Source of the DNA: Nannocystis bainbridge
Lineage (GTDB): Bacteria; Myxococcota_A; Polyangia; Nannocystales; Nannocystaceae
Direction: 5' to 3'
Length of the DNA: 64,000 bases
Assembly: GCF_028368995.1 (NCBI RefSeq)
Contig: NZ_JAQNDL010000001.1
Coordinates: 3,360,001-3,424,000 of the forward strand
Below, in pieces: positions 1-64,000 of the stretch. The stretch's first letter is position 1, and every line of letters starts with the position of its first letter. The notes below the pieces were generated by a model. The model was given only the letters and a program-made list of their open reading frames with translations, was not told where the DNA came from and searched no databases. The position numbers and the translations under genes were made by a program.

Positions 1-709
1 TCGGCAGCCGCTTGCCCTGCGCCTTGCAATAGCCGTCGGCGTGGAACCACGACACCCCGTTGATCGGCTGCTTCGGCCGGTCGAAGTCGGAGTAGGCCGG
101 CCCGCCCTTCGGGTCGCACTGCTTGGCCTTCACGCACGCCTTGTACTCCGCGTACGTGACCTCGTGGACGTCGAGGTAATACGTCTGCAGCCACACCCGC
201 GCCTGCGGCCGCGCCTGCTCCGGCCCGGTGTCGGTGCCGCGCACGAACCACCCGGCCGGGACGCACGCCATGCCCGGCGGCGGCGGCTCGAGGCAAGCGA
301 GCGGCGCAGGCGCCCCGGGCGGCGGCGGATCGCCGGCGCTCGCACCACCTGTCCCTGCGGACAGCCCGATGCCACCTGCCCCTGCGGACAGCCCGGTGCC
401 ACCTGTCTCTGCGGACGCCCCGTTTCCGCCTGTCCTCGCGGACATCCCGGCGCTCGCCGCTTCGCTACCACCTGTCCCTGCGGACAGCCCAGCTTCGTGG
501 CCGCCCGCAGATGACCCCGCGCTCGCGGTGCCGGCCCCTGAGGACAGCTCAGCGCCGGGCGCGACCCGCCCCGACTCGGCGCCTGCCCCCGCGGACATGT
601 CCGAAGAGCCAGACGCAGCGGGCACCGCGGCGCCGGGCGCCTGCTCCGAAGGACCTGTCCGACAGGACAGACCGATCGCCAGCGCCACGATCGCCGCGGA
701 CGGCCTCAC
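1..709 (-). CDS. Formylglycine-generating enzyme (SUMF1/FGE-sulfatase) domain lipoprotein; runs off the left edge
   Basis: Not in the ORF track because it is truncated. Manual translation from GTG at 709 (overlapping the FKBP stop) gives a signal peptide ending LSC, a Gly/Ser/Ala linker, then GMACVPAGWFVRG...YYLDVHEVTYAEYKACV...PINGVSWFHADGYCKAQGKRLP, which are typical FGE-sulfatase motifs. Confidence 0.85.
   Translation of the reverse strand, partial: MRPSAAIVALAIGLSCRTGPSEQAPGAAVPAASGSSDMSAGAGAESGRVAPGAELSSGAGTASAGSSAGGHEAGLSAGTGGSEAASAGMSARTGGNGASAETGGTGLSAGAGGIGLSAGTGGASAGDPPPPGAPAPLACLEPPPPGMACVPAGWFVRGTDTGPEQARPQARVWLQTYYLDVHEVTYAEYKACVKAKQCDPKGGPAYSDFDRPKQPINGVSWFHADGYCKAQGKRLP
345..490. 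repeat. Coding tandem repeat, about 27-bp period, built on the TGTC-N6-GACA motif
   Basis: ccacctgtccctgcggacagccc-like units with cores at 350, 377, 404, 431 and 473. Confidence 0.8.
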
Positions 710-1800
710 CCGGCCTTCTTCTCCGTCGCCGGCGCCTTCACGTCGGCCTTGCCGTCGCCGGTCGCGGTCGGCTGCGCGCCCGCGGGCGTGGCCGGCTGGG
801 CCCCGCCGGGGGCGGCCTGACCGGGCGCCGTGGCGCCGGCCGGCGGCGTCGGGGCCGGCTTGATCGACATCAGCTCGACCGTGAACGTCAGGTCCGAGTT
901 CGGCGGGATCCGTCCCTTGGCCCGCTCGCCATACGCCACATTCGCCGGGATCTCGAGCTTGCGCAGCGTCCCGACCTTCATGCCGGCGATGCCGATGTCC
1001 CAGCCCTTGATCACCCGGCCCTGGCCGAGCGGGAACACGATCGGCTTGCGGGTCAGCGACGAGTCGAACTCGGTCCCGTCCTTGAGCGTGCCGCGGTAGT
1101 GCACCCCGACCATGTCGCCGGCCTTGGCCTCGGGCCCCTCGCCGACCTTGTACTCCGTGCTCTTGACCCCGTCGGCCAGCGTCTTGGTCGACAGCGGCTT
1201 GGCCTCGAACGCCGTGAGCGGCTGCGGCGGCGGCGGCGGCGGCGTGAAGGCCAGCAGCTCGATGGTGAACACCAGCGTCGCGCCCGGTGGGATCTTCCCG
1301 GCCCGGCGGTCGCCGTAGCCCAGCGCCGCCGGCACGATCAGGCGCCGCTTGCCGCCGACCTTCATCCCGGCCACGCCCTCGTCCCAGCCCTTGATCACCC
1401 GGCCCTCGCCGAGCGGGAACGTGAACGCCCGGTTGCGCTTCTTCGAGGTGTCGAAGATGACGCCGTCGGTCAGGTAGCCGGTGTAGTGGACCTCGACCTC
1501 GCCGCCCTTGACCGCCTCGGCGCCGTCGCCGAGCACGAACTCCTCGACCGTCAGCCCGCTCTCGGTCTTGTTGCTGCTGAGCGGCTTGCCGTCGAACGGC
1601 GCGTCGTACTTGATGTCCGCGCTCGGCTCGAGCGGCAGCGGCGGTCCCTCGGGCTTCGCGGGCTCGGCCTTGACTTCGGCCTTCGCGGGCTCCGCCTTGG
1701 CCGGCTCGGCCTTGGTGGGTTCAGTCTTGGGGGCCTCGCCGGCCGTGCAGGCGACCAGGGCGGAGGCGATGAGGAGCGCGAACGGAGCGCGGACGTGCAT
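706..1800 (-). CDS. Tandem FKBP-type peptidyl-prolyl cis-trans isomerase lipoprotein
   Basis: Two FKBP domains (VHYTGYL..FDTS..LGEGRVIKGWDEG and VHYRGTL..FDSS..LGQGRVIKGWDIG) and lipobox LVAC. Start set at ATG 1800. Confidence 0.95.
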   Translation of the reverse strand: MHVRAPFALLIASALVACTAGEAPKTEPTKAEPAKAEPAKAEVKAEPAKPEGPPLPLEPSADIKYDAPFDGKPLSSNKTESGLTVEEFVLGDGAEAVKGGEVEVHYTGYLTDGVIFDTSKKRNRAFTFPLGEGRVIKGWDEGVAGMKVGGKRRLIVPAALGYGDRRAGKIPPGATLVFTIELLAFTPPPPPPQPLTAFEAKPLSTKTLADGVKSTEYKVGEGPEAKAGDMVGVHYRGTLKDGTEFDSSLTRKPIVFPLGQGRVIKGWDIGIAGMKVGTLRKLEIPANVAYGERAKGRIPPNSDLTFTVELMSIKPAPTPPAGATAPGQAAPGGAQPATPAGAQPTATGDGKADVKAPATEKKAG

Positions 1801-1853
1801 GGCGCGGCGTCTATATCCCACTTTCGCGGCCGGCGCACGCCCCGGCGGACCCG

Positions 1854-2735
1854 TCACGGCCGCGCGTCCGGCGGGACCACCAGCACGGGGATCGTCGCCC
1901 GGGCTGCCAGCTCGCTCGAGGTGCTGAGGGCGATGACCCGCTCCACCCGACTGAGCAGTCGCGAGCCGCACACCAGGAACGGCGCGCCCTGCTCGGTGGC
2001 GACCGCGAGGATCTCGCTGATCGTATCGCCGTAGCGGACCACCACCGGCTCGCTGCGCGCCTGGTCGGCCAGCCACTCGGCGGTCCGGTCCTTGGCGGCC
2101 GCCACGGTCTGGCCCTTGAACTGCGCCAGCGCGTCGGTCGACCAGTAGATCTGCGTGTACTCCTCCGGCACGCTGACCACGCGCACGAACAGCAGCGGCC
2201 GGCCCAGCGCCTTGGCCAGCCCCGCCCCGACCTCGACCGCCCCCGAGCTCGCGTCGGCCGGCGTCACCGCCACCACGATCGGCCCGCTGCCCAACGTGTC
2301 GGGCGCGAGGTCCGGCGGCACCACGAACGTCGGCACCACCAGCCGCTGCAGCAGCCGCCGCGCCACGCTTCCGAGCCGCACCAGGTCGCGCCCGTCGGTG
2401 GCCGCCTTGCGCCCGACGATCATCCCGACCGCCGACCGGGCCGCCCGCGCGGTCGCCAGCGTCTCCGCCGGCTCTTCCGCCTCGACCAGCTCGACCTCCG
2501 CGAACGCGTTGCGCACGCCCGCCCGGTCCATCGCCAGCTCCGCCTCGGTCTTGAGCCGCTCGTGCACCCGCACGCGCCCCTCGAACTGGTCGAGCTGATC
2601 CACCACCGCGGTCGGCGCGGCGTGGATCCCCACCAGCTCGATCGCCCCGCCCGTCTGCTCGCGCAACCACGCCCCGAAGCGCACCGCGCCGTCGCTGCGG
2701 TGGCGAAGATCGACCCCGACGATCCACGTGTTCAT
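1854..2735 (-). CDS. Universal stress protein (tandem USP domains)
   Basis: WIVGVD at the N-terminus, IVGR..LGSVARRLL..VPTFVVP, and a second USP domain ending IPVLVVP. Confidence 0.85.
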   Translation of the reverse strand: MNTWIVGVDLRHRSDGAVRFGAWLREQTGGAIELVGIHAAPTAVVDQLDQFEGRVRVHERLKTEAELAMDRAGVRNAFAEVELVEAEEPAETLATARAARSAVGMIVGRKAATDGRDLVRLGSVARRLLQRLVVPTFVVPPDLAPDTLGSGPIVVAVTPADASSGAVEVGAGLAKALGRPLLFVRVVSVPEEYTQIYWSTDALAQFKGQTVAAAKDRTAEWLADQARSEPVVVRYGDTISEILAVATEQGAPFLVCGSRLLSRVERVIALSTSSELAARATIPVLVVPPDARP

Positions 2736-3104
2736 GCCGCAACGATGACCGCGCTTTCGGCCCCGGCAACGCCCGCCCGGCCCGCCGATCTCATCCACCC
2801 CGGGCCCGGCCTGGCCGCCCGCCCGCGCCCCGTCCTTGCGCGCCGGCGCCACCCGGGCGGCCCCAGGCCCCCGTCGCCCGCTTCGCGCCGATCCCGCTCC
2901 GCGAGGTCTTCGGCCCCCGCCCGCTCGCCGGCACGAAGAAACATGTCTCTCGAGACATGTCCTTCATGCACGCCTGTCTCTCGGGACATGTCACACCGCC
3001 CGCCGAGATCCTGTCCTTCGGGACACGTCAACTTCGGTACCTCACGAAAGCTGCCGGGCGCGAGCTCGGCAGCCTACGAAGCGACTGGCCGGTGAGAATC
3101 GCGG

Positions 3105-3584
3105 TCACGCCCCCGCCTTATTAAACCACAGCGCATTGACGATCAGCCACCGCTCGCCGAAGCGCCCCATATGAAAATAGTCGACGAACCATGGGGTCTC
3201 GACGCGCACCACCGCCGCGTTGCCGGTCACGTCGAGCACCAGCACCGAGCGCTTCCACTGCTCGCGCGGCGTCTTCAGGGCGCCCTGTCGCGTCAGCTCG
3301 ATCAGCTCGTCCGCGCTCATGCGGCGCAGCGGGAACACCTCGCGCGCGTTCGGCCCGGCGCCCACCACCGCCCGCTTGGCCAGGTCCGGGTGCAGCGCCC
3401 GGGCCACCCGCGCGGCGTCGCCCTCCAGCTGGCCGTCGAGGTAGTCGAACGCGACCGCCTCGATCGCCGCCCGGGTCTTCGCCTCGATCGGGTTCAGCTG
3501 CACCGGCGTCGGCGGCGGAGCTGCGGCCTGGGGCGCGGCGGCGGAGGCGAGGAGCAAGGCGAGGGCGAGCGCGGGCATGGGCAT
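3105..3584 (-). CDS. NTF2-like / putative lumazine-binding family secreted protein
   Basis: Signal peptide; AIEAVAFDYLDG..GDA..ALHPDL..DVTGNAAVVRV..VDYFH..WLIVNALW. Confidence 0.75.
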   Translation of the reverse strand: MPMPALALALLLASAAAPQAAAPPPTPVQLNPIEAKTRAAIEAVAFDYLDGQLEGDAARVARALHPDLAKRAVVGAGPNAREVFPLRRMSADELIELTRQGALKTPREQWKRSVLVLDVTGNAAVVRVETPWFVDYFHMGRFGERWLIVNALWFNKAGA

Positions 3585-4151
3585 ATCGGGACGGTGAGAC
3601 CCCGGCCCGGGCCCGATCGGTTCCGCAAAAAAATGTCCGAAGCGTCATGTCGCGGACAGCGCGAGCGCTCCTGGCGCTGGCGACCGCCGGCCGGCCGACG
3701 CCCCATGCCCCGCTGTTGAAAACTTCCCCGCGTTCTCCCGCGACGATTCGCCCCGCGCTGGTGACCGCCCCGACTCTGGCGCGTGCACGTTTGGCAGACG
3801 ACCCAATCGGGTCGCGCCGAAATGGCATGACGCTCGAAGCTCGCGCCATTCGCAATCGACCTCTCCCGCCTCGCCTACCCGCGCGAGGGCCGACGCGATC
3901 GGAACGCCTGCGGACCCGCGCCCCTGTGCCCACGTCGTCGCAAGCCCCCACGTCCGGCGGGACCGGCCAATTCGCGGCGCTTCGGGGGCTTGCCCGACCG
4001 CCTCGAGTTTTTTTGCGACGGCGCAATTGATCGCCGGGCGAAGGGCACTCACCGGGCAAGGGCGCCGATAAGGCACCCGGTCCAATCCACCCACGTCATG
4101 CCACGGCCGCGGGCCGTGCGTCACCTCGATACATCGAGTCAAGGAGTCATC

Positions 4152-4406
4152 ATGCGCTTCATTCGTTCATTCTCTCTCGCCGCTGTCGCCCTCTCGTTCG
4201 GTGCCATCGCTCTCGGCGGCTCGAGCACCGCCAACGCCGCCATCTGCTGCAGCGCCAAGCCGTGCCAGGCCGAGAATCCGCCGGCGTACTGCAACAATTG
4301 CACCCCCACCTGCGTCGACGACGAGGCCGAGGCCGACGCCCCGGTCGCCGGCGACATCGTCTACGACGAGGTCGAGTCGCTCTGCTACGTCGCCGGCACC
4401 CTGTGA
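4152..4406 (+). CDS. Small secreted Cys-rich protein (84 aa)
   Basis: AAGGAG RBS, signal peptide ending ANA, mature part CC..C..C..C..C..C. Confidence 0.7.
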   Translation: MRFIRSFSLAAVALSFGAIALGGSSTANAAICCSAKPCQAENPPAYCNNCTPTCVDDEAEADAPVAGDIVYDEVESLCYVAGTL

Positions 4407-4557
4407 CGAGCTCCTGCCCGGCTCATGCCATGGGCGCGCGACCCGGTCGCGCGCCCATGGCGTGAGCCGGCGTGATGCGGCGCCTCGCGGGGCCGAGCGT
4501 CGGCGTCCTCCCCTGGTATCGGGGCGCGCGGGCGCCCGCCCTTGCGAGGTATCCATA

Positions 4558-4604
4558 AAATTGACGCCTGTCAATTTGACACCCATCAAATCGGCAAGTA
4601 TCGT
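4558..4604 (+). promoter_or_regulatory. Sigma70-type promoter with overlapping palindromic operator
   Basis: TTGACA (4576-4581), 17 bp, TATCGT (4599-4604), lying 6 nt before ATG 4611. Inverted repeat AAATTGAC-N4-GTCAATTT at 4558-4577. Confidence 0.7.
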
Positions 4605-4610
4605 CGCCGC

Positions 4611-5204
4611 ATGTCCGCCGCCGACCCGGAGCTCAAGCCGACGCTCGTCCAGCTGTTCAAGGGCCTCGCCGATCCGACCCGCCTGCGGATGATCGCGGCC
4701 ATGGTCGACCGCCCGCGGTGCGGCCAGGACCTCGCGGCCGAGGTCGGTGTCACGCCTGCGACCGTCTCGCATCACCTGCGCGTGCTGACCGAGGCCGGCC
4801 TGCTGCGCGAGACCCGGCAGCCGCCCTACACCTTCTTTCAGCTCGACCTCGAGGTGCTGCAGGGCGCGGTCAAGGCGGTCTCGACGCCCAAGCGGGTGCG
4901 CGAGCTCGGCGGCGGGCCGCGCGACGCCGACACACGCGACGTGCTGCGAGCGTTCTTCGACGGCCCGCGCCTGCTCGCGCTGCCGGCCCAGCGCCGCAAG
5001 AAGGAGATCGTGCTCGAGGAGCTGCTGCGTCGCCTGCCGCGCCGCCGCGAGTACCGCGAGCCCGACCTCAACCGCTTCATCGAGGTCGTCCACCCCGACT
5101 ACTGCACGATCCGCCGCGAGTGGATCACCGGCGGATACATGGAGCGCGAGGCCGGCGTCTACAAGCTCGCGGCCCGCGGGCGCACCGTGCTCGGCGTCGC
5201 CTGA
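4611..5204 (+). CDS. ArsR/SmtB family regulator with C-terminal DUF2087-like domain
   Basis: FKGLADPTRLRMI..TVSHHLRVLTEAGL HTH; C-terminal LPAQRRKK..YREPDLN..HPDYCTIRRE. Confidence 0.9.
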   Translation: MSAADPELKPTLVQLFKGLADPTRLRMIAAMVDRPRCGQDLAAEVGVTPATVSHHLRVLTEAGLLRETRQPPYTFFQLDLEVLQGAVKAVSTPKRVRELGGGPRDADTRDVLRAFFDGPRLLALPAQRRKKEIVLEELLRRLPRRREYREPDLNRFIEVVHPDYCTIRREWITGGYMEREAGVYKLAARGRTVLGVA

Positions 5205-5453
5205 ACCACCGCGCTCCTATCATAGGAGTAAGGCGCGATCATTCACGTCACGGCGCACCGGCCAATTTCGAATTCGCCGCCAAACAGCGCCTGCGCCGCA
5301 GTTTGACGCGCGATTCCGCTCGGAATCGCAGAGCGCGGCGACACCGCACGACGTCGCGTGGGAGCTGCCGCCCCCGATCGAAGCACCTCTTCGCGCCCGT
5401 ACTCGCCACAATCGCCGCACCGCGCCGTCGGCGGCGACGCTCGCGCGCCGCGC

Positions 5454-6296
5454 ATGCTGTATGTTCGTCGCCCCGTGCGCACCCGACATCACGGCGACAC
5501 CGACGTCGGCCGGCGTCGCAGCCAGAACGAGGACGCGTTCGTCGCCAGCGACGAGCTCGGCCTGTTCGTGGTGTGCGACGGCGTCGGCGGCCGCGCGTGC
5601 GGCGAGGTCGCGTCGCAGACCACGGTCCACCTGATCCACGAGTGGGTCGAACGCGAGGCCGAGCTGATCCAGCAGGCCCACGAGGAGGCCCGGCTGGCGC
5701 AGCGGCGCGTCGTGCACGGCCCGCCGGTCGTCGAGCCGCAGCTCCGCGTCGGCCCCGACACCGTCGCGCGGCTCGTCGGGCTGGTCCGCAACGCGCTGCA
5801 GAACGCCTGCTACCTGGTCCACGGCATGGCCGAGGTCGACGCCCGCTACACCGGCATGAGCACCACAGCCTCGGTCGTGCTGGTCGCCGGCGAGCTGGCG
5901 ATCGTCGGCCAGGTCGGCGATTCGCGGGTCTACATGGCCCGCGGCGACGAAGTCCGCCAGCTCACCGAGGACCACACGCTGCTCAACATGCAGGTCAAGC
6001 AGGGCCTGGCCAGCGCCGACAAGGCCCGCGGGCGCAAGAGCCAGATCACCCGCGCGATCGGCCTGCGCGAGTTCGTCGAGGTCGACATCACCGCCTTCCC
6101 GCTGCAGACCGGCGACCGCCTGCTGCTGTGCTCCGACGGCCTCCACGAGTACCTCGACCAGGCCGCCGAGACCCTGATCGACCTGTTCCGCCTGCATCCG
6201 CGCGTCGCTGCCCCGGCCGCGATCCGCTACGCCAACCTGTGCGGCGGCAAGGACAACATCACCGCCCTGTTCGTCGAGATCGAGGCCGGTCGCTGA
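5454..6296 (+). CDS. PP2C-family Ser/Thr protein phosphatase
   Basis: TDVGRRRSQNED, VCDGVGG, VGDSRVY, LLLCSDGL, GGKDNIT. Start uncertain (5454 or 5475). Confidence 0.93.
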   Translation: MLYVRRPVRTRHHGDTDVGRRRSQNEDAFVASDELGLFVVCDGVGGRACGEVASQTTVHLIHEWVEREAELIQQAHEEARLAQRRVVHGPPVVEPQLRVGPDTVARLVGLVRNALQNACYLVHGMAEVDARYTGMSTTASVVLVAGELAIVGQVGDSRVYMARGDEVRQLTEDHTLLNMQVKQGLASADKARGRKSQITRAIGLREFVEVDITAFPLQTGDRLLLCSDGLHEYLDQAAETLIDLFRLHPRVAAPAAIRYANLCGGKDNITALFVEIEAGR

Positions 6297-6333
6297 ACGG
6301 ACATGTCCTCCGGGACATGTTCGAAAGATCCCG

Positions 6334-7071
6334 TCAGCGCGGCCGCGCCAGCAGCTCGAGCAGGGTGCTCCAGTGGCGCGCGTTGCCGGCCGCGTCGTAC
6401 ACCGGGATGTCGGCGAACACCCAGCCGTGCCGCGCCGGGTAGGTCTCGAGCGTGAAGGTCACGCCCGCGGCGGTCAGCGCGTCGCGCAGCCGCTGCTGCT
6501 GCTCTTCGGGCAGGCTGGTGTCGTCGGTCGCGGCGGCGACGTAGACCTCGGCGGAGATCTGGGCGGCGAGCAGGTGCGGGCTGTCGGCGCTGCCGTCGGC
6601 CAGGTTGCCGGGGTGATACGCCGCGACCGCGGCGAAGCGGTCCGGGTAGTGACCGGCGGCGGTCAGGGCCATGCGCCCGCCCATGCAGTAACCGACCGCG
6701 CCGACCGGCCCCGGGCGCACCTCGGGCTGGGCAGCGATGTAGTCGAGGAAGGCCCGGGTGTCGCGCATGACGGCGGCGCTGTTGGTGGTGGCCGAGTGGC
6801 GGGCGAACCACGCCTGGCGAACGCCGGGCTCGGCGAAGAAGGCCTGGCCGTCGACCGGCTCGTAGGTCCCGGAGCGCCAGAACAGATCCGGCAAGAGGGT
6901 GAAGTAGCCGGCGTCGGCGAGGCGCTGGCAGTGCTCGACGAGCGTCGGCCGGATGCCGAGGCCGTCCATGAACACGAGCACCGCCGGCCACGGCCCGGGC
7001 ACCTCCGGCGTGTACACGTGCGCGGGACAGACACCGTCCTGGGTCGGGAGCTGGATCTGCGTATGGGTCAC
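6334..7071 (-). CDS. Dienelactone hydrolase family protein
   Basis: GYCMGG nucleophile motif, LADAGY..LPDLF, YPARHGW. Confidence 0.92.
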   Translation of the reverse strand: MTHTQIQLPTQDGVCPAHVYTPEVPGPWPAVLVFMDGLGIRPTLVEHCQRLADAGYFTLLPDLFWRSGTYEPVDGQAFFAEPGVRQAWFARHSATTNSAAVMRDTRAFLDYIAAQPEVRPGPVGAVGYCMGGRMALTAAGHYPDRFAAVAAYHPGNLADGSADSPHLLAAQISAEVYVAAATDDTSLPEEQQQRLRDALTAAGVTFTLETYPARHGWVFADIPVYDAAGNARHWSTLLELLARPR

Positions 7072-7315
7072 GCACGCACGCTAGCCGAAAGCGCGGCCGC
7101 GCGACAAGCCGGGCGTGCCCGCCGCCCATGAGGGCCCGCGAGCGTGGTCGCCGGCGAGCTCGAGCTTGCGAGAGGCCGCGGCCCTGGTCTCGACATGTCT
7201 CTCACGACATGTCTTTATAGACATAAAAAATGCGCTCGGCTTGCGCGCGCGTCATGCTCGCGGCTCGCCTTCGCGCCCGTGGCGGCCGCCGTCGGCGTGG
7301 TACCGTGGCGCCGCC

Positions 7316-7864
7316 ATGTCCGAAGCGATACCGCCCGAGCTGCGCGCCAGAGTGGAGGCGTTCGTCGTCAAGAAGCCGGCCGCGCGCGAGCTCATCGACA
7401 AGCTGTACGCCAAGCACGCTGCCGCGCCGACGGCCGACGAGCGGCGGTCCATCGAGGGCCTGCTGCGCAGCCTCGTCACCCCGAGCCGCCTCGGCCTGTG
7501 GATCTGGGGCGCCATCCTCCTGTTCGTCGCCTTCGTGCTCGGCAGCATCTACTTCTCCGAGCGCCAGCAGCAGGCCGCGCTCGAGCGCAGCGTCCCGGCC
7601 GTCGCCCTGGTCAAGCGCATGGAGGACGGCGACTGCCTGATCGGCACCGAGCGCAGCCGCTGCCTCCGGTTCGAGCTCGAGGTCCACCGCGAGGGCGCCG
7701 CGCCCTACACCGGCTCGCTCACCCACGATCTCGGCCTCGAGTGGATGTCGCGCGTGCAGCCGGGCTCGTGGCTGACCATCGGCGTCAACCCCGACGACCC
7801 CAACGATCTGGTGTTCGACGAGCGGGCGCTGGCCGTCGCCCCGCCCCAGCCGCCGGCGCAGTGA
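7316..7864 (+). CDS. Hypothetical membrane protein
   Basis: One TM helix followed by a beta-rich domain ending VQPGSWLTIGVNPDDP; host-like codon usage. Confidence 0.65.
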   Translation: MSEAIPPELRARVEAFVVKKPAARELIDKLYAKHAAAPTADERRSIEGLLRSLVTPSRLGLWIWGAILLFVAFVLGSIYFSERQQQAALERSVPAVALVKRMEDGDCLIGTERSRCLRFELEVHREGAAPYTGSLTHDLGLEWMSRVQPGSWLTIGVNPDDPNDLVFDERALAVAPPQPPAQ

Positions 7865-7918
7865 CATGTCTCTCGGGACATGCCCTTTCAGACATACCCC
7901 GAGAGCCATCCACGCCGA

Positions 7919-9322
7919 TCACCCGCCGCCCGGCTCGATCGACAGCCCGAGGTAGATCACCGACGGGTCGCCCGGCAGGAACGTGATCACCGTGTCGTGC
8001 CACATGTTGTGCGTCAGCGTGATCGCGTCCTCGGCGTGGTCGTAGCGGTAGAGGTCGGTCCCATAGCCCTGGAAGTTGGAGCCGAACACGAAGTAGAGCA
8101 CGTCGGGGTCGGTCGGGTGGGCGAACAGGTGGTTGCCGTTGTAGAGCGTGGCCTCGTCGGCGTCGATCACCGCGGTGAACGTCTTGCCGCCGTCCTCCGA
8201 GCGATACACGTGGCGATGGGTCTGGGCATCGGGGTCCTCGAGGTCGAGGCCCTCGACCCACACGATGTCGCCCTGGGCCGGCGACACCACCAGGTTGAAG
8301 CCGTTGGCCGCGCCGGGGCTGAGCCCGGTCGCGCTCTGCCAGCCCTCGCCGCCGTCGTGCGAGACCAGCACGCCCTCGGCGAGCGCGCCGAACAGCACGT
8401 GGTCGAGGTCGTTGGGGTCGAACGCGGCGCGGTACGCCAGCGAGCCGGCGAACGCCGGGATCCCCTGCGGCGCCCAGGTCATGCCGGCGTCGACCGAGTC
8501 CCACACGCGCCCGGCCGAGTCGCCGATCCGCACATGATCGGGGTCGCTCGGATCGACGCCGAGGCCGACGATCCCCTCCTGCCCCGCGGGGGAGCTCAGC
8601 TTTTGGATCACCTCGTCGTCGACCCGCACGATCGCGTCGTTGTTGTCGCCGTACGCATAGGCCCGGGTCTCGCCAGCCGCGTGCAGCCGCACCGCCGGCG
8701 CGTTCGGGTTGCCGGCCGCGCCGATCGAATGCCACGAGCAGCCGGCGTCGCTCGACGCCAGGATCTGCTGGCCCGAGCCGGCCAGCATCGCCCCCGGCTT
8801 GCCGAGCGCGACCAGCCCGAAGGTGTAGGTCACCGGCTTGATCTGCTGATCCATCGGCGCCAGGGTGGCGCCCTGGTCGGAGCTGAAGGTCACCGCGCCG
8901 GTCCCGGTCACCGAATCACAATTCGGCGGCTGCCAGCCCTCGCCCGGCCCGGTCGTCGAATCGCCGGTGTCGCTGGTGCTGGTATTGCTGGTGCTGGTAT
9001 CGCTGGTGCTGGTGCTGTCTTCGGTCGTCGCGGTCGTGTCGACCGCCGTGCTCACCGTCGTCGGCTCCACCGAGGTCTCCGTGCCGGTCGGCTCGACCGA
9101 GGTCGTCGTCGTGCTGGTCGGCGCCTCGGTCGTCGCTTCGGTGGTCGCGGTGGTCGGCTCCTGCGATGTCTCGCTGGCCCCCATGGTCGTGGTGGTGGTC
9201 GGATCGGTGTCGCTGCCGGACTGGCCGACCGGAAGGTCGGAGGTGCACGCCGCGAGCAAGCACGCGGGGCCGGTCAGCAGCAGGAGTCGCAGGGAGTTCA
9301 AAGTTACGGGCGAGTAAGTCAT
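7919..9322 (-). CDS. Lipoprotein with Thr-rich linker and a beta-propeller resembling dispase autolysis-inducing protein (DAIP)
   Basis: Lipobox LAAC; BNR-like SxDxGxxW repeats. WQPPNCDSVTGTGAVTFSSDQGATLAP and GYGTDLYRYD resemble Streptomyces mobaraensis DAIP as I recall it. Confidence 0.75.
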   Translation of the reverse strand: MTYSPVTLNSLRLLLLTGPACLLAACTSDLPVGQSGSDTDPTTTTTMGASETSQEPTTATTEATTEAPTSTTTTSVEPTGTETSVEPTTVSTAVDTTATTEDSTSTSDTSTSNTSTSDTGDSTTGPGEGWQPPNCDSVTGTGAVTFSSDQGATLAPMDQQIKPVTYTFGLVALGKPGAMLAGSGQQILASSDAGCSWHSIGAAGNPNAPAVRLHAAGETRAYAYGDNNDAIVRVDDEVIQKLSSPAGQEGIVGLGVDPSDPDHVRIGDSAGRVWDSVDAGMTWAPQGIPAFAGSLAYRAAFDPNDLDHVLFGALAEGVLVSHDGGEGWQSATGLSPGAANGFNLVVSPAQGDIVWVEGLDLEDPDAQTHRHVYRSEDGGKTFTAVIDADEATLYNGNHLFAHPTDPDVLYFVFGSNFQGYGTDLYRYDHAEDAITLTHNMWHDTVITFLPGDPSVIYLGLSIEPGGG

Positions 9323-9370
9323 GACGGGGTCTCTCGTTGCGAGTGTGTTTCCCGCCCGCGCCGGCTGCCA

Positions 9371-10261
9371 TTAATCGATCGTCGCCGACCCCTCCGGCGA
9401 TGCAGCCACCGGGCACGCCGCGCGGACCCGCTCGCGGTAGGCCGAGCGCGGGTAGGCGCGCACGAACGCCTGCTGCGCGCGCTCACCTCGCTCGCGCTCG
9501 CCGGTGCCGCACAGCCCCACCACGCGCAGCGCCTCGCGCTCCTCGACCAGGCTGCCGCGCGCGAACTCCCGCGCGTGCGCCTCGATCGCCGCCAGCGCTT
9601 CGCCAGGCCGATCGGCGTCGAGGGCGTCCTTGATCCGCTGGATCAACATCAATTCCTCGAGCACCGGATCGCCCTGCTCCCCGCGGGCCGGCGGGTGGTC
9701 CGCCGCGACGGGCCGCCTGTCCCGCGCCGACCGCCGCGGCGCCGGATCCGCCAATCCTGCGGCCTGCTGCTCGCGCGAGTCACCCGCGGCCTGCTGCTCG
9801 CGCGAGTCACCCGCGGCCCGCTCGCCCGAGTCACGCGCGGCCTGCTCGCTCGAGTCACTCGCGGCCTGCTGCTCGCTCGAGTCACTCGCGGCCCGCTCGC
9901 CCGAGTCACTCGCGGCCCGCACGTGCTGCTCGTTCGCCATCGGTGCGACGACCCCCTGCGCTGGCTCGGAGCGCTGCGGATCCATCAACATATCGGCGGG
10001 CCCGCGCGCCGCCTGATGCCGCGCGCCGACCAGCCAATAGGAGGACGTGCCGATCAACGCCAACGCCGCCGCGACCGCCAACCATCCAGATCGAATCGTA
10101 CGACCACGCCGTGCCGGCGGGCGCAGCGGGATCACCGTGGCCGAGCGCTCCGCCGCCGCTGCCATCAAGGCTGCGGCCATGCGCTCGCGGGCCGCCTCGG
10201 CCGGGCGCTCGCGGTCGCGATACGCGGCGACGAGCTCGGGCGTGGTCCATTCGTCGCTCAT
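9371..10261 (-). CDS. Putative anti-sigma factor (TM helix plus C-terminal TPR-like helices)
   Basis: Coupled to the ECF sigma by an ATGA overlap; TM segment; myxobacterial C-terminus ALAAIEAHAREF..EEREALRV..AYPRS. Confidence 0.75.
   Translation of the reverse strand: MSDEWTTPELVAAYRDRERPAEAARERMAAALMAAAAERSATVIPLRPPARRGRTIRSGWLAVAAALALIGTSSYWLVGARHQAARGPADMLMDPQRSEPAQGVVAPMANEQHVRAASDSGERAASDSSEQQAASDSSEQAARDSGERAAGDSREQQAAGDSREQQAAGLADPAPRRSARDRRPVAADHPPARGEQGDPVLEELMLIQRIKDALDADRPGEALAAIEAHAREFARGSLVEEREALRVVGLCGTGERERGERAQQAFVRAYPRSAYRERVRAACPVAASPEGSATID
9757..9918. repeat. Coding tandem repeat (24-27 bp units, about 6 copies)
   Basis: gcggcc(tgc)tgctcgcNcgagtcacNc units encoding RAASDSGE / QQAASDSSE. 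Confidence 0.85.
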
Positions 10262-10830
10262 GCGGGCCTCCGTTGGTCGCGCGCGTGCAGCCGCAGCCGG
10301 AATCGCTCGAGTTTGGCCCGCGCCGCGCGCAGCCGCGAATACACCGTGCCCAGCGGGACCGCCAGCGCCTCGGCGATCTCTTCGGCGGTCATCTCCTCGA
10401 TCTCCGTCATCTGAAACACCAGGCGCTTCTCGAGATCGAGCTCGTCGAGGAACGCCTGCATCAATTCGGCCGCCTGGTGCACCCGCACCGTCGCGTCGGG
10501 CTCGCGCGGCGTCGCCTGCGGCTCCGGCAACGCCGCCAGCCGGCGCTCGCGGCGGGCGTAGCTGCGCTTGTCGTGCAACACCAGGTTGCGGGTGATGCCG
10601 AACAGCCACGCCCGCACCGACGACCCCGGCCGGAATGTCGCCAGTCGGTGGTGCACGCAGAGGAACACCTCCTGCGTGACGTCCTCCGCGGCGTCGGCGG
10701 GGATCCCCAGGCTCCGCGCGATCCGCCACACGTAGTCCACGTGCGCGCGATAGATCTCCATCAGCGCCGGCGCGCGCGCCTCTGCCGACTCGGGCGCGTC
10801 GGCGGCAGGCGGCTCGGCCAGGGGCATCAT
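10258..10830 (-). CDS. ECF-family RNA polymerase sigma factor
   Basis: AEDVTQEVF, VRAWLFGITRN, EIAEALAVPLGTVYSRLRAAR. Confidence 0.95.
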   Translation of the reverse strand: MMPLAEPPAADAPESAEARAPALMEIYRAHVDYVWRIARSLGIPADAAEDVTQEVFLCVHHRLATFRPGSSVRAWLFGITRNLVLHDKRSYARRERRLAALPEPQATPREPDATVRVHQAAELMQAFLDELDLEKRLVFQMTEIEEMTAEEIAEALAVPLGTVYSRLRAARAKLERFRLRLHARDQRRPA

Positions 10831-10939
10831 GCGCGCCTGCTTTCCCGCCGGCCGGCGCTGCCATTAATATAATTATAAATATAAATGAGAATGCAGCGCG
10901 ACCTCGCGCAGGCGCGGCGCTCTGTCCTCGCCTTCCTCT

Positions 10940-12205
10940 TCAAAAGAGGCGGGCCTCCAGCTGCAGCCCGGCGCGCATGCCCACGGCGCCGAGGCGGAAG
11001 ATCGGCTCGCGGTTGTAGAGGAGGTTCGGCCGGTGCAGCGGCACCACCAGCTCCGCGTGGACCTGCAGCGCTCCGCGGCCTCGCAGCGCCCGCGGGGCCC
11101 AGGCCAGCGCCCCGCCGACCAGCGCCCCGCCCCACCAGGTTCTCCTCTCGAGATCGACCTCGCTGCCGAACCCCGCCGCCCGCAGCGCCCCGAACTCGAG
11201 GCCGAGCCCCGCCTGCAGCTCGACCGGCCCGACCCGCCGCACTGGCCCCGCCCGCAGCGACGCGACGTGCAGCGACAGGTCGGCGCCGATCTGCCGCTCC
11301 TCGGCCCAGCGCGCCGGGCTGCGAAACCACCGCGCGTAGCCCAGCGCCACCCGCAGCCGCGGCCACGCCACGCCCACCGCCGCCGTCAGCCCCGCCGTCG
11401 CCCGCGGCAGCACACCCACCGCCAGCGCCGGCCCGACGTGCACGAAGGCGCGCACCCGCACCGCCGCCGAACGCGGCCCACCGTCGGCCCCGCGCTCACT
11501 CCCCTGCCCCGCGCGCCCGTGCCCATCGCTCTCCGTCGCGCCGTCAGCCCCCGCCTCGCGCCCGCCCGTCGCTGCACCTGCCGCGCGCTCGCGCCCCCTC
11601 GCCTCGAACCCCGCCGCGCGCTCGCGCCCGCCCGATTCGCCCACGCCCATCCCCGCCGCATCCTCGCGCCCATAGCTCGCCCTCTCGTCCCCCTGCGCCG
11701 CGCGCCCGCGCCCCTCGCTCCCTGCGCCGCCGTCCCCCGCTGCGCGCCCGCGCCCCTCGTCTCCCGCCTCGCCCTCCCCCTCCCCCTCGCGCACCGGCAC
11801 CGGCACCGCTTGCGGCATGCCCTCCGGCCCCGCGGGCGGCCCCACCAACGCGATGCCGACCAGCAGCGCCGTCGCGTTCGCCGTCGCCTCGCAGTCGTGA
11901 AGCGTCAGCCGGCGCTCCGTCGCCCCGTCGCGGCCCGAGAACACCACCACCAGCAGCCAGCCCGCGCCCTGCTTCTCGACCCGCGCGCGCACGGCCGTCA
12001 CCGCGGGCGACACCGGCCGCGCGCCCACCACCTCGCCGATCCGCCGCGCCACCCGCTCCGCCGAGGGGCAGCCCGCCGGCGCCTCCCAGCCGATCGTCGG
12101 CATCGCCACCGCCCGCGCCGGCAGCAGCCCGAGCAGCCCGGCCAGCGCCGCGATCCGGCCGCGACGCGCGCGATCACGACTCCTGGGCTGCTGCGGGCTG
12201 CGCAC
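10940..12205 (-). CDS. Myxobacterial ECF-locus-associated outer-membrane-like hypothetical protein
   Basis: WEAPAGCPS..ERRLTLHDC motif, low-complexity linker, beta-strand C-terminus ending in F. Start uncertain. Confidence 0.6.
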   Translation of the reverse strand: MRSPQQPRSRDRARRGRIAALAGLLGLLPARAVAMPTIGWEAPAGCPSAERVARRIGEVVGARPVSPAVTAVRARVEKQGAGWLLVVVFSGRDGATERRLTLHDCEATANATALLVGIALVGPPAGPEGMPQAVPVPVREGEGEGEAGDEGRGRAAGDGGAGSEGRGRAAQGDERASYGREDAAGMGVGESGGRERAAGFEARGRERAAGAATGGREAGADGATESDGHGRAGQGSERGADGGPRSAAVRVRAFVHVGPALAVGVLPRATAGLTAAVGVAWPRLRVALGYARWFRSPARWAEERQIGADLSLHVASLRAGPVRRVGPVELQAGLGLEFGALRAAGFGSEVDLERRTWWGGALVGGALAWAPRALRGRGALQVHAELVVPLHRPNLLYNREPIFRLGAVGMRAGLQLEARLF

Positions 12206-12629
12206 GCTCGTCCGCGGTGTACCACCTGCGCCGGGCCAGCGCCCGGCGCCGAGTCGCGACGCGCGCCCGAGAATCACCGCATCCGCCGACACCCCGCGCA
12301 TGTCGCCCGGCGACCCGCGAATCATGGCACTCGCGACCGGCGACAAAAGCGAAGACCATCGATTTCCGACTCACGCCAATCGAGCCTATCGCCATACCGA
12401 TCATCTCGCCCGATTCGAGCGCACCGCCGATCCGCGACCCCGATAGCTCCACCATGACGTGAAGCCTCCCCGCGCGCGCATTCGCGCCAATTGCGCCGCC
12501 GTCGTCCGCAAGCTCGCGCCGATCTCGCGGCGCAGCGAGCCCTGCCGCTCGCGACTGCCCGCGCGCTCGCCTCCTCGTCCGCGCATTGACAGGCTCGGCG
12601 CGTGTGCCACGAGTTCCGCGGAGAAGACC

Positions 12630-13511
12630 ATGGCCAACGCATCGAAGCGCGACGAGAAGACCGAACAGCGGCCGGAGCAGACCCAGAAGCCGCCGGGCAA
12701 GGAGTCCGCCATGGACCCGCGGCCCAAGTTCCGCCGGCCCGAGTACCGCGGCAGCGGCAAGCTCGAGGGTCGCGTCGCGCTCGTCACGGGCGGCGACAGC
12801 GGCATCGGCCGCGCCACCGCCGTGCTGTTCGCCCGCGAGGGCGCCGACGTCGCCATCGTCTATTTGAGCGAGGACGCCGACGCCCGCGAGACCGCCGCCC
12901 AGGTCGAAAAAGAGGGCCGCGTCTGCCTGTCGATCCGCGGCGACATCGGCGACTCCAAGTTCTGCGACCACGTCGTCCGCCAGGTCACCGACCGCTTCGG
13001 TCGCCTCGACATCCTCGTCAACAACGCCGCCGAGCAGCACCCCCAGGACAAGCTCGAGGACATCGACGACGCCCAGCTCGAGAAGACCTTCCGCACCAAC
13101 ATCTTCTCGATGTTCTTCCTGACCCGGGCCGCGCTGCCGCACCTGCGCGAGCAAGACGGCGCCTGCGTCCTCAACACCACCTCCGTCACCGCCTACCGCG
13201 GCAGCGGCGGCCTGCTCGACTACAGCGCCACCAAGGGGGCGATCGTCGCCTTCACCCGCTCGCTCGCCGCCAACCTCGCCAAGGAGGGTATCCGCGTCAA
13301 TGCCGTCGCGCCTGGCCCGATCTGGACCCCGCTGATTCCTTCCACCTTCGAGCCCGAGAAGGTCGCCTCGTTCGGCAGCGACAGCCCGCTCGGCCGCGCC
13401 GGCGAGCCCGAGGAGTGCGCCACCTGCTTCGTCTTCCTCGCCAGCGCCGACGCCTCGTACATGACCGGCCAGGTTCTCCACCCGAATGGCGGCGCGATCG
13501 TCAACGGCTGA
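12630..13511 (+). CDS. SDR oxidoreductase (general stress protein YdaD/YhdF-like)
   Basis: YRGSGKLEG, TGGDSGIG, NNAA, YSATK, GQVLHPNGG. Confidence 0.95.
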   Translation: MANASKRDEKTEQRPEQTQKPPGKESAMDPRPKFRRPEYRGSGKLEGRVALVTGGDSGIGRATAVLFAREGADVAIVYLSEDADARETAAQVEKEGRVCLSIRGDIGDSKFCDHVVRQVTDRFGRLDILVNNAAEQHPQDKLEDIDDAQLEKTFRTNIFSMFFLTRAALPHLREQDGACVLNTTSVTAYRGSGGLLDYSATKGAIVAFTRSLAANLAKEGIRVNAVAPGPIWTPLIPSTFEPEKVASFGSDSPLGRAGEPEECATCFVFLASADASYMTGQVLHPNGGAIVNG

Positions 13512-13983
13512 GCGGCTCGCGGCTGCCCTCGCGCTCGCCTGCGCCTGCGGCCTGCCCCGCGATCCCGAGCGCACCGCCGAGCGCGTCGCCGCCCACGGCC
13601 TCCGCGTCGGCGTCGTGCTCGAAGCGCCGTGGGCCTGTCGGCTCGGCGTCGATTCGCTGGCCGGCGCCGAGGTCGAGCTCGTGCGTCGATTCGCCCGCAT
13701 GCGCGGCCTGGACATCACCTTCACGCGCGGCGGCGAGACCCGCCTGCTCGCCGCCCTGCGCCGCTTCGAGCTCGACCTCGTGATCGGCGGCCTGCTCGCC
13801 GACAGCCCTTACGCCGCCACCGTCGGCTTCACCCGCGGCTATCACGAGGCCGACGACGGTGACCACGTGCTGGCCGTCCCGCCGGGCGAGAACGCCTGGA
13901 CCATGCAGCTCGAGGCCTTCCTCGCCGGCGCCGACGTCGACGCCGCGCTCGCTCGCGGCCGGGCCGACTGCGAGGCCACGTGA
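13486..13983 (+). CDS. Substrate-binding-protein-like lipoprotein
   Basis: Lipobox ACAC; LRVGV..G.EVELV..ELDLVIGGL..PPGENAW; coupled to the CDF gene. Confidence 0.6.
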   Translation: MAARSSTAERLAAALALACACGLPRDPERTAERVAAHGLRVGVVLEAPWACRLGVDSLAGAEVELVRRFARMRGLDITFTRGGETRLLAALRRFELDLVIGGLLADSPYAATVGFTRGYHEADDGDHVLAVPPGENAWTMQLEAFLAGADVDAALARGRADCEAT

Positions 13984-14963
13984 GCGAGCGCTGGGACCGG
14001 ACCCCGGCGCACGAGCTCTCGCCCGCCCGCGAGCCGGCGATGCGCCGCGCCGTGCGGGTCGAGGTCGTCTCGCTGATTTATTTCGCCACCGCGATCGGCT
14101 TCACCGCCGTCGTCATGGGCGAGTCGCAGGCCATGAAGTCGGTGTGGATCGACGACATCCTCGGCGTGGTCCCGCCGATCGCCGTGTTGATCGCCGCTCG
14201 CCTGCGCCGGCGCGAGGCCACCGACGCCTACCGCTACGGCTATCACCGCGCCGTCACCATCGCCTTTTTGGTCGCCGCCGTGGCCCTCCTCGGCTTCGGC
14301 CTCTACCTGCTCGCCGAGGGCCTCTACACCCTCATCCGCGCCGAGCGGCCGACCATCGGCACCGTCACCGTGTTCGGCCGCGACCTCTGGCTCGGCTGGC
14401 TCATGCTCGCCGCCCTGGCCTGGAGCGCCGTGCCGACGCGGATCCTCGGGCGCATCAAGCTCCGCCTCGCCGAGGAGCTGCACGACAAGGCGCTCTACAC
14501 CGACGCCCTCATGAACAAGGCCGACTGGATGACCGGCGCCGCCGGCATCCTCGGCGTCATCGGCATCGGCCTCGGGCTGTGGTGGGCCGACGCCGCGGCC
14601 GCCTGCGCGATCGCCCTCGACATCACCCGCGACGGTGTCCGCAACCTCGCTGCCGCCTTCGCCGACCTCATGGACCGTCGCCCGCGCGACGTCGCCTGCC
14701 GCTGCGACGACCCCTTGCCCGAACGCATCACCGGCGCGTTGCTCGCCCTCCCGTGGGTCCGCAGCGCCTCCGTCCGCCTGCGCGAGCACGGCCACGTCCT
14801 CGTCGGCGAGGCCTTCGTCGTGCCCGCCGACGAGGCCGACCCGCTGGCGCGCACCCTACAAATCGGCGCCGTCGCCCGCGCCCTCGACTGGCGCCTCACC
14901 GACCTCACCGTCCAGCTCGTCCCCGCCTTGACCCGCGACGACGACGACGACTGCGAAGCCTGA
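13980..14963 (+). CDS. Cation diffusion facilitator family transporter
   Basis: Multiple TM helices; SQAMKSVWIDD, YGYHR, LHDKALYTDALMNKADW, VRLREHGH. Confidence 0.85.
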   Translation: MSERWDRTPAHELSPAREPAMRRAVRVEVVSLIYFATAIGFTAVVMGESQAMKSVWIDDILGVVPPIAVLIAARLRRREATDAYRYGYHRAVTIAFLVAAVALLGFGLYLLAEGLYTLIRAERPTIGTVTVFGRDLWLGWLMLAALAWSAVPTRILGRIKLRLAEELHDKALYTDALMNKADWMTGAAGILGVIGIGLGLWWADAAAACAIALDITRDGVRNLAAAFADLMDRRPRDVACRCDDPLPERITGALLALPWVRSASVRLREHGHVLVGEAFVVPADEADPLARTLQIGAVARALDWRLTDLTVQLVPALTRDDDDDCEA

Positions 14964-15117
14964 CCGCGCCTCGACATCGGCACGGGCCGCGAGCGCCATC
15001 CGGCGCGGCTTCTCCCGTCCCTGGCCAGCATCCCGCCGTTCCGTGGCGGCCCCCGTCGTGATTCGTCGGCCGCCGTGGCGCATGCAAGATTTCGCCGCAC
15101 CCGCCATCCTGACAAAC

Positions 15118-16740
15118 ATGCGTCGCGGCTCCCCGTTCGTCCTCGCCCTCGCCCTCGCCTGCGGCCCCGATACTGCCAGTGACAGCGAGACCGCCGGCAC
15201 CGGCGAGCCCGGCACCACCAGCGGCGGCGACAGCACCGACGGCCACGGCACCACCGACGACGGCACCACCGACGCCTCGCCGATGACGACGACCGCCGCC
15301 ACCACCACGACCGCCGCCACCACCACCGACCTCACCACCGACGACCCCGCCACCAGCACCACGGCCCCGCCCGTCGTGGAATGCACCGAGATCGCGCTCG
15401 CCGACCCGTTGCTCGAGCAGTACATGCGCCTGCGCCTCGAAGTCCCCGAGGGCCCGATCCCGGTCGACCTCGCCGCAGCGCTCGACAGCATCGGGGTCAG
15501 CAGCAAGGTCGCCTCGCTGGCCGGCATCGAGTGCTTCACCGGCCTCGTCGAGGTCACCTTCTACTCCTCCGACATCGCCGACCTCGGCCCGCTCGCCGGC
15601 CTCACCAACCTCACCCACCTGCAGGTCTCGAGCGCCCAGGTCACCGACCTGGCCCCTCTCGCCGGCCTCTTCCAGCTCGAATCCCTCAACATCTCCGGCA
15701 ACCCGATCGCCTCACTCGCCCCGCTCGCCGGCCTGCCGCTCAAGAGCCTGAGCGGCGCCGGCCTGCCGGGCCCCGACCTCACCGGCCTCGGGAAGATCGT
15801 CACGCTCGAAGAGCTCAACCTCGGCGGCGCCGCATTGACCGACCTCGGCGAGCTCGCCCCGCTCGTCAACCTCCAAACCCTCGCCCTCTACGCCAACGAC
15901 CTCACCGACATCTCGCCGCTCGCCGGCCTCACCACGCTGCAGCAGCTCAACCTGCAGGACAACAAGCTCGCCGACCTCGCCGCCCTCGCCGACATGGCCG
16001 CCCTGCAGCTCCTCGACCTGAGAAAGAACCTCGTCGCCGACCTCGCCCCGCTCGCCGACCTCGGCGCTCTCACCGTGCTCCGGGCCGAGAACAACCTCAT
16101 CGCCGACCTCGCCCCGCTCGCCGGCCTGACCGCGCTCGTCGACCTCGAGCTCTCGAACAACGAGATCGTCGACCTCACCCCGCTCGCCGGCCTTCACGCG
16201 CTCACCGACCTCGATCTCGACTTGAACCACATCGTCGAGGTCACCGCGCTCGCCTTGCCCGCGCTCACCGACCTCGACCTCTCCGACAACCAGATCGTCG
16301 ACCTCGCCCCGCTGCTCGGCGCGCCCGTGCTCGACAGTCTCGATGTCTCGCGCAACCCGTTCTCCCCCAGCCTGAACAGCCTGGCCTCGCACCCGGCGCT
16401 GCAGTCCGTCCTGGCCGACGACGCCGGTCTCTTCGCGGTGCCCGAGTTCGCCACCGCCGGGCTCTTCTACCTCTCCCTCGCGGGCAACGCGATCGTCGAC
16501 CTCGCCCCGCTGGCTGCCTATCAATCGCTCGGCTACATCGACCTCGCCGGCAACAGCATCACCGGCCTGGCGTCGATCCTCGACGACCCATGGCTCAGCA
16601 CATGCGACTCCGTCCGCATCGAGGGCAACCCGCTCGACGCCTTCACCCTCTCGACCACGGTCCCCCAGCTGTGCGAGTTCCCGGTCGACGTCCAGGTCAC
16701 CGGCCTCGACCCGTGCTGGGACTGCTTCGATCACAACTGA
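15118..16740 (+). CDS. Internalin-like leucine-rich repeat lipoprotein
   Basis: Lipobox ALAC, Thr-rich linker, many 22-aa LxxLxLxxNxIxDLxPLAGL repeats. Confidence 0.92.
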   Translation: MRRGSPFVLALALACGPDTASDSETAGTGEPGTTSGGDSTDGHGTTDDGTTDASPMTTTAATTTTAATTTDLTTDDPATSTTAPPVVECTEIALADPLLEQYMRLRLEVPEGPIPVDLAAALDSIGVSSKVASLAGIECFTGLVEVTFYSSDIADLGPLAGLTNLTHLQVSSAQVTDLAPLAGLFQLESLNISGNPIASLAPLAGLPLKSLSGAGLPGPDLTGLGKIVTLEELNLGGAALTDLGELAPLVNLQTLALYANDLTDISPLAGLTTLQQLNLQDNKLADLAALADMAALQLLDLRKNLVADLAPLADLGALTVLRAENNLIADLAPLAGLTALVDLELSNNEIVDLTPLAGLHALTDLDLDLNHIVEVTALALPALTDLDLSDNQIVDLAPLLGAPVLDSLDVSRNPFSPSLNSLASHPALQSVLADDAGLFAVPEFATAGLFYLSLAGNAIVDLAPLAAYQSLGYIDLAGNSITGLASILDDPWLSTCDSVRIEGNPLDAFTLSTTVPQLCEFPVDVQVTGLDPCWDCFDHN

Positions 16741-16744
16741 GCCC

Positions 16745-16995
16745 GCGCGCCGAAGATGACTTGGACCGCGCGCCTAGACCTTCCGTCGTCGTCGAGGTGC
16801 CGGGCTCCGTCGCACCTTCCGTCGTCGGTGCGTCGCCGGTGACCGGGGTCGTGTCGGATTCGGTTCCCGGCCCCGGCCCCGGGTTCGAATCGGTATAGAC
16901 TCCTGGGTCGCCTGCATGGGACAGCCCGTGGCTCCCACGAACGAGGTGATGAGTACGAGATGGAAATAGAGCTTCGCAGCACGTGTGGATGACAT
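16745..16995 (-). pseudogene. Frameshifted remnant of a Thr-rich lipoprotein gene
   Basis: Signal and lipobox (MSSTRAAKLYFHLVLITSFVGATGC) lie in one frame; the Thr-rich linker (GTESDTTPVTGDAPTTEGATEPGTSTTTEG) lies in another; no downstream domain follows. Confidence 0.45.
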
Positions 16996-17354
16996 CGAAC
17001 AGGTAATTTCCCGGCCGTCGCAATTTCGTGGGCGTCCGAAAATTCTTTCGGCGCACTTCGAAGCTCCGCTCGAACGACGCGCCCGGGGCCGCCTCGATGG
17101 ATAGCTCCTCGGCGGCGTTCGCCAGCCGGCGGGCGGGGTCGAATGCCAGACCGTCCCCGCCGCGCATCGCCGCAGCCCGCGCTGTCGACCGCACGGAATC
17201 GGCGGCCGAAGCCGTCCTCGTCCTTCGGCTGCGCCGGCTTCGCCGCGCTGGCGCGCTTTCGTCCGGGCTCGCGCTCCTCGGGCCCAACAATCACCGCACG
17301 CGGTCGTCGGGCGCGCCTGCTGAAGCGGCGAGAAAGAAGAGACAGGAGGTCAGC

Positions 17355-18314
17355 ATGTTCCGCGGCTTCGCACATGTCTGGACGATCGTCGGCCTCGCCC
17401 GGGACCTGAAGCGCCGCGCGCCGCTCCCGCTGCAGGTCGCCGAGGAACGGGTAGTGCTGTTCCGGGACGGAGAGGGGCGGGCCTGCGCGCTCGTCGATCG
17501 CTGCCCGCATCGTGGCGTGCGGCTGTCGCTCGGCAAGGTCGAGGGCGGATGCCTCGAGTGCCCGTTCCACGGCTGGCGCTTCGCTGGCGACGGTAGCAAC
17601 CAGCTCGTCCCGTGGAACCCGGACGCCAGGCGCGAGCGACTCGGCGCGACGCCGTTGCCCGTGCTAGAGCGCGGCGGGCTCCTGTGGTTGTACACGGCCC
17701 CCGGGCTCGCGGCGCCGTCGGAGCCCGACGTCCCCGACGTGCTGCAGCGCGACGGCCTCGCACTCAACAGCGTCACCATGCCGTTCGCCGTCCACTGGAC
17801 GCGCGTCATGGAAAACTCGCTCGACTGGCCGCACCTCCCGTTCGTCCACCGGCGGACGCTCCGCGACGCCCTGCCGCTCCGTCCCGGCTCGCGGCTCGAC
17901 ATCTCCTGGGAGGATCGGCCGTGGGGCGGTCGGACAGCGACCGCGATCGACGGCGTCGCCCAGCCGATCACCCTCGACTATCGCTTCCCCAACACGATGC
18001 ATCTGCACGTCCCCTCCGGCAGACGCATCTTCGAGCTGATCTTGAGCGTGCTCCCCGTCGACGACACGACCACCCACATGATCATGGTGACGATCCGCGA
18101 CTACCTGCGGTCGCGCCTGTTCGATCGCTACTTTGCCCTCGCCAGCCGGAAGATCGGCGGCGAGGATCGAGTCGTCATCGAGACCTCGCTGCCGCGAGAG
18201 GTCCCGCCCGTCGGCGAAGAGCGTTCGGTCCGCACCGACGAGCCGACCCTGCGGTTCCGCAAGCTCTACCGCGACCGCCTGATGGGCTCGTTCGCCGGCG
18301 AGTCGGATCGTTAG
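17355..18314 (+). CDS. Rieske [2Fe-2S] oxygenase (VanA-like aromatic ring-hydroxylating alpha subunit)
   Basis: CPHRG..CPFHGW Rieske motif, ENSLDWPHLPFVH iron site, AGGAGG RBS. Confidence 0.92.
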   Translation: MFRGFAHVWTIVGLARDLKRRAPLPLQVAEERVVLFRDGEGRACALVDRCPHRGVRLSLGKVEGGCLECPFHGWRFAGDGSNQLVPWNPDARRERLGATPLPVLERGGLLWLYTAPGLAAPSEPDVPDVLQRDGLALNSVTMPFAVHWTRVMENSLDWPHLPFVHRRTLRDALPLRPGSRLDISWEDRPWGGRTATAIDGVAQPITLDYRFPNTMHLHVPSGRRIFELILSVLPVDDTTTHMIMVTIRDYLRSRLFDRYFALASRKIGGEDRVVIETSLPREVPPVGEERSVRTDEPTLRFRKLYRDRLMGSFAGESDR

Positions 18315-19735
18315 GCGAACAGCCGCAGCAGCAGCGCGTCGAGCAGCGCTCGCAGCCCGCCCGGCTCGCCGACCGCGAAGCTCTCGCCGTCCAGCGCCCA
18401 GCGCGGCTCGCCGACCCGCACCCATGCTCGCGCGCCCGCGCGTGGATCCTCTTGATGGGCCGCGAACACCACCAGCCCGCGCGGCGGCGTCTCTTGCCAG
18501 TCGCTCACCGTCGCCAGCGTCACCCGTCGGTGCGCCAGCTCGTCGGCCAGCGTCATCGCCATCAGCCGCGCCTCCTCCTCGGCCGCCTCCGCGTCGGCCT
18601 TGCCGCTCGCGCGCCAGCGCAGGTGCAGCTCCGCCCCCGCCGGCCCGAACACCTGCATCATGTCAGCCTGCAGCCGCAGCACCGCCGCGTCGACCAGCAC
18701 CAGCGTCTGCGCGTCGAGCTCCGGGTGCTTGTGACGCTGGTCGAGCGGCCGCTCGACGACCACGGTCACGCGCCGCCGTTGATCGAACAGCGGGCTCTCA
18801 TCCCGGGTGTAGAACAGCAGCTCGCCCTGAGCGAACCGCACGTCGAAGAGATCGATCTCCCCCAATTCCTCGCGCCCCGAATCGACATACGCCACCTCGC
18901 TGCGCACCAGATTTTCAAACCGCCCGCGGGTGCTCAGCGCATCGAAGCCGCCGGCCGGGTAGTGGCTCGCGTCCTCCTCCTCGACCGCCACCTCCTGCGC
19001 CCGCCGGCGCACCGCCATCGCGATCCCCGGGCTCACCCCGCCGATCGCCGCCGTCGCCCGATGCAGCTCGCGCAGCGCCAGCCGGCTCGACTCGTTGGGA
19101 AGGTCGGCCAGATGCGCCAGCTCCCACAGGTCCTCCGGCGAGAACAGCTTGCCCTCGCCGAGCCGGCCCACGATCGCCGCCCGGATCGCCAGCGCCCAGC
19201 CGCGCCAGTTCGCATCGACCGGCGGCTCCTGCCACGCCCCGTGGCGCGCCGGCCACGACTCGACCAGCGCCAGCGCCTCGCGCCACGACGAGCGCAGGAT
19301 CGCCGGGTTGCCCGCGTCGAGCTCGGCGTCTCGCGCGGCTGTCCCGAGGGCCAGGCCGATCGCGTGCGCCAGCGCCCGCGGCTGCAGCTCGCCCGACAGC
19401 GCCGCGATCGCCACGTGCGCGTCGCCCACGCTCGCATCGAGCACCCACCTGCCGAGCACCCGATCCTCGTACGCCAGTCGCTCCGCTCGCTCCTCCTCCG
19501 GCCAGTCGGCCAGGTCGCGGCTCGACGCGAACGCGAACGCCCGGCCCTCCACCAGCAGCGTCCCGAGGTCGTGCACGAGGTCGAGCGGCAGCGCGTCGTG
19601 GCCCTCCTCCCACAGCGCGCGCAGCCAGCCGAGCGCCGGCGGCAGCGACTCTGCCCGCGAGCCGCCGTAGCCGCTCACGTAGGCCCACGCCTTCAGCGCC
19701 GGCAGCAGTTCTTCGCGGCTCAGTCGCCGGCCCAC
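18311..19735 (-). CDS. Divergent vWA-associated partner of MoxR (ternary-system component)
   Basis: Directly follows MoxR. YPAGGF..RGRFENLVRSE..LFDVRFAQGELLFYTRDE resembles the pre-vWA segment of MoxR partner proteins; MIDAS not evident. Confidence 0.6.
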   Translation of the reverse strand: MGRRLSREELLPALKAWAYVSGYGGSRAESLPPALGWLRALWEEGHDALPLDLVHDLGTLLVEGRAFAFASSRDLADWPEEERAERLAYEDRVLGRWVLDASVGDAHVAIAALSGELQPRALAHAIGLALGTAARDAELDAGNPAILRSSWREALALVESWPARHGAWQEPPVDANWRGWALAIRAAIVGRLGEGKLFSPEDLWELAHLADLPNESSRLALRELHRATAAIGGVSPGIAMAVRRRAQEVAVEEEDASHYPAGGFDALSTRGRFENLVRSEVAYVDSGREELGEIDLFDVRFAQGELLFYTRDESPLFDQRRRVTVVVERPLDQRHKHPELDAQTLVLVDAAVLRLQADMMQVFGPAGAELHLRWRASGKADAEAAEEEARLMAMTLADELAHRRVTLATVSDWQETPPRGLVVFAAHQEDPRAGARAWVRVGEPRWALDGESFAVGEPGGLRALLDALLLRLFA

Positions 19736-19739
19736 GCCG

Positions 19740-20726
19740 TCACCCGCCGAGCCCCAGCAGCGCCTTGACCTTGCTCGCCACCACCGGGATCTCGTCGCGG
19801 CGGTTGCCCACGTACGCCAGCAGGTTCAGGTCCGAAGTCTGCACCGCCCCGCCGTGATTGAGGAACGCCTGCGTGCGAATGACTTTGTAGAGCTTGACCA
19901 GCTTGCGGTCGCTGACCATCACCTTGTCCTCCGTCTCGAGCGCCCGCACGATCCGCCGCATCTCCGCGAACACCGGTCGCGGGAACCACTGCGCCCGGTC
20001 GCGGCCCGGCTCGCGGCCCATCCCGAAGCTCAGGTCCATGAACCGCTTGAGCTTGAGGAAATCGTCGAGCGACGCCGCCCCGCGGGTCCACGGCTTGTGC
20101 CCGCTCGCCCGGTACGACTCGTTCATCACCCCCGCGTCGATCAGCTCCTCGAAGTGGCGGTCCTTCACCGGCTTCGTCTCGATCTTGAGGATGAAGCGGT
20201 CGGCCATCGCCTCGAGCTCGCTCTGGTCGGGGATGTCGTTGGTCGCCGCGAACAGCATCACCAGCCGCACCGGCGTCGGCTGCCCGTCCTGGTAGAACTT
20301 GCGCTCGTTGAGGATCGTCAGCAGCGTGTTGAGGATCGCCGAGTTCGACTTGAAGATCTCGTCGAGGAACGCCACCCGGCAGTCGGGCAGCATCCCGCGG
20401 GTGCGCCGGAGGTAGCGGCCCTCCTTGAGCACTGCGATGTCGATCGGCCCGAGGATCTCGCTCGGTTCGGTGAACTTCGTCAGCATGTACTCGAAGTAAT
20501 CACCGGCCCCGAGCCCCAGGCTCTCGGTCAGCTTGACCACCAAGTCGCTCTTCGCCGTGCCCGGCGGCCCCACCAGCAGCAGCGGCTCCTGGGCCACCGC
20601 GCACAGGATCGCCAGATCGATCTCCTCGTCGCGGGCCACGAAGTACTCCTTCAGCCCGCGGCGGTGCTGCTGGATCCGCGTGCGGATGTCGTCGATCTCG
20701 GGCTCGAGCTCCTCTAGCGTCCACAT
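19740..20726 (-). CDS. MoxR/RavA-like AAA+ ATPase
   Basis: GPPGTAKS, FEYMLTKFTEPSEILGP, FLDEIFKSNSAILNTLLTILNERKF, DRF. Start at ATG 20726. Confidence 0.93.
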   Translation of the reverse strand: MWTLEELEPEIDDIRTRIQQHRRGLKEYFVARDEEIDLAILCAVAQEPLLLVGPPGTAKSDLVVKLTESLGLGAGDYFEYMLTKFTEPSEILGPIDIAVLKEGRYLRRTRGMLPDCRVAFLDEIFKSNSAILNTLLTILNERKFYQDGQPTPVRLVMLFAATNDIPDQSELEAMADRFILKIETKPVKDRHFEELIDAGVMNESYRASGHKPWTRGAASLDDFLKLKRFMDLSFGMGREPGRDRAQWFPRPVFAEMRRIVRALETEDKVMVSDRKLVKLYKVIRTQAFLNHGGAVQTSDLNLLAYVGNRRDEIPVVASKVKALLGLGG

Positions 20727-23700
20727 ACTGCGCTCCAGTCGGTGACGATGCGCCGCCGCAGCGCGTGCTCCTCCTGGTCGAGGAACCCCTGCACGCGGTC
20801 GCTGTGGCGAGTGCGGCTGTCGGCCAGGCTGTCGACGACAGACTCCAAGATCAGGATCTTGTGCGTATCGTAATAGCGGCTGGTGGTGAAGGTGTCGCGG
20901 AACACCGGCAGCTTGGCGACGAACCGGCGGAACCGCTCGACCCGCGGCGAGTTGGGCCAGTGCCGCAGCGCCTGCGCCACCGCCAGCCCGCCCTGGGCCC
21001 GCGTCACGTAGTCTAGCCCGTTGCCGAGCACCTGCGTGCAGAGCGTGTCGAGCACCTCGTCCGCGACCCGCTCCTCGCCGATCTGCACGAACCCGGTCGC
21101 CACCGTCGCCGACAGCGCGATCTGGTCGCCCGACGTGTACGCGTGCACCCGCGCCAGCGCCTCGAGCAGCGCCCGCGCCGGCTCGAGCCCGCCGAACCGC
21201 CGCAGCGCCGCCAGCCCGCGCTGCGTCGCCCGCACCAGCTCGCGCGCCGACCCCAGCTTGTCGCTGCGGGCGATGTTCACCAGCGCCTCGAGCAGGCGCC
21301 CGAGCATCGCGTCGTCGCCCAGGCTCGCCGCCCCGTGGATGCACGCCGCCACCGCCTCCGCGCGGTGGCTCAAGATCTGGATGTTGGCGAGGCCCGGCTC
21401 CGCGTTCGCGAGCACCTCCGCCACCACCGCGTCGCTGCCGCTCGCCAGCGCCCGGCGCACGCACACGTCGACCGCCTCCGCGATCAAGTAATCGAACGAC
21501 CGCGCCCCGGCCGACACCTCGCGCGCCACCACCTCCGCCAGCCCACTCACGTCGACCCCCGGCGGCAGCTTGAAGCGCGTCGCCCGGCTCGCCGCCGCCT
21601 CCTCCACGGGGCCCGTGCGCAGCCACATCGACCGCTTCTGCAGCCACAGCACCGCCTGCTGGGCCCGCGGCTCGCGGATGCCCTCGACGGTCCGCGCCAC
21701 CTCGGCCGCCCACACCTCCGCGCTGCCGCCCGAGCTCTCGTGGGCCAGCCGCGCCATGTACAGCCGGAACAGCGCGCGGTTGGGGATCTCGTGCACGTCG
21801 AGCTCGAGCTCGACCGGCGCCACCAGCTCGTGCGCCAGCCCGCGGGCCCCGAGCCGCGCGAACCCGACGGCGAAGATCAGCCGCAAGAAGGCCGTCGGCG
21901 CGTCCATGTCGGGCAGCCCCGCGTGCACCGCCTCGTGCCACATCGCCTCGAGCGCGATCAGCTGGCCCTGCTGCAGGCGGTCGGCCCGGGCCTCGCTGGT
22001 CTCCTCGCTCGCGTCTTCCCCCTCGCGCGCCAGCGCGTGGCGCACGAACCGCGGCAGGTCGTGCAGCTCGCTCAGCCCGCGCTCGTTGATCCCGCCGAGG
22101 ATCGCCTCCTTCGCCCGCGTGACCCCGAGGCGGTCGCGCGCGTGCCGGTGCCATCCTGCCAGCACCGCCCACGCCAGCCGGCGCGACACCGGCAGCCGCG
22201 GGTCGGCGAAGATCGGCAGCGCCAGCTGCATCAACTCGTCGGCCGGGAACCGCTGCGCCGCCACCCGGGCCACCAGCGACGCGCCCAGCCGGCTCGCCTC
22301 CGCCGGCGTGCGCCGGTCGGCCACCACCCACTCCGTCAACGCGTCGTCCGAATCACTGCCGCGGATCGCGACCATCAATCGCTCGGCCAGCCGCGCGTCG
22401 TACGGCGGCCCCGCGTGCAGCAGCGCCATCTCGAAGCAATCGGCCGCCTCGTCGCCCTCGCCGAGCTCCGCCTTGATCTCGCCCAGCTCCTGCCACACCT
22501 CGGGCTCGTCGCAGCCGCCCGCGACCACCCGCCGCTCGAGCGTGCGCACCTGCTCTCGCAGCGCCCGCAGGTGCGCCGCCGCGTCGAAGTCGACAGCGCT
22601 CGCCACCTCCTCGACCACCTTCGGCTTCGGCGGCGGCGCCCGCTTGATCGGCGCCTCGCGCGGCCCCGGCTTCTTCGGCGCCGGCTGCCGCACCTCCTTC
22701 GGCCACTCGATCGTCACCTCCGGGAACTCGAACACGCTGCGCTCGAGCAGCTTGTCGAGCTCGAGCCGGCGGTCGGTCGCCACGTAGTCGATCCACCGCT
22801 GCAGCGGCTGCTCGTCGACCGCCGCGATCGTCACCACCCGCGGCCCGTCGCGGTCCTCCGTGATCACCACCGCGTGCGCCCGCTCGAGCCCCAGCAGCGC
22901 CCGCAGATCGTCGCGCCGCAGCACCGGCATCAGCCGCCGCCCCGTCGGCACATAAAGATTGTCGGCCCCCGCCACCTGCGAGTAACCCGGTACCCCGAGC
23001 GTATCGCTGACCCGCCCCGCCATGCGCGGCACCCCCGGCCGCACCCGCTCGCGCAGCAGGTACACCGTCCCGTCCGCGCCCGTCAGTCGCCCCACCGTCA
23101 GCCGCGACAGCTCGTCGCTCGTGCTCACCTCGATCAGCGGCTCGAGCTCGAGCAGCTGCTCAGACGTCAGCAGCCACAGATCCGGATCGACCATCGCCGC
23201 CGGCGCCAGCCGGATCGGCACCCGGAACCGCACCTCCGACGCGATCGAAGTCAGCGCCACCCGCGGCGCCTCCAGCTCCGGCGCCACCGCGTCGAGGATC
23301 GCCCGCACCCGCCACTCCGCCGAAGTACGCAGCCACGCGCCGTCGCGGTCGACCAGCGCCGCCTGGTTCGTCCGCGCCAGCGAGGCCGCCGCCGGCCCCG
23401 GGCTCGCATGTTCGAAGGACCAGGCGACCCATAGCGGACTGCCACCATTGCGTCCGTACACCGCGACCTCGTCGCCGCCGTCGCGCGCCGCCATCATCAA
23501 GTAGATCGGCGGCGCCTTGACCTTGACCGCGAAGCGGCCCGCGCCCGCCTCGTCGACGAAGCTCACCACCTGCGCGTCCGAGCGCCCCAGCAAGAGCAGC
23601 CGCTCCAGCAGCCGCCGCGGCGCCTCCGAGTCGCTGCGCATCACGAACAGCGCCTCCTCGACCAGCGGCTCGCCCGGCACCCGCCGCAATCGCAGCGCCT

Positions 23701-24001
23701 CCACCAATCGCGGCGCGCTGCGCTGCTTCCACCAGCTCCAGCGCACCTGCCCCTCGCCGCGCAGCGGCCGGAGCACCAGCGTCTCGTCCTCCTCCGCCGC
23801 CGTCGCCAGCGGCAGCCCGCGCGGCATCAACCTGTCCGCGAGGACAGCATCGAGCGCCTCACAGGCGATCGCGCTGCCCGGCCCCGACATGTCGAGCATC
23901 ACCGACCATGTCCTTTCGGCCAGGAACGGCGCCGCCTCGAGCAGCACCGCCAGCGTCGCCCCGTCGCTCGCCGTCCCTGTCAGCAGCAGGCAGTACCGCA
24001 C
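20714..24001 (-). CDS. Large alpha-helical ternary-system protein (1095 aa)
   Basis: Long ORF with host codon bias, coupled within the operon; TPR-like region in the middle. Confidence 0.8.
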   Translation of the reverse strand: MRYCLLLTGTASDGATLAVLLEAAPFLAERTWSVMLDMSGPGSAIACEALDAVLADRLMPRGLPLATAAEEDETLVLRPLRGEGQVRWSWWKQRSAPRLVEALRLRRVPGEPLVEEALFVMRSDSEAPRRLLERLLLLGRSDAQVVSFVDEAGAGRFAVKVKAPPIYLMMAARDGGDEVAVYGRNGGSPLWVAWSFEHASPGPAAASLARTNQAALVDRDGAWLRTSAEWRVRAILDAVAPELEAPRVALTSIASEVRFRVPIRLAPAAMVDPDLWLLTSEQLLELEPLIEVSTSDELSRLTVGRLTGADGTVYLLRERVRPGVPRMAGRVSDTLGVPGYSQVAGADNLYVPTGRRLMPVLRRDDLRALLGLERAHAVVITEDRDGPRVVTIAAVDEQPLQRWIDYVATDRRLELDKLLERSVFEFPEVTIEWPKEVRQPAPKKPGPREAPIKRAPPPKPKVVEEVASAVDFDAAAHLRALREQVRTLERRVVAGGCDEPEVWQELGEIKAELGEGDEAADCFEMALLHAGPPYDARLAERLMVAIRGSDSDDALTEWVVADRRTPAEASRLGASLVARVAAQRFPADELMQLALPIFADPRLPVSRRLAWAVLAGWHRHARDRLGVTRAKEAILGGINERGLSELHDLPRFVRHALAREGEDASEETSEARADRLQQGQLIALEAMWHEAVHAGLPDMDAPTAFLRLIFAVGFARLGARGLAHELVAPVELELDVHEIPNRALFRLYMARLAHESSGGSAEVWAAEVARTVEGIREPRAQQAVLWLQKRSMWLRTGPVEEAAASRATRFKLPPGVDVSGLAEVVAREVSAGARSFDYLIAEAVDVCVRRALASGSDAVVAEVLANAEPGLANIQILSHRAEAVAACIHGAASLGDDAMLGRLLEALVNIARSDKLGSARELVRATQRGLAALRRFGGLEPARALLEALARVHAYTSGDQIALSATVATGFVQIGEERVADEVLDTLCTQVLGNGLDYVTRAQGGLAVAQALRHWPNSPRVERFRRFVAKLPVFRDTFTTSRYYDTHKILILESVVDSLADSRTRHSDRVQGFLDQEEHALRRRIVTDWSAVCGR

Positions 24002-24023
24002 GATCGCGCTCGCCCGTCTCGCC

Positions 24024-24287
24024 TCAGCCGCGCGCCTTGGCCTTGTCGCGCGCCGCCTCGTCGCTGGCCGCCGCGCCGGCCTTCGGCGCCTTCTCGACCA
24101 CCACCCGGTCGACCGTCATCCCGCCGAGCACCTGCTCGAGCGGCCGACCGATCAGCCGCTCTGCCAGCGCCCGGTGGTCGCGCTCGTGCTCGTGCGGCAG
24201 CGCGTCGCTGTCCGACTCGTAGTGGATCACCACCTCGCGCTCGCCCGTGCGCGGGTTGTGGCGCAGACGGATCGTCACCTCAGCCAT
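24024..24287 (-). CDS. Small ternary-system protein
   Basis: RBS GGAGAG; MAEVTIRLRHNPRTGEREVVIHYESDSDALPHEHERDHR; overlaps the AAA gene stop. Confidence 0.75.
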   Translation of the reverse strand: MAEVTIRLRHNPRTGEREVVIHYESDSDALPHEHERDHRALAERLIGRPLEQVLGGMTVDRVVVEKAPKAGAAASDEAARDKAKARG

Positions 24288-26394
24288 GGCTCTCTCCCTT
24301 CGTCAGCGCGCTCAGCTCGGCGCGGTCGAGCACCTTGCGCGTCAGCAGCGTCTCCGCCAGCGCCTCGAGCAGCCCCCGGTTGCCGGTCAGCAGCGCCTGC
24401 GCCCGCGCCAGCTCCTTCTCGAGGATCTCCGTCACCTCGGCGTCGACCCGCTCGCGGCGGCGCTCCGACATCGGCGTCCCGTGGCGCGGCGTATCGTCGA
24501 GGCGCACCAGCACCCCCGTGCTCGCGCCCATCCCGTACTCCTCGACCATCGCCCGCGCGATGCGGTTGACCTGCTGCAGATCGGTATGCGCCCCGATCGA
24601 CACCTCGCCGAACACCAGCCGCTCCGCGCACATGCCCCCGAGCCCGACGCAGATGTCGGCGCGCATGTCGGCCGCCGTGATCGCGTACGGCCGCGCCCGC
24701 GCCGCGCGCAGCACGTAGCCGAGCGCCCCTTCCATGTCGGCCGCGATCGAGATCCGCTCCGGCGGCGTCGCGTGTTCGACCAGCATCGCCAGCAGCGCGT
24801 GCCCGGCCTCGTGGATCGCCACCACCCGCTCCTCCGACGGGCTCAGCACCACCACCGCCCGCGTCTTGCGTTGCAGCGCGCGGTCGATGTCCTCCGGCGC
24901 GAACTTCTTCTCGCCGGTGCGGATCGCCTGCCGCTTCAGCGCCCGGCACACCGCGTAGATGTGATCGCCCGTGAACGGCAGCCCACGCGCCCGCTCCGCC
25001 AGCCCCTCGGTGCGCCGCACCAGGTGCTCCTGCAGTTCGCGCGACAGCCCCAGCTCGAGCTTGCGGTCGTAGATCTCCACGATCTCGCGCCGGTCCTGCA
25101 CCCCCGGCGCCGGGATCTCGATGAGGAACTCGAACCGCCCCGGCCGCAGCAGCGCCCCGTCGAGGCTCTCCAAGAAGTTCGTCGTCCCGACCACGAACAC
25201 GCTCTCGCTGCCGCGGAACCCGTCCATCTCGGTCAGCAATTGATTCACCATCGAGTGCTCGACCCCCGAGCCCTCGTACGTCCCGCGCGCGTGGGCGAAC
25301 GCGTCGATCTCGTCGAACACGATCACCGCCGGCGCGCTGCGGCGGGCCTGGCGGAACACCCGGCGCAGGTTCTCCTCGCTCTCGCCGACCCACTTCGACT
25401 TCAGCTCCGGCCCCGACACGATGATGACCGTCGCGTCCATCGCCGTCGCCATCGCCTTGGCGAAGTACGTCTTGCCGGTCCCGGGCGGCCCGTGAAAGAT
25501 GATCCCGCGCGGCAGCAGCCCCTCGAGCGCCTGGATCTCGCCCTCGCTGCCGAGGCTGTCCTTGCGCCTCAGCAGGTCGAGCAGCTCCTCGCGCAGCCGC
25601 AGCTTGACCTCCGGATAGCCGCCGATGTCGCGCTCGAGGTCGACGTTGGGCAGCTCGACGTCCTCGCTGACCGTCTGTCGCCGCAGCTCGCGGTACACCT
25701 GCGCCGCCTGCGAGCGGCCCGGCATCGCTTCGCGCCGCAGCCCGACCGCTTGCATGAGCCGCCGCAGCCGCACCGGGTTGAGCCCCGAGACATACTTGTA
25801 GAGCGCGAACGGATCGAACTTGTCGGCGTCGATCGCCCTGGCCTCGCGCTGGGTCACGATCTTGGCCAGCGAATCGCGCGGCACCCCGACGATCTCGCGG
25901 CGGACCGCGAACACCCCCTCGATCACCCGCGGCAGCGGGAAGCTCGGGTCGCGGAAGCCCAGCAGCACCGCCTCCGGGTTCTCGTACAGCAGCGGGATCG
26001 CCTCGCGCGCCTCCATCGTCAGGCTCGTGTGCGTCGTCGTCAGCACGTCGAGGTGCAGCAGCACGATGATCGTGCGCTCGACGCTGCCGCGGATCGCCGT
26101 CGTCAGCTGCGTCAGCATCACCGCCAGGTTGCCGCGGCTCTCCTCGCCCTCGCGCGGGCGCCCGTCGACGATCACGATCTGCGGCCCGCGCTCCCTGCCC
26201 GCCCCGCCGCGCAGCCGCGCGCGCACGGCCAGATACACGTGCAGCGCCAGCTCCTTGTCGCACTCGACCAGCACGCTCATCCCGCGACGCAGCCGCTCCT
26301 CGATGAACGTCACGTCCTGCGCGCATGCCATCTCGACCGCGTCCTCGACCCGCACCTCGCCCGGCAGGCCCTCGATCGGCTCCGTGCGGCGCAC
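24280..26394 (-). CDS. Soluble FtsH-like AAA+ ATPase with M41 metallopeptidase domain
   Basis: GPPGTGKT, VIVFDEID, LDGALLRPGRFE, HEAGH..GG..AE..GAHTDL; no TM segments. Confidence 0.9.
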   Translation of the reverse strand: MRRTEPIEGLPGEVRVEDAVEMACAQDVTFIEERLRRGMSVLVECDKELALHVYLAVRARLRGGAGRERGPQIVIVDGRPREGEESRGNLAVMLTQLTTAIRGSVERTIIVLLHLDVLTTTHTSLTMEAREAIPLLYENPEAVLLGFRDPSFPLPRVIEGVFAVRREIVGVPRDSLAKIVTQREARAIDADKFDPFALYKYVSGLNPVRLRRLMQAVGLRREAMPGRSQAAQVYRELRRQTVSEDVELPNVDLERDIGGYPEVKLRLREELLDLLRRKDSLGSEGEIQALEGLLPRGIIFHGPPGTGKTYFAKAMATAMDATVIIVSGPELKSKWVGESEENLRRVFRQARRSAPAVIVFDEIDAFAHARGTYEGSGVEHSMVNQLLTEMDGFRGSESVFVVGTTNFLESLDGALLRPGRFEFLIEIPAPGVQDRREIVEIYDRKLELGLSRELQEHLVRRTEGLAERARGLPFTGDHIYAVCRALKRQAIRTGEKKFAPEDIDRALQRKTRAVVVLSPSEERVVAIHEAGHALLAMLVEHATPPERISIAADMEGALGYVLRAARARPYAITAADMRADICVGLGGMCAERLVFGEVSIGAHTDLQQVNRIARAMVEEYGMGASTGVLVRLDDTPRHGTPMSERRRERVDAEVTEILEKELARAQALLTGNRGLLEALAETLLTRKVLDRAELSALTKGESHG

Positions 26395-26395
26395 G

Positions 26396-26947
26396 CTAGA
26401 CCCGCACCTTGATCGTCAGCTCGAGCTCGCCGTCGGCCCCGCGGCCCTCGTGCACGCTCTCGATCTGGCCCATCGACGCCGCCTTCTGGCGCAGCGCCTC
26501 GGCGTAGACCTTCTGCAGCGCCGCCTGCAGCTCGCCGCGGATCTCGCCCTCGTGCGCGCCGAGCCGCCGCGCGACCTCCTGCGCCAGGTCGCGCTCCGCT
26601 CGCTTGCCCGCCGCGTCCAGCTTCGACGCCGCCTGCGCCTCGCTGGTCGCCCGCGTCGTCACCTGCTTCGACGCCGCCGCGCGCACCGTCACCGTGCGGC
26701 CGTCGGGCGAAAGCGTCACCGCGACCTCGCCGAACTGGCGCGCCATCGAATTGTCCTGCTCCTCGGACCAGCCGGCCGCCGCCAGCTGCTCGCGCAGCAG
26801 CGCCGTCATCGCCCCCTCGGGCAGGATCTCGAGCATCCCGACGTCCATCTCGATCGCGTCGGTCGTCTCGACCTGTCGCGAGGCGTCGTGATACGTGACC
26901 GGTCGCCAGTTCGGATCGCTGATGCGAATGCGGTACCCTCGGCTCAC
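26396..26947 (-). CDS. Ternary-system hypothetical protein
   Basis: GAGGAGG RBS; MSRGYRIRI..ILPEGAM..EALRQKAASMGQIESVHE..ELTIKVRV. Confidence 0.75.
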   Translation of the reverse strand: MSRGYRIRISDPNWRPVTYHDASRQVETTDAIEMDVGMLEILPEGAMTALLREQLAAAGWSEEQDNSMARQFGEVAVTLSPDGRTVTVRAAASKQVTTRATSEAQAASKLDAAGKRAERDLAQEVARRLGAHEGEIRGELQAALQKVYAEALRQKAASMGQIESVHEGRGADGELELTIKVRV

Positions 26948-27282
26948 GCTGCCTCCTCGCGGTCGCTCATCCTAACCGACCCGCGCGCGCCCTGGCGAGG
27001 CCAAACGCCAGCATCGACGCGCGCCAGCGACCACGACCTGGCCGACACCACCGCGCACGTCACATCAGGCGGCCGGCGACTCAGCTCGACGCGTCGCCAG
27101 CGCGCCCCGGGATCCTCGATGCGGGTCCACCCGCATCCTTCGCACGCCCCGCGACAGACCTCGCTCGCGGACCGCAGAGCAAGCCATCACGCGCCCCTCG
27201 CGGATCGCACCGCCTCACGCCCGCCTCGTCGAAAGCTGTCCCTTGCGACATGTCTCATCGGGCTTGTCACATGACCGCTCGT

Positions 27283-28389
27283 TCACCCGAGCCGCCCCGT
27301 CAGCGCCCGCGACAGCGCGTCGAGGCGCCCCAGGTGCGGCCGCAGCAGCGAATCGTGGAGCTCGAGATACACCTGTGATTCTTCGTAGCGGCGATCGCCG
27401 AACGCGTGCCGCGTCATCGCCTCGCGCAGCCCTGCCAGCCGCTCGCCCAGCCCGACGATGCGCGCCAGGGCGCGCCGCAGCGCGTCCTGTTGCGAGCGCA
27501 GCGCCAGCCCCGAATCGACGACCAGCCGCGCCGCCACCATCGCCGGCGGATCGGCCCACTCGCCGGTCGCCAGGCGGCCCAGCGCCACCACCAGCGGCCG
27601 CGCCAGGTCGAGCCGCGCGCGAAAGTCGATCGCGTGCACGAATTCCTCGAGCACCCGCGCGGCCGTCAGCAGCCGCTCGGCCCGCTCCTCGCCCGGCGAC
27701 CAGCGCATGCAGCGACCGATCTGCTCCGCCCACTGGTCCGCCAGCACGTCGTCGAGGCACTCGAGCAGCACCACCTGCGGCCCCTCGAGCAGCAGCGCCG
27801 GCTTGCCCGCCGACTCCTCGCCGTCGACCTGGCGCGACCAGTCCTCGAGCGCGAACAACGTCGCCAGCGGCGAACCCAGACACAGCCGGCGCCCCAGGTC
27901 TTCGCGGATCTCCCGCGGCATGTTGGCGCGCGCCAGGTGGCGCACCGCCAATGCGTAGACCAGCCAATCACCGGTGTCGGTCCCCGCGATCTTGATGATG
28001 CGCTTGATCTGCCGCCGCGCCCGCCGCGAGCTGCCCTCGCCCTCCACCACCTCGGTGGGCCGGGCGATCTCCGCCAGCCGCTGCGTCGCCTGCACCCACA
28101 GCTCGTATGTCGCCTCGGTGAAGCGCAGGCGAAAGCCCTCGCTGCGGGCCGCGTCCCAGATCCGTCCGCGCACGCGACGACCGCGGCGCAGCACCACGCG
28201 CTCGCGCCGACCCGACTCGACCAGCAGGCGCAGGCACGTCACCGCGATCCTTCGCCCCGCCACCTCGGCCACCTCCGCGCGCGGCTGCGACACCGGATGC
28301 GTCGGCACGATCCGGACCGGCCGCCCGCGGATCAGCATGTCGAGCACCTCGAGCGCGTGCCCCTCGTCGACGCTGACGGACAGGCTCAT
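27283..28389 (-). CDS. Ternary-system hypothetical protein
   Basis: ATGA overlap with the radical SAM gene; ends AFGDRRYEESQVYL. Confidence 0.7.
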   Translation of the reverse strand: MSLSVSVDEGHALEVLDMLIRGRPVRIVPTHPVSQPRAEVAEVAGRRIAVTCLRLLVESGRRERVVLRRGRRVRGRIWDAARSEGFRLRFTEATYELWVQATQRLAEIARPTEVVEGEGSSRRARRQIKRIIKIAGTDTGDWLVYALAVRHLARANMPREIREDLGRRLCLGSPLATLFALEDWSRQVDGEESAGKPALLLEGPQVVLLECLDDVLADQWAEQIGRCMRWSPGEERAERLLTAARVLEEFVHAIDFRARLDLARPLVVALGRLATGEWADPPAMVAARLVVDSGLALRSQQDALRRALARIVGLGERLAGLREAMTRHAFGDRRYEESQVYLELHDSLLRPHLGRLDALSRALTGRLG

Positions 28390-28979
28390 CGCGTCACCCG
28401 CGTGCGCGGCCCCAGCAGCGGCCAACCATTGAGCGTGATCTCGCCGCCGCGGATCCGCAGCTCCACCGTATTGCCGCCCGCGAACTTCGGATCGTCCTGC
28501 GCATAACGATCGCTCAAGAAATGCAGCACCTGGTTGTCCGAGCCGATGAAGCGCCGCGTCTGCGAGCGCGCCTTGGCCTCGAAGCGCCCGTCGACCAGCA
28601 GGTCGGTCGCCGCCAGCAGCCGCGCCGCCGCCGGTCCGCGCGCCTGCAGCTCCGCCAGCGTGTAGCCCGAGAAGATCATCACCGACAGCCCGCGCGCCCG
28701 CACCCCCTCGGCCAGCGGCGCCAGCCCCTCCGCCTGCGCGAACGGCTCGCCGCCGAGCAGCGACACCCCCTCGGCCCCCGAATCACATGCCTCTTCGACC
28801 AGGTCCACCACGCGCCGCCGCGTCGCCCCCTCGCCGCCGAACTCGAGCATCTCCGGGTTGCAGCAGCCGACGCAGCGCAGCGCACAACCCTGCACCCACA
28901 CCGCATAGCGCACCCCCGGCCCCTCCGCCTCGGTACGCGGCACGATCATCGCCACCTCGATCGTCGCCTCGTCCGCCAT
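28386..28979 (-). CDS. NrdG-like radical SAM (4Fe-4S) protein
   Basis: EGPGVRYAVWVQGCALRCVGCCN (CxxxCxxC), GGEPF, DLLVDGRF, GSDNQ. Confidence 0.9.
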   Translation of the reverse strand: MADEATIEVAMIVPRTEAEGPGVRYAVWVQGCALRCVGCCNPEMLEFGGEGATRRRVVDLVEEACDSGAEGVSLLGGEPFAQAEGLAPLAEGVRARGLSVMIFSGYTLAELQARGPAAARLLAATDLLVDGRFEAKARSQTRRFIGSDNQVLHFLSDRYAQDDPKFAGGNTVELRIRGGEITLNGWPLLGPRTRVTR

Positions 28980-29099
28980 CGCCGCGCCCAGCGTATCACG
29001 ACCTCACACGCGGCCGACCCGCGTCACACGCTCCACGCCGCCGACCACGAGCGCCTCTATCCCCGTCGCCGCGCGCGGTCGGCCCTCGCGATCACACCG

Positions 29100-29325
29100 C
29101 CGACCGCAAGCGTCGAGGACGCGCCAACGCCCTGGTGTATCATCCTCGCCGCGCGCTGCCGGCCCACGCCACGCGATCGTGCCTCCGACCGCGAGCATCG
29201 AGGACGCGCCAGCACCTGGCATCCTCGCCGCGCACTGCCGGCCCGCGCCACGCGATCGTGCCTCCGACCGCGAGCATCGAGGACGCGCGAGCGCCCTGGT
29301 GTATCATCCTCGCCGCGCGCTGCCG
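29100..29325. repeat. Intergenic tandem repeat, three copies of about 80-85 bp
   Basis: ccgaccgcgagcatcgaggacgcgc..cctggtgtatcatcctcgccgcgcgctgccg units starting near 29100, 29185 and 29264. Confidence 0.85.
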
Positions 29326-29334
29326 CGCTCGTCC

Positions 29335-31425
29335 ATGGCCACGCCGATCGACCGCGCGAGCCTGCTCGCCGACCTCTGCAACGACCGCGAGCTCGCGCGA
29401 CCGCGGCGCCTGATTCACGGCGCAGTCCTGCCCGGCGCTCACCTCGATCTCGAGGGCCTCGCGCTCGCCGACCTCCTCCCCGCGCTCGACCTCCCCGCCC
29501 TGCGCGGCCTGTGGCTCGGCGGCTGCGACCTCGGCCCCGACGCCGCCCGGACGCTCGCCGCCTTGCTCGCCCGTCACCCGAACCTCGGGCACCTCTCCCT
29601 GCGCAAGACCCCACTCGGCCCCCGCTCGCTCTCCGACCTCCTGCCCGCGCTCGCCGCCCACCCCGCGCTGCGCAGCCTCGACCTCGGCCACACGGGCCTC
29701 ATGCCTCACGAGACATGTCGCATCGGACATGCCCTCAAGGACATCGACGACCTCCGCCTCGACGGCCCCATCCCCCTCGACGGCCCCGCGATCGCCGAGT
29801 GGGCCGGGCTGCTCGCGCGAGGTCGCTGGCACCGCCTCGCCCTCCCCGCCGCCCTCGAAGCGCGCCCGCTGCTCGCCGCCCTCGAAACCAACTCCCGCCT
29901 CTGCGTCCTCGACCTCGAGGGCCTCGCCCCCGACCTGCGCGCCGACCTCCTCGCCCGCCTCGCCCGCAACGCCAACCGCAACCCCACGCGCCGGCCCGTC
30001 CCCGACCTCGCCCGCCTGCGCCGCGCCCTCCCGCCCCTCGCGCCCGCCTCCGACCTCCCGCCCCCGCTCACCGAGCCCGACCTCGACATCGCCCTCCGCC
30101 TCCTCTCGCACCTGTCCCTTCGGCCATCTCTCCTCCGTGGCGACCACCCCCGGCTCGTCGCCCTGCGTCAGGCTATTTACAACTTTCACCGCGACGATCG
30201 CCGCCACGCCCGCAGCGAGCGGCGCCGCGATCGTCAGCGGCGCGACGCCCAGGAGGCCGAAGATCGCCAGCGCGCCGAAGCGGCCGCCATTCGCAAGCGC
30301 CACCTCGGCGTCGCCGCCACCCCCGAGCCCCCGCCCGAGCCCACCGTCCACGAGTTGCACGCCCCGCGCCCCTGCTACGTGTGCAAGCAGCCCTACACCC
30401 GCCTGCATTTCTTCTACGACCGCCTGTGCCCCGCCTGCGCCGCCCGCAGCTACGCCCGCCGCGGTGATGCTGTCGACCTGCGCGGACGGATCGCCCTCGT
30501 CACTGGCGGCCGCATCAAGATCGGTCACCAGGTCGCCCTCCGTCTCCTGCGCTGGGGCGCGCGCGTCCTCGTCACCTCGCGCTTCGCCCGCGACACCGCC
30601 CGTCGCTTCGCCGACCAGCCCGACTTCGAAGCCTTCCGCGATCGCCTCGAGATCATCGCCCTCGATCTGCGGCAGATCCCCCGCGTCGAGGCCTTCGCCG
30701 CCAGGCTCGACGCCGAGCTGCCCGCCCTCGACATCCTCGTCAACAACGCCGCCCAGACCATCCACCGCCCGCCCGAGTTCTACGCCGCCCTGCTCGCCGA
30801 CGAGGCCCGCCCCGAGGCCCTGCCGCCGGCCCTGCAGTCCTTGCTCGCCGAACCACATGTCCCCGGGGACATCTCACTCCCCGAACACCCGCTGTTCCCC
30901 CAGCGCAGCGACGACGGCTTCGGCCAGCCGCTCGACCTGCGCGAGCGCAACAGCTGGCGCCTCCGCCTCGACGAGGTCGGCACCCTCGAGATGGTCGAGG
31001 TCCAGCTGATCAACGCCGTCGCCCCCTTCGTCCTCAACGCCCGCCTGCGGCACACCATGGCCCGCGCCGACCGGGCCGCCTTCGTCGTCAACGTCAGCGC
31101 CCCCGAGGGCCGGTTCGACCGCGACTGGAAGGCCCCCTTCCACCCGCACACCAACATGGCCAAGGCCGCCCTCAACATGATGACGCGCACCGCCGCCGAC
31201 GACTACGCGACTGACCGCATCTTCATGACCAGCGTCGACACCGGCTGGGCCTCCAACGAAAACCCCGCGCCGATCGCCGACGCCATGCGCGACCGCGGCT
31301 TCATGCCCCCCCTCGACCTCGTCGACGCCGCCGCCCGCGTCTGCGACCCAATCGTCCGCGGCCTCCGCGACGGCGAATTCCTGCGCGGCGTATTTTTAAA
31401 GGATTTCGAGCCGATCAGCTGGTAA
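29335..31425 (+). CDS. RNI-like LRR plus Zn-binding motif plus SDR oxidoreductase fusion
   Basis: LRGLWLGGCDLG / LRSLDLGHTGL repeats; CYVC..CPAC; TGGRIKIG, NNAAQT, HPHTNMAKAALNMMTRT. Confidence 0.85.
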   Translation: MATPIDRASLLADLCNDRELARPRRLIHGAVLPGAHLDLEGLALADLLPALDLPALRGLWLGGCDLGPDAARTLAALLARHPNLGHLSLRKTPLGPRSLSDLLPALAAHPALRSLDLGHTGLMPHETCRIGHALKDIDDLRLDGPIPLDGPAIAEWAGLLARGRWHRLALPAALEARPLLAALETNSRLCVLDLEGLAPDLRADLLARLARNANRNPTRRPVPDLARLRRALPPLAPASDLPPPLTEPDLDIALRLLSHLSLRPSLLRGDHPRLVALRQAIYNFHRDDRRHARSERRRDRQRRDAQEAEDRQRAEAAAIRKRHLGVAATPEPPPEPTVHELHAPRPCYVCKQPYTRLHFFYDRLCPACAARSYARRGDAVDLRGRIALVTGGRIKIGHQVALRLLRWGARVLVTSRFARDTARRFADQPDFEAFRDRLEIIALDLRQIPRVEAFAARLDAELPALDILVNNAAQTIHRPPEFYAALLADEARPEALPPALQSLLAEPHVPGDISLPEHPLFPQRSDDGFGQPLDLRERNSWRLRLDEVGTLEMVEVQLINAVAPFVLNARLRHTMARADRAAFVVNVSAPEGRFDRDWKAPFHPHTNMAKAALNMMTRTAADDYATDRIFMTSVDTGWASNENPAPIADAMRDRGFMPPLDLVDAAARVCDPIVRGLRDGEFLRGVFLKDFEPISW

Positions 31426-31470
31426 TGATAATATGTCCTTCGGGACATATTAGCATTCCTTCGGCCGCTT

Positions 31471-32532
31471 TCAGCATATGAACTGCTTGAACACCGCGCG
31501 CCGCACCTGCGCGCGGTCCCACGCCTCTCGCAACGGCGGAGCGTTCGCCGCCCTGTCGCGCGTCGAGTGCGGCGCCTCGGCGAAATCGACATCGTCGAGG
31601 TCCGCCTCGCTCGCCACCACCCGCAGCGACAGCGCCGCCAGCGTCAGCCCGCCCGCATCGCGGACGAACCGCAGCACCGGCGCCGCCCGGCCCGCCCCGC
31701 AGCGACAGCCACGATCGCCGCGCCGACCGATCAGCGTCAGCCCGCCCCGCGTCACCGGATGGCGCAGCCGCGTGTAGTAGCCGCGGTCGACGTCCTCTTC
31801 CAGCCACGCGACCTCGCCCGCGATCCGGCAGCCCGGCCGCAGCGTCCCGCCGGTCCATGCCGACCCGAAGAACGACTGCGCATAGTCCGGGTGCGACAGC
31901 AGCAACATCTCCGAGCGCTCGCGCCGGTCTCCGCACGCTTCGCATTGGAACTCGCCTGCGACGTGGGTCCACGGCGACGACCCGTCCTCCGGTTCCGACG
32001 CGCATCGGCGGTCCCACGACTCCGTCATGAACGCGCAAAGTCTCGCGGCACGGGCCTCCGGCGGCTCCGCGGCGACCGCCTGCAGCGCCGCCACGAACGC
32101 CGCGTGATCGCCGGCCCACAGCATCGACTCTCCGTTCGCGAAGTCGACCTCGCCCGCGACCTCGCGATCGTACGCATCCCCCAACAAGATGCTCTCGAGC
32201 GTCGTCGACGGCCCCTCGCCGACCCGCAGCCGCAGGATCACCGCGAAGCGAGCCCCGCAGTCGCAGCCGAACCATTCGTCCTCGTCGACCAGCAGCTGCA
32301 CCACCGTCGGATCGACCGGCTCGCGCACCCGCCACCACGACCCCTCCCACGCTCGCGCCGTCCCGATCGCCTCGCTGCCGGGCTCGAGCGGCTGAGGATC
32401 GCCAGACCTGAACCACCGGTTGCACAGCCCGTAGAACTCCGGCCCGAAGAATTTCGTCTGTCCGTCGAGCCAGAAGCGGTCCCCGCAGCGCGGACAGCTC
32501 GCTTCGCCGGAGTAGATGTCGAACGCTCCCAT
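31471..32532 (-). CDS. Hypothetical protein with repeated CxxC / CxC motifs
   Basis: CPRCG..CDCG in the first half and CEACG..CRCG in the second half. Confidence 0.6.
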   Translation of the reverse strand: MGAFDIYSGEASCPRCGDRFWLDGQTKFFGPEFYGLCNRWFRSGDPQPLEPGSEAIGTARAWEGSWWRVREPVDPTVVQLLVDEDEWFGCDCGARFAVILRLRVGEGPSTTLESILLGDAYDREVAGEVDFANGESMLWAGDHAAFVAALQAVAAEPPEARAARLCAFMTESWDRRCASEPEDGSSPWTHVAGEFQCEACGDRRERSEMLLLSHPDYAQSFFGSAWTGGTLRPGCRIAGEVAWLEEDVDRGYYTRLRHPVTRGGLTLIGRRGDRGCRCGAGRAAPVLRFVRDAGGLTLAALSLRVVASEADLDDVDFAEAPHSTRDRAANAPPLREAWDRAQVRRAVFKQFIC

Positions 32533-32535
32533 CGC

Positions 32536-33918
32536 TCACGGATCCGAGAGCAGGAGCAGGTTGGGGAAGCCGCCGAAGAGCAGGTCGTCGACGCCGTCGC
32601 CGTTGACGTCGCCGACCGCGGTGTACGTCGGCGTGTCGACGCCCGCACGCGAGAGGGGCAACGGGGCGGGCGGCCACGGATCCTGGCCCAGCGCCGCCGT
32701 GAAGCCGGACACGCCCCCGAGCGCCACGTCGAGGCGGTCGTCGCCATCGAAGCGTCCGCGCACGATGAGCGAGTACTTGTCGCCGGTCAGCACCGCCTCC
32801 GGCTCGGCCAGCGTGCCATCGTCTTCGACGGTGAACGAGCGCAGCACCGCCTGCGCGTCCTCCTGAACCAGCACCACCAGCGCGGGCCGTTCGCCATCGG
32901 CCGGATCGACGACCAACACCGGCCCGATCTCCCCGCTCCCGGTCAGCAACTGGCCCGGAGCGAAGGTCCCGTCCCCGGCGCCGAACATCGTCTCGATCGC
33001 ATCCTCCTCGGTCTGCCAGCGCTTGATCACCAGGTCGAGGTTGCCGTCCTCGTCGAGGTCGAACAGGACCACGCCATCTCGCACGATCATCGGCGCGGGG
33101 AACAAGTTCGAGGTGAACCCACCGAGGCCGTCGTTCAGCGCGACCGCGATGCCTCCGTTGTCGACGGCGACCACATCGAGGTCGCCGTCGCCGTCGATGT
33201 CGCCGTGGTCGCAGCCGCGCGCCTGCACCGGCAAGCCGATCGTGCTCGCCGGACCGAAGGCGCCCATACCTGTCCCCAGAGACAGCTCAGGATCGGAGTT
33301 GACGCCGCAGGCGAACAGGTCGGCCACGCCGTCGCCGGTGAAGTCGGCGAAGCTCATCTCGTCGGGGAACCCGAGCGGCTTCCACGTGGGCCCGGGGGTG
33401 AAGCCGCCCTGCCCGTCGCCCAGCTGGACGATGTAGCTCATGGCCGACATCGTCGCCACCTCGGCGGACGCTCCCAGCGGCAGCGGCTCGCTCGGATTCG
33501 GCGCCGGAACGATCGGCAACGGGAGCGCCTCGAGGGTGAACATGTCGAGGTGACCGTCGCCGTCGAAGTCGACGAACGTGACGTTCGAGATGAAGTCGAG
33601 GAAATCGAGCTCGATCGCCGCGAAACACAGCTCACCGGGCGTCGCCACGCCGTCGCCACAGCCGGCCTCGACAGGATCGCCGGTGGTGCTGGTCGTGCCG
33701 GTGCTCGTCCCGTCGCTCGTCGTCGTGCCCGCGGTCGTCGTCGGCGCTGTGGTCGACGTCGGGCCTCCTGTCGAAGAAGCGCTGACGCCGTCGCTGGTGG
33801 ACGTCGCGGCGCTCGAAGTGTCGCTCGATGTCTCGCCCTCGGTCTCGCTCCCGACGGGGTCGGGCGTACAGGCGAGCCCCGCGGCGAGCGCGAGCGCGAA
33901 GCAATCACGAACGATCAT
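32536..33918 (-). CDS. FG-GAP/VCBS repeat lipoprotein whose start codon lies at the intron 3' junction
   Basis: Lipobox LAC, Thr-rich linker, several DFDGDGHLD / DIDGDGDLD repeats. Confidence 0.9.
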   Translation of the reverse strand: MIVRDCFALALAAGLACTPDPVGSETEGETSSDTSSAATSTSDGVSASSTGGPTSTTAPTTTAGTTTSDGTSTGTTSTTGDPVEAGCGDGVATPGELCFAAIELDFLDFISNVTFVDFDGDGHLDMFTLEALPLPIVPAPNPSEPLPLGASAEVATMSAMSYIVQLGDGQGGFTPGPTWKPLGFPDEMSFADFTGDGVADLFACGVNSDPELSLGTGMGAFGPASTIGLPVQARGCDHGDIDGDGDLDVVAVDNGGIAVALNDGLGGFTSNLFPAPMIVRDGVVLFDLDEDGNLDLVIKRWQTEEDAIETMFGAGDGTFAPGQLLTGSGEIGPVLVVDPADGERPALVVLVQEDAQAVLRSFTVEDDGTLAEPEAVLTGDKYSLIVRGRFDGDDRLDVALGGVSGFTAALGQDPWPPAPLPLSRAGVDTPTYTAVGDVNGDGVDDLLFGGFPNLLLLSDP

Positions 33919-35930
33919 TGGTAGATCCTACCCTTCCTCTGCTTGAGCCGGAGGAAGGGCAGGACCCCCGTTCAAACCGTGCATGCGGATTTCCCGCACA
34001 CGGCTTACCGGTGGTCTCTCGAGCCGCCGCATTACGCGGCCTCCGGGTACTGCACGGTCCCCCGTAGACGGTGGAGACCGTGGTTGTGGAAGAAGTCGCG
34101 CGTCCAGCTCTCGACCTCACCTGCGCGGAGGTGCCGGCCCTTGCGCCTCATCATGAAGCGACGAAGGCGAGACCACACGTAGGTGTCGATCCGGTTGAAT
34201 TTCACGGCGGCGTTCCCGGTGCGGAAGTAGTTACCCCAGCCACGCAGCACCGGGTTGATGTCACGGATGATCACCCGCACATCTTTGGCCCCGTTGCGGT
34301 TCGAGCCGGTCAGCTCCTTCACGCGCTGCCGTGCCCGCGTCATGCTACGCGTCGAGGGCCAGCGCTGGAGGAAGTACACCCTGCGATGTTCCTTCTCCCA
34401 GATCGGCCCGGACATGCGCTTGCGCAGGTGGCAGCCGAGGAAGTCGAAGCCTTGCCGTCCCCAGCTCAGCTCGACTCGCCTCGTCTTCTCGGGATGCAGT
34501 TCCAGCTTGAGACGCCGCAGGATCTCGCGGACCCTGACCTCGGCCTCCTCGCACGCCTTCCTGGTCCCGCACAGGATCACGAAGTCGTCGCAGTAGCGCA
34601 CGAGCTCGCCCAGATGGGCGTGCCGTCGCTGCCACAGCTTGTCGAGGACACCGAGGTAGATGTTCGACAGCAGCGGTGAGATCACGCCGCCCTGGGGTGT
34701 CCCCGAGAGCATCGCCGTCACCTGGCCGTCTTCCATCACGCCGGCTTCGAGCCATTGCCGCACCAGCTTGAGGACCCTTCGATCCGAGATCCGCATCTCG
34801 ACGAGCTTCATCAGTCGCTCGTGATCGATGCTGCCGAAGTAGTCGCGGATGTCAGCGTCGAGCACATGGTTCCCACCTCGAGCTCCCAGCACGCGCAGTC
34901 GCTCGAGCGCCTGCGTCGCGCTGCGCTTCGGCCGGAAGCCGTACGAGCACGGAAGGAAATCCGCCTCGAAGATCGGCTCCAGCACCAGCTTCGCCGCCAT
35001 CTGCACCACTCGGTCCCGGACTGTCGGGATCCCCAGCGGCCGCTTCTTCCCGTCCGCCTTCGGGATGTACCGCCGCATGACCGCGCTCGGTCGGTACGTC
35101 CCGCCCTTGAGTTCGTCGGCGATCTCTTCGAGGAAGCGATCGACGCCGAGCTCTTCCACCTCGGCCAGCGTCTGGGCATCGACGCCCGCTGACCCCCTGT
35201 TCTTCTTCACCCGCCTCCATGCTTCCTTCAGGACGTCACGCCTGAAGATGCGGTCGTACAGCGCATGGAAGCGTCGACCCGGTTGCCGCTTGGCTGCGGC
35301 CCACAGTCGGCGTCGAAGTTCTCGCACTTTGTCACGCGGCCTGCGCCGCGTGGGGTGGTTGGGACCTGTCCTGCAGGCCATGCCCTCGCGCTTACCTTCT
35401 TCTCCGACACGACCACCCCAGGGGTCCTTCCCTCCGACTGCGTTGTTCTGCGCCGCCATCGCCGGTACTACGACCCCCTCGGACTCCCGCTGCACAGCGC
35501 TCGACTTCGCCTTCGGCTTATACGAGTCGCATCGCCCCGACACGGGCCGTGCAGACGGGCCTCTCCTGTTCCGCATCGCTCCTTGAACGCGTGCTGCGCC
35601 CCATACCCCGGGAGGACCCATCGCGCTTTCTGCTCCGGATGACTGCGCGGTGGGCGTGGCCTTCGCCGTGAGATGAGCGGCTCGGCTCCCCCATTGTTCA
35701 TCTGTCGAGGCTGCAGGCTTCACTTGATGTTGCGGCCCGCGTTCTTGCTCCCTCCGCAGAGGCTCTTGACGCCCCGCTCGGGCCGCGAGAATCTCTCCTC
35801 GCGCCTGGGGCCTGCTACCGGGCGCTCCGGCGCCTACCCGGGCGGGACTTTCACCCGCTGGAACGGTGCAGCATGACGCGGCCGAGCCGCCCCCTCCGGG
35901 GCCGAGCTCGTCCGCGTCGTCAGGACGCAC
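33917..35930 (-). mobile_element. Group II intron (full length)
   Basis: 5' GTGCG at 35930; domain V AAGCCGTGTGCGGGAAATCCGCATGCACGGTTT (34006-33974); domain VI hairpin ending ..CTACCAAT at 33917; internal RT/maturase ORF. Confidence 0.93.
34032..35381 (-). CDS. ltrA: Group II intron reverse transcriptase/maturase without endonuclease domain
   Basis: RPLGIPTVRDRVVQ, SYGFRP, DADIRDYFGSI, GTPQGGVISPLLSNIYL, RYCDD, FDFLG, X domain INPVLRGWGNYF. The frame stays open upstream to the host ATG at 35933. Confidence 0.95.
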   Translation of the reverse strand: MACRTGPNHPTRRRPRDKVRELRRRLWAAAKRQPGRRFHALYDRIFRRDVLKEAWRRVKKNRGSAGVDAQTLAEVEELGVDRFLEEIADELKGGTYRPSAVMRRYIPKADGKKRPLGIPTVRDRVVQMAAKLVLEPIFEADFLPCSYGFRPKRSATQALERLRVLGARGGNHVLDADIRDYFGSIDHERLMKLVEMRISDRRVLKLVRQWLEAGVMEDGQVTAMLSGTPQGGVISPLLSNIYLGVLDKLWQRRHAHLGELVRYCDDFVILCGTRKACEEAEVRVREILRRLKLELHPEKTRRVELSWGRQGFDFLGCHLRKRMSGPIWEKEHRRVYFLQRWPSTRSMTRARQRVKELTGSNRNGAKDVRVIIRDINPVLRGWGNYFRTGNAAVKFNRIDTYVWSRLRRFMMRRKGRHLRAGEVESWTRDFFHNHGLHRLRGTVQYPEAA

Positions 35931-36076
35931 CATCGCCCCACGCTATCAGACGCCGGCCGCGCGGTCGAGGGGCGCAGCGTCGACGAGGCTCCATGCCCGA
36001 GTACGCCCCGGGAACCTCCTTGCAGCGCTACGCACCTCGCCGCCACCGCAGCAGCGATCCGTCACACTTCGCTATC

Positions 36077-36119
36077 TCAGGACCGCACGTCGAGCACGCG
36101 CCCCATCCCGGCCCAGCGC
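36077..36119. repeat. Left direct repeat: copy of the 3' end of the EF-Tu-like gene
   Basis: tcaggaccgcacgtcgagcacgcgccccatccc (33 bp) is identical to 40715-40747. It is followed by ggcccagcgc, matching 40757-40766 after a 9-bp deletion. Confidence 0.9.
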
Positions 36120-36223
36120 CTGATCTCGCATCATGATGTGCACTTCGGCGCATCTTCGAGCGCGACGGGCCTTGCGATGGTCGGAGGGGCGTGTGATAGC
36201 CTACCTCGACGAAGGGTGTTCTC

Positions 36224-36604
36224 ATGATTTGCACGGTCTTCGCCAACGGGCGCGGTGTGGTCCACAGACAGAGCGGAGGCGTCAGCGTGGTGTTCCCGGA
36301 CGTGTGCAAGACGCCGACGCCGGGCGGCCCGGTGCCCATCCCGTATCCCAACACGGGCAAGGCTTCGGACACTTCCAAAGGGCCGAAGAGCATCTCGGTC
36401 GACGGTTGCATGCCGATGGTCGAGGGCGCCCAATACAGCCGTTCGTACGGGGACGAGCCGGGGACTGCCGGGGGCGTGATCTCGGGCACCAACCGAGGCC
36501 CCTGCGAGTTCATGAACTTCTCCTTCAACGTCAAGTTCGCGGGCAAGAATGTTTGCCGTCTTGGCGATCCGCTGCTGCACAACAAGAGGAACATCGGCGG
36601 GTGA
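36224..36604 (+). CDS. DUF4150 (PAAR-like) T6SS tip protein
   Basis: VFANGR..FPDVCKTPTPGGPVPIPYPN..S.GDEPGTAGGVISG..SFNVKFAGKNVCRLGD. Confidence 0.92.
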   Translation: MICTVFANGRGVVHRQSGGVSVVFPDVCKTPTPGGPVPIPYPNTGKASDTSKGPKSISVDGCMPMVEGAQYSRSYGDEPGTAGGVISGTNRGPCEFMNFSFNVKFAGKNVCRLGDPLLHNKRNIGG

Positions 36605-36614
36605 GGTCGCACAG

Positions 36615-37760
36615 ATGGTGCAGATCGGTGAACCCGTGGGAGTGTCCGGAGCCTCCAGTCCGCCCCCGGACTGGGCGGCCGAGGTGATCGAGGTCAGCTT
36701 CAATTCCGGGATCGCGGCGGCGCGGGACAAGGCTGCCATCCGAGCTCCCCACTGGAGCATCGGCGAAGATTTGTCCGACCTCTGGAAGCTCACCCAATCG
36801 CTCCGATTGCCCGAGGCCCCCTACTCGAAGAAGGCCGCCGTGTATCTCGTGGAGGGCGCTGGCGGCCCGAGAGAGGTCGAGGTCAAGGTACGGGTCAGCA
36901 AGTGCGTCAACATCTCCGGCATGGGGAAGTTGGTCGGCTCGCTCGGGCTCATCGTCATCGAAGGCGAATGCCCGCTCGCGGTCGGGCAACACACGGTCAA
37001 GGCGCAGATCCGGGAACTTCCCGAAGCCATCGCCCACCTCCGCGGCCTGCTCCAGTGGGGAATGGAAGCGGACAAGTTCGGCTGCTGGGCGCTCAATGCC
37101 AGCCTGGTCGAGTTGTTCTTCATCCTGGCCCGGCCGATCGCGGCTTACACACCTGGGGTATGGGTCGAAGCGCTGCGACTCGTCTGTCTCCGCGGGCCGG
37201 TGCTCGGTTTCAAACCGGACGAAGAAGCCAGGGTGGTCGCCAACATCACCCGCTACTGCCACTCGGACCACGAGATGAAATACGACACGCTCGGCGGCGA
37301 CGCGTCTTTCGATGTCGCCGGCGACGGCGGCGCGTTCAACCTCTCGAATTATCTGGCCAGGGCGACCTCGACCCTCAACTGTTACGATCAGGCCGGCGCA
37401 GTCCAGGCGCTCGCAGGTGCGGTCGGTGTCGTCGTCTCCTGGATCTACCTCGCTCCGTTCGGATGCATTCACACGACGGACCTCGTGGGCGTCGGGCGGT
37501 GCAACAACCCCTTCTTCGCCTTTATCGGCAGCGAGCCGGTCGTCGCCCCCGACGATCCGCAGAGGACAGCTTTCGGCAACCACGCCTTCGTCGAGCACGG
37601 CAAGATCCATGACGCCTGCGCCGGGCCGCACATCGGGACCGAGTCGCGCCCCCAGTACGTCGCAACTACGATCGACGCGGTCGCCACACGCGAGCAGGGG
37701 TACGATCCAGGCACCGCCGCAGACATGGAAATTTGCCCGGGTGTGACCAGCATCGTATGA
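36615..37760 (+). CDS. Putative T6SS effector with transglutaminase/papain-like Cys-His-Asp motifs
   Basis: Follows DUF4150; LNCYDQA, FGNHAFV, IHDACAGP. Confidence 0.6.
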   Translation: MVQIGEPVGVSGASSPPPDWAAEVIEVSFNSGIAAARDKAAIRAPHWSIGEDLSDLWKLTQSLRLPEAPYSKKAAVYLVEGAGGPREVEVKVRVSKCVNISGMGKLVGSLGLIVIEGECPLAVGQHTVKAQIRELPEAIAHLRGLLQWGMEADKFGCWALNASLVELFFILARPIAAYTPGVWVEALRLVCLRGPVLGFKPDEEARVVANITRYCHSDHEMKYDTLGGDASFDVAGDGGAFNLSNYLARATSTLNCYDQAGAVQALAGAVGVVVSWIYLAPFGCIHTTDLVGVGRCNNPFFAFIGSEPVVAPDDPQRTAFGNHAFVEHGKIHDACAGPHIGTESRPQYVATTIDAVATREQGYDPGTAADMEICPGVTSIV

Positions 37761-38668
37761 CGCTCCGCCTCACAGCGCTGGTGCTGCTGGCCTTCGCGCC
37801 TGGATGTGGCGCCCCTCATCGACCCGATCCACAGCAAGACAGTCGAGGAGCTCGCTCGATCATGACGAACCCCAAGGCCGAGACACTGAAGAGCAAGCTC
37901 GAGCTCGACAAGGTCGAGCTCACCGAACCCGCGCGAGGCGTCGAACTCGCGTGGACGACCGCGCTGGTGCGAGGTTTCCTGCCGGGCGCGAAGTGGGAGC
38001 TGCTGGGAGATACCACGCTCCCCGTCGAGCCCGGTGAAGCGATGCACAAGTGGATCTGGGGCGACGGGGCCGCCCGCCTCACCGTCGCGGTGTTCGTGTC
38101 GAGCGACGGTCCACTCGTCGCGCGCCGTCGACTCGTCACGCTCGCCACGGAGAACATGCGCCCGGACGTACCCTTCATCCGTGGTCCGGCAGATCTGGGC
38201 GATGTCTCGACGATCTTCGCCGTCCCACCCGCCTTCGCCCATCTGATCTGGGCTTACACGAACGTCTGCGTCGCCATCAAGACTCAGGACGCACCGGGCA
38301 TCGATGTGACGAACATCGCCGCAGCGATGCAAGAACACCTCGCCCGTCACGTCGTGCCACGAGTCAAGGGGGCGACGCCGCAGATCGAGCACGCGGAGCC
38401 GTCACTCAAGCAGGTGCCGGTCGGTACACCACTGACGATTCGGCTCCGGATGCGAAGCGAGGATGCTCCCCGCGAGCTGCAGGTCGCCATCAAGGAGCGT
38501 AACTCGACGCTCCGGATCGCCGGCGACCTGGGCCTCGTCACGACCTTGAGCGTCGACACGCCGGGGCCGCGGAAGCTGACCATGATGGTCGCCGACAAGA
38601 GTACCTTGCTGTCGACCTGGGCCAGCGTGATCTTCGAGGTCACGCCCCCGGCGCCGGTTAACGACTGA
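37757..38668 (+). CDS. Lipoprotein, putative immunity protein
   Basis: ATGA overlap with the putative effector; signal peptide ending APGC. Confidence 0.55.
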   Translation: MTLRLTALVLLAFAPGCGAPHRPDPQQDSRGARSIMTNPKAETLKSKLELDKVELTEPARGVELAWTTALVRGFLPGAKWELLGDTTLPVEPGEAMHKWIWGDGAARLTVAVFVSSDGPLVARRRLVTLATENMRPDVPFIRGPADLGDVSTIFAVPPAFAHLIWAYTNVCVAIKTQDAPGIDVTNIAAAMQEHLARHVVPRVKGATPQIEHAEPSLKQVPVGTPLTIRLRMRSEDAPRELQVAIKERNSTLRIAGDLGLVTTLSVDTPGPRKLTMMVADKSTLLSTWASVIFEVTPPAPVND

Positions 38669-39704
38669 CGACGACCGCCGCCCGGGGCGCTCCCTCCGAG
38701 GCGCACCAGACGAGGCTCGAACCGGGGCTATCACCCCGCATGAGCTCCACCGCGGCGAGACCCAACAACACGGGGCCCGACGCCGCGCCCAGGTCGCCGA
38801 AGCAGTCGGCGGGGTGCCTCAGGTGCAGGCCGTCGCGGAACGCCGAGCTCGAGCGAATCGCGGCCACGCCCCACTCCTTCGCGCCGAAGCTCTCGCCGTT
38901 GAGGCTGCAGAATACGCTGCTGATCGAGGCATCGGGCGCTCCCGCGACCGCCGCACGGACAGCATCGGCGAGCCCGTCGCCGAGATGCGGCTCCTCGCTG
39001 CGGCGATGGCCCCGCTCCTCGCCGAGGCCAGGCGCAGCGACATGAGCGATGCCGACCGACTCCGGCGTCCTCCGCTGCGCCGAGAGCAGCAGAAACCCTG
39101 CCCCCTCGCCCGGCACGAAGCCATCCGTGACCCCGCAGGCATGCACCCGGCCCGCCCGATCCAGCAGTCCCAGCAGCTCCGGATCGACGTGACTGTCCAC
39201 CCCGCCGACGAGCACGTAGGGCTGTCCCTGCTCGTGCAGGAGCCGCGAGGCGTGCTCCAACACGGCGATGCCCCCTGCACGGCCCTGGAAGGCCGTCGAG
39301 CTGTGCTCGCGGCTGAATGTCACGTTCGTCTGGACCCGGAGCTGCATCAAGAATTCCGCCCCGATCGCCGCTTCCTCTGCCGCGTAGGGCTCGGGACCGA
39401 CGAGCAGGAGAGGAATGGTGTCGACTCGAGCGACCGGTGACACGGCCTCCCGGAGCGCGCGCGTGGCCAGCCGCAGCATGCGCTGGTGTCGCCTCGACAG
39501 TCGCCTGTTCCGCGCCAGCTCCGGAGCGAGCGGCGGAAGGTGCTCGTCCTCCAGGAAGGCGACGATCATCGGCTCCCCCTTGGAGTTCCAGAACGAGCTC
39601 TCGCGCTGGCGGCTGATGCCCGCCCGCACGGCCGCCGCTGTCGCCGCGGCCTTGAGTCCCACGGCCGTGATCACACCCACTTGGTGGACCCAAGCGCCTG
39701 TCAT
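38658..39704 (-). CDS. Thiolase/ketoacyl-synthase-like T6SS accessory protein (PRK06147-like)
   Basis: AAAVRAGISR, VLVGGVDS, FVPGEGAGF, LNGESFGAKEW, HPADCFGDLGAASG; coupled to DUF2169. Confidence 0.85.
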   Translation of the reverse strand: MTGAWVHQVGVITAVGLKAAATAAAVRAGISRQRESSFWNSKGEPMIVAFLEDEHLPPLAPELARNRRLSRRHQRMLRLATRALREAVSPVARVDTIPLLLVGPEPYAAEEAAIGAEFLMQLRVQTNVTFSREHSSTAFQGRAGGIAVLEHASRLLHEQGQPYVLVGGVDSHVDPELLGLLDRAGRVHACGVTDGFVPGEGAGFLLLSAQRRTPESVGIAHVAAPGLGEERGHRRSEEPHLGDGLADAVRAAVAGAPDASISSVFCSLNGESFGAKEWGVAAIRSSSAFRDGLHLRHPADCFGDLGAASGPVLLGLAAVELMRGDSPGSSLVWCASEGAPRAAVVVSR

Positions 39705-40714
39705 GCCAGCCTCAACTCTTCCAGCCACAGCGTGGCTCGCTCGATCTGCAGCACCCGCTTGTCGCACGATGTCGCGGCTCGCCAGACCATGCACAATCGC
39801 CGCGCGTCCGGCTCGATCAGCACCGTCTCGAGCTCCGGCCGCAACGTTCTCCTATCACCAGCGATCCTCACTTCGATGAAGAAGCGACAGATCGGCAGGA
39901 GACAACGCAGCGGTCCCTCCACAGCGGCGTTCTCGAGCCGCACCGCCTCGCCGCCTCGCAGATATCCGGGGGCACGGAGGACCTCGGGCGCCACGTTGAA
40001 GAACCGCGGGTCGAAGTCATGCGGGAGATAAGGGGCGCGGTGACGATGCCATGCCTCGTCGTAGGTGCCTGCGCACTCCCTCCGCGGCGACCAGGCGGGG
40101 GCCACGGGTGCGAAACACGCCGGGATGGCGGCATCGCCGGCTCCCAATACCGGCGACCGAGGATCCTCCAAATTGGGCAGCAGCAACCCCTTCATGGCCC
40201 GCCCGCGAGCCCCGCGGAATCCTCGTCCGACTGGGTTTCGCGGCTCGTCACGCGGCGGGCCCTGCTCGGGCACGTAGCAGCCCCCGAACGCACGCTCGTA
40301 AACCAACGGCATGGCGACGAAGGGCACCGGCGTGGTGGCCCGCGACAGCGAGGCTGCCCCGGTCCAGAAGCGGTCGCCGACCACGCGGACGGCTCGGCGA
40401 ACGTCCGCGACCGCGAATTCGACCATCAGTTCACTCACCGCCTCGCCGCGAGGCGCGTGGGCTTGGCCGACGAGGAGCACGTCCGTGGATGGCTTGGTGG
40501 GGTGGCGATCTGCGGGATAGCGAATGCTCGACTGTCCGGGCTCGCCCCAATACACGTCACTGGCGTGCAGCGGTACCTGTTCCTCGGCGACGCGCAAAGG
40601 GCTGCCGAGCTCGAAGCTCGCCTTCACCGCCACATAGACCGTATCGACGCCGCGAACATCCGGAAGGACGTCGAGCCCGGCGCTGAACGGCGTGTTGTTG
40701 GTGACCTGCAGCAT
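39701..40714 (-). CDS. DUF2169 T6SS adaptor
   Basis: N.TPF..VAVKASF..KPSTDVLLVG..V.GDRFW..MPLVYERAFGG..NPVG.GF..LPNLED..GTYD..FFNVAP..TVLIEPD. Confidence 0.92.
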   Translation of the reverse strand: MLQVTNNTPFSAGLDVLPDVRGVDTVYVAVKASFELGSPLRVAEEQVPLHASDVYWGEPGQSSIRYPADRHPTKPSTDVLLVGQAHAPRGEAVSELMVEFAVADVRRAVRVVGDRFWTGAASLSRATTPVPFVAMPLVYERAFGGCYVPEQGPPRDEPRNPVGRGFRGARGRAMKGLLLPNLEDPRSPVLGAGDAAIPACFAPVAPAWSPRRECAGTYDEAWHRHRAPYLPHDFDPRFFNVAPEVLRAPGYLRGGEAVRLENAAVEGPLRCLLPICRFFIEVRIAGDRRTLRPELETVLIEPDARRLCMVWRAATSCDKRVLQIERATLWLEELRLA

Positions 40715-42001
40715 TCAGGACCGCACGTCGAGCACGCGCCCCATCCCAGCCGTCCCGGCCCAGCGCGCTCGTTCGCCTGCCGGCAGCAGCGGCCCCTGAG
40801 TGCCGTCGCGCAGCAGGAACGGCATCCCGCGCTCGACGTACACCGGATGCACCAATTCGACCGTCACCGTCGCCCCCTCGCCCGGCGCGATCGTCTCCTG
40901 CGCGACCACGTCGAAGCGCCCCGCCACCACAGTCGTCCCGAACAGCAGCAGCCCGACGTGGCCGCTGCGGATCGGAGTACGGCGGCCGTGCTCCTCGGTC
41001 GCCAGCAGCTCGAGGTGCGCCGTCAGCGAGCGCACCGCCCTCGTCCCCGGGTTCACCAGCGCCTGGCCCGAGTGCAGCAGCCCGACGTTCAGCGCCTGCC
41101 CTGGCCGCACCAGTCGCACCCCGACGAACTCGCCCGCCTGCGCGCGCTCGACCTTGCGGTGGTTCATCTCGAGCTTCGACACCTGCACCTCGAGCGGCTC
41201 GCCGAAGCCCGCGACCACCAGCGTGTCTCCCGGGCGCACCTGCCCGCGACGCACCCGCCCGTCGATCACCAGCCCCTCGTGGTTGGACCAGCGCGGATAC
41301 ACGTGATCGAAGTACAGCAGCGGCGGGCCCTGCACCGTGTGTTCGGGGACCTGCAGCTCCAGCTCGAGCACCTCGAGCAGATCGGAGATGCACCCCTCCC
41401 AGCGCTGGCGATCGTCCGCCTGCGGCGCCGCGGCGCCGCGGATGATGCGGGTCCCGTCGCCGTCGAAGCCGCAGCGGATCAGCAGTTCGCGCACGTCCTG
41501 CTCGACCAGGTCGAGCCACTCGGCGTCGGCCACGAGGTCGCACTTGTTGAGGAACACCACGATCTGCGACAGCCCGAACGCGCGCGCCAGCAGCAGGTGC
41601 TCGTGCGTCTGCGGCTCCACCCCCTTCGGCCCCGACACCACCAGGATCAGCGCGTCGACCAGCGCCTGGGCCCGCGCCGCGTTCTTCAGCCACGGCCGCC
41701 AGCCGGGGCTGTCGACGTGGACGAAGTCGCGGTGCTCCGTCGCGTAGCGGACCTCGCCCGCCGCGATCGTCCGCGTCTCGAGCCAGCCCTTCTCCCGGTG
41801 ATGGTCGCCGTGCCACGCTCGCCACAGCCCACCGCGCCGGTCGAGCTCGGGCACCGTCACCGCCTTGACCGCCCCCTGCGTGCGGCGCGACAGCAGCTCC
41901 GTGATCGCGCAGGTCAGCGACGTCTTGCCGCATTGATGATGGCCGATGGTGCCGACGGCGAGCGTCGGTCGGTTCGGGGCGACGTGAGCAGCGTCGGACA
42001 T
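40715..42001 (-). CDS. Divergent EF-Tu-like translational GTPase
   Basis: GTIGHHQCGKT, VHVDSPGW..KN, PQTHEHLLLAR, VFLNKCD; EF-Tu domains 2 and 3 (GRVRRG, LEMNHRK, EEHGRRTP, TAGMGRV). Confidence 0.88.
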   Translation of the reverse strand: MSDAAHVAPNRPTLAVGTIGHHQCGKTSLTCAITELLSRRTQGAVKAVTVPELDRRGGLWRAWHGDHHREKGWLETRTIAAGEVRYATEHRDFVHVDSPGWRPWLKNAARAQALVDALILVVSGPKGVEPQTHEHLLLARAFGLSQIVVFLNKCDLVADAEWLDLVEQDVRELLIRCGFDGDGTRIIRGAAAPQADDRQRWEGCISDLLEVLELELQVPEHTVQGPPLLYFDHVYPRWSNHEGLVIDGRVRRGQVRPGDTLVVAGFGEPLEVQVSKLEMNHRKVERAQAGEFVGVRLVRPGQALNVGLLHSGQALVNPGTRAVRSLTAHLELLATEEHGRRTPIRSGHVGLLLFGTTVVAGRFDVVAQETIAPGEGATVTVELVHPVYVERGMPFLLRDGTQGPLLPAGERARWAGTAGMGRVLDVRS

Positions 42002-42134
42002 ACGGCCCGCGATCATAGCCGCAGGAGCACGCCGGCGTCGCGGTCATTTTCGCCCGGCGACATGTCCGAACGAACATGTCCCTTAGGACATGAACATGTC
42101 CCTGAGGACATGTACTTTACGCCACTTTCCGCCC

Positions 42135-42941
42135 TCACCCCCGCGGCGCGCCGACCAGCCACGTCACGCGCATCGGGCTGCGGCCGAGCGGCTCCGACTC
42201 GATCTGCCACGCGTAGTCCTCCGCTCCGGGCACCGTCGCCAGCAGCTCGCGCAGCTCGTCGGGCGAGTACACCCGCAGGCACGACACCACCCCGTCCCAC
42301 GTCGCCACGAACGGGATCGCCGGCACCAGCCACGTCCACGCCAGCCGCGACAGGCGGAGCGGGCGGATGAACGGCGACGTCGCCAGCACCCCGAGGCTCG
42401 TCACCATGCACGTGGCGATCGACGCCGGGTATCTGCCGACGCCCTCGAACGCCGCGATCCCGCGCCGCTGCGCCACCGCGTCGGCGAGGATCGCCCGCGC
42501 CTGCGCCGGCCGGAAGTGATGGAAGGCGTTGCACAGCACGCGGAACCCGGCGAGCTCGGCCGGGACCGCCGTCGCGTCGACCGGGCGCGGCTCGTGCACG
42601 ATCCGCCCCGGCACCGTCGAGGCCGCTGCGAGCATCGCCTCCGCGTTCGGGAACAGGTCGGTGAGGCGCACGCGCACTGGCACCCCGCGGCGGTCGAGCT
42701 CGCTGATCAATGTCGGCAGCGGCCCTGCCGAGCCCGAGCACAGGTCGAGCAGCTCGCGCTCCCCGGTGCTGCGCAGCGCGGCCGCGAGGGCGTCGCAGAA
42801 GCCCTGGTACGGCCGCGGATCGAGGTTGCCGATGAAGTTGAGGTAGCCCGTCACGCCGTCGCGGATCGCCCGCGGCAGCCACGGCTGATCCTCGATCTCG
42901 AACCCGTGTCGTCGTCGACCCAGCACGCCCTGTCCCGTCAT
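42135..42941 (-). CDS. Class I SAM-dependent methyltransferase-like protein
   Basis: EIEDQPWLP, LLDLCSGSAGP, LTDLFPN, AFHHF, WDGVVSCLRVYS. Confidence 0.8.
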   Translation of the reverse strand: MTGQGVLGRRRHGFEIEDQPWLPRAIRDGVTGYLNFIGNLDPRPYQGFCDALAAALRSTGERELLDLCSGSAGPLPTLISELDRRGVPVRVRLTDLFPNAEAMLAAASTVPGRIVHEPRPVDATAVPAELAGFRVLCNAFHHFRPAQARAILADAVAQRRGIAAFEGVGRYPASIATCMVTSLGVLATSPFIRPLRLSRLAWTWLVPAIPFVATWDGVVSCLRVYSPDELRELLATVPGAEDYAWQIESEPLGRSPMRVTWLVGAPRG

Positions 42942-43243
42942 CGCCGTCTCCTCGCTGGCGAAATTTAGACCGTCTCGCGGGCGCCGCGGGTTCGTCGCTG
43001 CGATCTGTCTTTGAGGACAGCCCTTTACCTTTGCTCCGCCTCCGACCCCAGGTCTCGGACCCGCTCGCTGCAGAATTCGGGCGCTATCGCGCCGGTTTCA
43101 CCTGACCGGGGGCGCGCGGCCTCGCGGCTCGAGATTGCCCGTCCGCCAACGCACGACAAGTCGGCCTTCCGCGAGGACGCGCGGTTGTGTAGCGTGCGGT
43201 CAGGGTCGCACGCTGCGCCCGGAAATTTCCCTGCGGAGACAAC

Positions 43244-43939
43244 ATGACCATGCGTACGCTTACTTCCTTCTCCCTGATGTCGGTCCTCGCGCTTGGCCTC
43301 GCGGCCTGCGGTGATGATGGCAAGCCGAACCTGACGACCGCCACCACGGCGACCACGCCCGGCACCACCAACACCACCAACACGACCAACAACAACACGA
43401 CCGACAGCACGGACACCGACGCCACGGCGACCGAGACCGACGGCACCGAGACCGACGGCACCGCGAGCGAGAGCACCGCGACCGAGACCGCCTCGAGCAC
43501 GCCGACGACGACCGAGGAGCCGGTCACCACGACCGAGACCAGCGTCACCTCCGAGACCACCGTCGAGCCGGAGACCACCACCTCGACCACCGTCGAGCCG
43601 GAGACGACCACCACCGAAGGCACCACCGACGACACCACCGGCGGCGGCGGCGGCGAGTACCAGGCTTGCGGCGCGATGGGCGAGTGCCCGGCGGGTTCGG
43701 ACTGCCTCGAGCTGATGGGCATCGAGGGCAGCTTCTGCTCGCCGATGTGCGACGGCATGGCGTGCCCGCCGACCGGCGCCGACGCGCAGGGCCAGTGCGT
43801 GCTGAGCATGGGCATGGGCGACCCGACCTACTGCGCGGCCCTCTGCCCGCCCGGTGACGCCGACGCCTGCCCCGAAGGCACGACCTGCAAGGAAGTCCCG
43901 GACCAGCCGATGCCGATCGGCATCTGCACCGCGCCCTGA
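43244..43939 (+). CDS. Thr-rich lipoprotein with Cys-rich C-terminal domain
   Basis: GGAG RBS, lipobox LAAC, Thr-rich linker, 12-Cys domain. Confidence 0.85.
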   Translation: MTMRTLTSFSLMSVLALGLAACGDDGKPNLTTATTATTPGTTNTTNTTNNNTTDSTDTDATATETDGTETDGTASESTATETASSTPTTTEEPVTTTETSVTSETTVEPETTTSTTVEPETTTTEGTTDDTTGGGGGEYQACGAMGECPAGSDCLELMGIEGSFCSPMCDGMACPPTGADAQGQCVLSMGMGDPTYCAALCPPGDADACPEGTTCKEVPDQPMPIGICTAP

Positions 43940-43977
43940 GTGCGCACGGTCGCCCCGCGCGACCACGCCCGCTTGCG

Positions 43978-44113
43978 CGAGGCCACGAGTTCGCATAGCT
44001 TCGTGGCCTCGGAGTCGGCCCATGCGTGTCTCTCCACATACACGAGCCTGAGTTCCGGATCGCTTCGGCGGTCCGGTCCCGTGTGTGTGCATTGAGTCCG
44101 CAAAGAGCCACTC
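43978..44113 (+). other. Structured intergenic region / putative 5' leader RNA
   Basis: Hairpin CGAGGCCACGA..TCGTGGCCTCG; stem CACATACACG/CGTGTGTGTG enclosing CCGGATCGC-TTCG-GCGGTCCGG. Confidence 0.55.
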
Positions 44114-44566
44114 ATGAATCGTCACCGAGACCGCCGGCGCCGTCGCGCGCCGGCCACAACTGAATATTCGCAGTCTCCTCATTCGCTCCCGGGCGACGTG
44201 GACCCCGCCGTGTTGTTCGGCGCGGCCCTCCCGTCGCAGGCGCGACGCAAGCTCGACCAGCTGTCGCGGCAGGTCGAGGAGCGCCTCTCGCTGGTGCTCG
44301 CCGGCGAGATCGACGACCCGCACGTCGCGGCGCTGACCCTGCTCGGCGTCGAGCCCGAGCCCGGCAGCGGCAACCTGGTCGTCGTCCTGGCCCTGCCGGT
44401 CGGCGCCGGCGGCGACGAGGCGCAGGTCGTGATGCGCCGCCTCGACGCCCTGCGCGCCTACCTACGCGCCGAGATCGCCGGCGCCATCCACCGCAAGCGC
44501 ACCCCGAACCTGGTGTTCCGGCTGGTGCCTTCGCCGCTCGCCCGCGACGAGGAGGTGGAGCCATGA
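44114..44566 (+). CDS. RbfA-family (ribosome-binding factor A-like) paralog
   Basis: LSRQVEERLSLVL..EIDDP..V.P..L.V..LRAEIAGAIHRKRTPNLVF matches the RbfA KH-fold pattern; Arg-rich N-terminal extension. Confidence 0.7.
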   Translation: MNRHRDRRRRRAPATTEYSQSPHSLPGDVDPAVLFGAALPSQARRKLDQLSRQVEERLSLVLAGEIDDPHVAALTLLGVEPEPGSGNLVVVLALPVGAGGDEAQVVMRRLDALRAYLRAEIAGAIHRKRTPNLVFRLVPSPLARDEEVEP

Positions 44567-45726
44567 CGGCGAACTCCACCGTCGCAAACGGCGAGGGCGC
44601 CGCGCCGGCGAGCCTCACCCGCTTCGTCGCCGAGCCGCCGCCGCGCGCCGTCACCGACGCGCTCGAACGCCTGCGTCACCTCGGCGACGTCGCCCGCATC
44701 GCCGTCATGCCCGACGTGCACCTCGCCGAGGGCGTGTGCGTCGGCACCGTCGTCGCCACCCGCACCCTGCTGTTGCCCGCGGCCGTCGGCGGCGACATCG
44801 GCTGCGGCATGGCGGCCGTCGCCTGCGACGTCGAGGCCAGCGCGCTGGACGACGCCCACACCGCCGCCGCCGTCCTGGTCGGCCTCCAGCGCGCGATCCC
44901 GGCGCTGCGCCACCCGGGCGGCCAGCACCCGCTGCCGCCCGCGCTGGCCGGGCGCCCGCTGTCCGCCCCGTCGCTGCGCTCCGAGCAGCGGCGCACGGCC
45001 GGCCTGCAGCTCGGCACGCTCGGTCGCGGCAACCACTTCCTCGAGCTGCAGGCCGACGAAGACGACCGGCTGTGGTTGATGGTGCACAGCGGCTCGCGCG
45101 GGATGGGCACGGCGATCCGCGACCACCACGACGCGCTCGCCAGCCCGGTCGGCGCCGGCCTGCGTGGGCTCGTCGCTGCCAGCCCCGAGGGCGCGGCCTA
45201 CCTGGGCGACATGCAGTGGGCCCTCGACTACGCCGAGGCCAACCGGGCCGCCCTGGCCGCTCGCGCCGCCGAGGTCTTGGGGACATGTCTCAAAGCGCAT
45301 GTCCTCATGGACACGTGGATCTCCTGCCACCACAACTTCGTCCGCCGCGAGCCGCTGGGCGACGAATCGCTATGGGTCCACCGCAAGGGGGCCGTGTCGG
45401 CGCGGGCAGACGAGCCGGGCATCGTGCCCGGCTCGATGGGCGCGCCGAGCTACCACACGTGCGGCCGCGGCGAGGTCGCGGGCCTGTGCTCGAGCGCGCA
45501 CGGGGCCGGGCGCGCGATGAGCCGCGGTGAAGCGCGCCGACACATCCGCGCCGGTGACGTCGTGGCCCAGATGCGCGGCGTATGGTTCGACCACCGGGCC
45601 GCCGACGCCCTCCGCGACGAGGCGCCGGCGGCCTACAAGGACATCGGCGCGGTCATGCGAGCCCAGCGCGCCCTGACCCGCGTGGTCCGCCGATTGCGGC
45701 CGCTGCTGAGCTTCAAGGCCGCGTAA
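44563..45726 (+). CDS. rtcB: RtcB family RNA ligase
   Basis: MPDVH, GGDIGCG, LGTLGRGNHFLE, VHSGSRG, HN, HRKGA, PGSMG, SAHGAGR, DEAP.AYK. Confidence 0.95.
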   Translation: MTANSTVANGEGAAPASLTRFVAEPPPRAVTDALERLRHLGDVARIAVMPDVHLAEGVCVGTVVATRTLLLPAAVGGDIGCGMAAVACDVEASALDDAHTAAAVLVGLQRAIPALRHPGGQHPLPPALAGRPLSAPSLRSEQRRTAGLQLGTLGRGNHFLELQADEDDRLWLMVHSGSRGMGTAIRDHHDALASPVGAGLRGLVAASPEGAAYLGDMQWALDYAEANRAALAARAAEVLGTCLKAHVLMDTWISCHHNFVRREPLGDESLWVHRKGAVSARADEPGIVPGSMGAPSYHTCGRGEVAGLCSSAHGAGRAMSRGEARRHIRAGDVVAQMRGVWFDHRAADALRDEAPAAYKDIGAVMRAQRALTRVVRRLRPLLSFKAA

Positions 45727-45782
45727 TCACCACACCCGCGCGGCGCGCTCCGACCCCGGGGCGCGCCGCGATCGTTTCGCCC

Positions 45783-47402
<1,620 letters not shown>

Positions 47403-47471
47403 GCCGCGATCATACTGCCGCGCGCGAGCGTCGGTGCCAGGGCCGACCCGACCTCGCGCGCGCGCCGACGA

Positions 47472-49991
47472 TCACCGCAGCAGCTCGAGCAGCTCCTCGC
47501 GGCCCAGGCCCGACACATCGCCCTCGTCGACCGTCGCCTGCGCCAGCGCCCGCTTGCGCGCGTGCAGCTCGAGGATCTTCTCCTCCACCGTGTCCTCCGC
47601 GATCAGCCGGTGCAGGAACACCGGCCGCGACTGCCCGATCCGGTGGGCCCGCGCCCCGGCCTGATCCTCGATCGACGGGTTCCACCACGGGTCCAGCAGA
47701 TACACATAGTCCGCAGCCGTCAGGTTCAGCCCCGTCCCGCCCGCCTTGAGCGAGATCAGCATCACCGGCGGCCCGTCCTCCGCCTGGAACCGCGCCACCA
47801 CCCCTGCGCGATCCTCCGTCGCCCCGTCGAGCCGCACGTGCTCGAGCTCCGCCGCCGTCAGCGCGTCCTCGACCAGATCCAGCAGGCTGGTCCACTGCGA
47901 GAACACCAGCGCCCGGTGGCCCGCCGCCGTCACCTCGGTCAGCTGCGCCAGCAGCAGCTCCACCTTGCTCGAGCGCGTCGCCTCCTGCCCCGGTACCAGC
48001 GCCGTGTGGCACGCCGCCTGGCGCAGCCGCAGCAGCAGCTCGAGCGCCTCGAGCATCCCCCCGCCCGACTGCAGCTTCGGCAGCTCGAGCTCGGCCGCCA
48101 CGCGCAGCCCGTCGTAGATCCGGCGCTCCTCCGCGTCGAGCGGGCAGCGCAGCACGATCTCCGTCAACGGCGGCAGCTCTGGCGCCACCTCTTGCTTACG
48201 CCGGCGCAGCATGAACGGCCGCAGCTTCGCCTGCAGCTCCGCCGTCCGGGCCGCCCGGCCCTGCTCGACCGCCTTGCCGTAGCCTGCCACGAACTCGCGC
48301 AGCTGCCCCAGCAGCCCCGGGTTCAGGAAATGCGACAGGCTCCACAGCTCCGTCAGGCGGTTCTGCACCGGCGTCCCGCTGAGCGCCACCCGCCAGCCCG
48401 CGCGCAGCCCGAACGCCGCGCTCGCGGTCGCCGTCGTCGGCTCCTTGATCGCGTGCGCCTCGTCGAGCACCACCGTGTCCCAAGTCTCTCGGGACAGCTT
48501 CTCACGGTCGAGCCGCAGCACCGCGTAGCTCGTGATCGTCACGTCGGCCGTCGGCTCGAGGTTGCGCTTCGGCCCGTGATACAGCGCCGCGCGCAGCCCC
48601 GGGCGGAACCTGCGGCACTCTGCCAGCCAGTTGTGCAGCGTCGAAGTCGGCGCCACCACCAGCGTCCGCCCGCGCACCGAAGTCAGCGTCTGCAGCGTCT
48701 TCCCCAGCCCCATGTCGTCGGCAAGCAGCGCCCCGATCCCCGCATCGCGCAGCACGCTCAACCAATCGACCCCGCGCCGCTGATAATCGCGCAGCTGCGC
48801 CGTCAGGTCCGCCGGCAGCGTCGCCGCCGGCAACGTCGCGAACATCTCCTCGCGCGACAGCGCCGCCAGCCCTGCCAGCTCGGGCGGCGGCGGCACCTGC
48901 AGCGCCTCGCACAGCCCTGCCGCCGCCGTCCGGGCCCAGCGCGGCCGCTTCCCGTCGGCCCGGCGCGCCGCCACGAATTGCTCGAGCATCGGCCCGTAGC
49001 GCTCCAGCCAGTCGCGCGGCAGCCACACCAGCCCGCCGTCGTCGGCCTGCAGCGCATATTGCCCCGAGCGCCACGCCTGCACCACCCGCGCCGCGTCGAC
49101 CTGCGTCTCCCCGCTTGAAGAAGCCCCGCTCGGCGCCTTGAACGTCACCTCCGGCTCGCCCGCCTCCGCGCCCGCCGCCGGCTCCGTCCATTGCGGCTCG
49201 AGCGTCCGCTTCTCCGGCTCGCGCGCCTCTGGTGATTCCGCCGGCGAACCTGCCTCCGGCGATTGTGAAGTCTCCTCGCTCACCGCGATCCGCTCCACGA
49301 ATCGCAGCACTTGCCCCACCAACGCCAGCCGCCCGCCGACGAACGTGCGCCCCTCGATCGCCGCCGCCGTCCGGACCCGCAGCGGCGCCGCCTCGATCGC
49401 CACCGGCGCCCCGTCGAGCGTCACATCGAATGCCGGCACCAGCCGCGCCACCACGAACTCCGCGATGTCCGGGTAGATCATCAGCTCCTTCGCCCCTGCC
49501 GGCATCGCCGCCAGCAGCGGATCGTCCGCCTCGACCGCCCCCACCTGCACCGCCTCGCCGCCCGCGCTCACCGCCACCACCCGCAGCTGCAGCTTGTCGC
49601 CCGCGCTCTGCAGCCGGTACCCCAGCTGCAGCGCCGCCGCCACCTGCGGCCCGATCTGCTCGAGCAGCCCGCCAGCAGTGTGCAGCACCAGCGCCGCCGC
49701 CACCACATGCTCACAGACGGCCGGCCCCGCCCCGCAGTCGCAGCGCCACCCGTCCCACGCCCACCGCACCTCCGCCCGCACCCCGCTGCCCGCCAGCCGC
49801 GCGATCGCAAACACCCACCCTGAGGCGTCGCACGCCTGCACCCGCGCCGCCCCCAGCCGCGCCAGCTTCAATCCCCGGTGCCACGCCGCCGGCGCCGCCG
49901 CCCGATGAACAGGTTCGAGGACCTCGGTAAACACGCGTTCAAGGCTGTACCACGCCCGGTCTCGGAGGTCAGCGCGCGTTTTCGCGCACAC
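47472..49991 (-). CDS. SNF2-family helicase with SWIM zinc finger
   Basis: CDC..CEH SWIM; LADDMGLGKT, LDEAH, SGTPVQN, ISLKAGGTGLNL, DPWWNP, RAHRIGQ. Start uncertain. Confidence 0.93.
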   Translation of the reverse strand: MCAKTRADLRDRAWYSLERVFTEVLEPVHRAAAPAAWHRGLKLARLGAARVQACDASGWVFAIARLAGSGVRAEVRWAWDGWRCDCGAGPAVCEHVVAAALVLHTAGGLLEQIGPQVAAALQLGYRLQSAGDKLQLRVVAVSAGGEAVQVGAVEADDPLLAAMPAGAKELMIYPDIAEFVVARLVPAFDVTLDGAPVAIEAAPLRVRTAAAIEGRTFVGGRLALVGQVLRFVERIAVSEETSQSPEAGSPAESPEAREPEKRTLEPQWTEPAAGAEAGEPEVTFKAPSGASSSGETQVDAARVVQAWRSGQYALQADDGGLVWLPRDWLERYGPMLEQFVAARRADGKRPRWARTAAAGLCEALQVPPPPELAGLAALSREEMFATLPAATLPADLTAQLRDYQRRGVDWLSVLRDAGIGALLADDMGLGKTLQTLTSVRGRTLVVAPTSTLHNWLAECRRFRPGLRAALYHGPKRNLEPTADVTITSYAVLRLDREKLSRETWDTVVLDEAHAIKEPTTATASAAFGLRAGWRVALSGTPVQNRLTELWSLSHFLNPGLLGQLREFVAGYGKAVEQGRAARTAELQAKLRPFMLRRRKQEVAPELPPLTEIVLRCPLDAEERRIYDGLRVAAELELPKLQSGGGMLEALELLLRLRQAACHTALVPGQEATRSSKVELLLAQLTEVTAAGHRALVFSQWTSLLDLVEDALTAAELEHVRLDGATEDRAGVVARFQAEDGPPVMLISLKAGGTGLNLTAADYVYLLDPWWNPSIEDQAGARAHRIGQSRPVFLHRLIAEDTVEEKILELHARKRALAQATVDEGDVSGLGREELLELLR

Positions 49992-50081
49992 CTTCGCGCC
50001 GACCGCGGTCCGCTCTTCGAAATGAAGCGTGGGAAACTTCGCCGAATCAGCCGATCATCGCGCTCGAGAAGCCGAGGCATC

Positions 50082-50310
50082 ATGACCTGGAGAGACATCC
50101 ATCTTTACGGCGCCGGCGCCATCGAACGTGTCTGCGGGCTCTACGAAATCGGCAACCTGCGAGTCCCGGGCGCCAAGTTCAAGATCAAGGTCCTCGAGCG
50201 TGCGCAAGGTGACTTCGTTGCCCTGCTCAACGTCAGCCTGAAAGCGCCAGACGGAAGCCCGGACGGAATGGCCGGACTCGGACGAACCGAGCACGAGGCG
50301 CGTTCGTCGA
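50082..50310 (+). pseudogene. Possibly truncated small hypothetical gene at the island edge
   Basis: MTWRDIHLY..KFKIKVLER.. reads like a protein for about 75 aa, then runs into the antisense of the KAP gene. Confidence 0.3.
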
Positions 50311-50377
50311 CCCCTGAGGGCGACGCTCATGCACAACTGCCGCACACAGCGGACCGGGATACCGTCGCATGGCGCTC

Positions 50378-52141
50378 TCATCCGTATAGTTGCTTAAGCC
50401 GAACGATGAGCATTTTTTTCTGCAGACTTGGCCCCGGCGCCTGTTGCTCGAGTCTCGCAGTCATGCGCTTGACCCAGTCTCCGGAACCGCCGATCCGGAG
50501 CAGCTCCACGACCTGAATCTGATCATGGTAGGTAAGCGAGAGCAGTATTTTGACGAAATCATCAGTGTCGACTTCTTGCAAAGCGCCGAGCGGCACGGCC
50601 GCCTCACGGCGCCAGCAGTCCTGCAAGTCGACTCCAAGCGCAGCAGCGAAGGCTTGTCCTCCTTGGCGCAAGGCTTTGAGAAGCTTCACTGACTCCAACT
50701 GAATTATTCTCCGCTCGCTCGACCTGGAGCTTTCGGTAGCGTACTTCACAAGCTCCTGAAATTCAGCCATTTCAACGGCCGCATACACTACTCCTGCGTA
50801 TGATTTCGGATACACAAAGCAGGCGTCGCAAGTCTCCGCGTCACGATTAATTGATGCAATTGCACATTTTGCTGCATCGATAATGCTCGCTATGCTCCGC
50901 ACGGAACACACCACCCCCTCATCTTGCGCCCACATATGAGTAGCAGCGACGTGTAAGATTTGACCAGCAGTGTGAAGATTCTTATCAATCAGAGATTTCC
51001 ATGTATTTTCCAGAAGATCATTGAACTCCGAGTCTGAAAACTTATCAAAGTTGATCAAGCGCAGCCAGTCCGGCGGTTGAGCATCCTCCACCACGCGTTT
51101 GCATTCGGAGGCGAGTTCGGCTACTTCGATCTCGCCACGCGCAAAGAAGCCACGCCACCAATTCAGCGAGAGAACCTGTGGCGATAGTGAGAGCGCCGAG
51201 TATCGGCGGTAAATAGTATCATCCAAGCTATCGCCGCTCTGTTTTCCCGAAACAATATTCGCCACGCGCGGCTCAATCTCATCGGGCTTCAATGCGCCGG
51301 AGTAGACCCCAAATGCCAGGGGCAGTGTGGAATCAAGCAACCTCAAAGCCAATGTCTGCTCGTCCTGCAGATCGCTGGGAATCACCGTGAATATGCGGCA
51401 AAAGTCGCGAATGGCAAAGCGGAGGACACGCAGGCTGGTGCATTGGGAATGCTCAAAAAGCTGCAGCGCGCGTCCTCGATGCCTCTTGAGGACTGTCGCG
51501 CACATGTCACTTTCTTCACTGAGCATGCAGTCCAATGCGCCCGCCGCATCGGGGGTCACCTTGAGGGTCATGCCGATGGTTTTCTCCTTGGTCCGCCGGT
51601 AGGATCCGTCCTTTCCCTCTATCTCATTCTCTGCTGACAGCAGGATTACCTTCTTGCCATCATGTTCGACCAACTGGTTGATGAGGCCCCACAGTTCGTC
51701 TCCGGCAACGGCGCAGCGTTCAATGTCGTCGAAGACTAGGATGTCTTTGTCGGTTGAGGGATTCTTTTTTACCTCATCCATGACCCCGGGGAGCCCCGCG
51801 CTGACTTGCAAGTCCCCCTTGTTGTCGCCATTCAAATCGATGGTTGTCGAGATTTTCACAAGCCCCTTGATCAGCCGCCCCGCAATGACAGCTCCTTTCG
51901 ATGCAAGAAACGGATGGCGTGCAGCAAAAATTCGTTCGGCCACATCATTGGCGGATTTGGCTCCGTATAGGCTTATGTAGAGATATTTGTTGAGTTTATC
52001 GGAGGACGAGTGGCGTTGAATCAGCCAAGTCTTGCCCGTGCCCCACTCACCCGTTATCATCAATGCGTAGCGGGGCGGCGTGGTGTAGCATGCATAGTGG
52101 GTGAGATATGACAGGATGTGCTGGTTCGGATTCTCGGACAT
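50378..52141 (-). CDS. KAP family P-loop NTPase in a low-GC insertion
   Basis: ITGEWGTGKT, YISLYG, LVFDDIER, EKTIG; visibly much more AT-rich than its flanks. Confidence 0.85.
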   Translation of the reverse strand: MSENPNQHILSYLTHYACYTTPPRYALMITGEWGTGKTWLIQRHSSSDKLNKYLYISLYGAKSANDVAERIFAARHPFLASKGAVIAGRLIKGLVKISTTIDLNGDNKGDLQVSAGLPGVMDEVKKNPSTDKDILVFDDIERCAVAGDELWGLINQLVEHDGKKVILLSAENEIEGKDGSYRRTKEKTIGMTLKVTPDAAGALDCMLSEESDMCATVLKRHRGRALQLFEHSQCTSLRVLRFAIRDFCRIFTVIPSDLQDEQTLALRLLDSTLPLAFGVYSGALKPDEIEPRVANIVSGKQSGDSLDDTIYRRYSALSLSPQVLSLNWWRGFFARGEIEVAELASECKRVVEDAQPPDWLRLINFDKFSDSEFNDLLENTWKSLIDKNLHTAGQILHVAATHMWAQDEGVVCSVRSIASIIDAAKCAIASINRDAETCDACFVYPKSYAGVVYAAVEMAEFQELVKYATESSRSSERRIIQLESVKLLKALRQGGQAFAAALGVDLQDCWRREAAVPLGALQEVDTDDFVKILLSLTYHDQIQVVELLRIGGSGDWVKRMTARLEQQAPGPSLQKKMLIVRLKQLYG

Positions 52142-52817
52142 GAATAGGATTATCGCCCACTGCACGAGCAAATGTCAACTCGTCCATTCGAAGGGACATG
52201 CCCGGGGCAAGGGAGTCGGGGGCAACAGGCCGGCGTTGAGGGCTGACCCAAACCTGCCCTACTGCGGAATAAACTTCGAGCAGGCTGTCCCGATGAGGTT
52301 GGTAGCGACGTCGAACCCGGGCCCGTAGTCGGACTCACTCCAGCCGATCGAGTACATATACGGGAACAGCGCGCGAAATTGACAAATGTGGTCGTAGTCC
52401 TTGCACTCGCCGCCGTACTTGCTGGCGATACTGAACACGACCACGGCCGCGCCATCGCCATGCTTGGCTTCGATCACCGCTTGCGCCACTCGGCGGGGGT
52501 ACCTTCCGAGTCTTCGTCGGCGGTGACGAAGGCAAGGGCCACGACCATGACGTACTACATCCACCTCGATAAGCTGCGTAAGGCTCGCTAGGCGGTGGAC
52601 ATGCTGGCGGGAACCGCCCCGCCCCCGACGCTGGCACCCGTGGTGCCGATGCGGCCGACCCCGCCGGTCCGTGGCAACCGCCTGGCACTGGCTGGTAAGT
52701 AGCCCGGGTTCTGTCGTATACGTGGAATTGAGCCGAATTCACAGTCGGCAATTCGCTAAGCAGGACACCCGGCCCGGCTCGCACTCGCGGCCCACTCGAC
52801 TCGAAGCCGAGAACCCG

Positions 52818-53336
52818 TCACCCCCCGAGCCGCTGCGTCACTTCCGCCTCGAGCTCCGCGATCTTCACCTCGCCCGCGAACACCTTCACGATCTGCCCGT
52901 CCTTATCGACCACGTACAGCGTCGGCATCTTCGGCGGCGACCACGACTTCGCCAGCGCCTGTCCTTCATCGAAAATCATCGGGAACGACACTGGCACATC
53001 GCGGAGGAACGCCTGCGCGTCCTCGCGTTGCTCGTCCATGCTCACTCCGACCATCTCCAGCCCGTTCGCCTGGTGGCGCTTGTAGAGCGCCTCGAGCTCC
53101 GGGAACTCTCGGCGGCATGGTTCGCACCACGACGCCCAGAAGTCGACCAGCACCAGCTTCCCGCGCATCGTTGCCAGGTCCACCGTCGTCCCCGCCCCGG
53201 CCAACGACGGCCCGGCCAGCGCGGGTGCCGGCCTCTCCGCCGTCGCCGGCGCACCGCCGTCGGGCGCCTTCGTCGCGGGTTGCGGCTCGCAGGCCGACAG
53301 GAGGAACATGGCGAAGAGGACAGGTCGTGAAAACAT
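52818..53336 (-). CDS. TlpA-family thiol:disulfide oxidoreductase lipoprotein
   Basis: Lipobox LSAC; GKLVLVDFWASWCEPC; MPTLYVVD. Confidence 0.93.
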   Translation of the reverse strand: MFSRPVLFAMFLLSACEPQPATKAPDGGAPATAERPAPALAGPSLAGAGTTVDLATMRGKLVLVDFWASWCEPCRREFPELEALYKRHQANGLEMVGVSMDEQREDAQAFLRDVPVSFPMIFDEGQALAKSWSPPKMPTLYVVDKDGQIVKVFAGEVKIAELEAEVTQRLGG

Positions 53337-53366
53337 GCGTGTGTGCTCCGAAGAAAGCCGGCCGTA

Positions 53367-54455
53367 TCAGTAGCGCCCGCCGAGCATGGCCGACAGCTCG
53401 AGGGCCCACACCCGCGACAGCCCGACGAAGTCGTCGTAGCCGATGCGCGTGCCGGCGACCAGCGCCCCGACCTCGATCGCCCCGCGCTTCAGCGGTTTGG
53501 CGTAGAGGCTGTGGAGCGCCAGGCGCTGGCTGCCGAGCGACGACAGTTCGCGGTCGCGGGTGAAGTAACCACCTGGCCCTGGGGCCATGTAGTGAGAGCG
53601 GTAGAAGAACGCCGCCGACTGCGCGTAATGGCGGTACTCGAGCGCCAGCGTCGCCCCGCGGGCCGGCACCACCGACAGGTCGACCGCCGCCGTGTGCGAG
53701 CGCAGCTGCCACGAATCGTAGTAGAAGCGGTACGTCGCCCCGATCGACACTTTGCGGTGCAGCGCCTGGCGGGCCCGCAGCACCCACGCGTGGCGGTTGC
53801 GGCGGCGCGGGTGGACCTCGGGCAGGCAGAACTGCGTCGTCTCGTTGCAAAGCCCGCCGTCGCCGCCGACCGCCACGAACCGGTACGGGCTCGCCATGTA
53901 GCCGAGCGCCCCGCGCAGCTCGTAGGCCAGCTGCAGCAGCGTCGTCTTCGTCAGCACGAACGTCGCGCTGACCAGCGCCCCGCCGGCGCGCACCGGCTCG
54001 CGGAACGTCGGGTCGCCCGAGCGGCCGACGCGGTCGAGCGCGCCGAACAGCCGCCCGGCCAGCGTGATCGTGCGCTGCGCCAGGTCGACCTTGCCGCCGA
54101 GCGTCGCGCTGTTCGCCAGGTAGTCCGGCTCGTGCGAAAAGCGATACGACGCCGACCACGCCGTGATCCCGCGCTCACGCTCGACCCCGACGACCCCCTC
54201 GTGACGGTTCTCGCGCACGATCGGCGTCGCGGCCGTGCGGATGTCCACCGACGCGCTGGTCCAGGCGTCGAGGCTGTAGCTGATGTCCAGCTGCGTCTGC
54301 GGGCCGCCCAATTGCTGCCGCAGGTGCGCCCGCGGCGAGATCACCGTCGTCCGGTCGCTGTCCGTGCGCACGTAGATGCCGCCACGGACCTGGCCCCCGA
54401 TCGGGGCCGGCTCGGCCGCCTGGACCAGAGCCAAACTCAGGGGGATCCACCTCAT
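53367..54455 (-). CDS. DUF3570 domain outer-membrane protein
   Basis: DSDRTTVISP, LDAWTSASVD, SHEPDY, PYR, EVHP..R.R, YRFYYDSW, TRDRELS. Confidence 0.8.
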   Translation of the reverse strand: MRWIPLSLALVQAAEPAPIGGQVRGGIYVRTDSDRTTVISPRAHLRQQLGGPQTQLDISYSLDAWTSASVDIRTAATPIVRENRHEGVVGVERERGITAWSASYRFSHEPDYLANSATLGGKVDLAQRTITLAGRLFGALDRVGRSGDPTFREPVRAGGALVSATFVLTKTTLLQLAYELRGALGYMASPYRFVAVGGDGGLCNETTQFCLPEVHPRRRNRHAWVLRARQALHRKVSIGATYRFYYDSWQLRSHTAAVDLSVVPARGATLALEYRHYAQSAAFFYRSHYMAPGPGGYFTRDRELSSLGSQRLALHSLYAKPLKRGAIEVGALVAGTRIGYDDFVGLSRVWALELSAMLGGRY

Positions 54456-54492
54456 TGGCGGCGAATCATCACGCGCACAGCGCGCGTCACCC

Positions 54493-54519
54493 TGAAATTA
54501 ATTTTGAAATCCATTTTCA
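54493..54519. promoter_or_regulatory. Overlapping Fur-like boxes between divergent genes
   Basis: AT-rich TGAAATTAATTTTGAAATCCATTTTCA contains two 7-1-7 inverted repeats of the TGAAAAT-N-ATTTTCA type. Confidence 0.5.
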
Positions 54520-54570
54520 GATCGGAGACTATCCGCCGCGACGTTCTCCGTCAACTCTGGAGTCTCCGCC

Positions 54571-55005
54571 ATGGCCCGTAAGGCACGCCCCACGCTCGTT
54601 CTGCTCCTCGGACTCGCCGCATGCGGTGGGCTCGGAAACCCGAGCGACAGCGACAACAACAACTTCACCACGGCGGTCCCGCCGTGGATGGGCAGCGAGA
54701 GCGACAGCGGCAGCGGCAGCGGCAACGTGGTCCCTGGCGGTCCTTCGACGACCACCACCGGCGCCTCGGCCAGCGACACCGCGACCACCGGCGAGCCGAC
54801 GACCTCCGACAGCACCACGACGACTTCGACCTCCACGTCGACCTCGACGACCGCGCCCGACCCGACCGGCGCGCCGAAGCTCGACCTGCCGCCGAGCTTC
54901 ACCACCGGCGAGACCGACACCGACAAGGACAAGGACAAAGACAAGGACAAGGACGACGACAAGGACAAGGACGTGGACACGACCACGTTGCCCGCGCCGC
55001 TGTGA
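54571..55005 (+). CDS. Low-complexity Thr/Ser-rich lipoprotein with (DK)n tail
   Basis: Lipobox LAAC; GTGA coupling to the next gene. Confidence 0.65.
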   Translation: MARKARPTLVLLLGLAACGGLGNPSDSDNNNFTTAVPPWMGSESDSGSGSGNVVPGGPSTTTTGASASDTATTGEPTTSDSTTTTSTSTSTSTTAPDPTGAPKLDLPPSFTTGETDTDKDKDKDKDKDDDKDKDVDTTTLPAPL

Positions 55006-56498
55006 TCGCCGGGCCCTCACCGCGCCCCTCGGCCGTCCGCGAAGCCGCGACCTTGCTGCTGGCTGGCCTGTGCTTCGGCGCCAGCCAGCAGCTCGTCGTC
55101 CGTGAGCTCGTCAGCCTCCTCTACGGCGAGGAGGTGGTGCTGCTGTTCGTCTCCGCCGCCGCGCTCGCGGCCGCCTCGCTTGGCTACCGCCTCGGCGCGC
55201 GCCTGTCCCCGCGGGCCCTCGCCGGCCTGCTGCTGACCTGCGGCGCCCTGCTGCTGCTGTCGCCCGCGCTGCCACGATTCGCGGTCGCCGGCCTGTGCCT
55301 CCTGCGCGGCGACTCCGGCCCCGAATTGTTGGTAGTCCTCGCCCTGCTGACATTCGCCGCCGCCGCCCCGTTCACCGCCATCGTCCCGGCCCTGCTCGAC
55401 CGCCACGAGCAGCCCGAGGACCGCCTCGCCGCCCTGCGTCGCGGCTACACCGCCGAGCTGATCGGCTTCGGCCTCGGCAGCACCGCCGCCCTCGCCCTCG
55501 GCAGCGCCCCCGGCCTGCGCTTCGCCGTGCTCGCCGCCGCCCTGGTCGCCCTCGTCCACGTCAGCCTCGACCGCCGCCGCGTCACCCTCGCCTGCACCGT
55601 CGCCGCCGCCCTCGCCTGCGCCACCCATGCCCCGCTGTCGCGGCTCGGCGCCGATCTGGTGTATCGCCACAAGCACCGCCTGCCCGGCGCCGAGGTGGTG
55701 TGGTCGGTCGATTCGCCGTACCAGCGGGTCGAGGTCGTCACCGCCCCGGGCCGCGGCCGCATGCTCTACCTCGACGGCCTGCGCGACCTCGACGACCGCG
55801 ACCTCGGCGCGCTCAATCACTACCTCGCACGCGCCCCGGCGACGCTGGTGCAGCCGAAGCAGGCGCTGCTGGTCGGCAACGGCACGCTGTCGATGGTGCC
55901 CGAGCTGGCGCGCCTGTCCGATCATCTGACCACGGTGGAGATCGATCCGGCGGTGGTCGACGCGGGGGCGCGCTTCTTCACCCCGGGCGAGCCGCTGGCC
56001 CGGCTCGCCAACTGGCGCCTGGTGCTGGCCGACGGCAAGCAATTCCTGGCCGCGACCGAGCAGCGCTTCGACCTGATCGCGGTCGACGTGCCGTCGCCGC
56101 TGACGCTCGGCGAGGCCTATCTGCACACCCGCGAATTCTACGCCCTGTGCCGCGCGCGCCTCAACTCGGGCGGGGTCCTGGCGATCCAGCTGAGCGGCCC
56201 GCTCGGCGCCCCGACCCGCACCCCGGCCCGCCTGGTCGCGTCGCTGCGCGCCGAGTTCCCGGCCGTGGTCGTGGCCGACAGCGAGACGGCCGACCGCGCC
56301 TTCGCCTACGCCTCCGACGCGCTGCCGTTCACGCCCGAGGCGCTGCAGTCGGTCGCGGTCGCCGGTGAGCGGGCGCTCGCCGTGATCGCCGGCCCCGAGC
56401 TCGACCGCCGCATCGAAGGCGCCGTACCCTTGACCCTCGACGACCTCGACCTCGTGCTGCGCCGCGGCGCCGAACGCCTGCGCGAGCGCTACCTGTGA
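55002..56498 (+). CDS. Membrane-fused spermidine synthase-like protein
   Basis: Multi-TM N-terminus; DSPYQRV, LYLDG, LLVGNG, VEIDP, DGKQFL, FDLIAVD, LHTREFY. Confidence 0.85.
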   Translation: MIAGPSPRPSAVREAATLLLAGLCFGASQQLVVRELVSLLYGEEVVLLFVSAAALAAASLGYRLGARLSPRALAGLLLTCGALLLLSPALPRFAVAGLCLLRGDSGPELLVVLALLTFAAAAPFTAIVPALLDRHEQPEDRLAALRRGYTAELIGFGLGSTAALALGSAPGLRFAVLAAALVALVHVSLDRRRVTLACTVAAALACATHAPLSRLGADLVYRHKHRLPGAEVVWSVDSPYQRVEVVTAPGRGRMLYLDGLRDLDDRDLGALNHYLARAPATLVQPKQALLVGNGTLSMVPELARLSDHLTTVEIDPAVVDAGARFFTPGEPLARLANWRLVLADGKQFLAATEQRFDLIAVDVPSPLTLGEAYLHTREFYALCRARLNSGGVLAIQLSGPLGAPTRTPARLVASLRAEFPAVVVADSETADRAFAYASDALPFTPEALQSVAVAGERALAVIAGPELDRRIEGAVPLTLDDLDLVLRRGAERLRERYL

Positions 56499-56565
56499 CC
56501 GCCATGCCGCGCGCCGCCACCACGCCCGCTCGCCCCGCGCTCCGCGTCGCGCACGCCAGCACCTC

Positions 56566-57492
56566 GTGACCGCCATGCCGCGCGCCCTGCCCTCCGCGTT
56601 CCTCGTCGGCGTCCACCTCGGGCTGCTGCAGGCCGGGCTGCTGCTGACGCTGTCGCGCGCGCTGTCGGCCGCGCACACCACCTACGCGCTGGTGCTGACC
56701 GCGTGGCTCGCCGGCTCGGCGCTCGGCTTGTGGTCGCGCGCGCCGGCCCGCGACCTGCCGCGCGCGCTCGGGCTCGGGCTCGTCGCCTACGCCGGCGCCG
56801 CGCTGGCGCTCGGCAGCGTCGACTTCATCGCCGCCAGCCCGTGGTGGTTCGCCCCGGCGGTGGCCGCCGCCGGCCTCGCCTCGGGCACCTACTTCGCCGC
56901 CGCGGTCGCCGGCGGGGCCGCGACCGCCCGCGTGTTCGCGCGCGAGACCTGGGGCTTCCTCGCCGGCACCCTGCTGGCCGCCGCCGGCTACGCGTTCCTC
57001 GGACGACCTGCTCTTTTGTACATGCCCCTCGTGACAGGTACCCTCGCCCTCGCCCTGCGCCCGCGCGCCGCCCTCGCCGCCCTCGCCCTGCTGTCCTTCG
57101 GCTGCGACGACCCGGTGCGGGTGGTGCCCGCGCCCGACCGCGCCCGCTTCGGCGCCGAGGTCTACCCGGTGCTGCTGCGCGACTGCAGCTTCCCGGCCTG
57201 CCACGGCGACCCACGCCGCCCGCTGTTCATCCCCGGCCCCGGCCGCACCCGCCTCGGCACGCCCGAGTCGCCGCTCGACGCCCCGACCCGCGCCGAGGTC
57301 GACCTCGCCTACGACCGCGCCCGCGGCTGGCTGCTGGCCGAAGGCGACGAGCCGCCGCCGCTGCTCCACAAGCCCGGCCCGCGCGCCGCCCACGAGGGCC
57401 GTGACGAGCACGGCCGCAACGTCTATGAAGACCCGGACGCCCCCGGCCTGGCGATCCTCACCGCCTGGGCCGCAGGCACGGAGGCGCCGTGA
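56566..57492 (+). CDS. Membrane protein fused to a lipoprotein-like domain with CxxxxCH motif
   Basis: TM helices, then LSFGC..VYPVLLRDCSFPACHG..LLHKP..H. Confidence 0.65.
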   Translation: MTAMPRALPSAFLVGVHLGLLQAGLLLTLSRALSAAHTTYALVLTAWLAGSALGLWSRAPARDLPRALGLGLVAYAGAALALGSVDFIAASPWWFAPAVAAAGLASGTYFAAAVAGGAATARVFARETWGFLAGTLLAAAGYAFLGRPALLYMPLVTGTLALALRPRAALAALALLSFGCDDPVRVVPAPDRARFGAEVYPVLLRDCSFPACHGDPRRPLFIPGPGRTRLGTPESPLDAPTRAEVDLAYDRARGWLLAEGDEPPPLLHKPGPRAAHEGRDEHGRNVYEDPDAPGLAILTAWAAGTEAP

Positions 57493-57504
57493 TGGCTCGA
57501 AGCA

Positions 57505-57580
57505 CATGGTCGATGCGACATGCCCCGAAGGGCATGCCCCAAAGCACATGCTTGAAAGAGCATGTCCTCTCGGACCTGTC
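57505..57580. repeat. 14-bp period array of the (GA)CATG(TC) motif
   Basis: CATG at 57505, 57519, 57533, 57547 and 57561, and CCTG at 57575. Confidence 0.8.
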
Positions 57581-57616
57581 CATCCCCTCGCTCCCCGCGC
57601 GCCCGGAGGTGACCCG

Positions 57617-58480
57617 GTGATCCGCCCCGCCCCGCTGCTCGCCGCCCTCGTCGCCCTCGCGCCCGCCGTCGCGAGCGCCTACTCGTCGCCCGCGCTGTAC
57701 ACCGCCGACCCCGCGCGCACGGGAGGCGCGGGCGGACGGATCTTCAGCGGCAGCCCCGGCGACGGCTTCACCTGCGGGGTCTGCCACACCGGCGGCCCGC
57801 TGCCGACCCCGGAGATCCGCGGCGGCCCGAACGGCGCTTACAAACCTGGCGCGACGTACATGTTCGAAGTGACATGGCCCGAAGACGTGTTCGGGATCGT
57901 GCTCGAGGCGACCGACCCGGCCGGGGCCCCGCTCGGCACCCTGCGCCTGCCGCCGGCCGACATCCTCGAGGACGACGAGCTGTGCCCGGGCGGGCGCGCG
58001 GCCGAGTGGATCGAGTTCGCCGAGGGCGAAGCGCGCCAGGCGGTCGCGGTCAACGTGTGCGGCTCGCACCGCCTGCGCGTGCAGTGGACCGCCCCCGACA
58101 CCCACCTGCCCGGGGCGATCTACATGGCCGCGGTCGCGGCCGACGATGACGGCACCCCGGCCGGCGACGGCGCGGGCTTCTGGGAGTTCCCGGTCGGCCC
58201 CCCCGCCGCGACCGGCTGCAACCTCGGCGGCGCGCCGCCGTGGTGGGCCCTGCTGCTGCTGACCCGCCGGCGTCGCCGCGCCGCCGCGCTGCTCGGCGTG
58301 CTGTCTCTCGGGGCAGGTTGCGCCCGCGTCCAGCCCTACGAGCGCGGCCGCCTGGCCCAGCCCGACATGCAGCTCAACGGCGACGGTGACCTCGACGCCG
58401 GCCCCGAACACGCCCTCGACTACCGCGAAGGCTCGGCCGGCGGCCTCGGCGGCGGCGGCGGAGGTTGCGGATGCAACTGA
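57617..58480 (+). CDS. Reeler-like CxxCH domain plus MYXO-CTERM-like segment plus DUF4266 fusion
   Basis: Signal peptide, TCGVCH, YKPGATY, VQWTAP, GCNLGG..WWALLLLTRRRRR, then LGAGCARVQPYERGRLA..REGSAGG..GGCGCN. Confidence 0.75.
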   Translation: MIRPAPLLAALVALAPAVASAYSSPALYTADPARTGGAGGRIFSGSPGDGFTCGVCHTGGPLPTPEIRGGPNGAYKPGATYMFEVTWPEDVFGIVLEATDPAGAPLGTLRLPPADILEDDELCPGGRAAEWIEFAEGEARQAVAVNVCGSHRLRVQWTAPDTHLPGAIYMAAVAADDDGTPAGDGAGFWEFPVGPPAATGCNLGGAPPWWALLLLTRRRRRAAALLGVLSLGAGCARVQPYERGRLAQPDMQLNGDGDLDAGPEHALDYREGSAGGLGGGGGGCGCN

Positions 58481-58551
58481 GCGAACCTCGCCGCGCGCCC
58501 CCGTCCTGCGACGCCGACATCCCTCGCGCCTCCTGCCACCCCGGTCACGCC

Positions 58552-59739
58552 ATGCCACGAAGCCTCGCCGTCCTCGCCCTCGTCCTCGCCTGCGCGCCCG
58601 ACGGCGGGGCCCGCTTCGAGTTCCCGGTGAGCGGCGCCGGCGGCAGCGACGGCACCGCCTCGACGACTGCCTACACCACCGGAGGGATCGAGGACTCGCT
58701 GACCTCCGGCGGCCCCGGCCTGCCGCCGCCGCTGCCCACCACCGTCGACCCGAGCGGCGCCACCAGCAGCGACAGCGACACCGGCGGCGGGCCGATCCCC
58801 GCGGCGCTGATCCCCGCCAAGGCCACCTGGCGCTGGCAGCCGCTGCAGGCCGCCGTCGCCGGCGACTGGAAGGTCGTCGGCTTCGATGATGCGACCTGGT
58901 CCGAAGGACAGGCTGCGTTCGGCGACGGCCCCGGCGACGCCACCCCGATCGACGCAACCACCGCCCCGCTCGGCCTGCGCCTGCGCCACACCTTCAGCGT
59001 GCCCGAGGCCGCCGACGACCTGCTGCTGCGCGCCTACCTGCGCCGCGGCGACGGCGTCGCGGTGTGGCTCAACGGCGTCCCGCTGCTGCGCTCCAACCTC
59101 CCGCCCGACCCGCTGGCCGCCGACACCCGGGCCCAGTCCGACCTCAAGGGCAACGAGCCGCTGCGCTACGTCCGGCTCGCCGCCCCGCACGCCAGCCTGC
59201 TCGCCGGCGACAACGTCGTCGCCGTCGAGGTCCGCCGCTATCAATCGGGCGCCGCGGGCATCGGCTTCGACCTCCAGCTCGACGTCTGGGACCTGGCCTA
59301 TGAGCCAGCCGACACCATGACCGCCCAGGTGCGCACGCGGACCTACGGGGGCGAGTACGCCGACGAGCACGTCGGCGTCGCGTGGATTCAGGGCGGCAGC
59401 GGCCTGGTGCGCACGCTGGCGGTGTGGGCCGAGGTCCGCGAGAATCACCTGATCCGCTGGCGCTCGCTGTCGGGCGGCGACAACGCCGACGCGATCACGT
59501 CGGCGACCCGCGGCTCGCACCGCACCACCGACCTCTCTTGGGACCTCAAGGACCAGCTCGGCCAACCAGCCGCGCCCGGGGACTACAAGCTGATGGTCGA
59601 GTTCACCGAGGACAACTCCAACGAGGGCCAGCCGCCCGGCCCGGTGCTCGAGATCCCGTTCACCCTCGGCGGCGGCCCGCACCTCACCGAAGTCCCCGCG
59701 CACCCGCAATTCGCCGACGGCCTGCTCGTGGTCCCCTGA
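58552..59739 (+). CDS. Lipoprotein with beta-sandwich domain and C-terminal DUF2271
   Basis: Lipobox VLAC; DDATWSEGQAAFG, DGVAVWLNG; C-terminal GGEYA..VAWI..VRTL..DAITSAT..WDLKD..GDY..VEFTE. Confidence 0.75.
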   Translation: MPRSLAVLALVLACAPDGGARFEFPVSGAGGSDGTASTTAYTTGGIEDSLTSGGPGLPPPLPTTVDPSGATSSDSDTGGGPIPAALIPAKATWRWQPLQAAVAGDWKVVGFDDATWSEGQAAFGDGPGDATPIDATTAPLGLRLRHTFSVPEAADDLLLRAYLRRGDGVAVWLNGVPLLRSNLPPDPLAADTRAQSDLKGNEPLRYVRLAAPHASLLAGDNVVAVEVRRYQSGAAGIGFDLQLDVWDLAYEPADTMTAQVRTRTYGGEYADEHVGVAWIQGGSGLVRTLAVWAEVRENHLIRWRSLSGGDNADAITSATRGSHRTTDLSWDLKDQLGQPAAPGDYKLMVEFTEDNSNEGQPPGPVLEIPFTLGGGPHLTEVPAHPQFADGLLVVP

Positions 59740-60210
59740 CCCCACGGCCGCGATTGCAATCAGCCGGACCTATGCGCCGAGTCGCCCCGGGTACAGCGAG
59801 CGTGCGCGCGGCCTCGTCAAGCCCACCGGCTTCGCAGAGCCGGACCCACCCGAGCTGTCTTTGAGGCCAAGTCGCTATCCGACGCAGTGCGTCGCTGTCC
59901 GATCAGACATGTCCTAAAAGACATTGTATCCTGCCGCCCGCGGCGCCCCGCTGCGGCGCGCCGTTTCGAGCGACGATCCCCGGCGGTCGCCGCGTAACCA
60001 ACGTGGCAGCAATGTGGGCACAGGTATTGCCTGCACGCCTGCGCTGCGGCCCGGTCCGCTGGCGCCGACGCCCCCGCGGCCGATCTTGCCCGCCCCCGCG
60101 CTCGCAAGCGCGTCGGGGACATGTCCCGAAGGACATATCGACAGTCCGCGTGCGCGGCGGTCCGTGGCCCTTGACGGGGCCTGGCCGCGCGGGGCAGGCT
60201 GACCGGACAC

Positions 60211-61614
60211 ATGGCCGCTCGCTTTCGTCCCGACCCGACCTTCTATCCGTCGCCGACGATGGCGATGCAGGCCCCGCCGGAGCAGCTCGCCTACGTGGTG
60301 CTGCTCGACCCGACCGGCAAGCAGCGGCCCGACGCGATGGCGGTGGTCGACCTCGACCCGGCCTCGAAGAGCTTCGCCCAGGTGGTCGGCCAGCTCGACA
60401 TGCCGAACATCGGCGACGAGCTGCACCACTTCGGCTGGAACGCCTGCAGCGCGTGCCTGTGCCCGTACGCCCCGCACCCGCACGTCGAGCGCCGCTACCT
60501 CGTGGTCCCTGGCATCAACTCGTCGCGGATCTACATCCTCGACACCCAGCCCGACCCCAAGCGGCCGCACATCGTCCGCACCATCGAGCCCGACGAGGTG
60601 TTCCGCAAGACCGGCTACGCCAGCCCGCACACGACCCACTGCGGGCCCGAGGGCATCTACGTCAGCGCCCTCGGTGCGCCCGACGGCGGCGGCCCGGGCG
60701 GCATCTTCATGCTCGACCACGAGACCTTCGACATCCGCGGCCGCTGGGAGATCGATCGCGGGCCGCAGGAGCTTCACTACGATTTCTGGTGGCACCTCGG
60801 CCACGACACCCTGATCTCGAGCGAGTGGGGCACGCCGAGCATGGTCCGCAACGGCCTCGACGCCGAGGCGCTGCTGGCCGGCAAGTACGGCCACGCGCTG
60901 CACATCTGGGACCTGCGGCGGCGCAAGCACCTCGAGCGGCTCGAGCTCGGCGCCGAGCAGCAGATGGTCCTCGAGCTGCGCCCGGCCCACAACCCGACCC
61001 GCCCTTGGGGCTTCGTCGGCGTGGTCGTCTCGCTCAAGGACCTCTCGGCCTCGATCTGGTTGTGGTTCCTCGAGAACGGCAAGTGGCAGATCAAGAAGGT
61101 CATCGAGATCCCCGCCGAGCCGGCCGACCCGGCCCTGCTGCCGCCGCTGCTCAAGGGCTTCGGCGCCGTGCCCCCGCTCGTCACCGACATCAACCTCTCG
61201 CTCGACGACAAGACCCTCTACGTCTCGTGCTGGGGCACCGGCGAGTTCCTCCAGTACGACGTGTCCGACCCGCACAACCCCAAGAAGACCGGCAGCGTCC
61301 ACCTCGGCGGGATCGTCCGCAAGGCCGCGCACCCGAGCCGGCCCGACCTCGAGCTCGGCGGCGGCCCGCAGATGGTCGAGATCAGCCGCGACGGTCGCCG
61401 GGTCTACTTCACCAATTCGCTGTACGCCCCGTGGGACGCGCAATTCTACCCGGCCGGCTTCGACGGCTGGATGGTCAAGCTCGACATCCCTGAAGGCGGC
61501 AAGGGCATGACGCTCGACCCGAACTTCTTCCTGCAGTTCGAGCCCGGCCTGCGCGGCCACCAGATCCGCCTCCAGGGCGGTGACGCCTCCTCCGACTCCT
61601 ACTGCTACCCATGA
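60211..61614 (+). CDS. Selenium-binding protein SBP56 / methanethiol oxidase-like
   Basis: DELHHFGWNACSAC, SSRIY, PHTTHC, YDFWW, SSEWG, GGPQM, DAQFYP, GGDASSD. Confidence 0.93.
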   Translation: MAARFRPDPTFYPSPTMAMQAPPEQLAYVVLLDPTGKQRPDAMAVVDLDPASKSFAQVVGQLDMPNIGDELHHFGWNACSACLCPYAPHPHVERRYLVVPGINSSRIYILDTQPDPKRPHIVRTIEPDEVFRKTGYASPHTTHCGPEGIYVSALGAPDGGGPGGIFMLDHETFDIRGRWEIDRGPQELHYDFWWHLGHDTLISSEWGTPSMVRNGLDAEALLAGKYGHALHIWDLRRRKHLERLELGAEQQMVLELRPAHNPTRPWGFVGVVVSLKDLSASIWLWFLENGKWQIKKVIEIPAEPADPALLPPLLKGFGAVPPLVTDINLSLDDKTLYVSCWGTGEFLQYDVSDPHNPKKTGSVHLGGIVRKAAHPSRPDLELGGGPQMVEISRDGRRVYFTNSLYAPWDAQFYPAGFDGWMVKLDIPEGGKGMTLDPNFFLQFEPGLRGHQIRLQGGDASSDSYCYP

Positions 61615-62333
61615 GCGACGCACAGGCATGGCTGGCCCTCCTGGGCCTCGGCGCCTTCCACGGCATCAACCCGGGGATGGGCTGGCTGTTCGCGGTGGCG
61701 CTCGGCCTGCAGGAGCAGCGCCGCGCCGCCGTCCTGCGCGCGCTGCTGCCGATCGCTCTCGGCCACGCGCTGTCGATCGCGGTCGTCCTGCTCGTCATCG
61801 GCGTGCTCAAGGACGTCCTGCCCGACGCGTGGGTGCGCTGGCCGGTCGGCCTCGGCCTCACCGGCTTCGGCCTCTACAAGTTGGTCCGCTGCCGTCACCC
61901 GCGATGGGTCGGCATGCGCGTCAGCTCGCTCGACCTGACGTGGTGGAGCTTCTTGATGGCCACCGCCCACGGCGCCGGCCTGATGCTCGCCCCGGTGCTG
62001 CTCGGCTGGCGCGACGGCCCGGCTGTTGAACAGGCTTCAACCCACCACGAGCACATGCATCACGCGGGCCATCACGCGCAGCACGCCGTCGAAGCCGCCG
62101 GCGGTCACGCCGGCCACGCCCAGCACCTCGCGGAGCTGGGCGCCTCGACCCCGCTGCTCGGCCTGGCCGCCACCGGCCTGCACACGCTCGGCTACTTGCT
62201 GGTGATGGGCCTCGTCGCGGTCGTGGTCTACGAGAAGGTCGGCCTGGCGATCCTCCGCAAGGCGTGGTTCAACCTCGACGTGGTGTGGGCCGCGGCGCTC
62301 GTGATCACCGGCATCGTCACGCTGACGCTGTGA
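61611..62333 (+). CDS. His-rich integral membrane protein
   Basis: GAFHGINPGMGWLFAVALG, MATAHGAGLML, His-rich loop, WFNLD; ATGA-coupled to SBP56. Confidence 0.8.
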   Translation: MSDAQAWLALLGLGAFHGINPGMGWLFAVALGLQEQRRAAVLRALLPIALGHALSIAVVLLVIGVLKDVLPDAWVRWPVGLGLTGFGLYKLVRCRHPRWVGMRVSSLDLTWWSFLMATAHGAGLMLAPVLLGWRDGPAVEQASTHHEHMHHAGHHAQHAVEAAGGHAGHAQHLAELGASTPLLGLAATGLHTLGYLLVMGLVAVVVYEKVGLAILRKAWFNLDVVWAAALVITGIVTLTL

Positions 62334-62454
62334 TGCGCGCGCCTGCGCCTCAGCCTGCTCGCGCCCGCCGCTGCCCACACGTGTGGAGTCGCGGCGGCGC
62401 GGTCGGGCGGGGTATGATGGCGGCCGCGCGGGGCACCGCGCGAGGAGGATGACA

Positions 62455-63651
62455 ATGGCGATCGACACGGACCTGGCCGCCCGGGTGGCCATGCAGTACG
62501 AGCCCGCGACCTATCGCCGACGCATCGCCGGGCACGACGTCATCATCCACTGTCATCACTACAACGCGCGCCTGCAGCGGACCATCGAGGGCGCGCGCGG
62601 CATCGACGGCAAGGCCATCCTCGTCGGCGCCGCCGAGACCGTGTTCGCCGATCAGCTGGCCCAGGCCATGCGCGCGGGCGACGACGAAGCGCGCCGCTGG
62701 GCCGTCGCCGAGCAGCTCTACCGCCACCTCGGCTTCGGTCGCATCGACCTGTCGCAGATCGCCGCGGGCGTCGTCACCGCCGATTCGTCGCACTTCGTCG
62801 AGGGCTGGCTGGCCGGCCTCGGCGACGCCGCCGGCAGCGTCTGCAGCTTCACCGAGGGCTACCTCCAGGGGGCCGTGCACGCCGTCACCGGCGCCGCCGT
62901 GCGCGTGCGCGAGGTCGAGTGCATGGCCCGCGGCGCCGCGCGCTGCCGCTTCGAGGTCGACCACGGCCCGCGCGAGCCGATCGCCGCCGATCGCAAGGAC
63001 CCGGCGATCGCCGCCCCGCGCGAGCCGGGCGCCGGCTGGCTGCGCTCGCCCAACGTCGACGAGCAGGCCATCATCGACGCCGTCGTCGGCATGCCGATGG
63101 TCGGCGACGACGCCGGCCTCATCCCCGCCTTCAGCGTCTACCTCGCCAACATGCCGGCCGACTTCTACAACCGGATCTGCATCGGCTTCGTCGAGGCCAT
63201 GCGCGGCCTCGGGCGCGACAAGGCCGCCATTCGCTTGCTGGTCTCCGACGCCGAGCACTGCGGCATGAACACCTTCCGCGGCATCATGCACTCGCCCGAG
63301 TGGGACGGCCTCATCGCCCCCATGGTGCGCGACCGGGCCGACGCCCTGCACGCCATCATCGCCATCAGCAACGCGCTCGGCTGGGGCGACTGGCACGTCA
63401 CCGCCCACACCCCGCGCTCGCTCGCGCTCGAGTCGCGCTACGGCTACGAGGCCGTCGGCTACCGCGAGTACCGCGGCCTGGCCGCGACCCCGCAGTGCGC
63501 CATGCTCACCGGCGTCGCCGCCGGCGTCATGGAGCTCGTCTACGGCGAGGGCACCGTCGAGGACCGCTACGGCACCTTCGCCGCCCACGAGGACCGCTGC
63601 GTCAGCTGCGGCGAGCCCTCGTGCAACTTCGCCGTCGAGCAGGTGGAGTAG
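62455..63651 (+). CDS. Tandem 4-vinyl reductase (V4R) domain protein
   Basis: GAGGAGG RBS; HCHHYN; LGFG..VC..GYL.G..EVECMARG..CRF; second copy LGWG..QC..EDRC..G...CNF. Confidence 0.8.
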   Translation: MAIDTDLAARVAMQYEPATYRRRIAGHDVIIHCHHYNARLQRTIEGARGIDGKAILVGAAETVFADQLAQAMRAGDDEARRWAVAEQLYRHLGFGRIDLSQIAAGVVTADSSHFVEGWLAGLGDAAGSVCSFTEGYLQGAVHAVTGAAVRVREVECMARGAARCRFEVDHGPREPIAADRKDPAIAAPREPGAGWLRSPNVDEQAIIDAVVGMPMVGDDAGLIPAFSVYLANMPADFYNRICIGFVEAMRGLGRDKAAIRLLVSDAEHCGMNTFRGIMHSPEWDGLIAPMVRDRADALHAIIAISNALGWGDWHVTAHTPRSLALESRYGYEAVGYREYRGLAATPQCAMLTGVAAGVMELVYGEGTVEDRYGTFAAHEDRCVSCGEPSCNFAVEQVE

Positions 63652-63659
63652 GCGCCCGC

Positions 63660-63929
63660 ATGCACCGCGAGAAGGTCCCCGCCTGCGTGCATCCGGAGAC
63701 CTACAAGTACTTCCTCGACCGCGACGCCGTCGTCCCGACCTGGCAGCAGCTGGCCGCGCGCTGGGGCGAGCCGCGCCACAACCCCGGCTTCCGCACCATG
63801 GAGATCGCAGCGCCGCGGTTCACCTTGCGCGCCACCGTGCTCGGCAACCCGATTACCGTCCTGCGCAAGCGCGAGTGCACCGCCGACGACCTCGCCGAGC
63901 TGCACGCGCTCCTGGGGTACCGCGAATGA
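63660..63929 (+). CDS. Small hypothetical protein
   Basis: In operon after the V4R gene; ATGA overlap with the next ORF. Confidence 0.6.
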   Translation: MHREKVPACVHPETYKYFLDRDAVVPTWQQLAARWGEPRHNPGFRTMEIAAPRFTLRATVLGNPITVLRKRECTADDLAELHALLGYRE

Positions 63930-64000
63930 CGGGCGACCTCGTCGGCGCGACCTCGTGGGCCCACGAGCTCGAGCTCGACGCCGAGCTGCGGATCGTCAGC
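63926..64000 (+). CDS. 5' end of a gene running off the window
   Basis: ATG overlaps the previous stop; MTGDLVGATSWAHELELDAELRIVS. Confidence 0.4.
   Translation, partial: MTGDLVGATSWAHELELDAELRIVS

Follow-up and report, generated by a model that had tools for sequence, protein, structure and literature searches.

A group II intron lineage situated between start codons with an upstream -10-like box and the second codon, in Nannocystis bainbridge and many bacterial phyla

On the minus strand of a 64,000-nt window from Nannocystis bainbridge (contig NZ_JAQNDL010000001.1, positions 3,360,001 to 3,424,000, renumbered here from 1), a lipoprotein gene is interrupted by a group II intron precisely between its ATG and its second codon. 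The locus raises the question of what brings an intron to such a position, where its boundaries run, and how the divided gene might still be expressed. A preliminary description of the sequence had proposed that the intron takes over the host ATG, rebuilds a ribosome-binding site and an ATG for the host gene, and targets translation starts. In this paper we compare the copies, flanks and reading frames of this intron across its clade; the observation made in that description is confirmed, and its interpretation is supported in large part.

Read on the minus strand, the locus runs from TGATAGCGT-GGGGCG-ATG (35933-35931) into GTGCG (from 35930), through the intron to GGGTAGGATCTACCAATG (33918-33916), and on into ATCGTT. 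The group II intron that had been placed at 33905-35945 was borne out by Rfam, with minus-strand matches to group-II-D1D4-4 at 35725-35860 (80.6 bits, gathering threshold 49) and to Intron_gpII, covering D5 and D6, at 33909-34008 (42 bits, gathering threshold 40). Its protein combines a reverse transcriptase (RT) with a maturase (X) domain: on the 633-aa ORF Pfam reports RVT_1 at aa 290-503 (E 9.6e-34) and GIIM at aa 532-600 (E 1.4e-16), and no endonuclease domain. The ribozyme measures 665 nt and its D5 loop 5 nt (GAAAU). The downstream ORF (32536..33918, minus strand, 460 aa), which the intron-borne AUG at 33918-33916 opens in unspliced RNA, matches FG-GAP_3 (E 6.1e-19) as had been expected, and we read its N-terminus, MIVRDCFALALAAGLAC, as a probable signal peptide with a lipobox-like Cys. 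Coordinates are collected in Table 1.

Table 1. Intron, target and reading-frame features of the locus, in window coordinates
Feature	Position	Strand	Remarks
Group II intron GUGCG...CCAAUG	33916..35930	-	2,015 nt; Rfam, copy flanks, empty alleles, EBS/IBS covariation
Domains I-III	about 35930-35382	-	domain IV with the RT gene follows
D5	about 34006-33974	-	
D6	about 33969-33920	-	
Extended -10-like element TGATAGCGT	35940..35948	-	hexamer TAGCGT = 35945-35940, 6 nt upstream of host ATG
IBS2-like target	C35942, G35941, T35940	-	3' part of the -10-like hexamer
IBS1 = GATG	35931..35934	-	base before the start codon plus host ATG (35933-35931)
EBS2-like G-A-U-G	35699..35702	-	intron nt 229-232; internal loop of domain I, 5' strand
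EBS1 = CAUC	35672..35675	-	intron nt 256-259; hairpin loop CUCAUCUCA
EBS3 = U	35603..35603	-	intron nt 328, after GGGGUA; partner A33915
Intron-encoded protein, 449 aa	34032..35381	-	conserved internal ATG 35381-35379 to TAA 34034-34032
Stop-free in-frame stretch, 184 codons	35382..35933	-	host ATG through domains I-III to RT start
633-aa ORF	34032..35933	-	184-codon stretch plus RT
Short "relay" ORF, 34 codons plus stop	33928..34032	-	crosses D5 and D6
Putative branch-point A	33922	-	first unpaired base past the predicted D6 helix, seventh from intron 3' end
Intron 3' terminus AGGAUCUACCAAUG	33916..33929	-	AGGA 33929-33926, 7-nt spacer, AUG 33918-33916
3' exon, FG-GAP repeat lipoprotein gene from codon 2	32536..33915	-	A33915 = IBS3

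The intron belongs to a large clade that spans many phyla, with lipoproteins and assorted genes as hosts. Its own genome holds three copies (identity 99-100%) and the genus 21 full copies in four genomes, and all 21 adjoin an ATG or GTG followed by an ORF, as the preliminary description would have it; since loci share descent, this count and those below overstate independence. Intron-less orthologues have a single ATG that is followed directly by codon 2. At the FG-GAP site the empty alleles of genomes G003 and G005 both read MPVRR(S/C)(F/L)ALALAAALAC from one ATG, and that of G003 keeps TAGCGT-N6-ATG, reading GGAACC ATG CCT GTT CGC. The L002 site is empty in 5/5 orthologues and the L003 site in G001, G005 and G007, so that empty alleles cover all three sites of the genome. 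As these alleles are orthologues from other species, they bear out the predicted architecture and not the literal string GCGATGATCGTT. Internally deleted and degenerate copies show the same site context as full ones. Our literature searches yielded no description of introns that target a start codon and -10 box in this way.

Start codons at the 82 resolved sites of the clade are ATG (61), GTG (19), TTG (1) and ATT (1), some intron ends (18 loci) having been found by patterns that presuppose N-T-G/T before the intron. The motif TAnnnT precedes the intron-adjoining ATG or GTG by 6-8 nt at 80 of these sites (6 nt, n=55; 7 nt, n=22; 8 nt, n=3), and no full copy among the 82 lies in an intergenic or leadered context. 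An ORF of at least 100 codons follows in the NUG frame at 64/73 sites, compared with 16 and 30 in the other frames. In the genome of N. bainbridge itself only 99 of 21,853 GATGA sites (0.45%) have TAnnnT 6-8 nt before the ATG, and all three intron copies occupy such sites; 79 of the 99 open ORFs of at least 100 codons, and 79 such sites with long ORFs are unoccupied. Placement at a start codon with a -10 box exceeds chance. At 60% of sites a G stands two bases upstream of the hexamer, a feature shared with extended -10 elements. No -35 signal was found at the sites (the best TTGACA match reached 2.41, against 2.14-2.24 at control offsets), and a scan for E. coli-type promoters of sigma-70 consensus gave no match at the locus. 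In the consulted sections of a study of Deinococcus deserti, leaderless genes are described with a -10 motif immediately upstream of their start codon and no detectable -35, and TAnnnT is given as the mycobacterial -10 (PMC4007540). The leaderless context that had been suggested from the hexamer at this one locus thus recurs at 80/82 sites, with transcripts that would begin at the start codon. The RNA runs located consist of contigs only, which contain neither a spliced joint nor a transcript start.

When target positions were scanned without bias for covariation with columns of the intron alignment, the top pairs were -3 with nt 258 (0.99), -4 with nt 259 (0.93), hexamer position 5 with nt 231 (0.93) and +1 with nt 328 (0.91). 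EBS1 pairs with target positions -1, -2, -3 and -4 at 75/75, 75/75, 74/75 and 71/75 sites, with covariation at -3 and -4, and its pairing at -5 and -6 is no better than in shuffles; the variants CAUC-GAUG (here), CAUG-C(A/G)UG, CACU-GGUG, CAUA-UAUG and CAUU-(A/G)AUG follow one another on the two sides. EBS3 pairs with +1 at 41 of 47 sites (38 Watson-Crick, all four pair types), a value that 0/2000 shuffles attained, and with +2 and +3 at 15/46 each; three of the seven in G001 are among its six mismatches in 47. Within the hexamer, position 6 pairs with intron A230 at 73/73 sites, position 5 with nt 231 at 68/73 and position 4 with nt 232 at 43/73, the last two counts being reached by 0/2000 shuffles. 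These covariations show that the ribozyme reads the -10 box and start codon module directly, through three short pairings: the EBS2-like element takes the 3' half of the hexamer, EBS1 (4 nt) takes xNUG, and the partner of EBS3 is the base that opens codon 2. The idea of an intron that targets translation starts stands as regards the start-codon site, but what is targeted appears to be this module and not starts as such. Because pairing with an invariant intron A accounts for the hexamer's final T, part of "TAnnnT" reflects the specificity of the intron and is not proof of a promoter; T1 and A2 are the only hexamer positions without a pairing explanation.

The 3' end known for group II introns is AY. 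Here the base that covaries with EBS3 is the one following the terminal NUG, and the EBS1 pairing reaches up to the host NUG's G, so the intron ends in CCAAUG and not in AY. The pairings show a predicted intron GUGCG...CCAAUG whose own NUG makes up its last three nucleotides, with UG at the 3' end; this was the first of two options in the preliminary description, which had seen that one boundary must be non-canonical by 1 nt. Clade-wide the 3' terminus reads CUACCA(A/G)UG, some 3' ends having been found by patterns that presuppose TG there. If the mRNA is leaderless, the host ATG is the entire 5' exon, and a 3-nt exon held by 3 base pairs should easily be lost after the first splicing step. 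To our knowledge neither such an exon nor a 3' UG end has a precedent.

The upstream ATG had been described as in frame with the RT, and between the host ATG and the start of the RT the 633-aa ORF indeed contains no stop, against 3 and 6 stops in the other two frames (P about 0.01-0.013 per intron in mononucleotide shuffles). Among 62 family loci the host-NUG frame is stop-free and in frame with the RT in 26-27, all of this subclade, and the other two frames are open in none, which agrees with a takeover of the host ATG in which that codon would start translation into the RT. Domains I-III come in lengths of 532, 544, 550, 559, 562, 571, 583, 586, 589 and 502 nt, all equal to 1 modulo 3; subclade loci L081, L086 and L087 and three copies in G007 are out of frame by 1 nt. 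In some members of the clade the first frame contains stops. In the actinobacterial subclade (18 loci) the first ORF ends at an overlapping stop/start into the RT frame, and with both arrangements together the first frame is linked to the RT in 44/49 evaluable loci. An internal RT start, GGTAAGCGCGAGGGC-ATG-GCC with a GAGGG motif, is conserved clade-wide, and the RT may be made from it alone. Variable sites in the RT show a third-position excess (42/39/114 by codon position) and those of the 184-codon extension do not (18/17/13), which argues for selection on an open frame and not on a peptide.

On the 3' side, the ATG of the relay ORF overlaps the RT stop (TAATG) and its TAG (33930-33928) lies 9 nt before the terminal ATG in the same frame. 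In 57/64 introns a translated frame ends within a span that runs from 25 nt before the terminal NUG's first base to 4 nt past that base, and the relay is absent in 7/64. Where the RT stop is distant (54 introns), 49 have an open +2 frame and 45 an ATG for it at the stop, compared with 9 and 0 for the +1 frame and a background rate of 8% for an ATG at the RT stop; the relay restarts at +2, +5, -1 or +8 from that stop, differing by subclade. The rebuilt ribosome-binding site and ATG were rightly recognized in so far as a terminal ATG is present with an SD-like AGGA 7 nt upstream, but the AGGA is confined to this subclade, with none in actinobacterial and betaproteobacterial members, and is base-paired in the predicted fold of D6. 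What is general is instead a short, coupled ORF whose end falls just ahead of the terminal NUG. Overall, the reading frames look arranged for ribosomes that would load on a 5'-terminal AUG.

The most probable explanation, in our judgement, is an active-looking, endonuclease-less, IIB-like intron resembling classes E/F, from a cross-phylum clade specialised for landing directly after the start codons of leaderless genes. Transcription from the host promoter would begin at the host AUG, giving a primary transcript of AUG plus intron, and ribosomes on this 5'-terminal AUG would pass through domains I-III and enter the RT without a change of frame, which would both feed RT synthesis and keep the RNA under translation. 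On reaching the RT stop (TAATG) they could restart on the 34-codon ORF through D5 and D6 and, ending 9 nt before the terminal AUG, restart again on the host ORF, with AGGA helping in this subclade. Host protein would then be possible whether or not splicing occurs, and splicing, if precise (NUG|...NUG|), would restore the original leaderless mRNA. New copies would arise by reverse splicing into the sense strand. We infer the transcription start at the ATG, the splicing and the translation of the long ORF from these arrangements of sequence.

Copies of the intron are also uniformly oriented. With oriC set at dnaA, and on the presumption of that origin and of equal replichores, 20/20 evaluable copies are co-oriented with replication, 4 of them within about 0.6 Mb of the predicted terminus; GC skew of the plus strand is negative in 8/8 bins of the window. 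Co-orientation with the fork is what is expected of endonuclease-less introns that use a lagging-strand template.

Other accounts of the site must be weighed against landing after leaderless starts. It is improbable that TAnnnT-N6-8-NUG is a mere homing motif, with a hexamer that is no promoter, genes that are not leaderless and a start-codon position that is the by-product of an ancestral homing site. Pairing of the ribozyme with hexamer positions 4-6, and the lack of a -35 signal or sigma-70 consensus match, would fit such a motif; however, the invariant positions are T1, A2 and T6, of which T1 and A2 have no pairing found, the extended -10-like G is frequent (60% of sites), and the spacing varies over 6-8 nt and is too tight for an SD. 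The sites are also true N-termini, with signal peptides or lipoboxes that begin at the NUG and long ORFs in 64/73, orthologous empty alleles retain the hexamer at equal distance, and 79/99 such sites in the genome open ORFs of at least 100 codons. Leaderless genes of the same architecture are documented, as far as the consulted sections go (PMC4007540). We give hardly any credence to survival in place of choice, in which insertion occurs at any xNUG|N and only the copies at leaderless starts persist, being harmless and expressed. EBS1 and EBS3 together specify only about 5 bp, and insertions within genes would be purged, yet hexamer positions 5 and 4 covary with nt 231 and 232 (68/73 and 43/73; 0/2000 shuffles), internally deleted and degenerate copies share the context, and the 82 resolved sites include no intergenic or leadered full copy.

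Whether the boundaries and frames are used as proposed admits two further alternatives. Splice sites shifted by one base (G+GUGCG...CCAAU, between U and G of the start codon, with the terminal AUG half intron and half exon) would leave DNA and ligated exons identical, retain a canonical AU 3' end and restore a 5' G to the subclade that starts UUGCG/UCGCG (16 loci). We nevertheless find the shift unlikely: EBS3 covaries with the base after the NUG (41/47) and not with an invariant G or with +2/+3 (15/46 each), and the invariant EBS1 C stands opposite the NUG G at 75/75 sites, so that the junction of the IBS1 and IBS3 pairings falls after this G. Members with CCAGUG (the G001 copies, L084, L090, L107) would, moreover, end in GU, which is also non-canonical. 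It is conceivable, if doubtful, that the open frames are unused, the RT being made from the internal ATG only and the host protein depending wholly on splicing, with the frames a side effect of GC-richness or structure or a means of avoiding premature termination. The clade-wide internal start with its GAGGG motif, the extension without codon-position signal (18/17/13), an AGGA paired in D6, first-frame stops in part of the clade, and the ease with which long ORFs arise in GC-rich DNA are all on its side. Against it, frame 0 is open in 26-27/62 loci and +1/+2 in 0/62, ten lengths of D1-D3 are all 1 modulo 3, and shuffles give P about 0.01 per intron. Where frame 0 is stopped, an overlapping stop/start leads into the RT frame (18 loci); at the 3' side 49/54 introns have +2 open against 9/54 with +1 open, and a restart ATG stands in 45/54 against 0/54 (background 8%), and subclades reach the restart by differing sequence solutions.

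Among known systems, a monophyletic lineage of group II introns associated with translation signals was reported in 2007, as summarised in PMC12584367, in which groEL introns replace UAA by UAG; the consulted sections describe proteobacterial housekeeping genes as hosts, a 5'-subterminal subdomain Ia of 300-700 nt, and EcKTE56.groEL as a 3,228-nt close relative of EcI5 (PMC12584367). Host decoding is left intact after insertion in both cases, the Nannocystis intron supplying a new AUG. Unlike the groEL lineage, it is 2,015 nt long and has no more than about 70 nt ahead of the conserved D1 core, its RT has 449 aa and no endonuclease domain, and its clade occupies lipoproteins and assorted genes of many phyla, at a site that follows a start codon preceded by a -10 box at 6-8 nt.

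Group IIC introns target terminators and attC. Like these introns, the Nannocystis intron lacks an endonuclease domain, has an IBS1 of only 3-4 nt and recognises a gene-expression signal in place of a long unique sequence, and the solved RTs closest in sequence to its own are IIC RTs (E 3e-54). According to the sections consulted, IIC introns recognise a DNA hairpin and have no EBS2 (PMC12584367, PMC3753933). In contrast, the Nannocystis intron pairs with the -10 box in EBS2-like fashion, possesses an EBS3 and has a larger, IIB-like domain I, and its target is a promoter and start codon instead of a terminator. Classes E/F are described as lacking an endonuclease domain, with a small ribozyme of IIB-like type (450-700 nt) and a D5 loop of 5 nt (PMC3753933). 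The lack of an endonuclease, the 665-nt ribozyme and the 5-nt D5 loop are the features by which we liken the intron to these classes. In studied E/F introns, EBS1 and EBS2 each pair over 5 bp or more beside the splice site, and the 3' end is AC (PMC3753933). Set against that description, the Nannocystis intron differs in its 4-bp EBS1, its EBS2-like pairing of 2-4 bp, 5-7 nt away from IBS1, and its 3' UG.

RmInt1 of Sinorhizobium meliloti is a class D intron with an RT+X protein that lacks D/En domains, and it homes into an insertion sequence via long EBS/IBS pairings, not into gene starts. A plasmid-borne group II RT of S. meliloti, which we take to be that of RmInt1, has 34% protein identity to the Nannocystis RT. 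RmInt1 is guided to replication forks, as stated in the consulted sections of PMC12584367. The Nannocystis intron likewise has RT+X without D/En, and the orientation of its genus copies (20/20 with the fork) suggests a similar bias. In the yeast mitochondrial introns aI1 and aI2 the RT ORF is continuous with the upstream exon, through the ribozyme domains that precede domain IV. The RT frame of the Nannocystis intron is continuous with its upstream exon in the same manner; unlike in yeast, that exon is a start codon only, the host is a bacterium with a presumably leaderless mRNA, and the intron also carries a conserved internal start for its RT.

The element is a group II intron of 2,015 nt on the minus strand (35930-33916), and its layout in the sequence of the window is TGATAGCGT-GGGGCG-ATG/GTGCG...GGGTAGGATCTACCAATG/ATCGTT, where slashes mark the junctions with the FG-GAP lipoprotein gene. 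Domain I and domains V/VI were recognized with Rfam models, and D5-D6 also by folding (z = -7.3). The D5 loop consists of 5 nt (GAAAU) and, in the fold, the D6 helix stops just 5' of an unpaired A seven bases from the end. Without the RT gene the ribozyme measures 665 nt, and its conserved D1 core begins 70 nt from the 5' end. A second hairpin, 3' of the EBS1 hairpin, has a long terminal loop with UCCGG, a candidate for the alpha' motif that class E/F introns bear at the tip of a DId3 stem-loop. The protein encoded in domain IV combines RT and maturase (X) domains, and its closest PDB chains are group II RTs; no domain follows GIIM in the 633-aa ORF, which is therefore without an endonuclease domain. 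The 5' GUGCG agrees with the GUGYG consensus, and the 3' end as placed by EBS3 covariation is UG, not AY, so that the two canonical boundaries do not occur together. This UG end is clade-wide and is no argument against group II intron identity. Judged from its sequence, the N-terminus of the FG-GAP protein looks like a lipoprotein signal peptide. GC content is 0.675 in 32001-40000, which holds the intron, and 0.669 in 48001-56000, versus 0.72-0.73 elsewhere in the window.

Features of the intron and of the gene behind it (window coordinates)
Feature	Position	Strand	Evidence
Group II domain I (RF02003)	35725-35860	-	80.6 bits, gathering score 49
Second D1 model (RF02005)	35605-35712	-	47.6 bits, below gathering score 49
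D5/D6 (RF00029)	33909-34008	-	42 bits, gathering score 40
Intron-encoded ORF, 633 aa	34032..35933	-	RVT_1 E 9.6e-34, GIIM E 1.4e-16
EBS2-like element (GAUG, intron nt 229-232)	35702-35699	-	
EBS1 (CAUC)	35675-35672	-	
EBS3 (U)	35603	-	
FG-GAP repeat protein ORF, opens at terminal ATG	32536..33918	-	Pfam

Three copies of the intron, with 99-100% identity, are present in the own genome (11.05 Mb, 5 contigs), and in three further genomes of the genus the identity is 93% for 14 copies and about 70% for 4. The start-codon insertion observed in the preliminary description is real: 21/21 of these copies have ATG or GTG as the last bases of their 5' flank, immediately before GTGCG, and the intron terminates in GGATCTACCA(A/G)TG, followed by an ORF that often begins a signal peptide at this terminal NTG. 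In one comparison genome, G007, the 5' NTG varies (GTG at three copies, ATG at two), while every intron variant keeps its own constant 3' NTG. It follows that the host supplies the 5' NTG and the intron carries the 3' one. Intron-less alleles, a proposed check on this reading, were found at all three own-genome sites. The FG-GAP orthologues carry a single ATG followed by codon 2 (TAGCGT-GGAACC-ATG-CCT-GTT-CGC in G003; likewise a single ATG in G005), the second site is empty in 5/5 orthologues, each TGATAGCAT-N7-ATG-AGC-CTC, and the third is empty in G001, G005 and G007. In G010 this third site, the start of an orthologous lipoprotein gene, is occupied by a variant 69% identical to that of the own genome (L047, G010:C1:6404811-6406802; L003, G000:C2:1697142-1699172), and EBS1 and EBS3 of each variant fit its own local -4 and +1 bases, which points to independent invasion of one gene start by two intron variants. 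The near-identical multiple copies and this apparent double invasion are an indirect sign of self-splicing and retrohoming.

In three of the five 93% copies in G007 (L035, L036 and L037) the long frame is broken by the deletion of 1 nt ahead of the RT start, and in L037 the RT is also broken (189 codons); these deletions represent either decay or assembly indel errors. Among the G001 copies L028, L040 and L041, two have C and not G as EBS3 where +1 is C, and one has G where +1 is G, the mismatches reflecting either drift of EBS3 after insertion or exchange between copies. Five internally deleted or fragmentary derivatives that lack the RT (L043, at G010:C1:7331423-7332334, L011, L030, L031 and L013) lie at TAnnnT-N6-NTG sites, and full copies might mobilise them or splice them in trans.

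When the 449-aa RT was searched against one genome per species, 593 relatives were returned, the best 80 of which were used. According to record titles, the carriers among these best 80 of 593 include Myxococcota, Planctomycetota, Acidobacteriota, Beta- and Gammaproteobacteria, Spirochaetia, Gemmatimonadales, Chloroflexia and many Actinomycetota, one of them a Mycobacterium. The 5' ends were placed in 64 loci, 46 by a pattern on the first 11 intron bases alone and 18 by a pattern that additionally demanded N-T-G/T in front, and 3' ends were placed in 64/79 loci by a pattern demanding a final TG (L116 looks spurious). With the 21 same-genus copies added, 82 sites had enough flank for comparison; two of the handles, L131 and L045, denote the same place. 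The last three bases of the 5' flank are ATG at 61 sites, GTG at 19, TTG at one and ATT at one. A TAnnnT box, for which the test is independent of the end-finding patterns, stands in front of 80/82, at 6 nt (55 sites), 7 nt (22) or 8 nt (3) from the NTG. Behind the intron, an ORF of at least 100 codons lies in the frame of the terminal NUG at 64/73 sites, as compared with 16 and 30 in the other frames. The nearest outgroup RTs, with about 50% identity, are from Firmicutes (Paenibacillus and others, L142-L151), and their introns are without the CUACCAAUG end.

The first five intron bases at the 82 sites are GTGCG (64), GTGTG (1), TTGCG (12), TCGCG (4) and TTCGT (1). An actinobacterial subclade begins with UUGCG or UCGCG, once with UUCGU, and not with GUGCG, still right after ATG, GTG or TTG (non-GUGCG members L098, L100, L101, L105, L106, L109, L113-L115, L118, L121-L125, L127 and L136); its 3' end is CCCCUGACUACCAAUG, with no SD-like motif. 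In another member, L110, 1,386 nt separate the intron 5' end from the RT start versus about 500-590 nt in other members, and domains I-III of L110 may hold an extra insertion, possibly a nested element.

Recognition of these sites was studied in an alignment of domain I from 75 introns, in which every target position was scanned against every intron column for complementary covariation. The top pairs were target -3 with intron nt 258 (share paired 0.99), target -4 with nt 259 (0.93), position 5 of the -10 hexamer with nt 231 (0.93) and target +1 with nt 328 (0.91). EBS1 pairs with xNUG, where x is the base before the start codon: the counts at -1, -2, -3 and -4 are 75/75, 75/75, 74/75 and 71/75, the latter two positions show several pair types, and pairing at -5 and -6 is no better than in shuffles. 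EBS3 pairs with the first base past the terminal NUG at 41/47 sites (38 Watson-Crick, with all four pair types represented), a count reached by 0/2000 shuffles (mean 20.2); against +2 and +3 it pairs in just 15/46. The EBS2-like element lies in an internal loop of domain I. An invariant intron A stands opposite the last T of the hexamer at 73/73 sites, position 5 pairs with nt 231 in 68/73 and position 4 with nt 232 in 43/73, each of the latter two counts being reached by 0/2000 shuffles. This pairing is anchored on the hexamer rather than on the splice site, which fits the 6-8-nt spacing. From the three pairings the target is therefore TA-n-(n-n-T), a gap of 5-7 nt, x-N-U-G, the insertion point and N. 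Since the EBS1 pairing stops at the G and the base after it pairs with EBS3, comparison of the sequences establishes insertion after the start codon, and the intron is GUGCG...CCAAUG; one boundary is non-canonical, as had been anticipated, and it is the 3' one. Other candidates were rejected: the nucleotide 5' of EBS1, considered as delta, is not complementary to +1, CAUCC in the loop of the second hairpin does not covary with position -4, and CCACGC between the hairpins is unchanged in variants with differing targets.

The frame that enters from the host ATG runs stop-free through domains I-III into the RT (633 codons), as the preliminary description had stated, and the other two frames contain 3 and 6 stops (P about 0.013 for the open frame, from shuffles). 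It is kept in the 70% variants, which have many indels and an RT start at nt 562 versus 550. In the wider family the host-NUG frame is in frame and open in 26/62 loci, all in the nearer subclade, with ORFs of 617-680 codons, and frames +1 and +2 are open in 0/62. RT starts of the fused members lie at nt 502, 532, 544, 550, 559, 562, 571, 583, 586 and 589, all 1 mod 3; exceptions one base off are L081, L086, L087 and the three G007 copies. In the actinobacterial subclade a first ORF stops after about 125 codons and passes into the RT frame by an overlapping stop/start. Across 49 evaluable loci, 22 are fused, 18 have an overlapping stop/start, 4 stop at most 30 nt from the RT start, and the remaining 5 are unlinked. 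The internal RT start is conserved clade-wide. Counted by codon position, the variable sites number 18/17/13 in domains I-III, with no third-position excess, and 42/39/114 in the RT; by this measure the frame through domains I-III is kept open and the peptide is not conserved.

A second set of conserved frames is found at the 3' side. At the RT stop of this intron an overlapping ATG (TAATG) begins an ORF of 34 codons that spans D5-D6 and ends at a TAG 9 nt before the terminal ATG and in frame with it. In 57/64 introns a translated frame terminates in a zone that extends from 25 nt before the terminal NUG to 4 nt past its first base, the frame being that of the RT ORF itself in 10 and of a restart ORF in 47. 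Where the RT stop is distant (54 introns), 49 have an open +2 frame, with an ATG at the stop in 45, and 9 an open +1 frame, with such an ATG in none; the background rate of ATG at the RT stop is 8%. The subclades differ in their solution, with restarts at +2, +5, -1 or +8 from the RT stop. An in-frame stop before the terminal NUG is not universal: termination falls near the NUG in any frame instead. The proposal that the intron rebuilds both a ribosome binding site and a start codon holds for the intron-borne NUG and fails for AGGA as a general binding site, which is absent in other subclades and base-paired in D6. With this amendment the earlier interpretation is essentially right, and it extends to a large clade. 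Translation through the ribozyme and coupling to the host ORF are inferred, as is splicing in which the 5' exon has 3 nt and the intron ends in UG.

The TAnnnT box may be conserved as a promoter of leaderless host genes or as a part of the intron's own target. Indirect evidence argues for a promoter: the invariant hexamer positions are those important in -10 elements, a G lies two bases 5' of the hexamer at 60% of sites, the box-to-NUG spacing leaves no space for an SD, the insertion sites are true N-termini, and the box is retained in empty alleles. PMC4007540 gives TAnnnT as the mycobacterial -10 and describes leaderless genes of Deinococcus deserti with a -10 motif immediately in front of the start codon and no detectable -35. 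On the other side, one of the three invariant hexamer bases is explained by the intron's own pairing, no -35 signal was seen at 78 aligned sites, and a sigma-70 scan with an E. coli-type consensus gave no promoter-like site in 33800-36300. No pairing found in the scan accounts for T1 and A2 of the hexamer, invariant though they are.

Leaderless transcription of the host gene is consistent with a promoter function of the box. The own genome has 21,853 GATGA sites, 99 of them with the box; all 3 occupied sites bear it, and 79 of the 99 boxed sites are unoccupied starts of ORFs with 100 codons or more. Scaled over the other -4 and +1 bases and GTG starts, this proportion suggests that a large share of the genes of this genome is leaderless. 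Leaderless translation is common in Actinomycetota and Deinococcus. Assembled contigs of sequencing runs contained no spliced joint and no informative start, and we base no conclusion on them: a 1,921-nt contig of run X1, which may be a DNA run, spans 34012-35932 and its ends are repeat boundaries, and metatranscriptome contigs with 90-99% likeness cover parts of the intron.

With dnaA as origin (12.49 Mb in G001, 8.50 Mb in G007:C2, 5.04 Mb in G010:C1 and 4.35 Mb in G000:C1) and equal replichores assumed, the evaluable copies (7 + 7 + 5 + 1) are all co-oriented with the fork; four of them lie at most about 0.6 Mb from the predicted terminus. The GC skew of the plus strand of the window is negative in 8/8 bins. 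Host-gene orientation bias contributes to this pattern, from which we infer insertion at replication forks. The behaviour reported for endonuclease-less introns such as RmInt1 fits a fork-wise orientation (PMC12584367).

We tentatively propose an undescribed, cross-phylum class of retroelement built around leaderless expression, decoded end to end and neutral to its host without splicing, a possibility that we rate at somewhat below even. The ribozyme would read the promoter -10 box and the start codon jointly, on a strand possibly made single by the replication fork or by RNA polymerase itself, and would land behind the first codon. Ribosomes loading on the host 5'-terminal AUG would pass through domains I-III, the RT, the D5-D6 ORF and the host ORF, and the insertion of 2 kb in the first codon would then be neutral even if unspliced, translational coupling being the suggested way to make it harmless. 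Bacterial group II introns are thought to survive by avoiding genes; the known exceptions target terminators or attC sites or, in one IIB1 lineage with unexplained targeting, start/stop codons (PMC12584367). Here the targeting rule is readable as three short RNA-DNA pairings with -10 box, start codon and next base, dozens of natural covariations are available as tests of it, and a retroelement would be linked to leaderless translation. If the proposal is true, occupied sites are a natural, phylum-spanning marker of leaderless genes, of practical use in unannotated genomes, and the short modular specificity could serve retargetable gene-start insertions. It also raises the questions of whether a group II intron can splice when its 5' exon has 3 nt and its 3' end is UG, and whether a ribozyme that is translated through can still fold.

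A literature search found no group II intron tied to leaderless genes, -10 boxes or such insertion after the start codon, and Michel et al. 2007 may cover more lineages. The nearest precedent is the IIB1 lineage at start/stop codons of Michel et al. 2007, which has a subdomain Ia of 300-700 nt and targeting called unknown (PMC12584367; the lineage is also relayed in PMC4748821 and PMC4465626). Insertion at initiation or termination codons is common to that lineage and this clade, here directly after the initiation codon, but the large 5'-subterminal insertion of the IIB1 introns is missing from this intron, which is of a different kind. As to the IIB1/CL1-type RT lineage (EcI5 relatives), CL1 RTs generally carry D/En domains, and the RT here has 449 aa with nothing after GIIM. 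The class of this intron is not fixed by a PDB sequence search, in which scores for IIC, CL and ML RTs were nearly equal, nor by tblastn against plasmids, which gave one relative above 60% (Embleya) and the rest at 33-40% (Sinorhizobium 34%). The class E/F hallmarks as described in PMC3753933, namely no En domain, a ribozyme of 450-700 nt (here 665 nt) and a 5-nt domain V loop, are all present, and on these features the intron fits the description of that class. Group IIC introns have a hairpin target (terminator or attC) and no EBS2, whereas here the target is TAnnnT-N6-8-NUG with an EBS2-like pairing; in common with IIC, its IBS1 is short and it exploits an expression signal. In its RT ORF, in frame with the upstream exon, the intron resembles the yeast mitochondrial introns aI1 and aI2.
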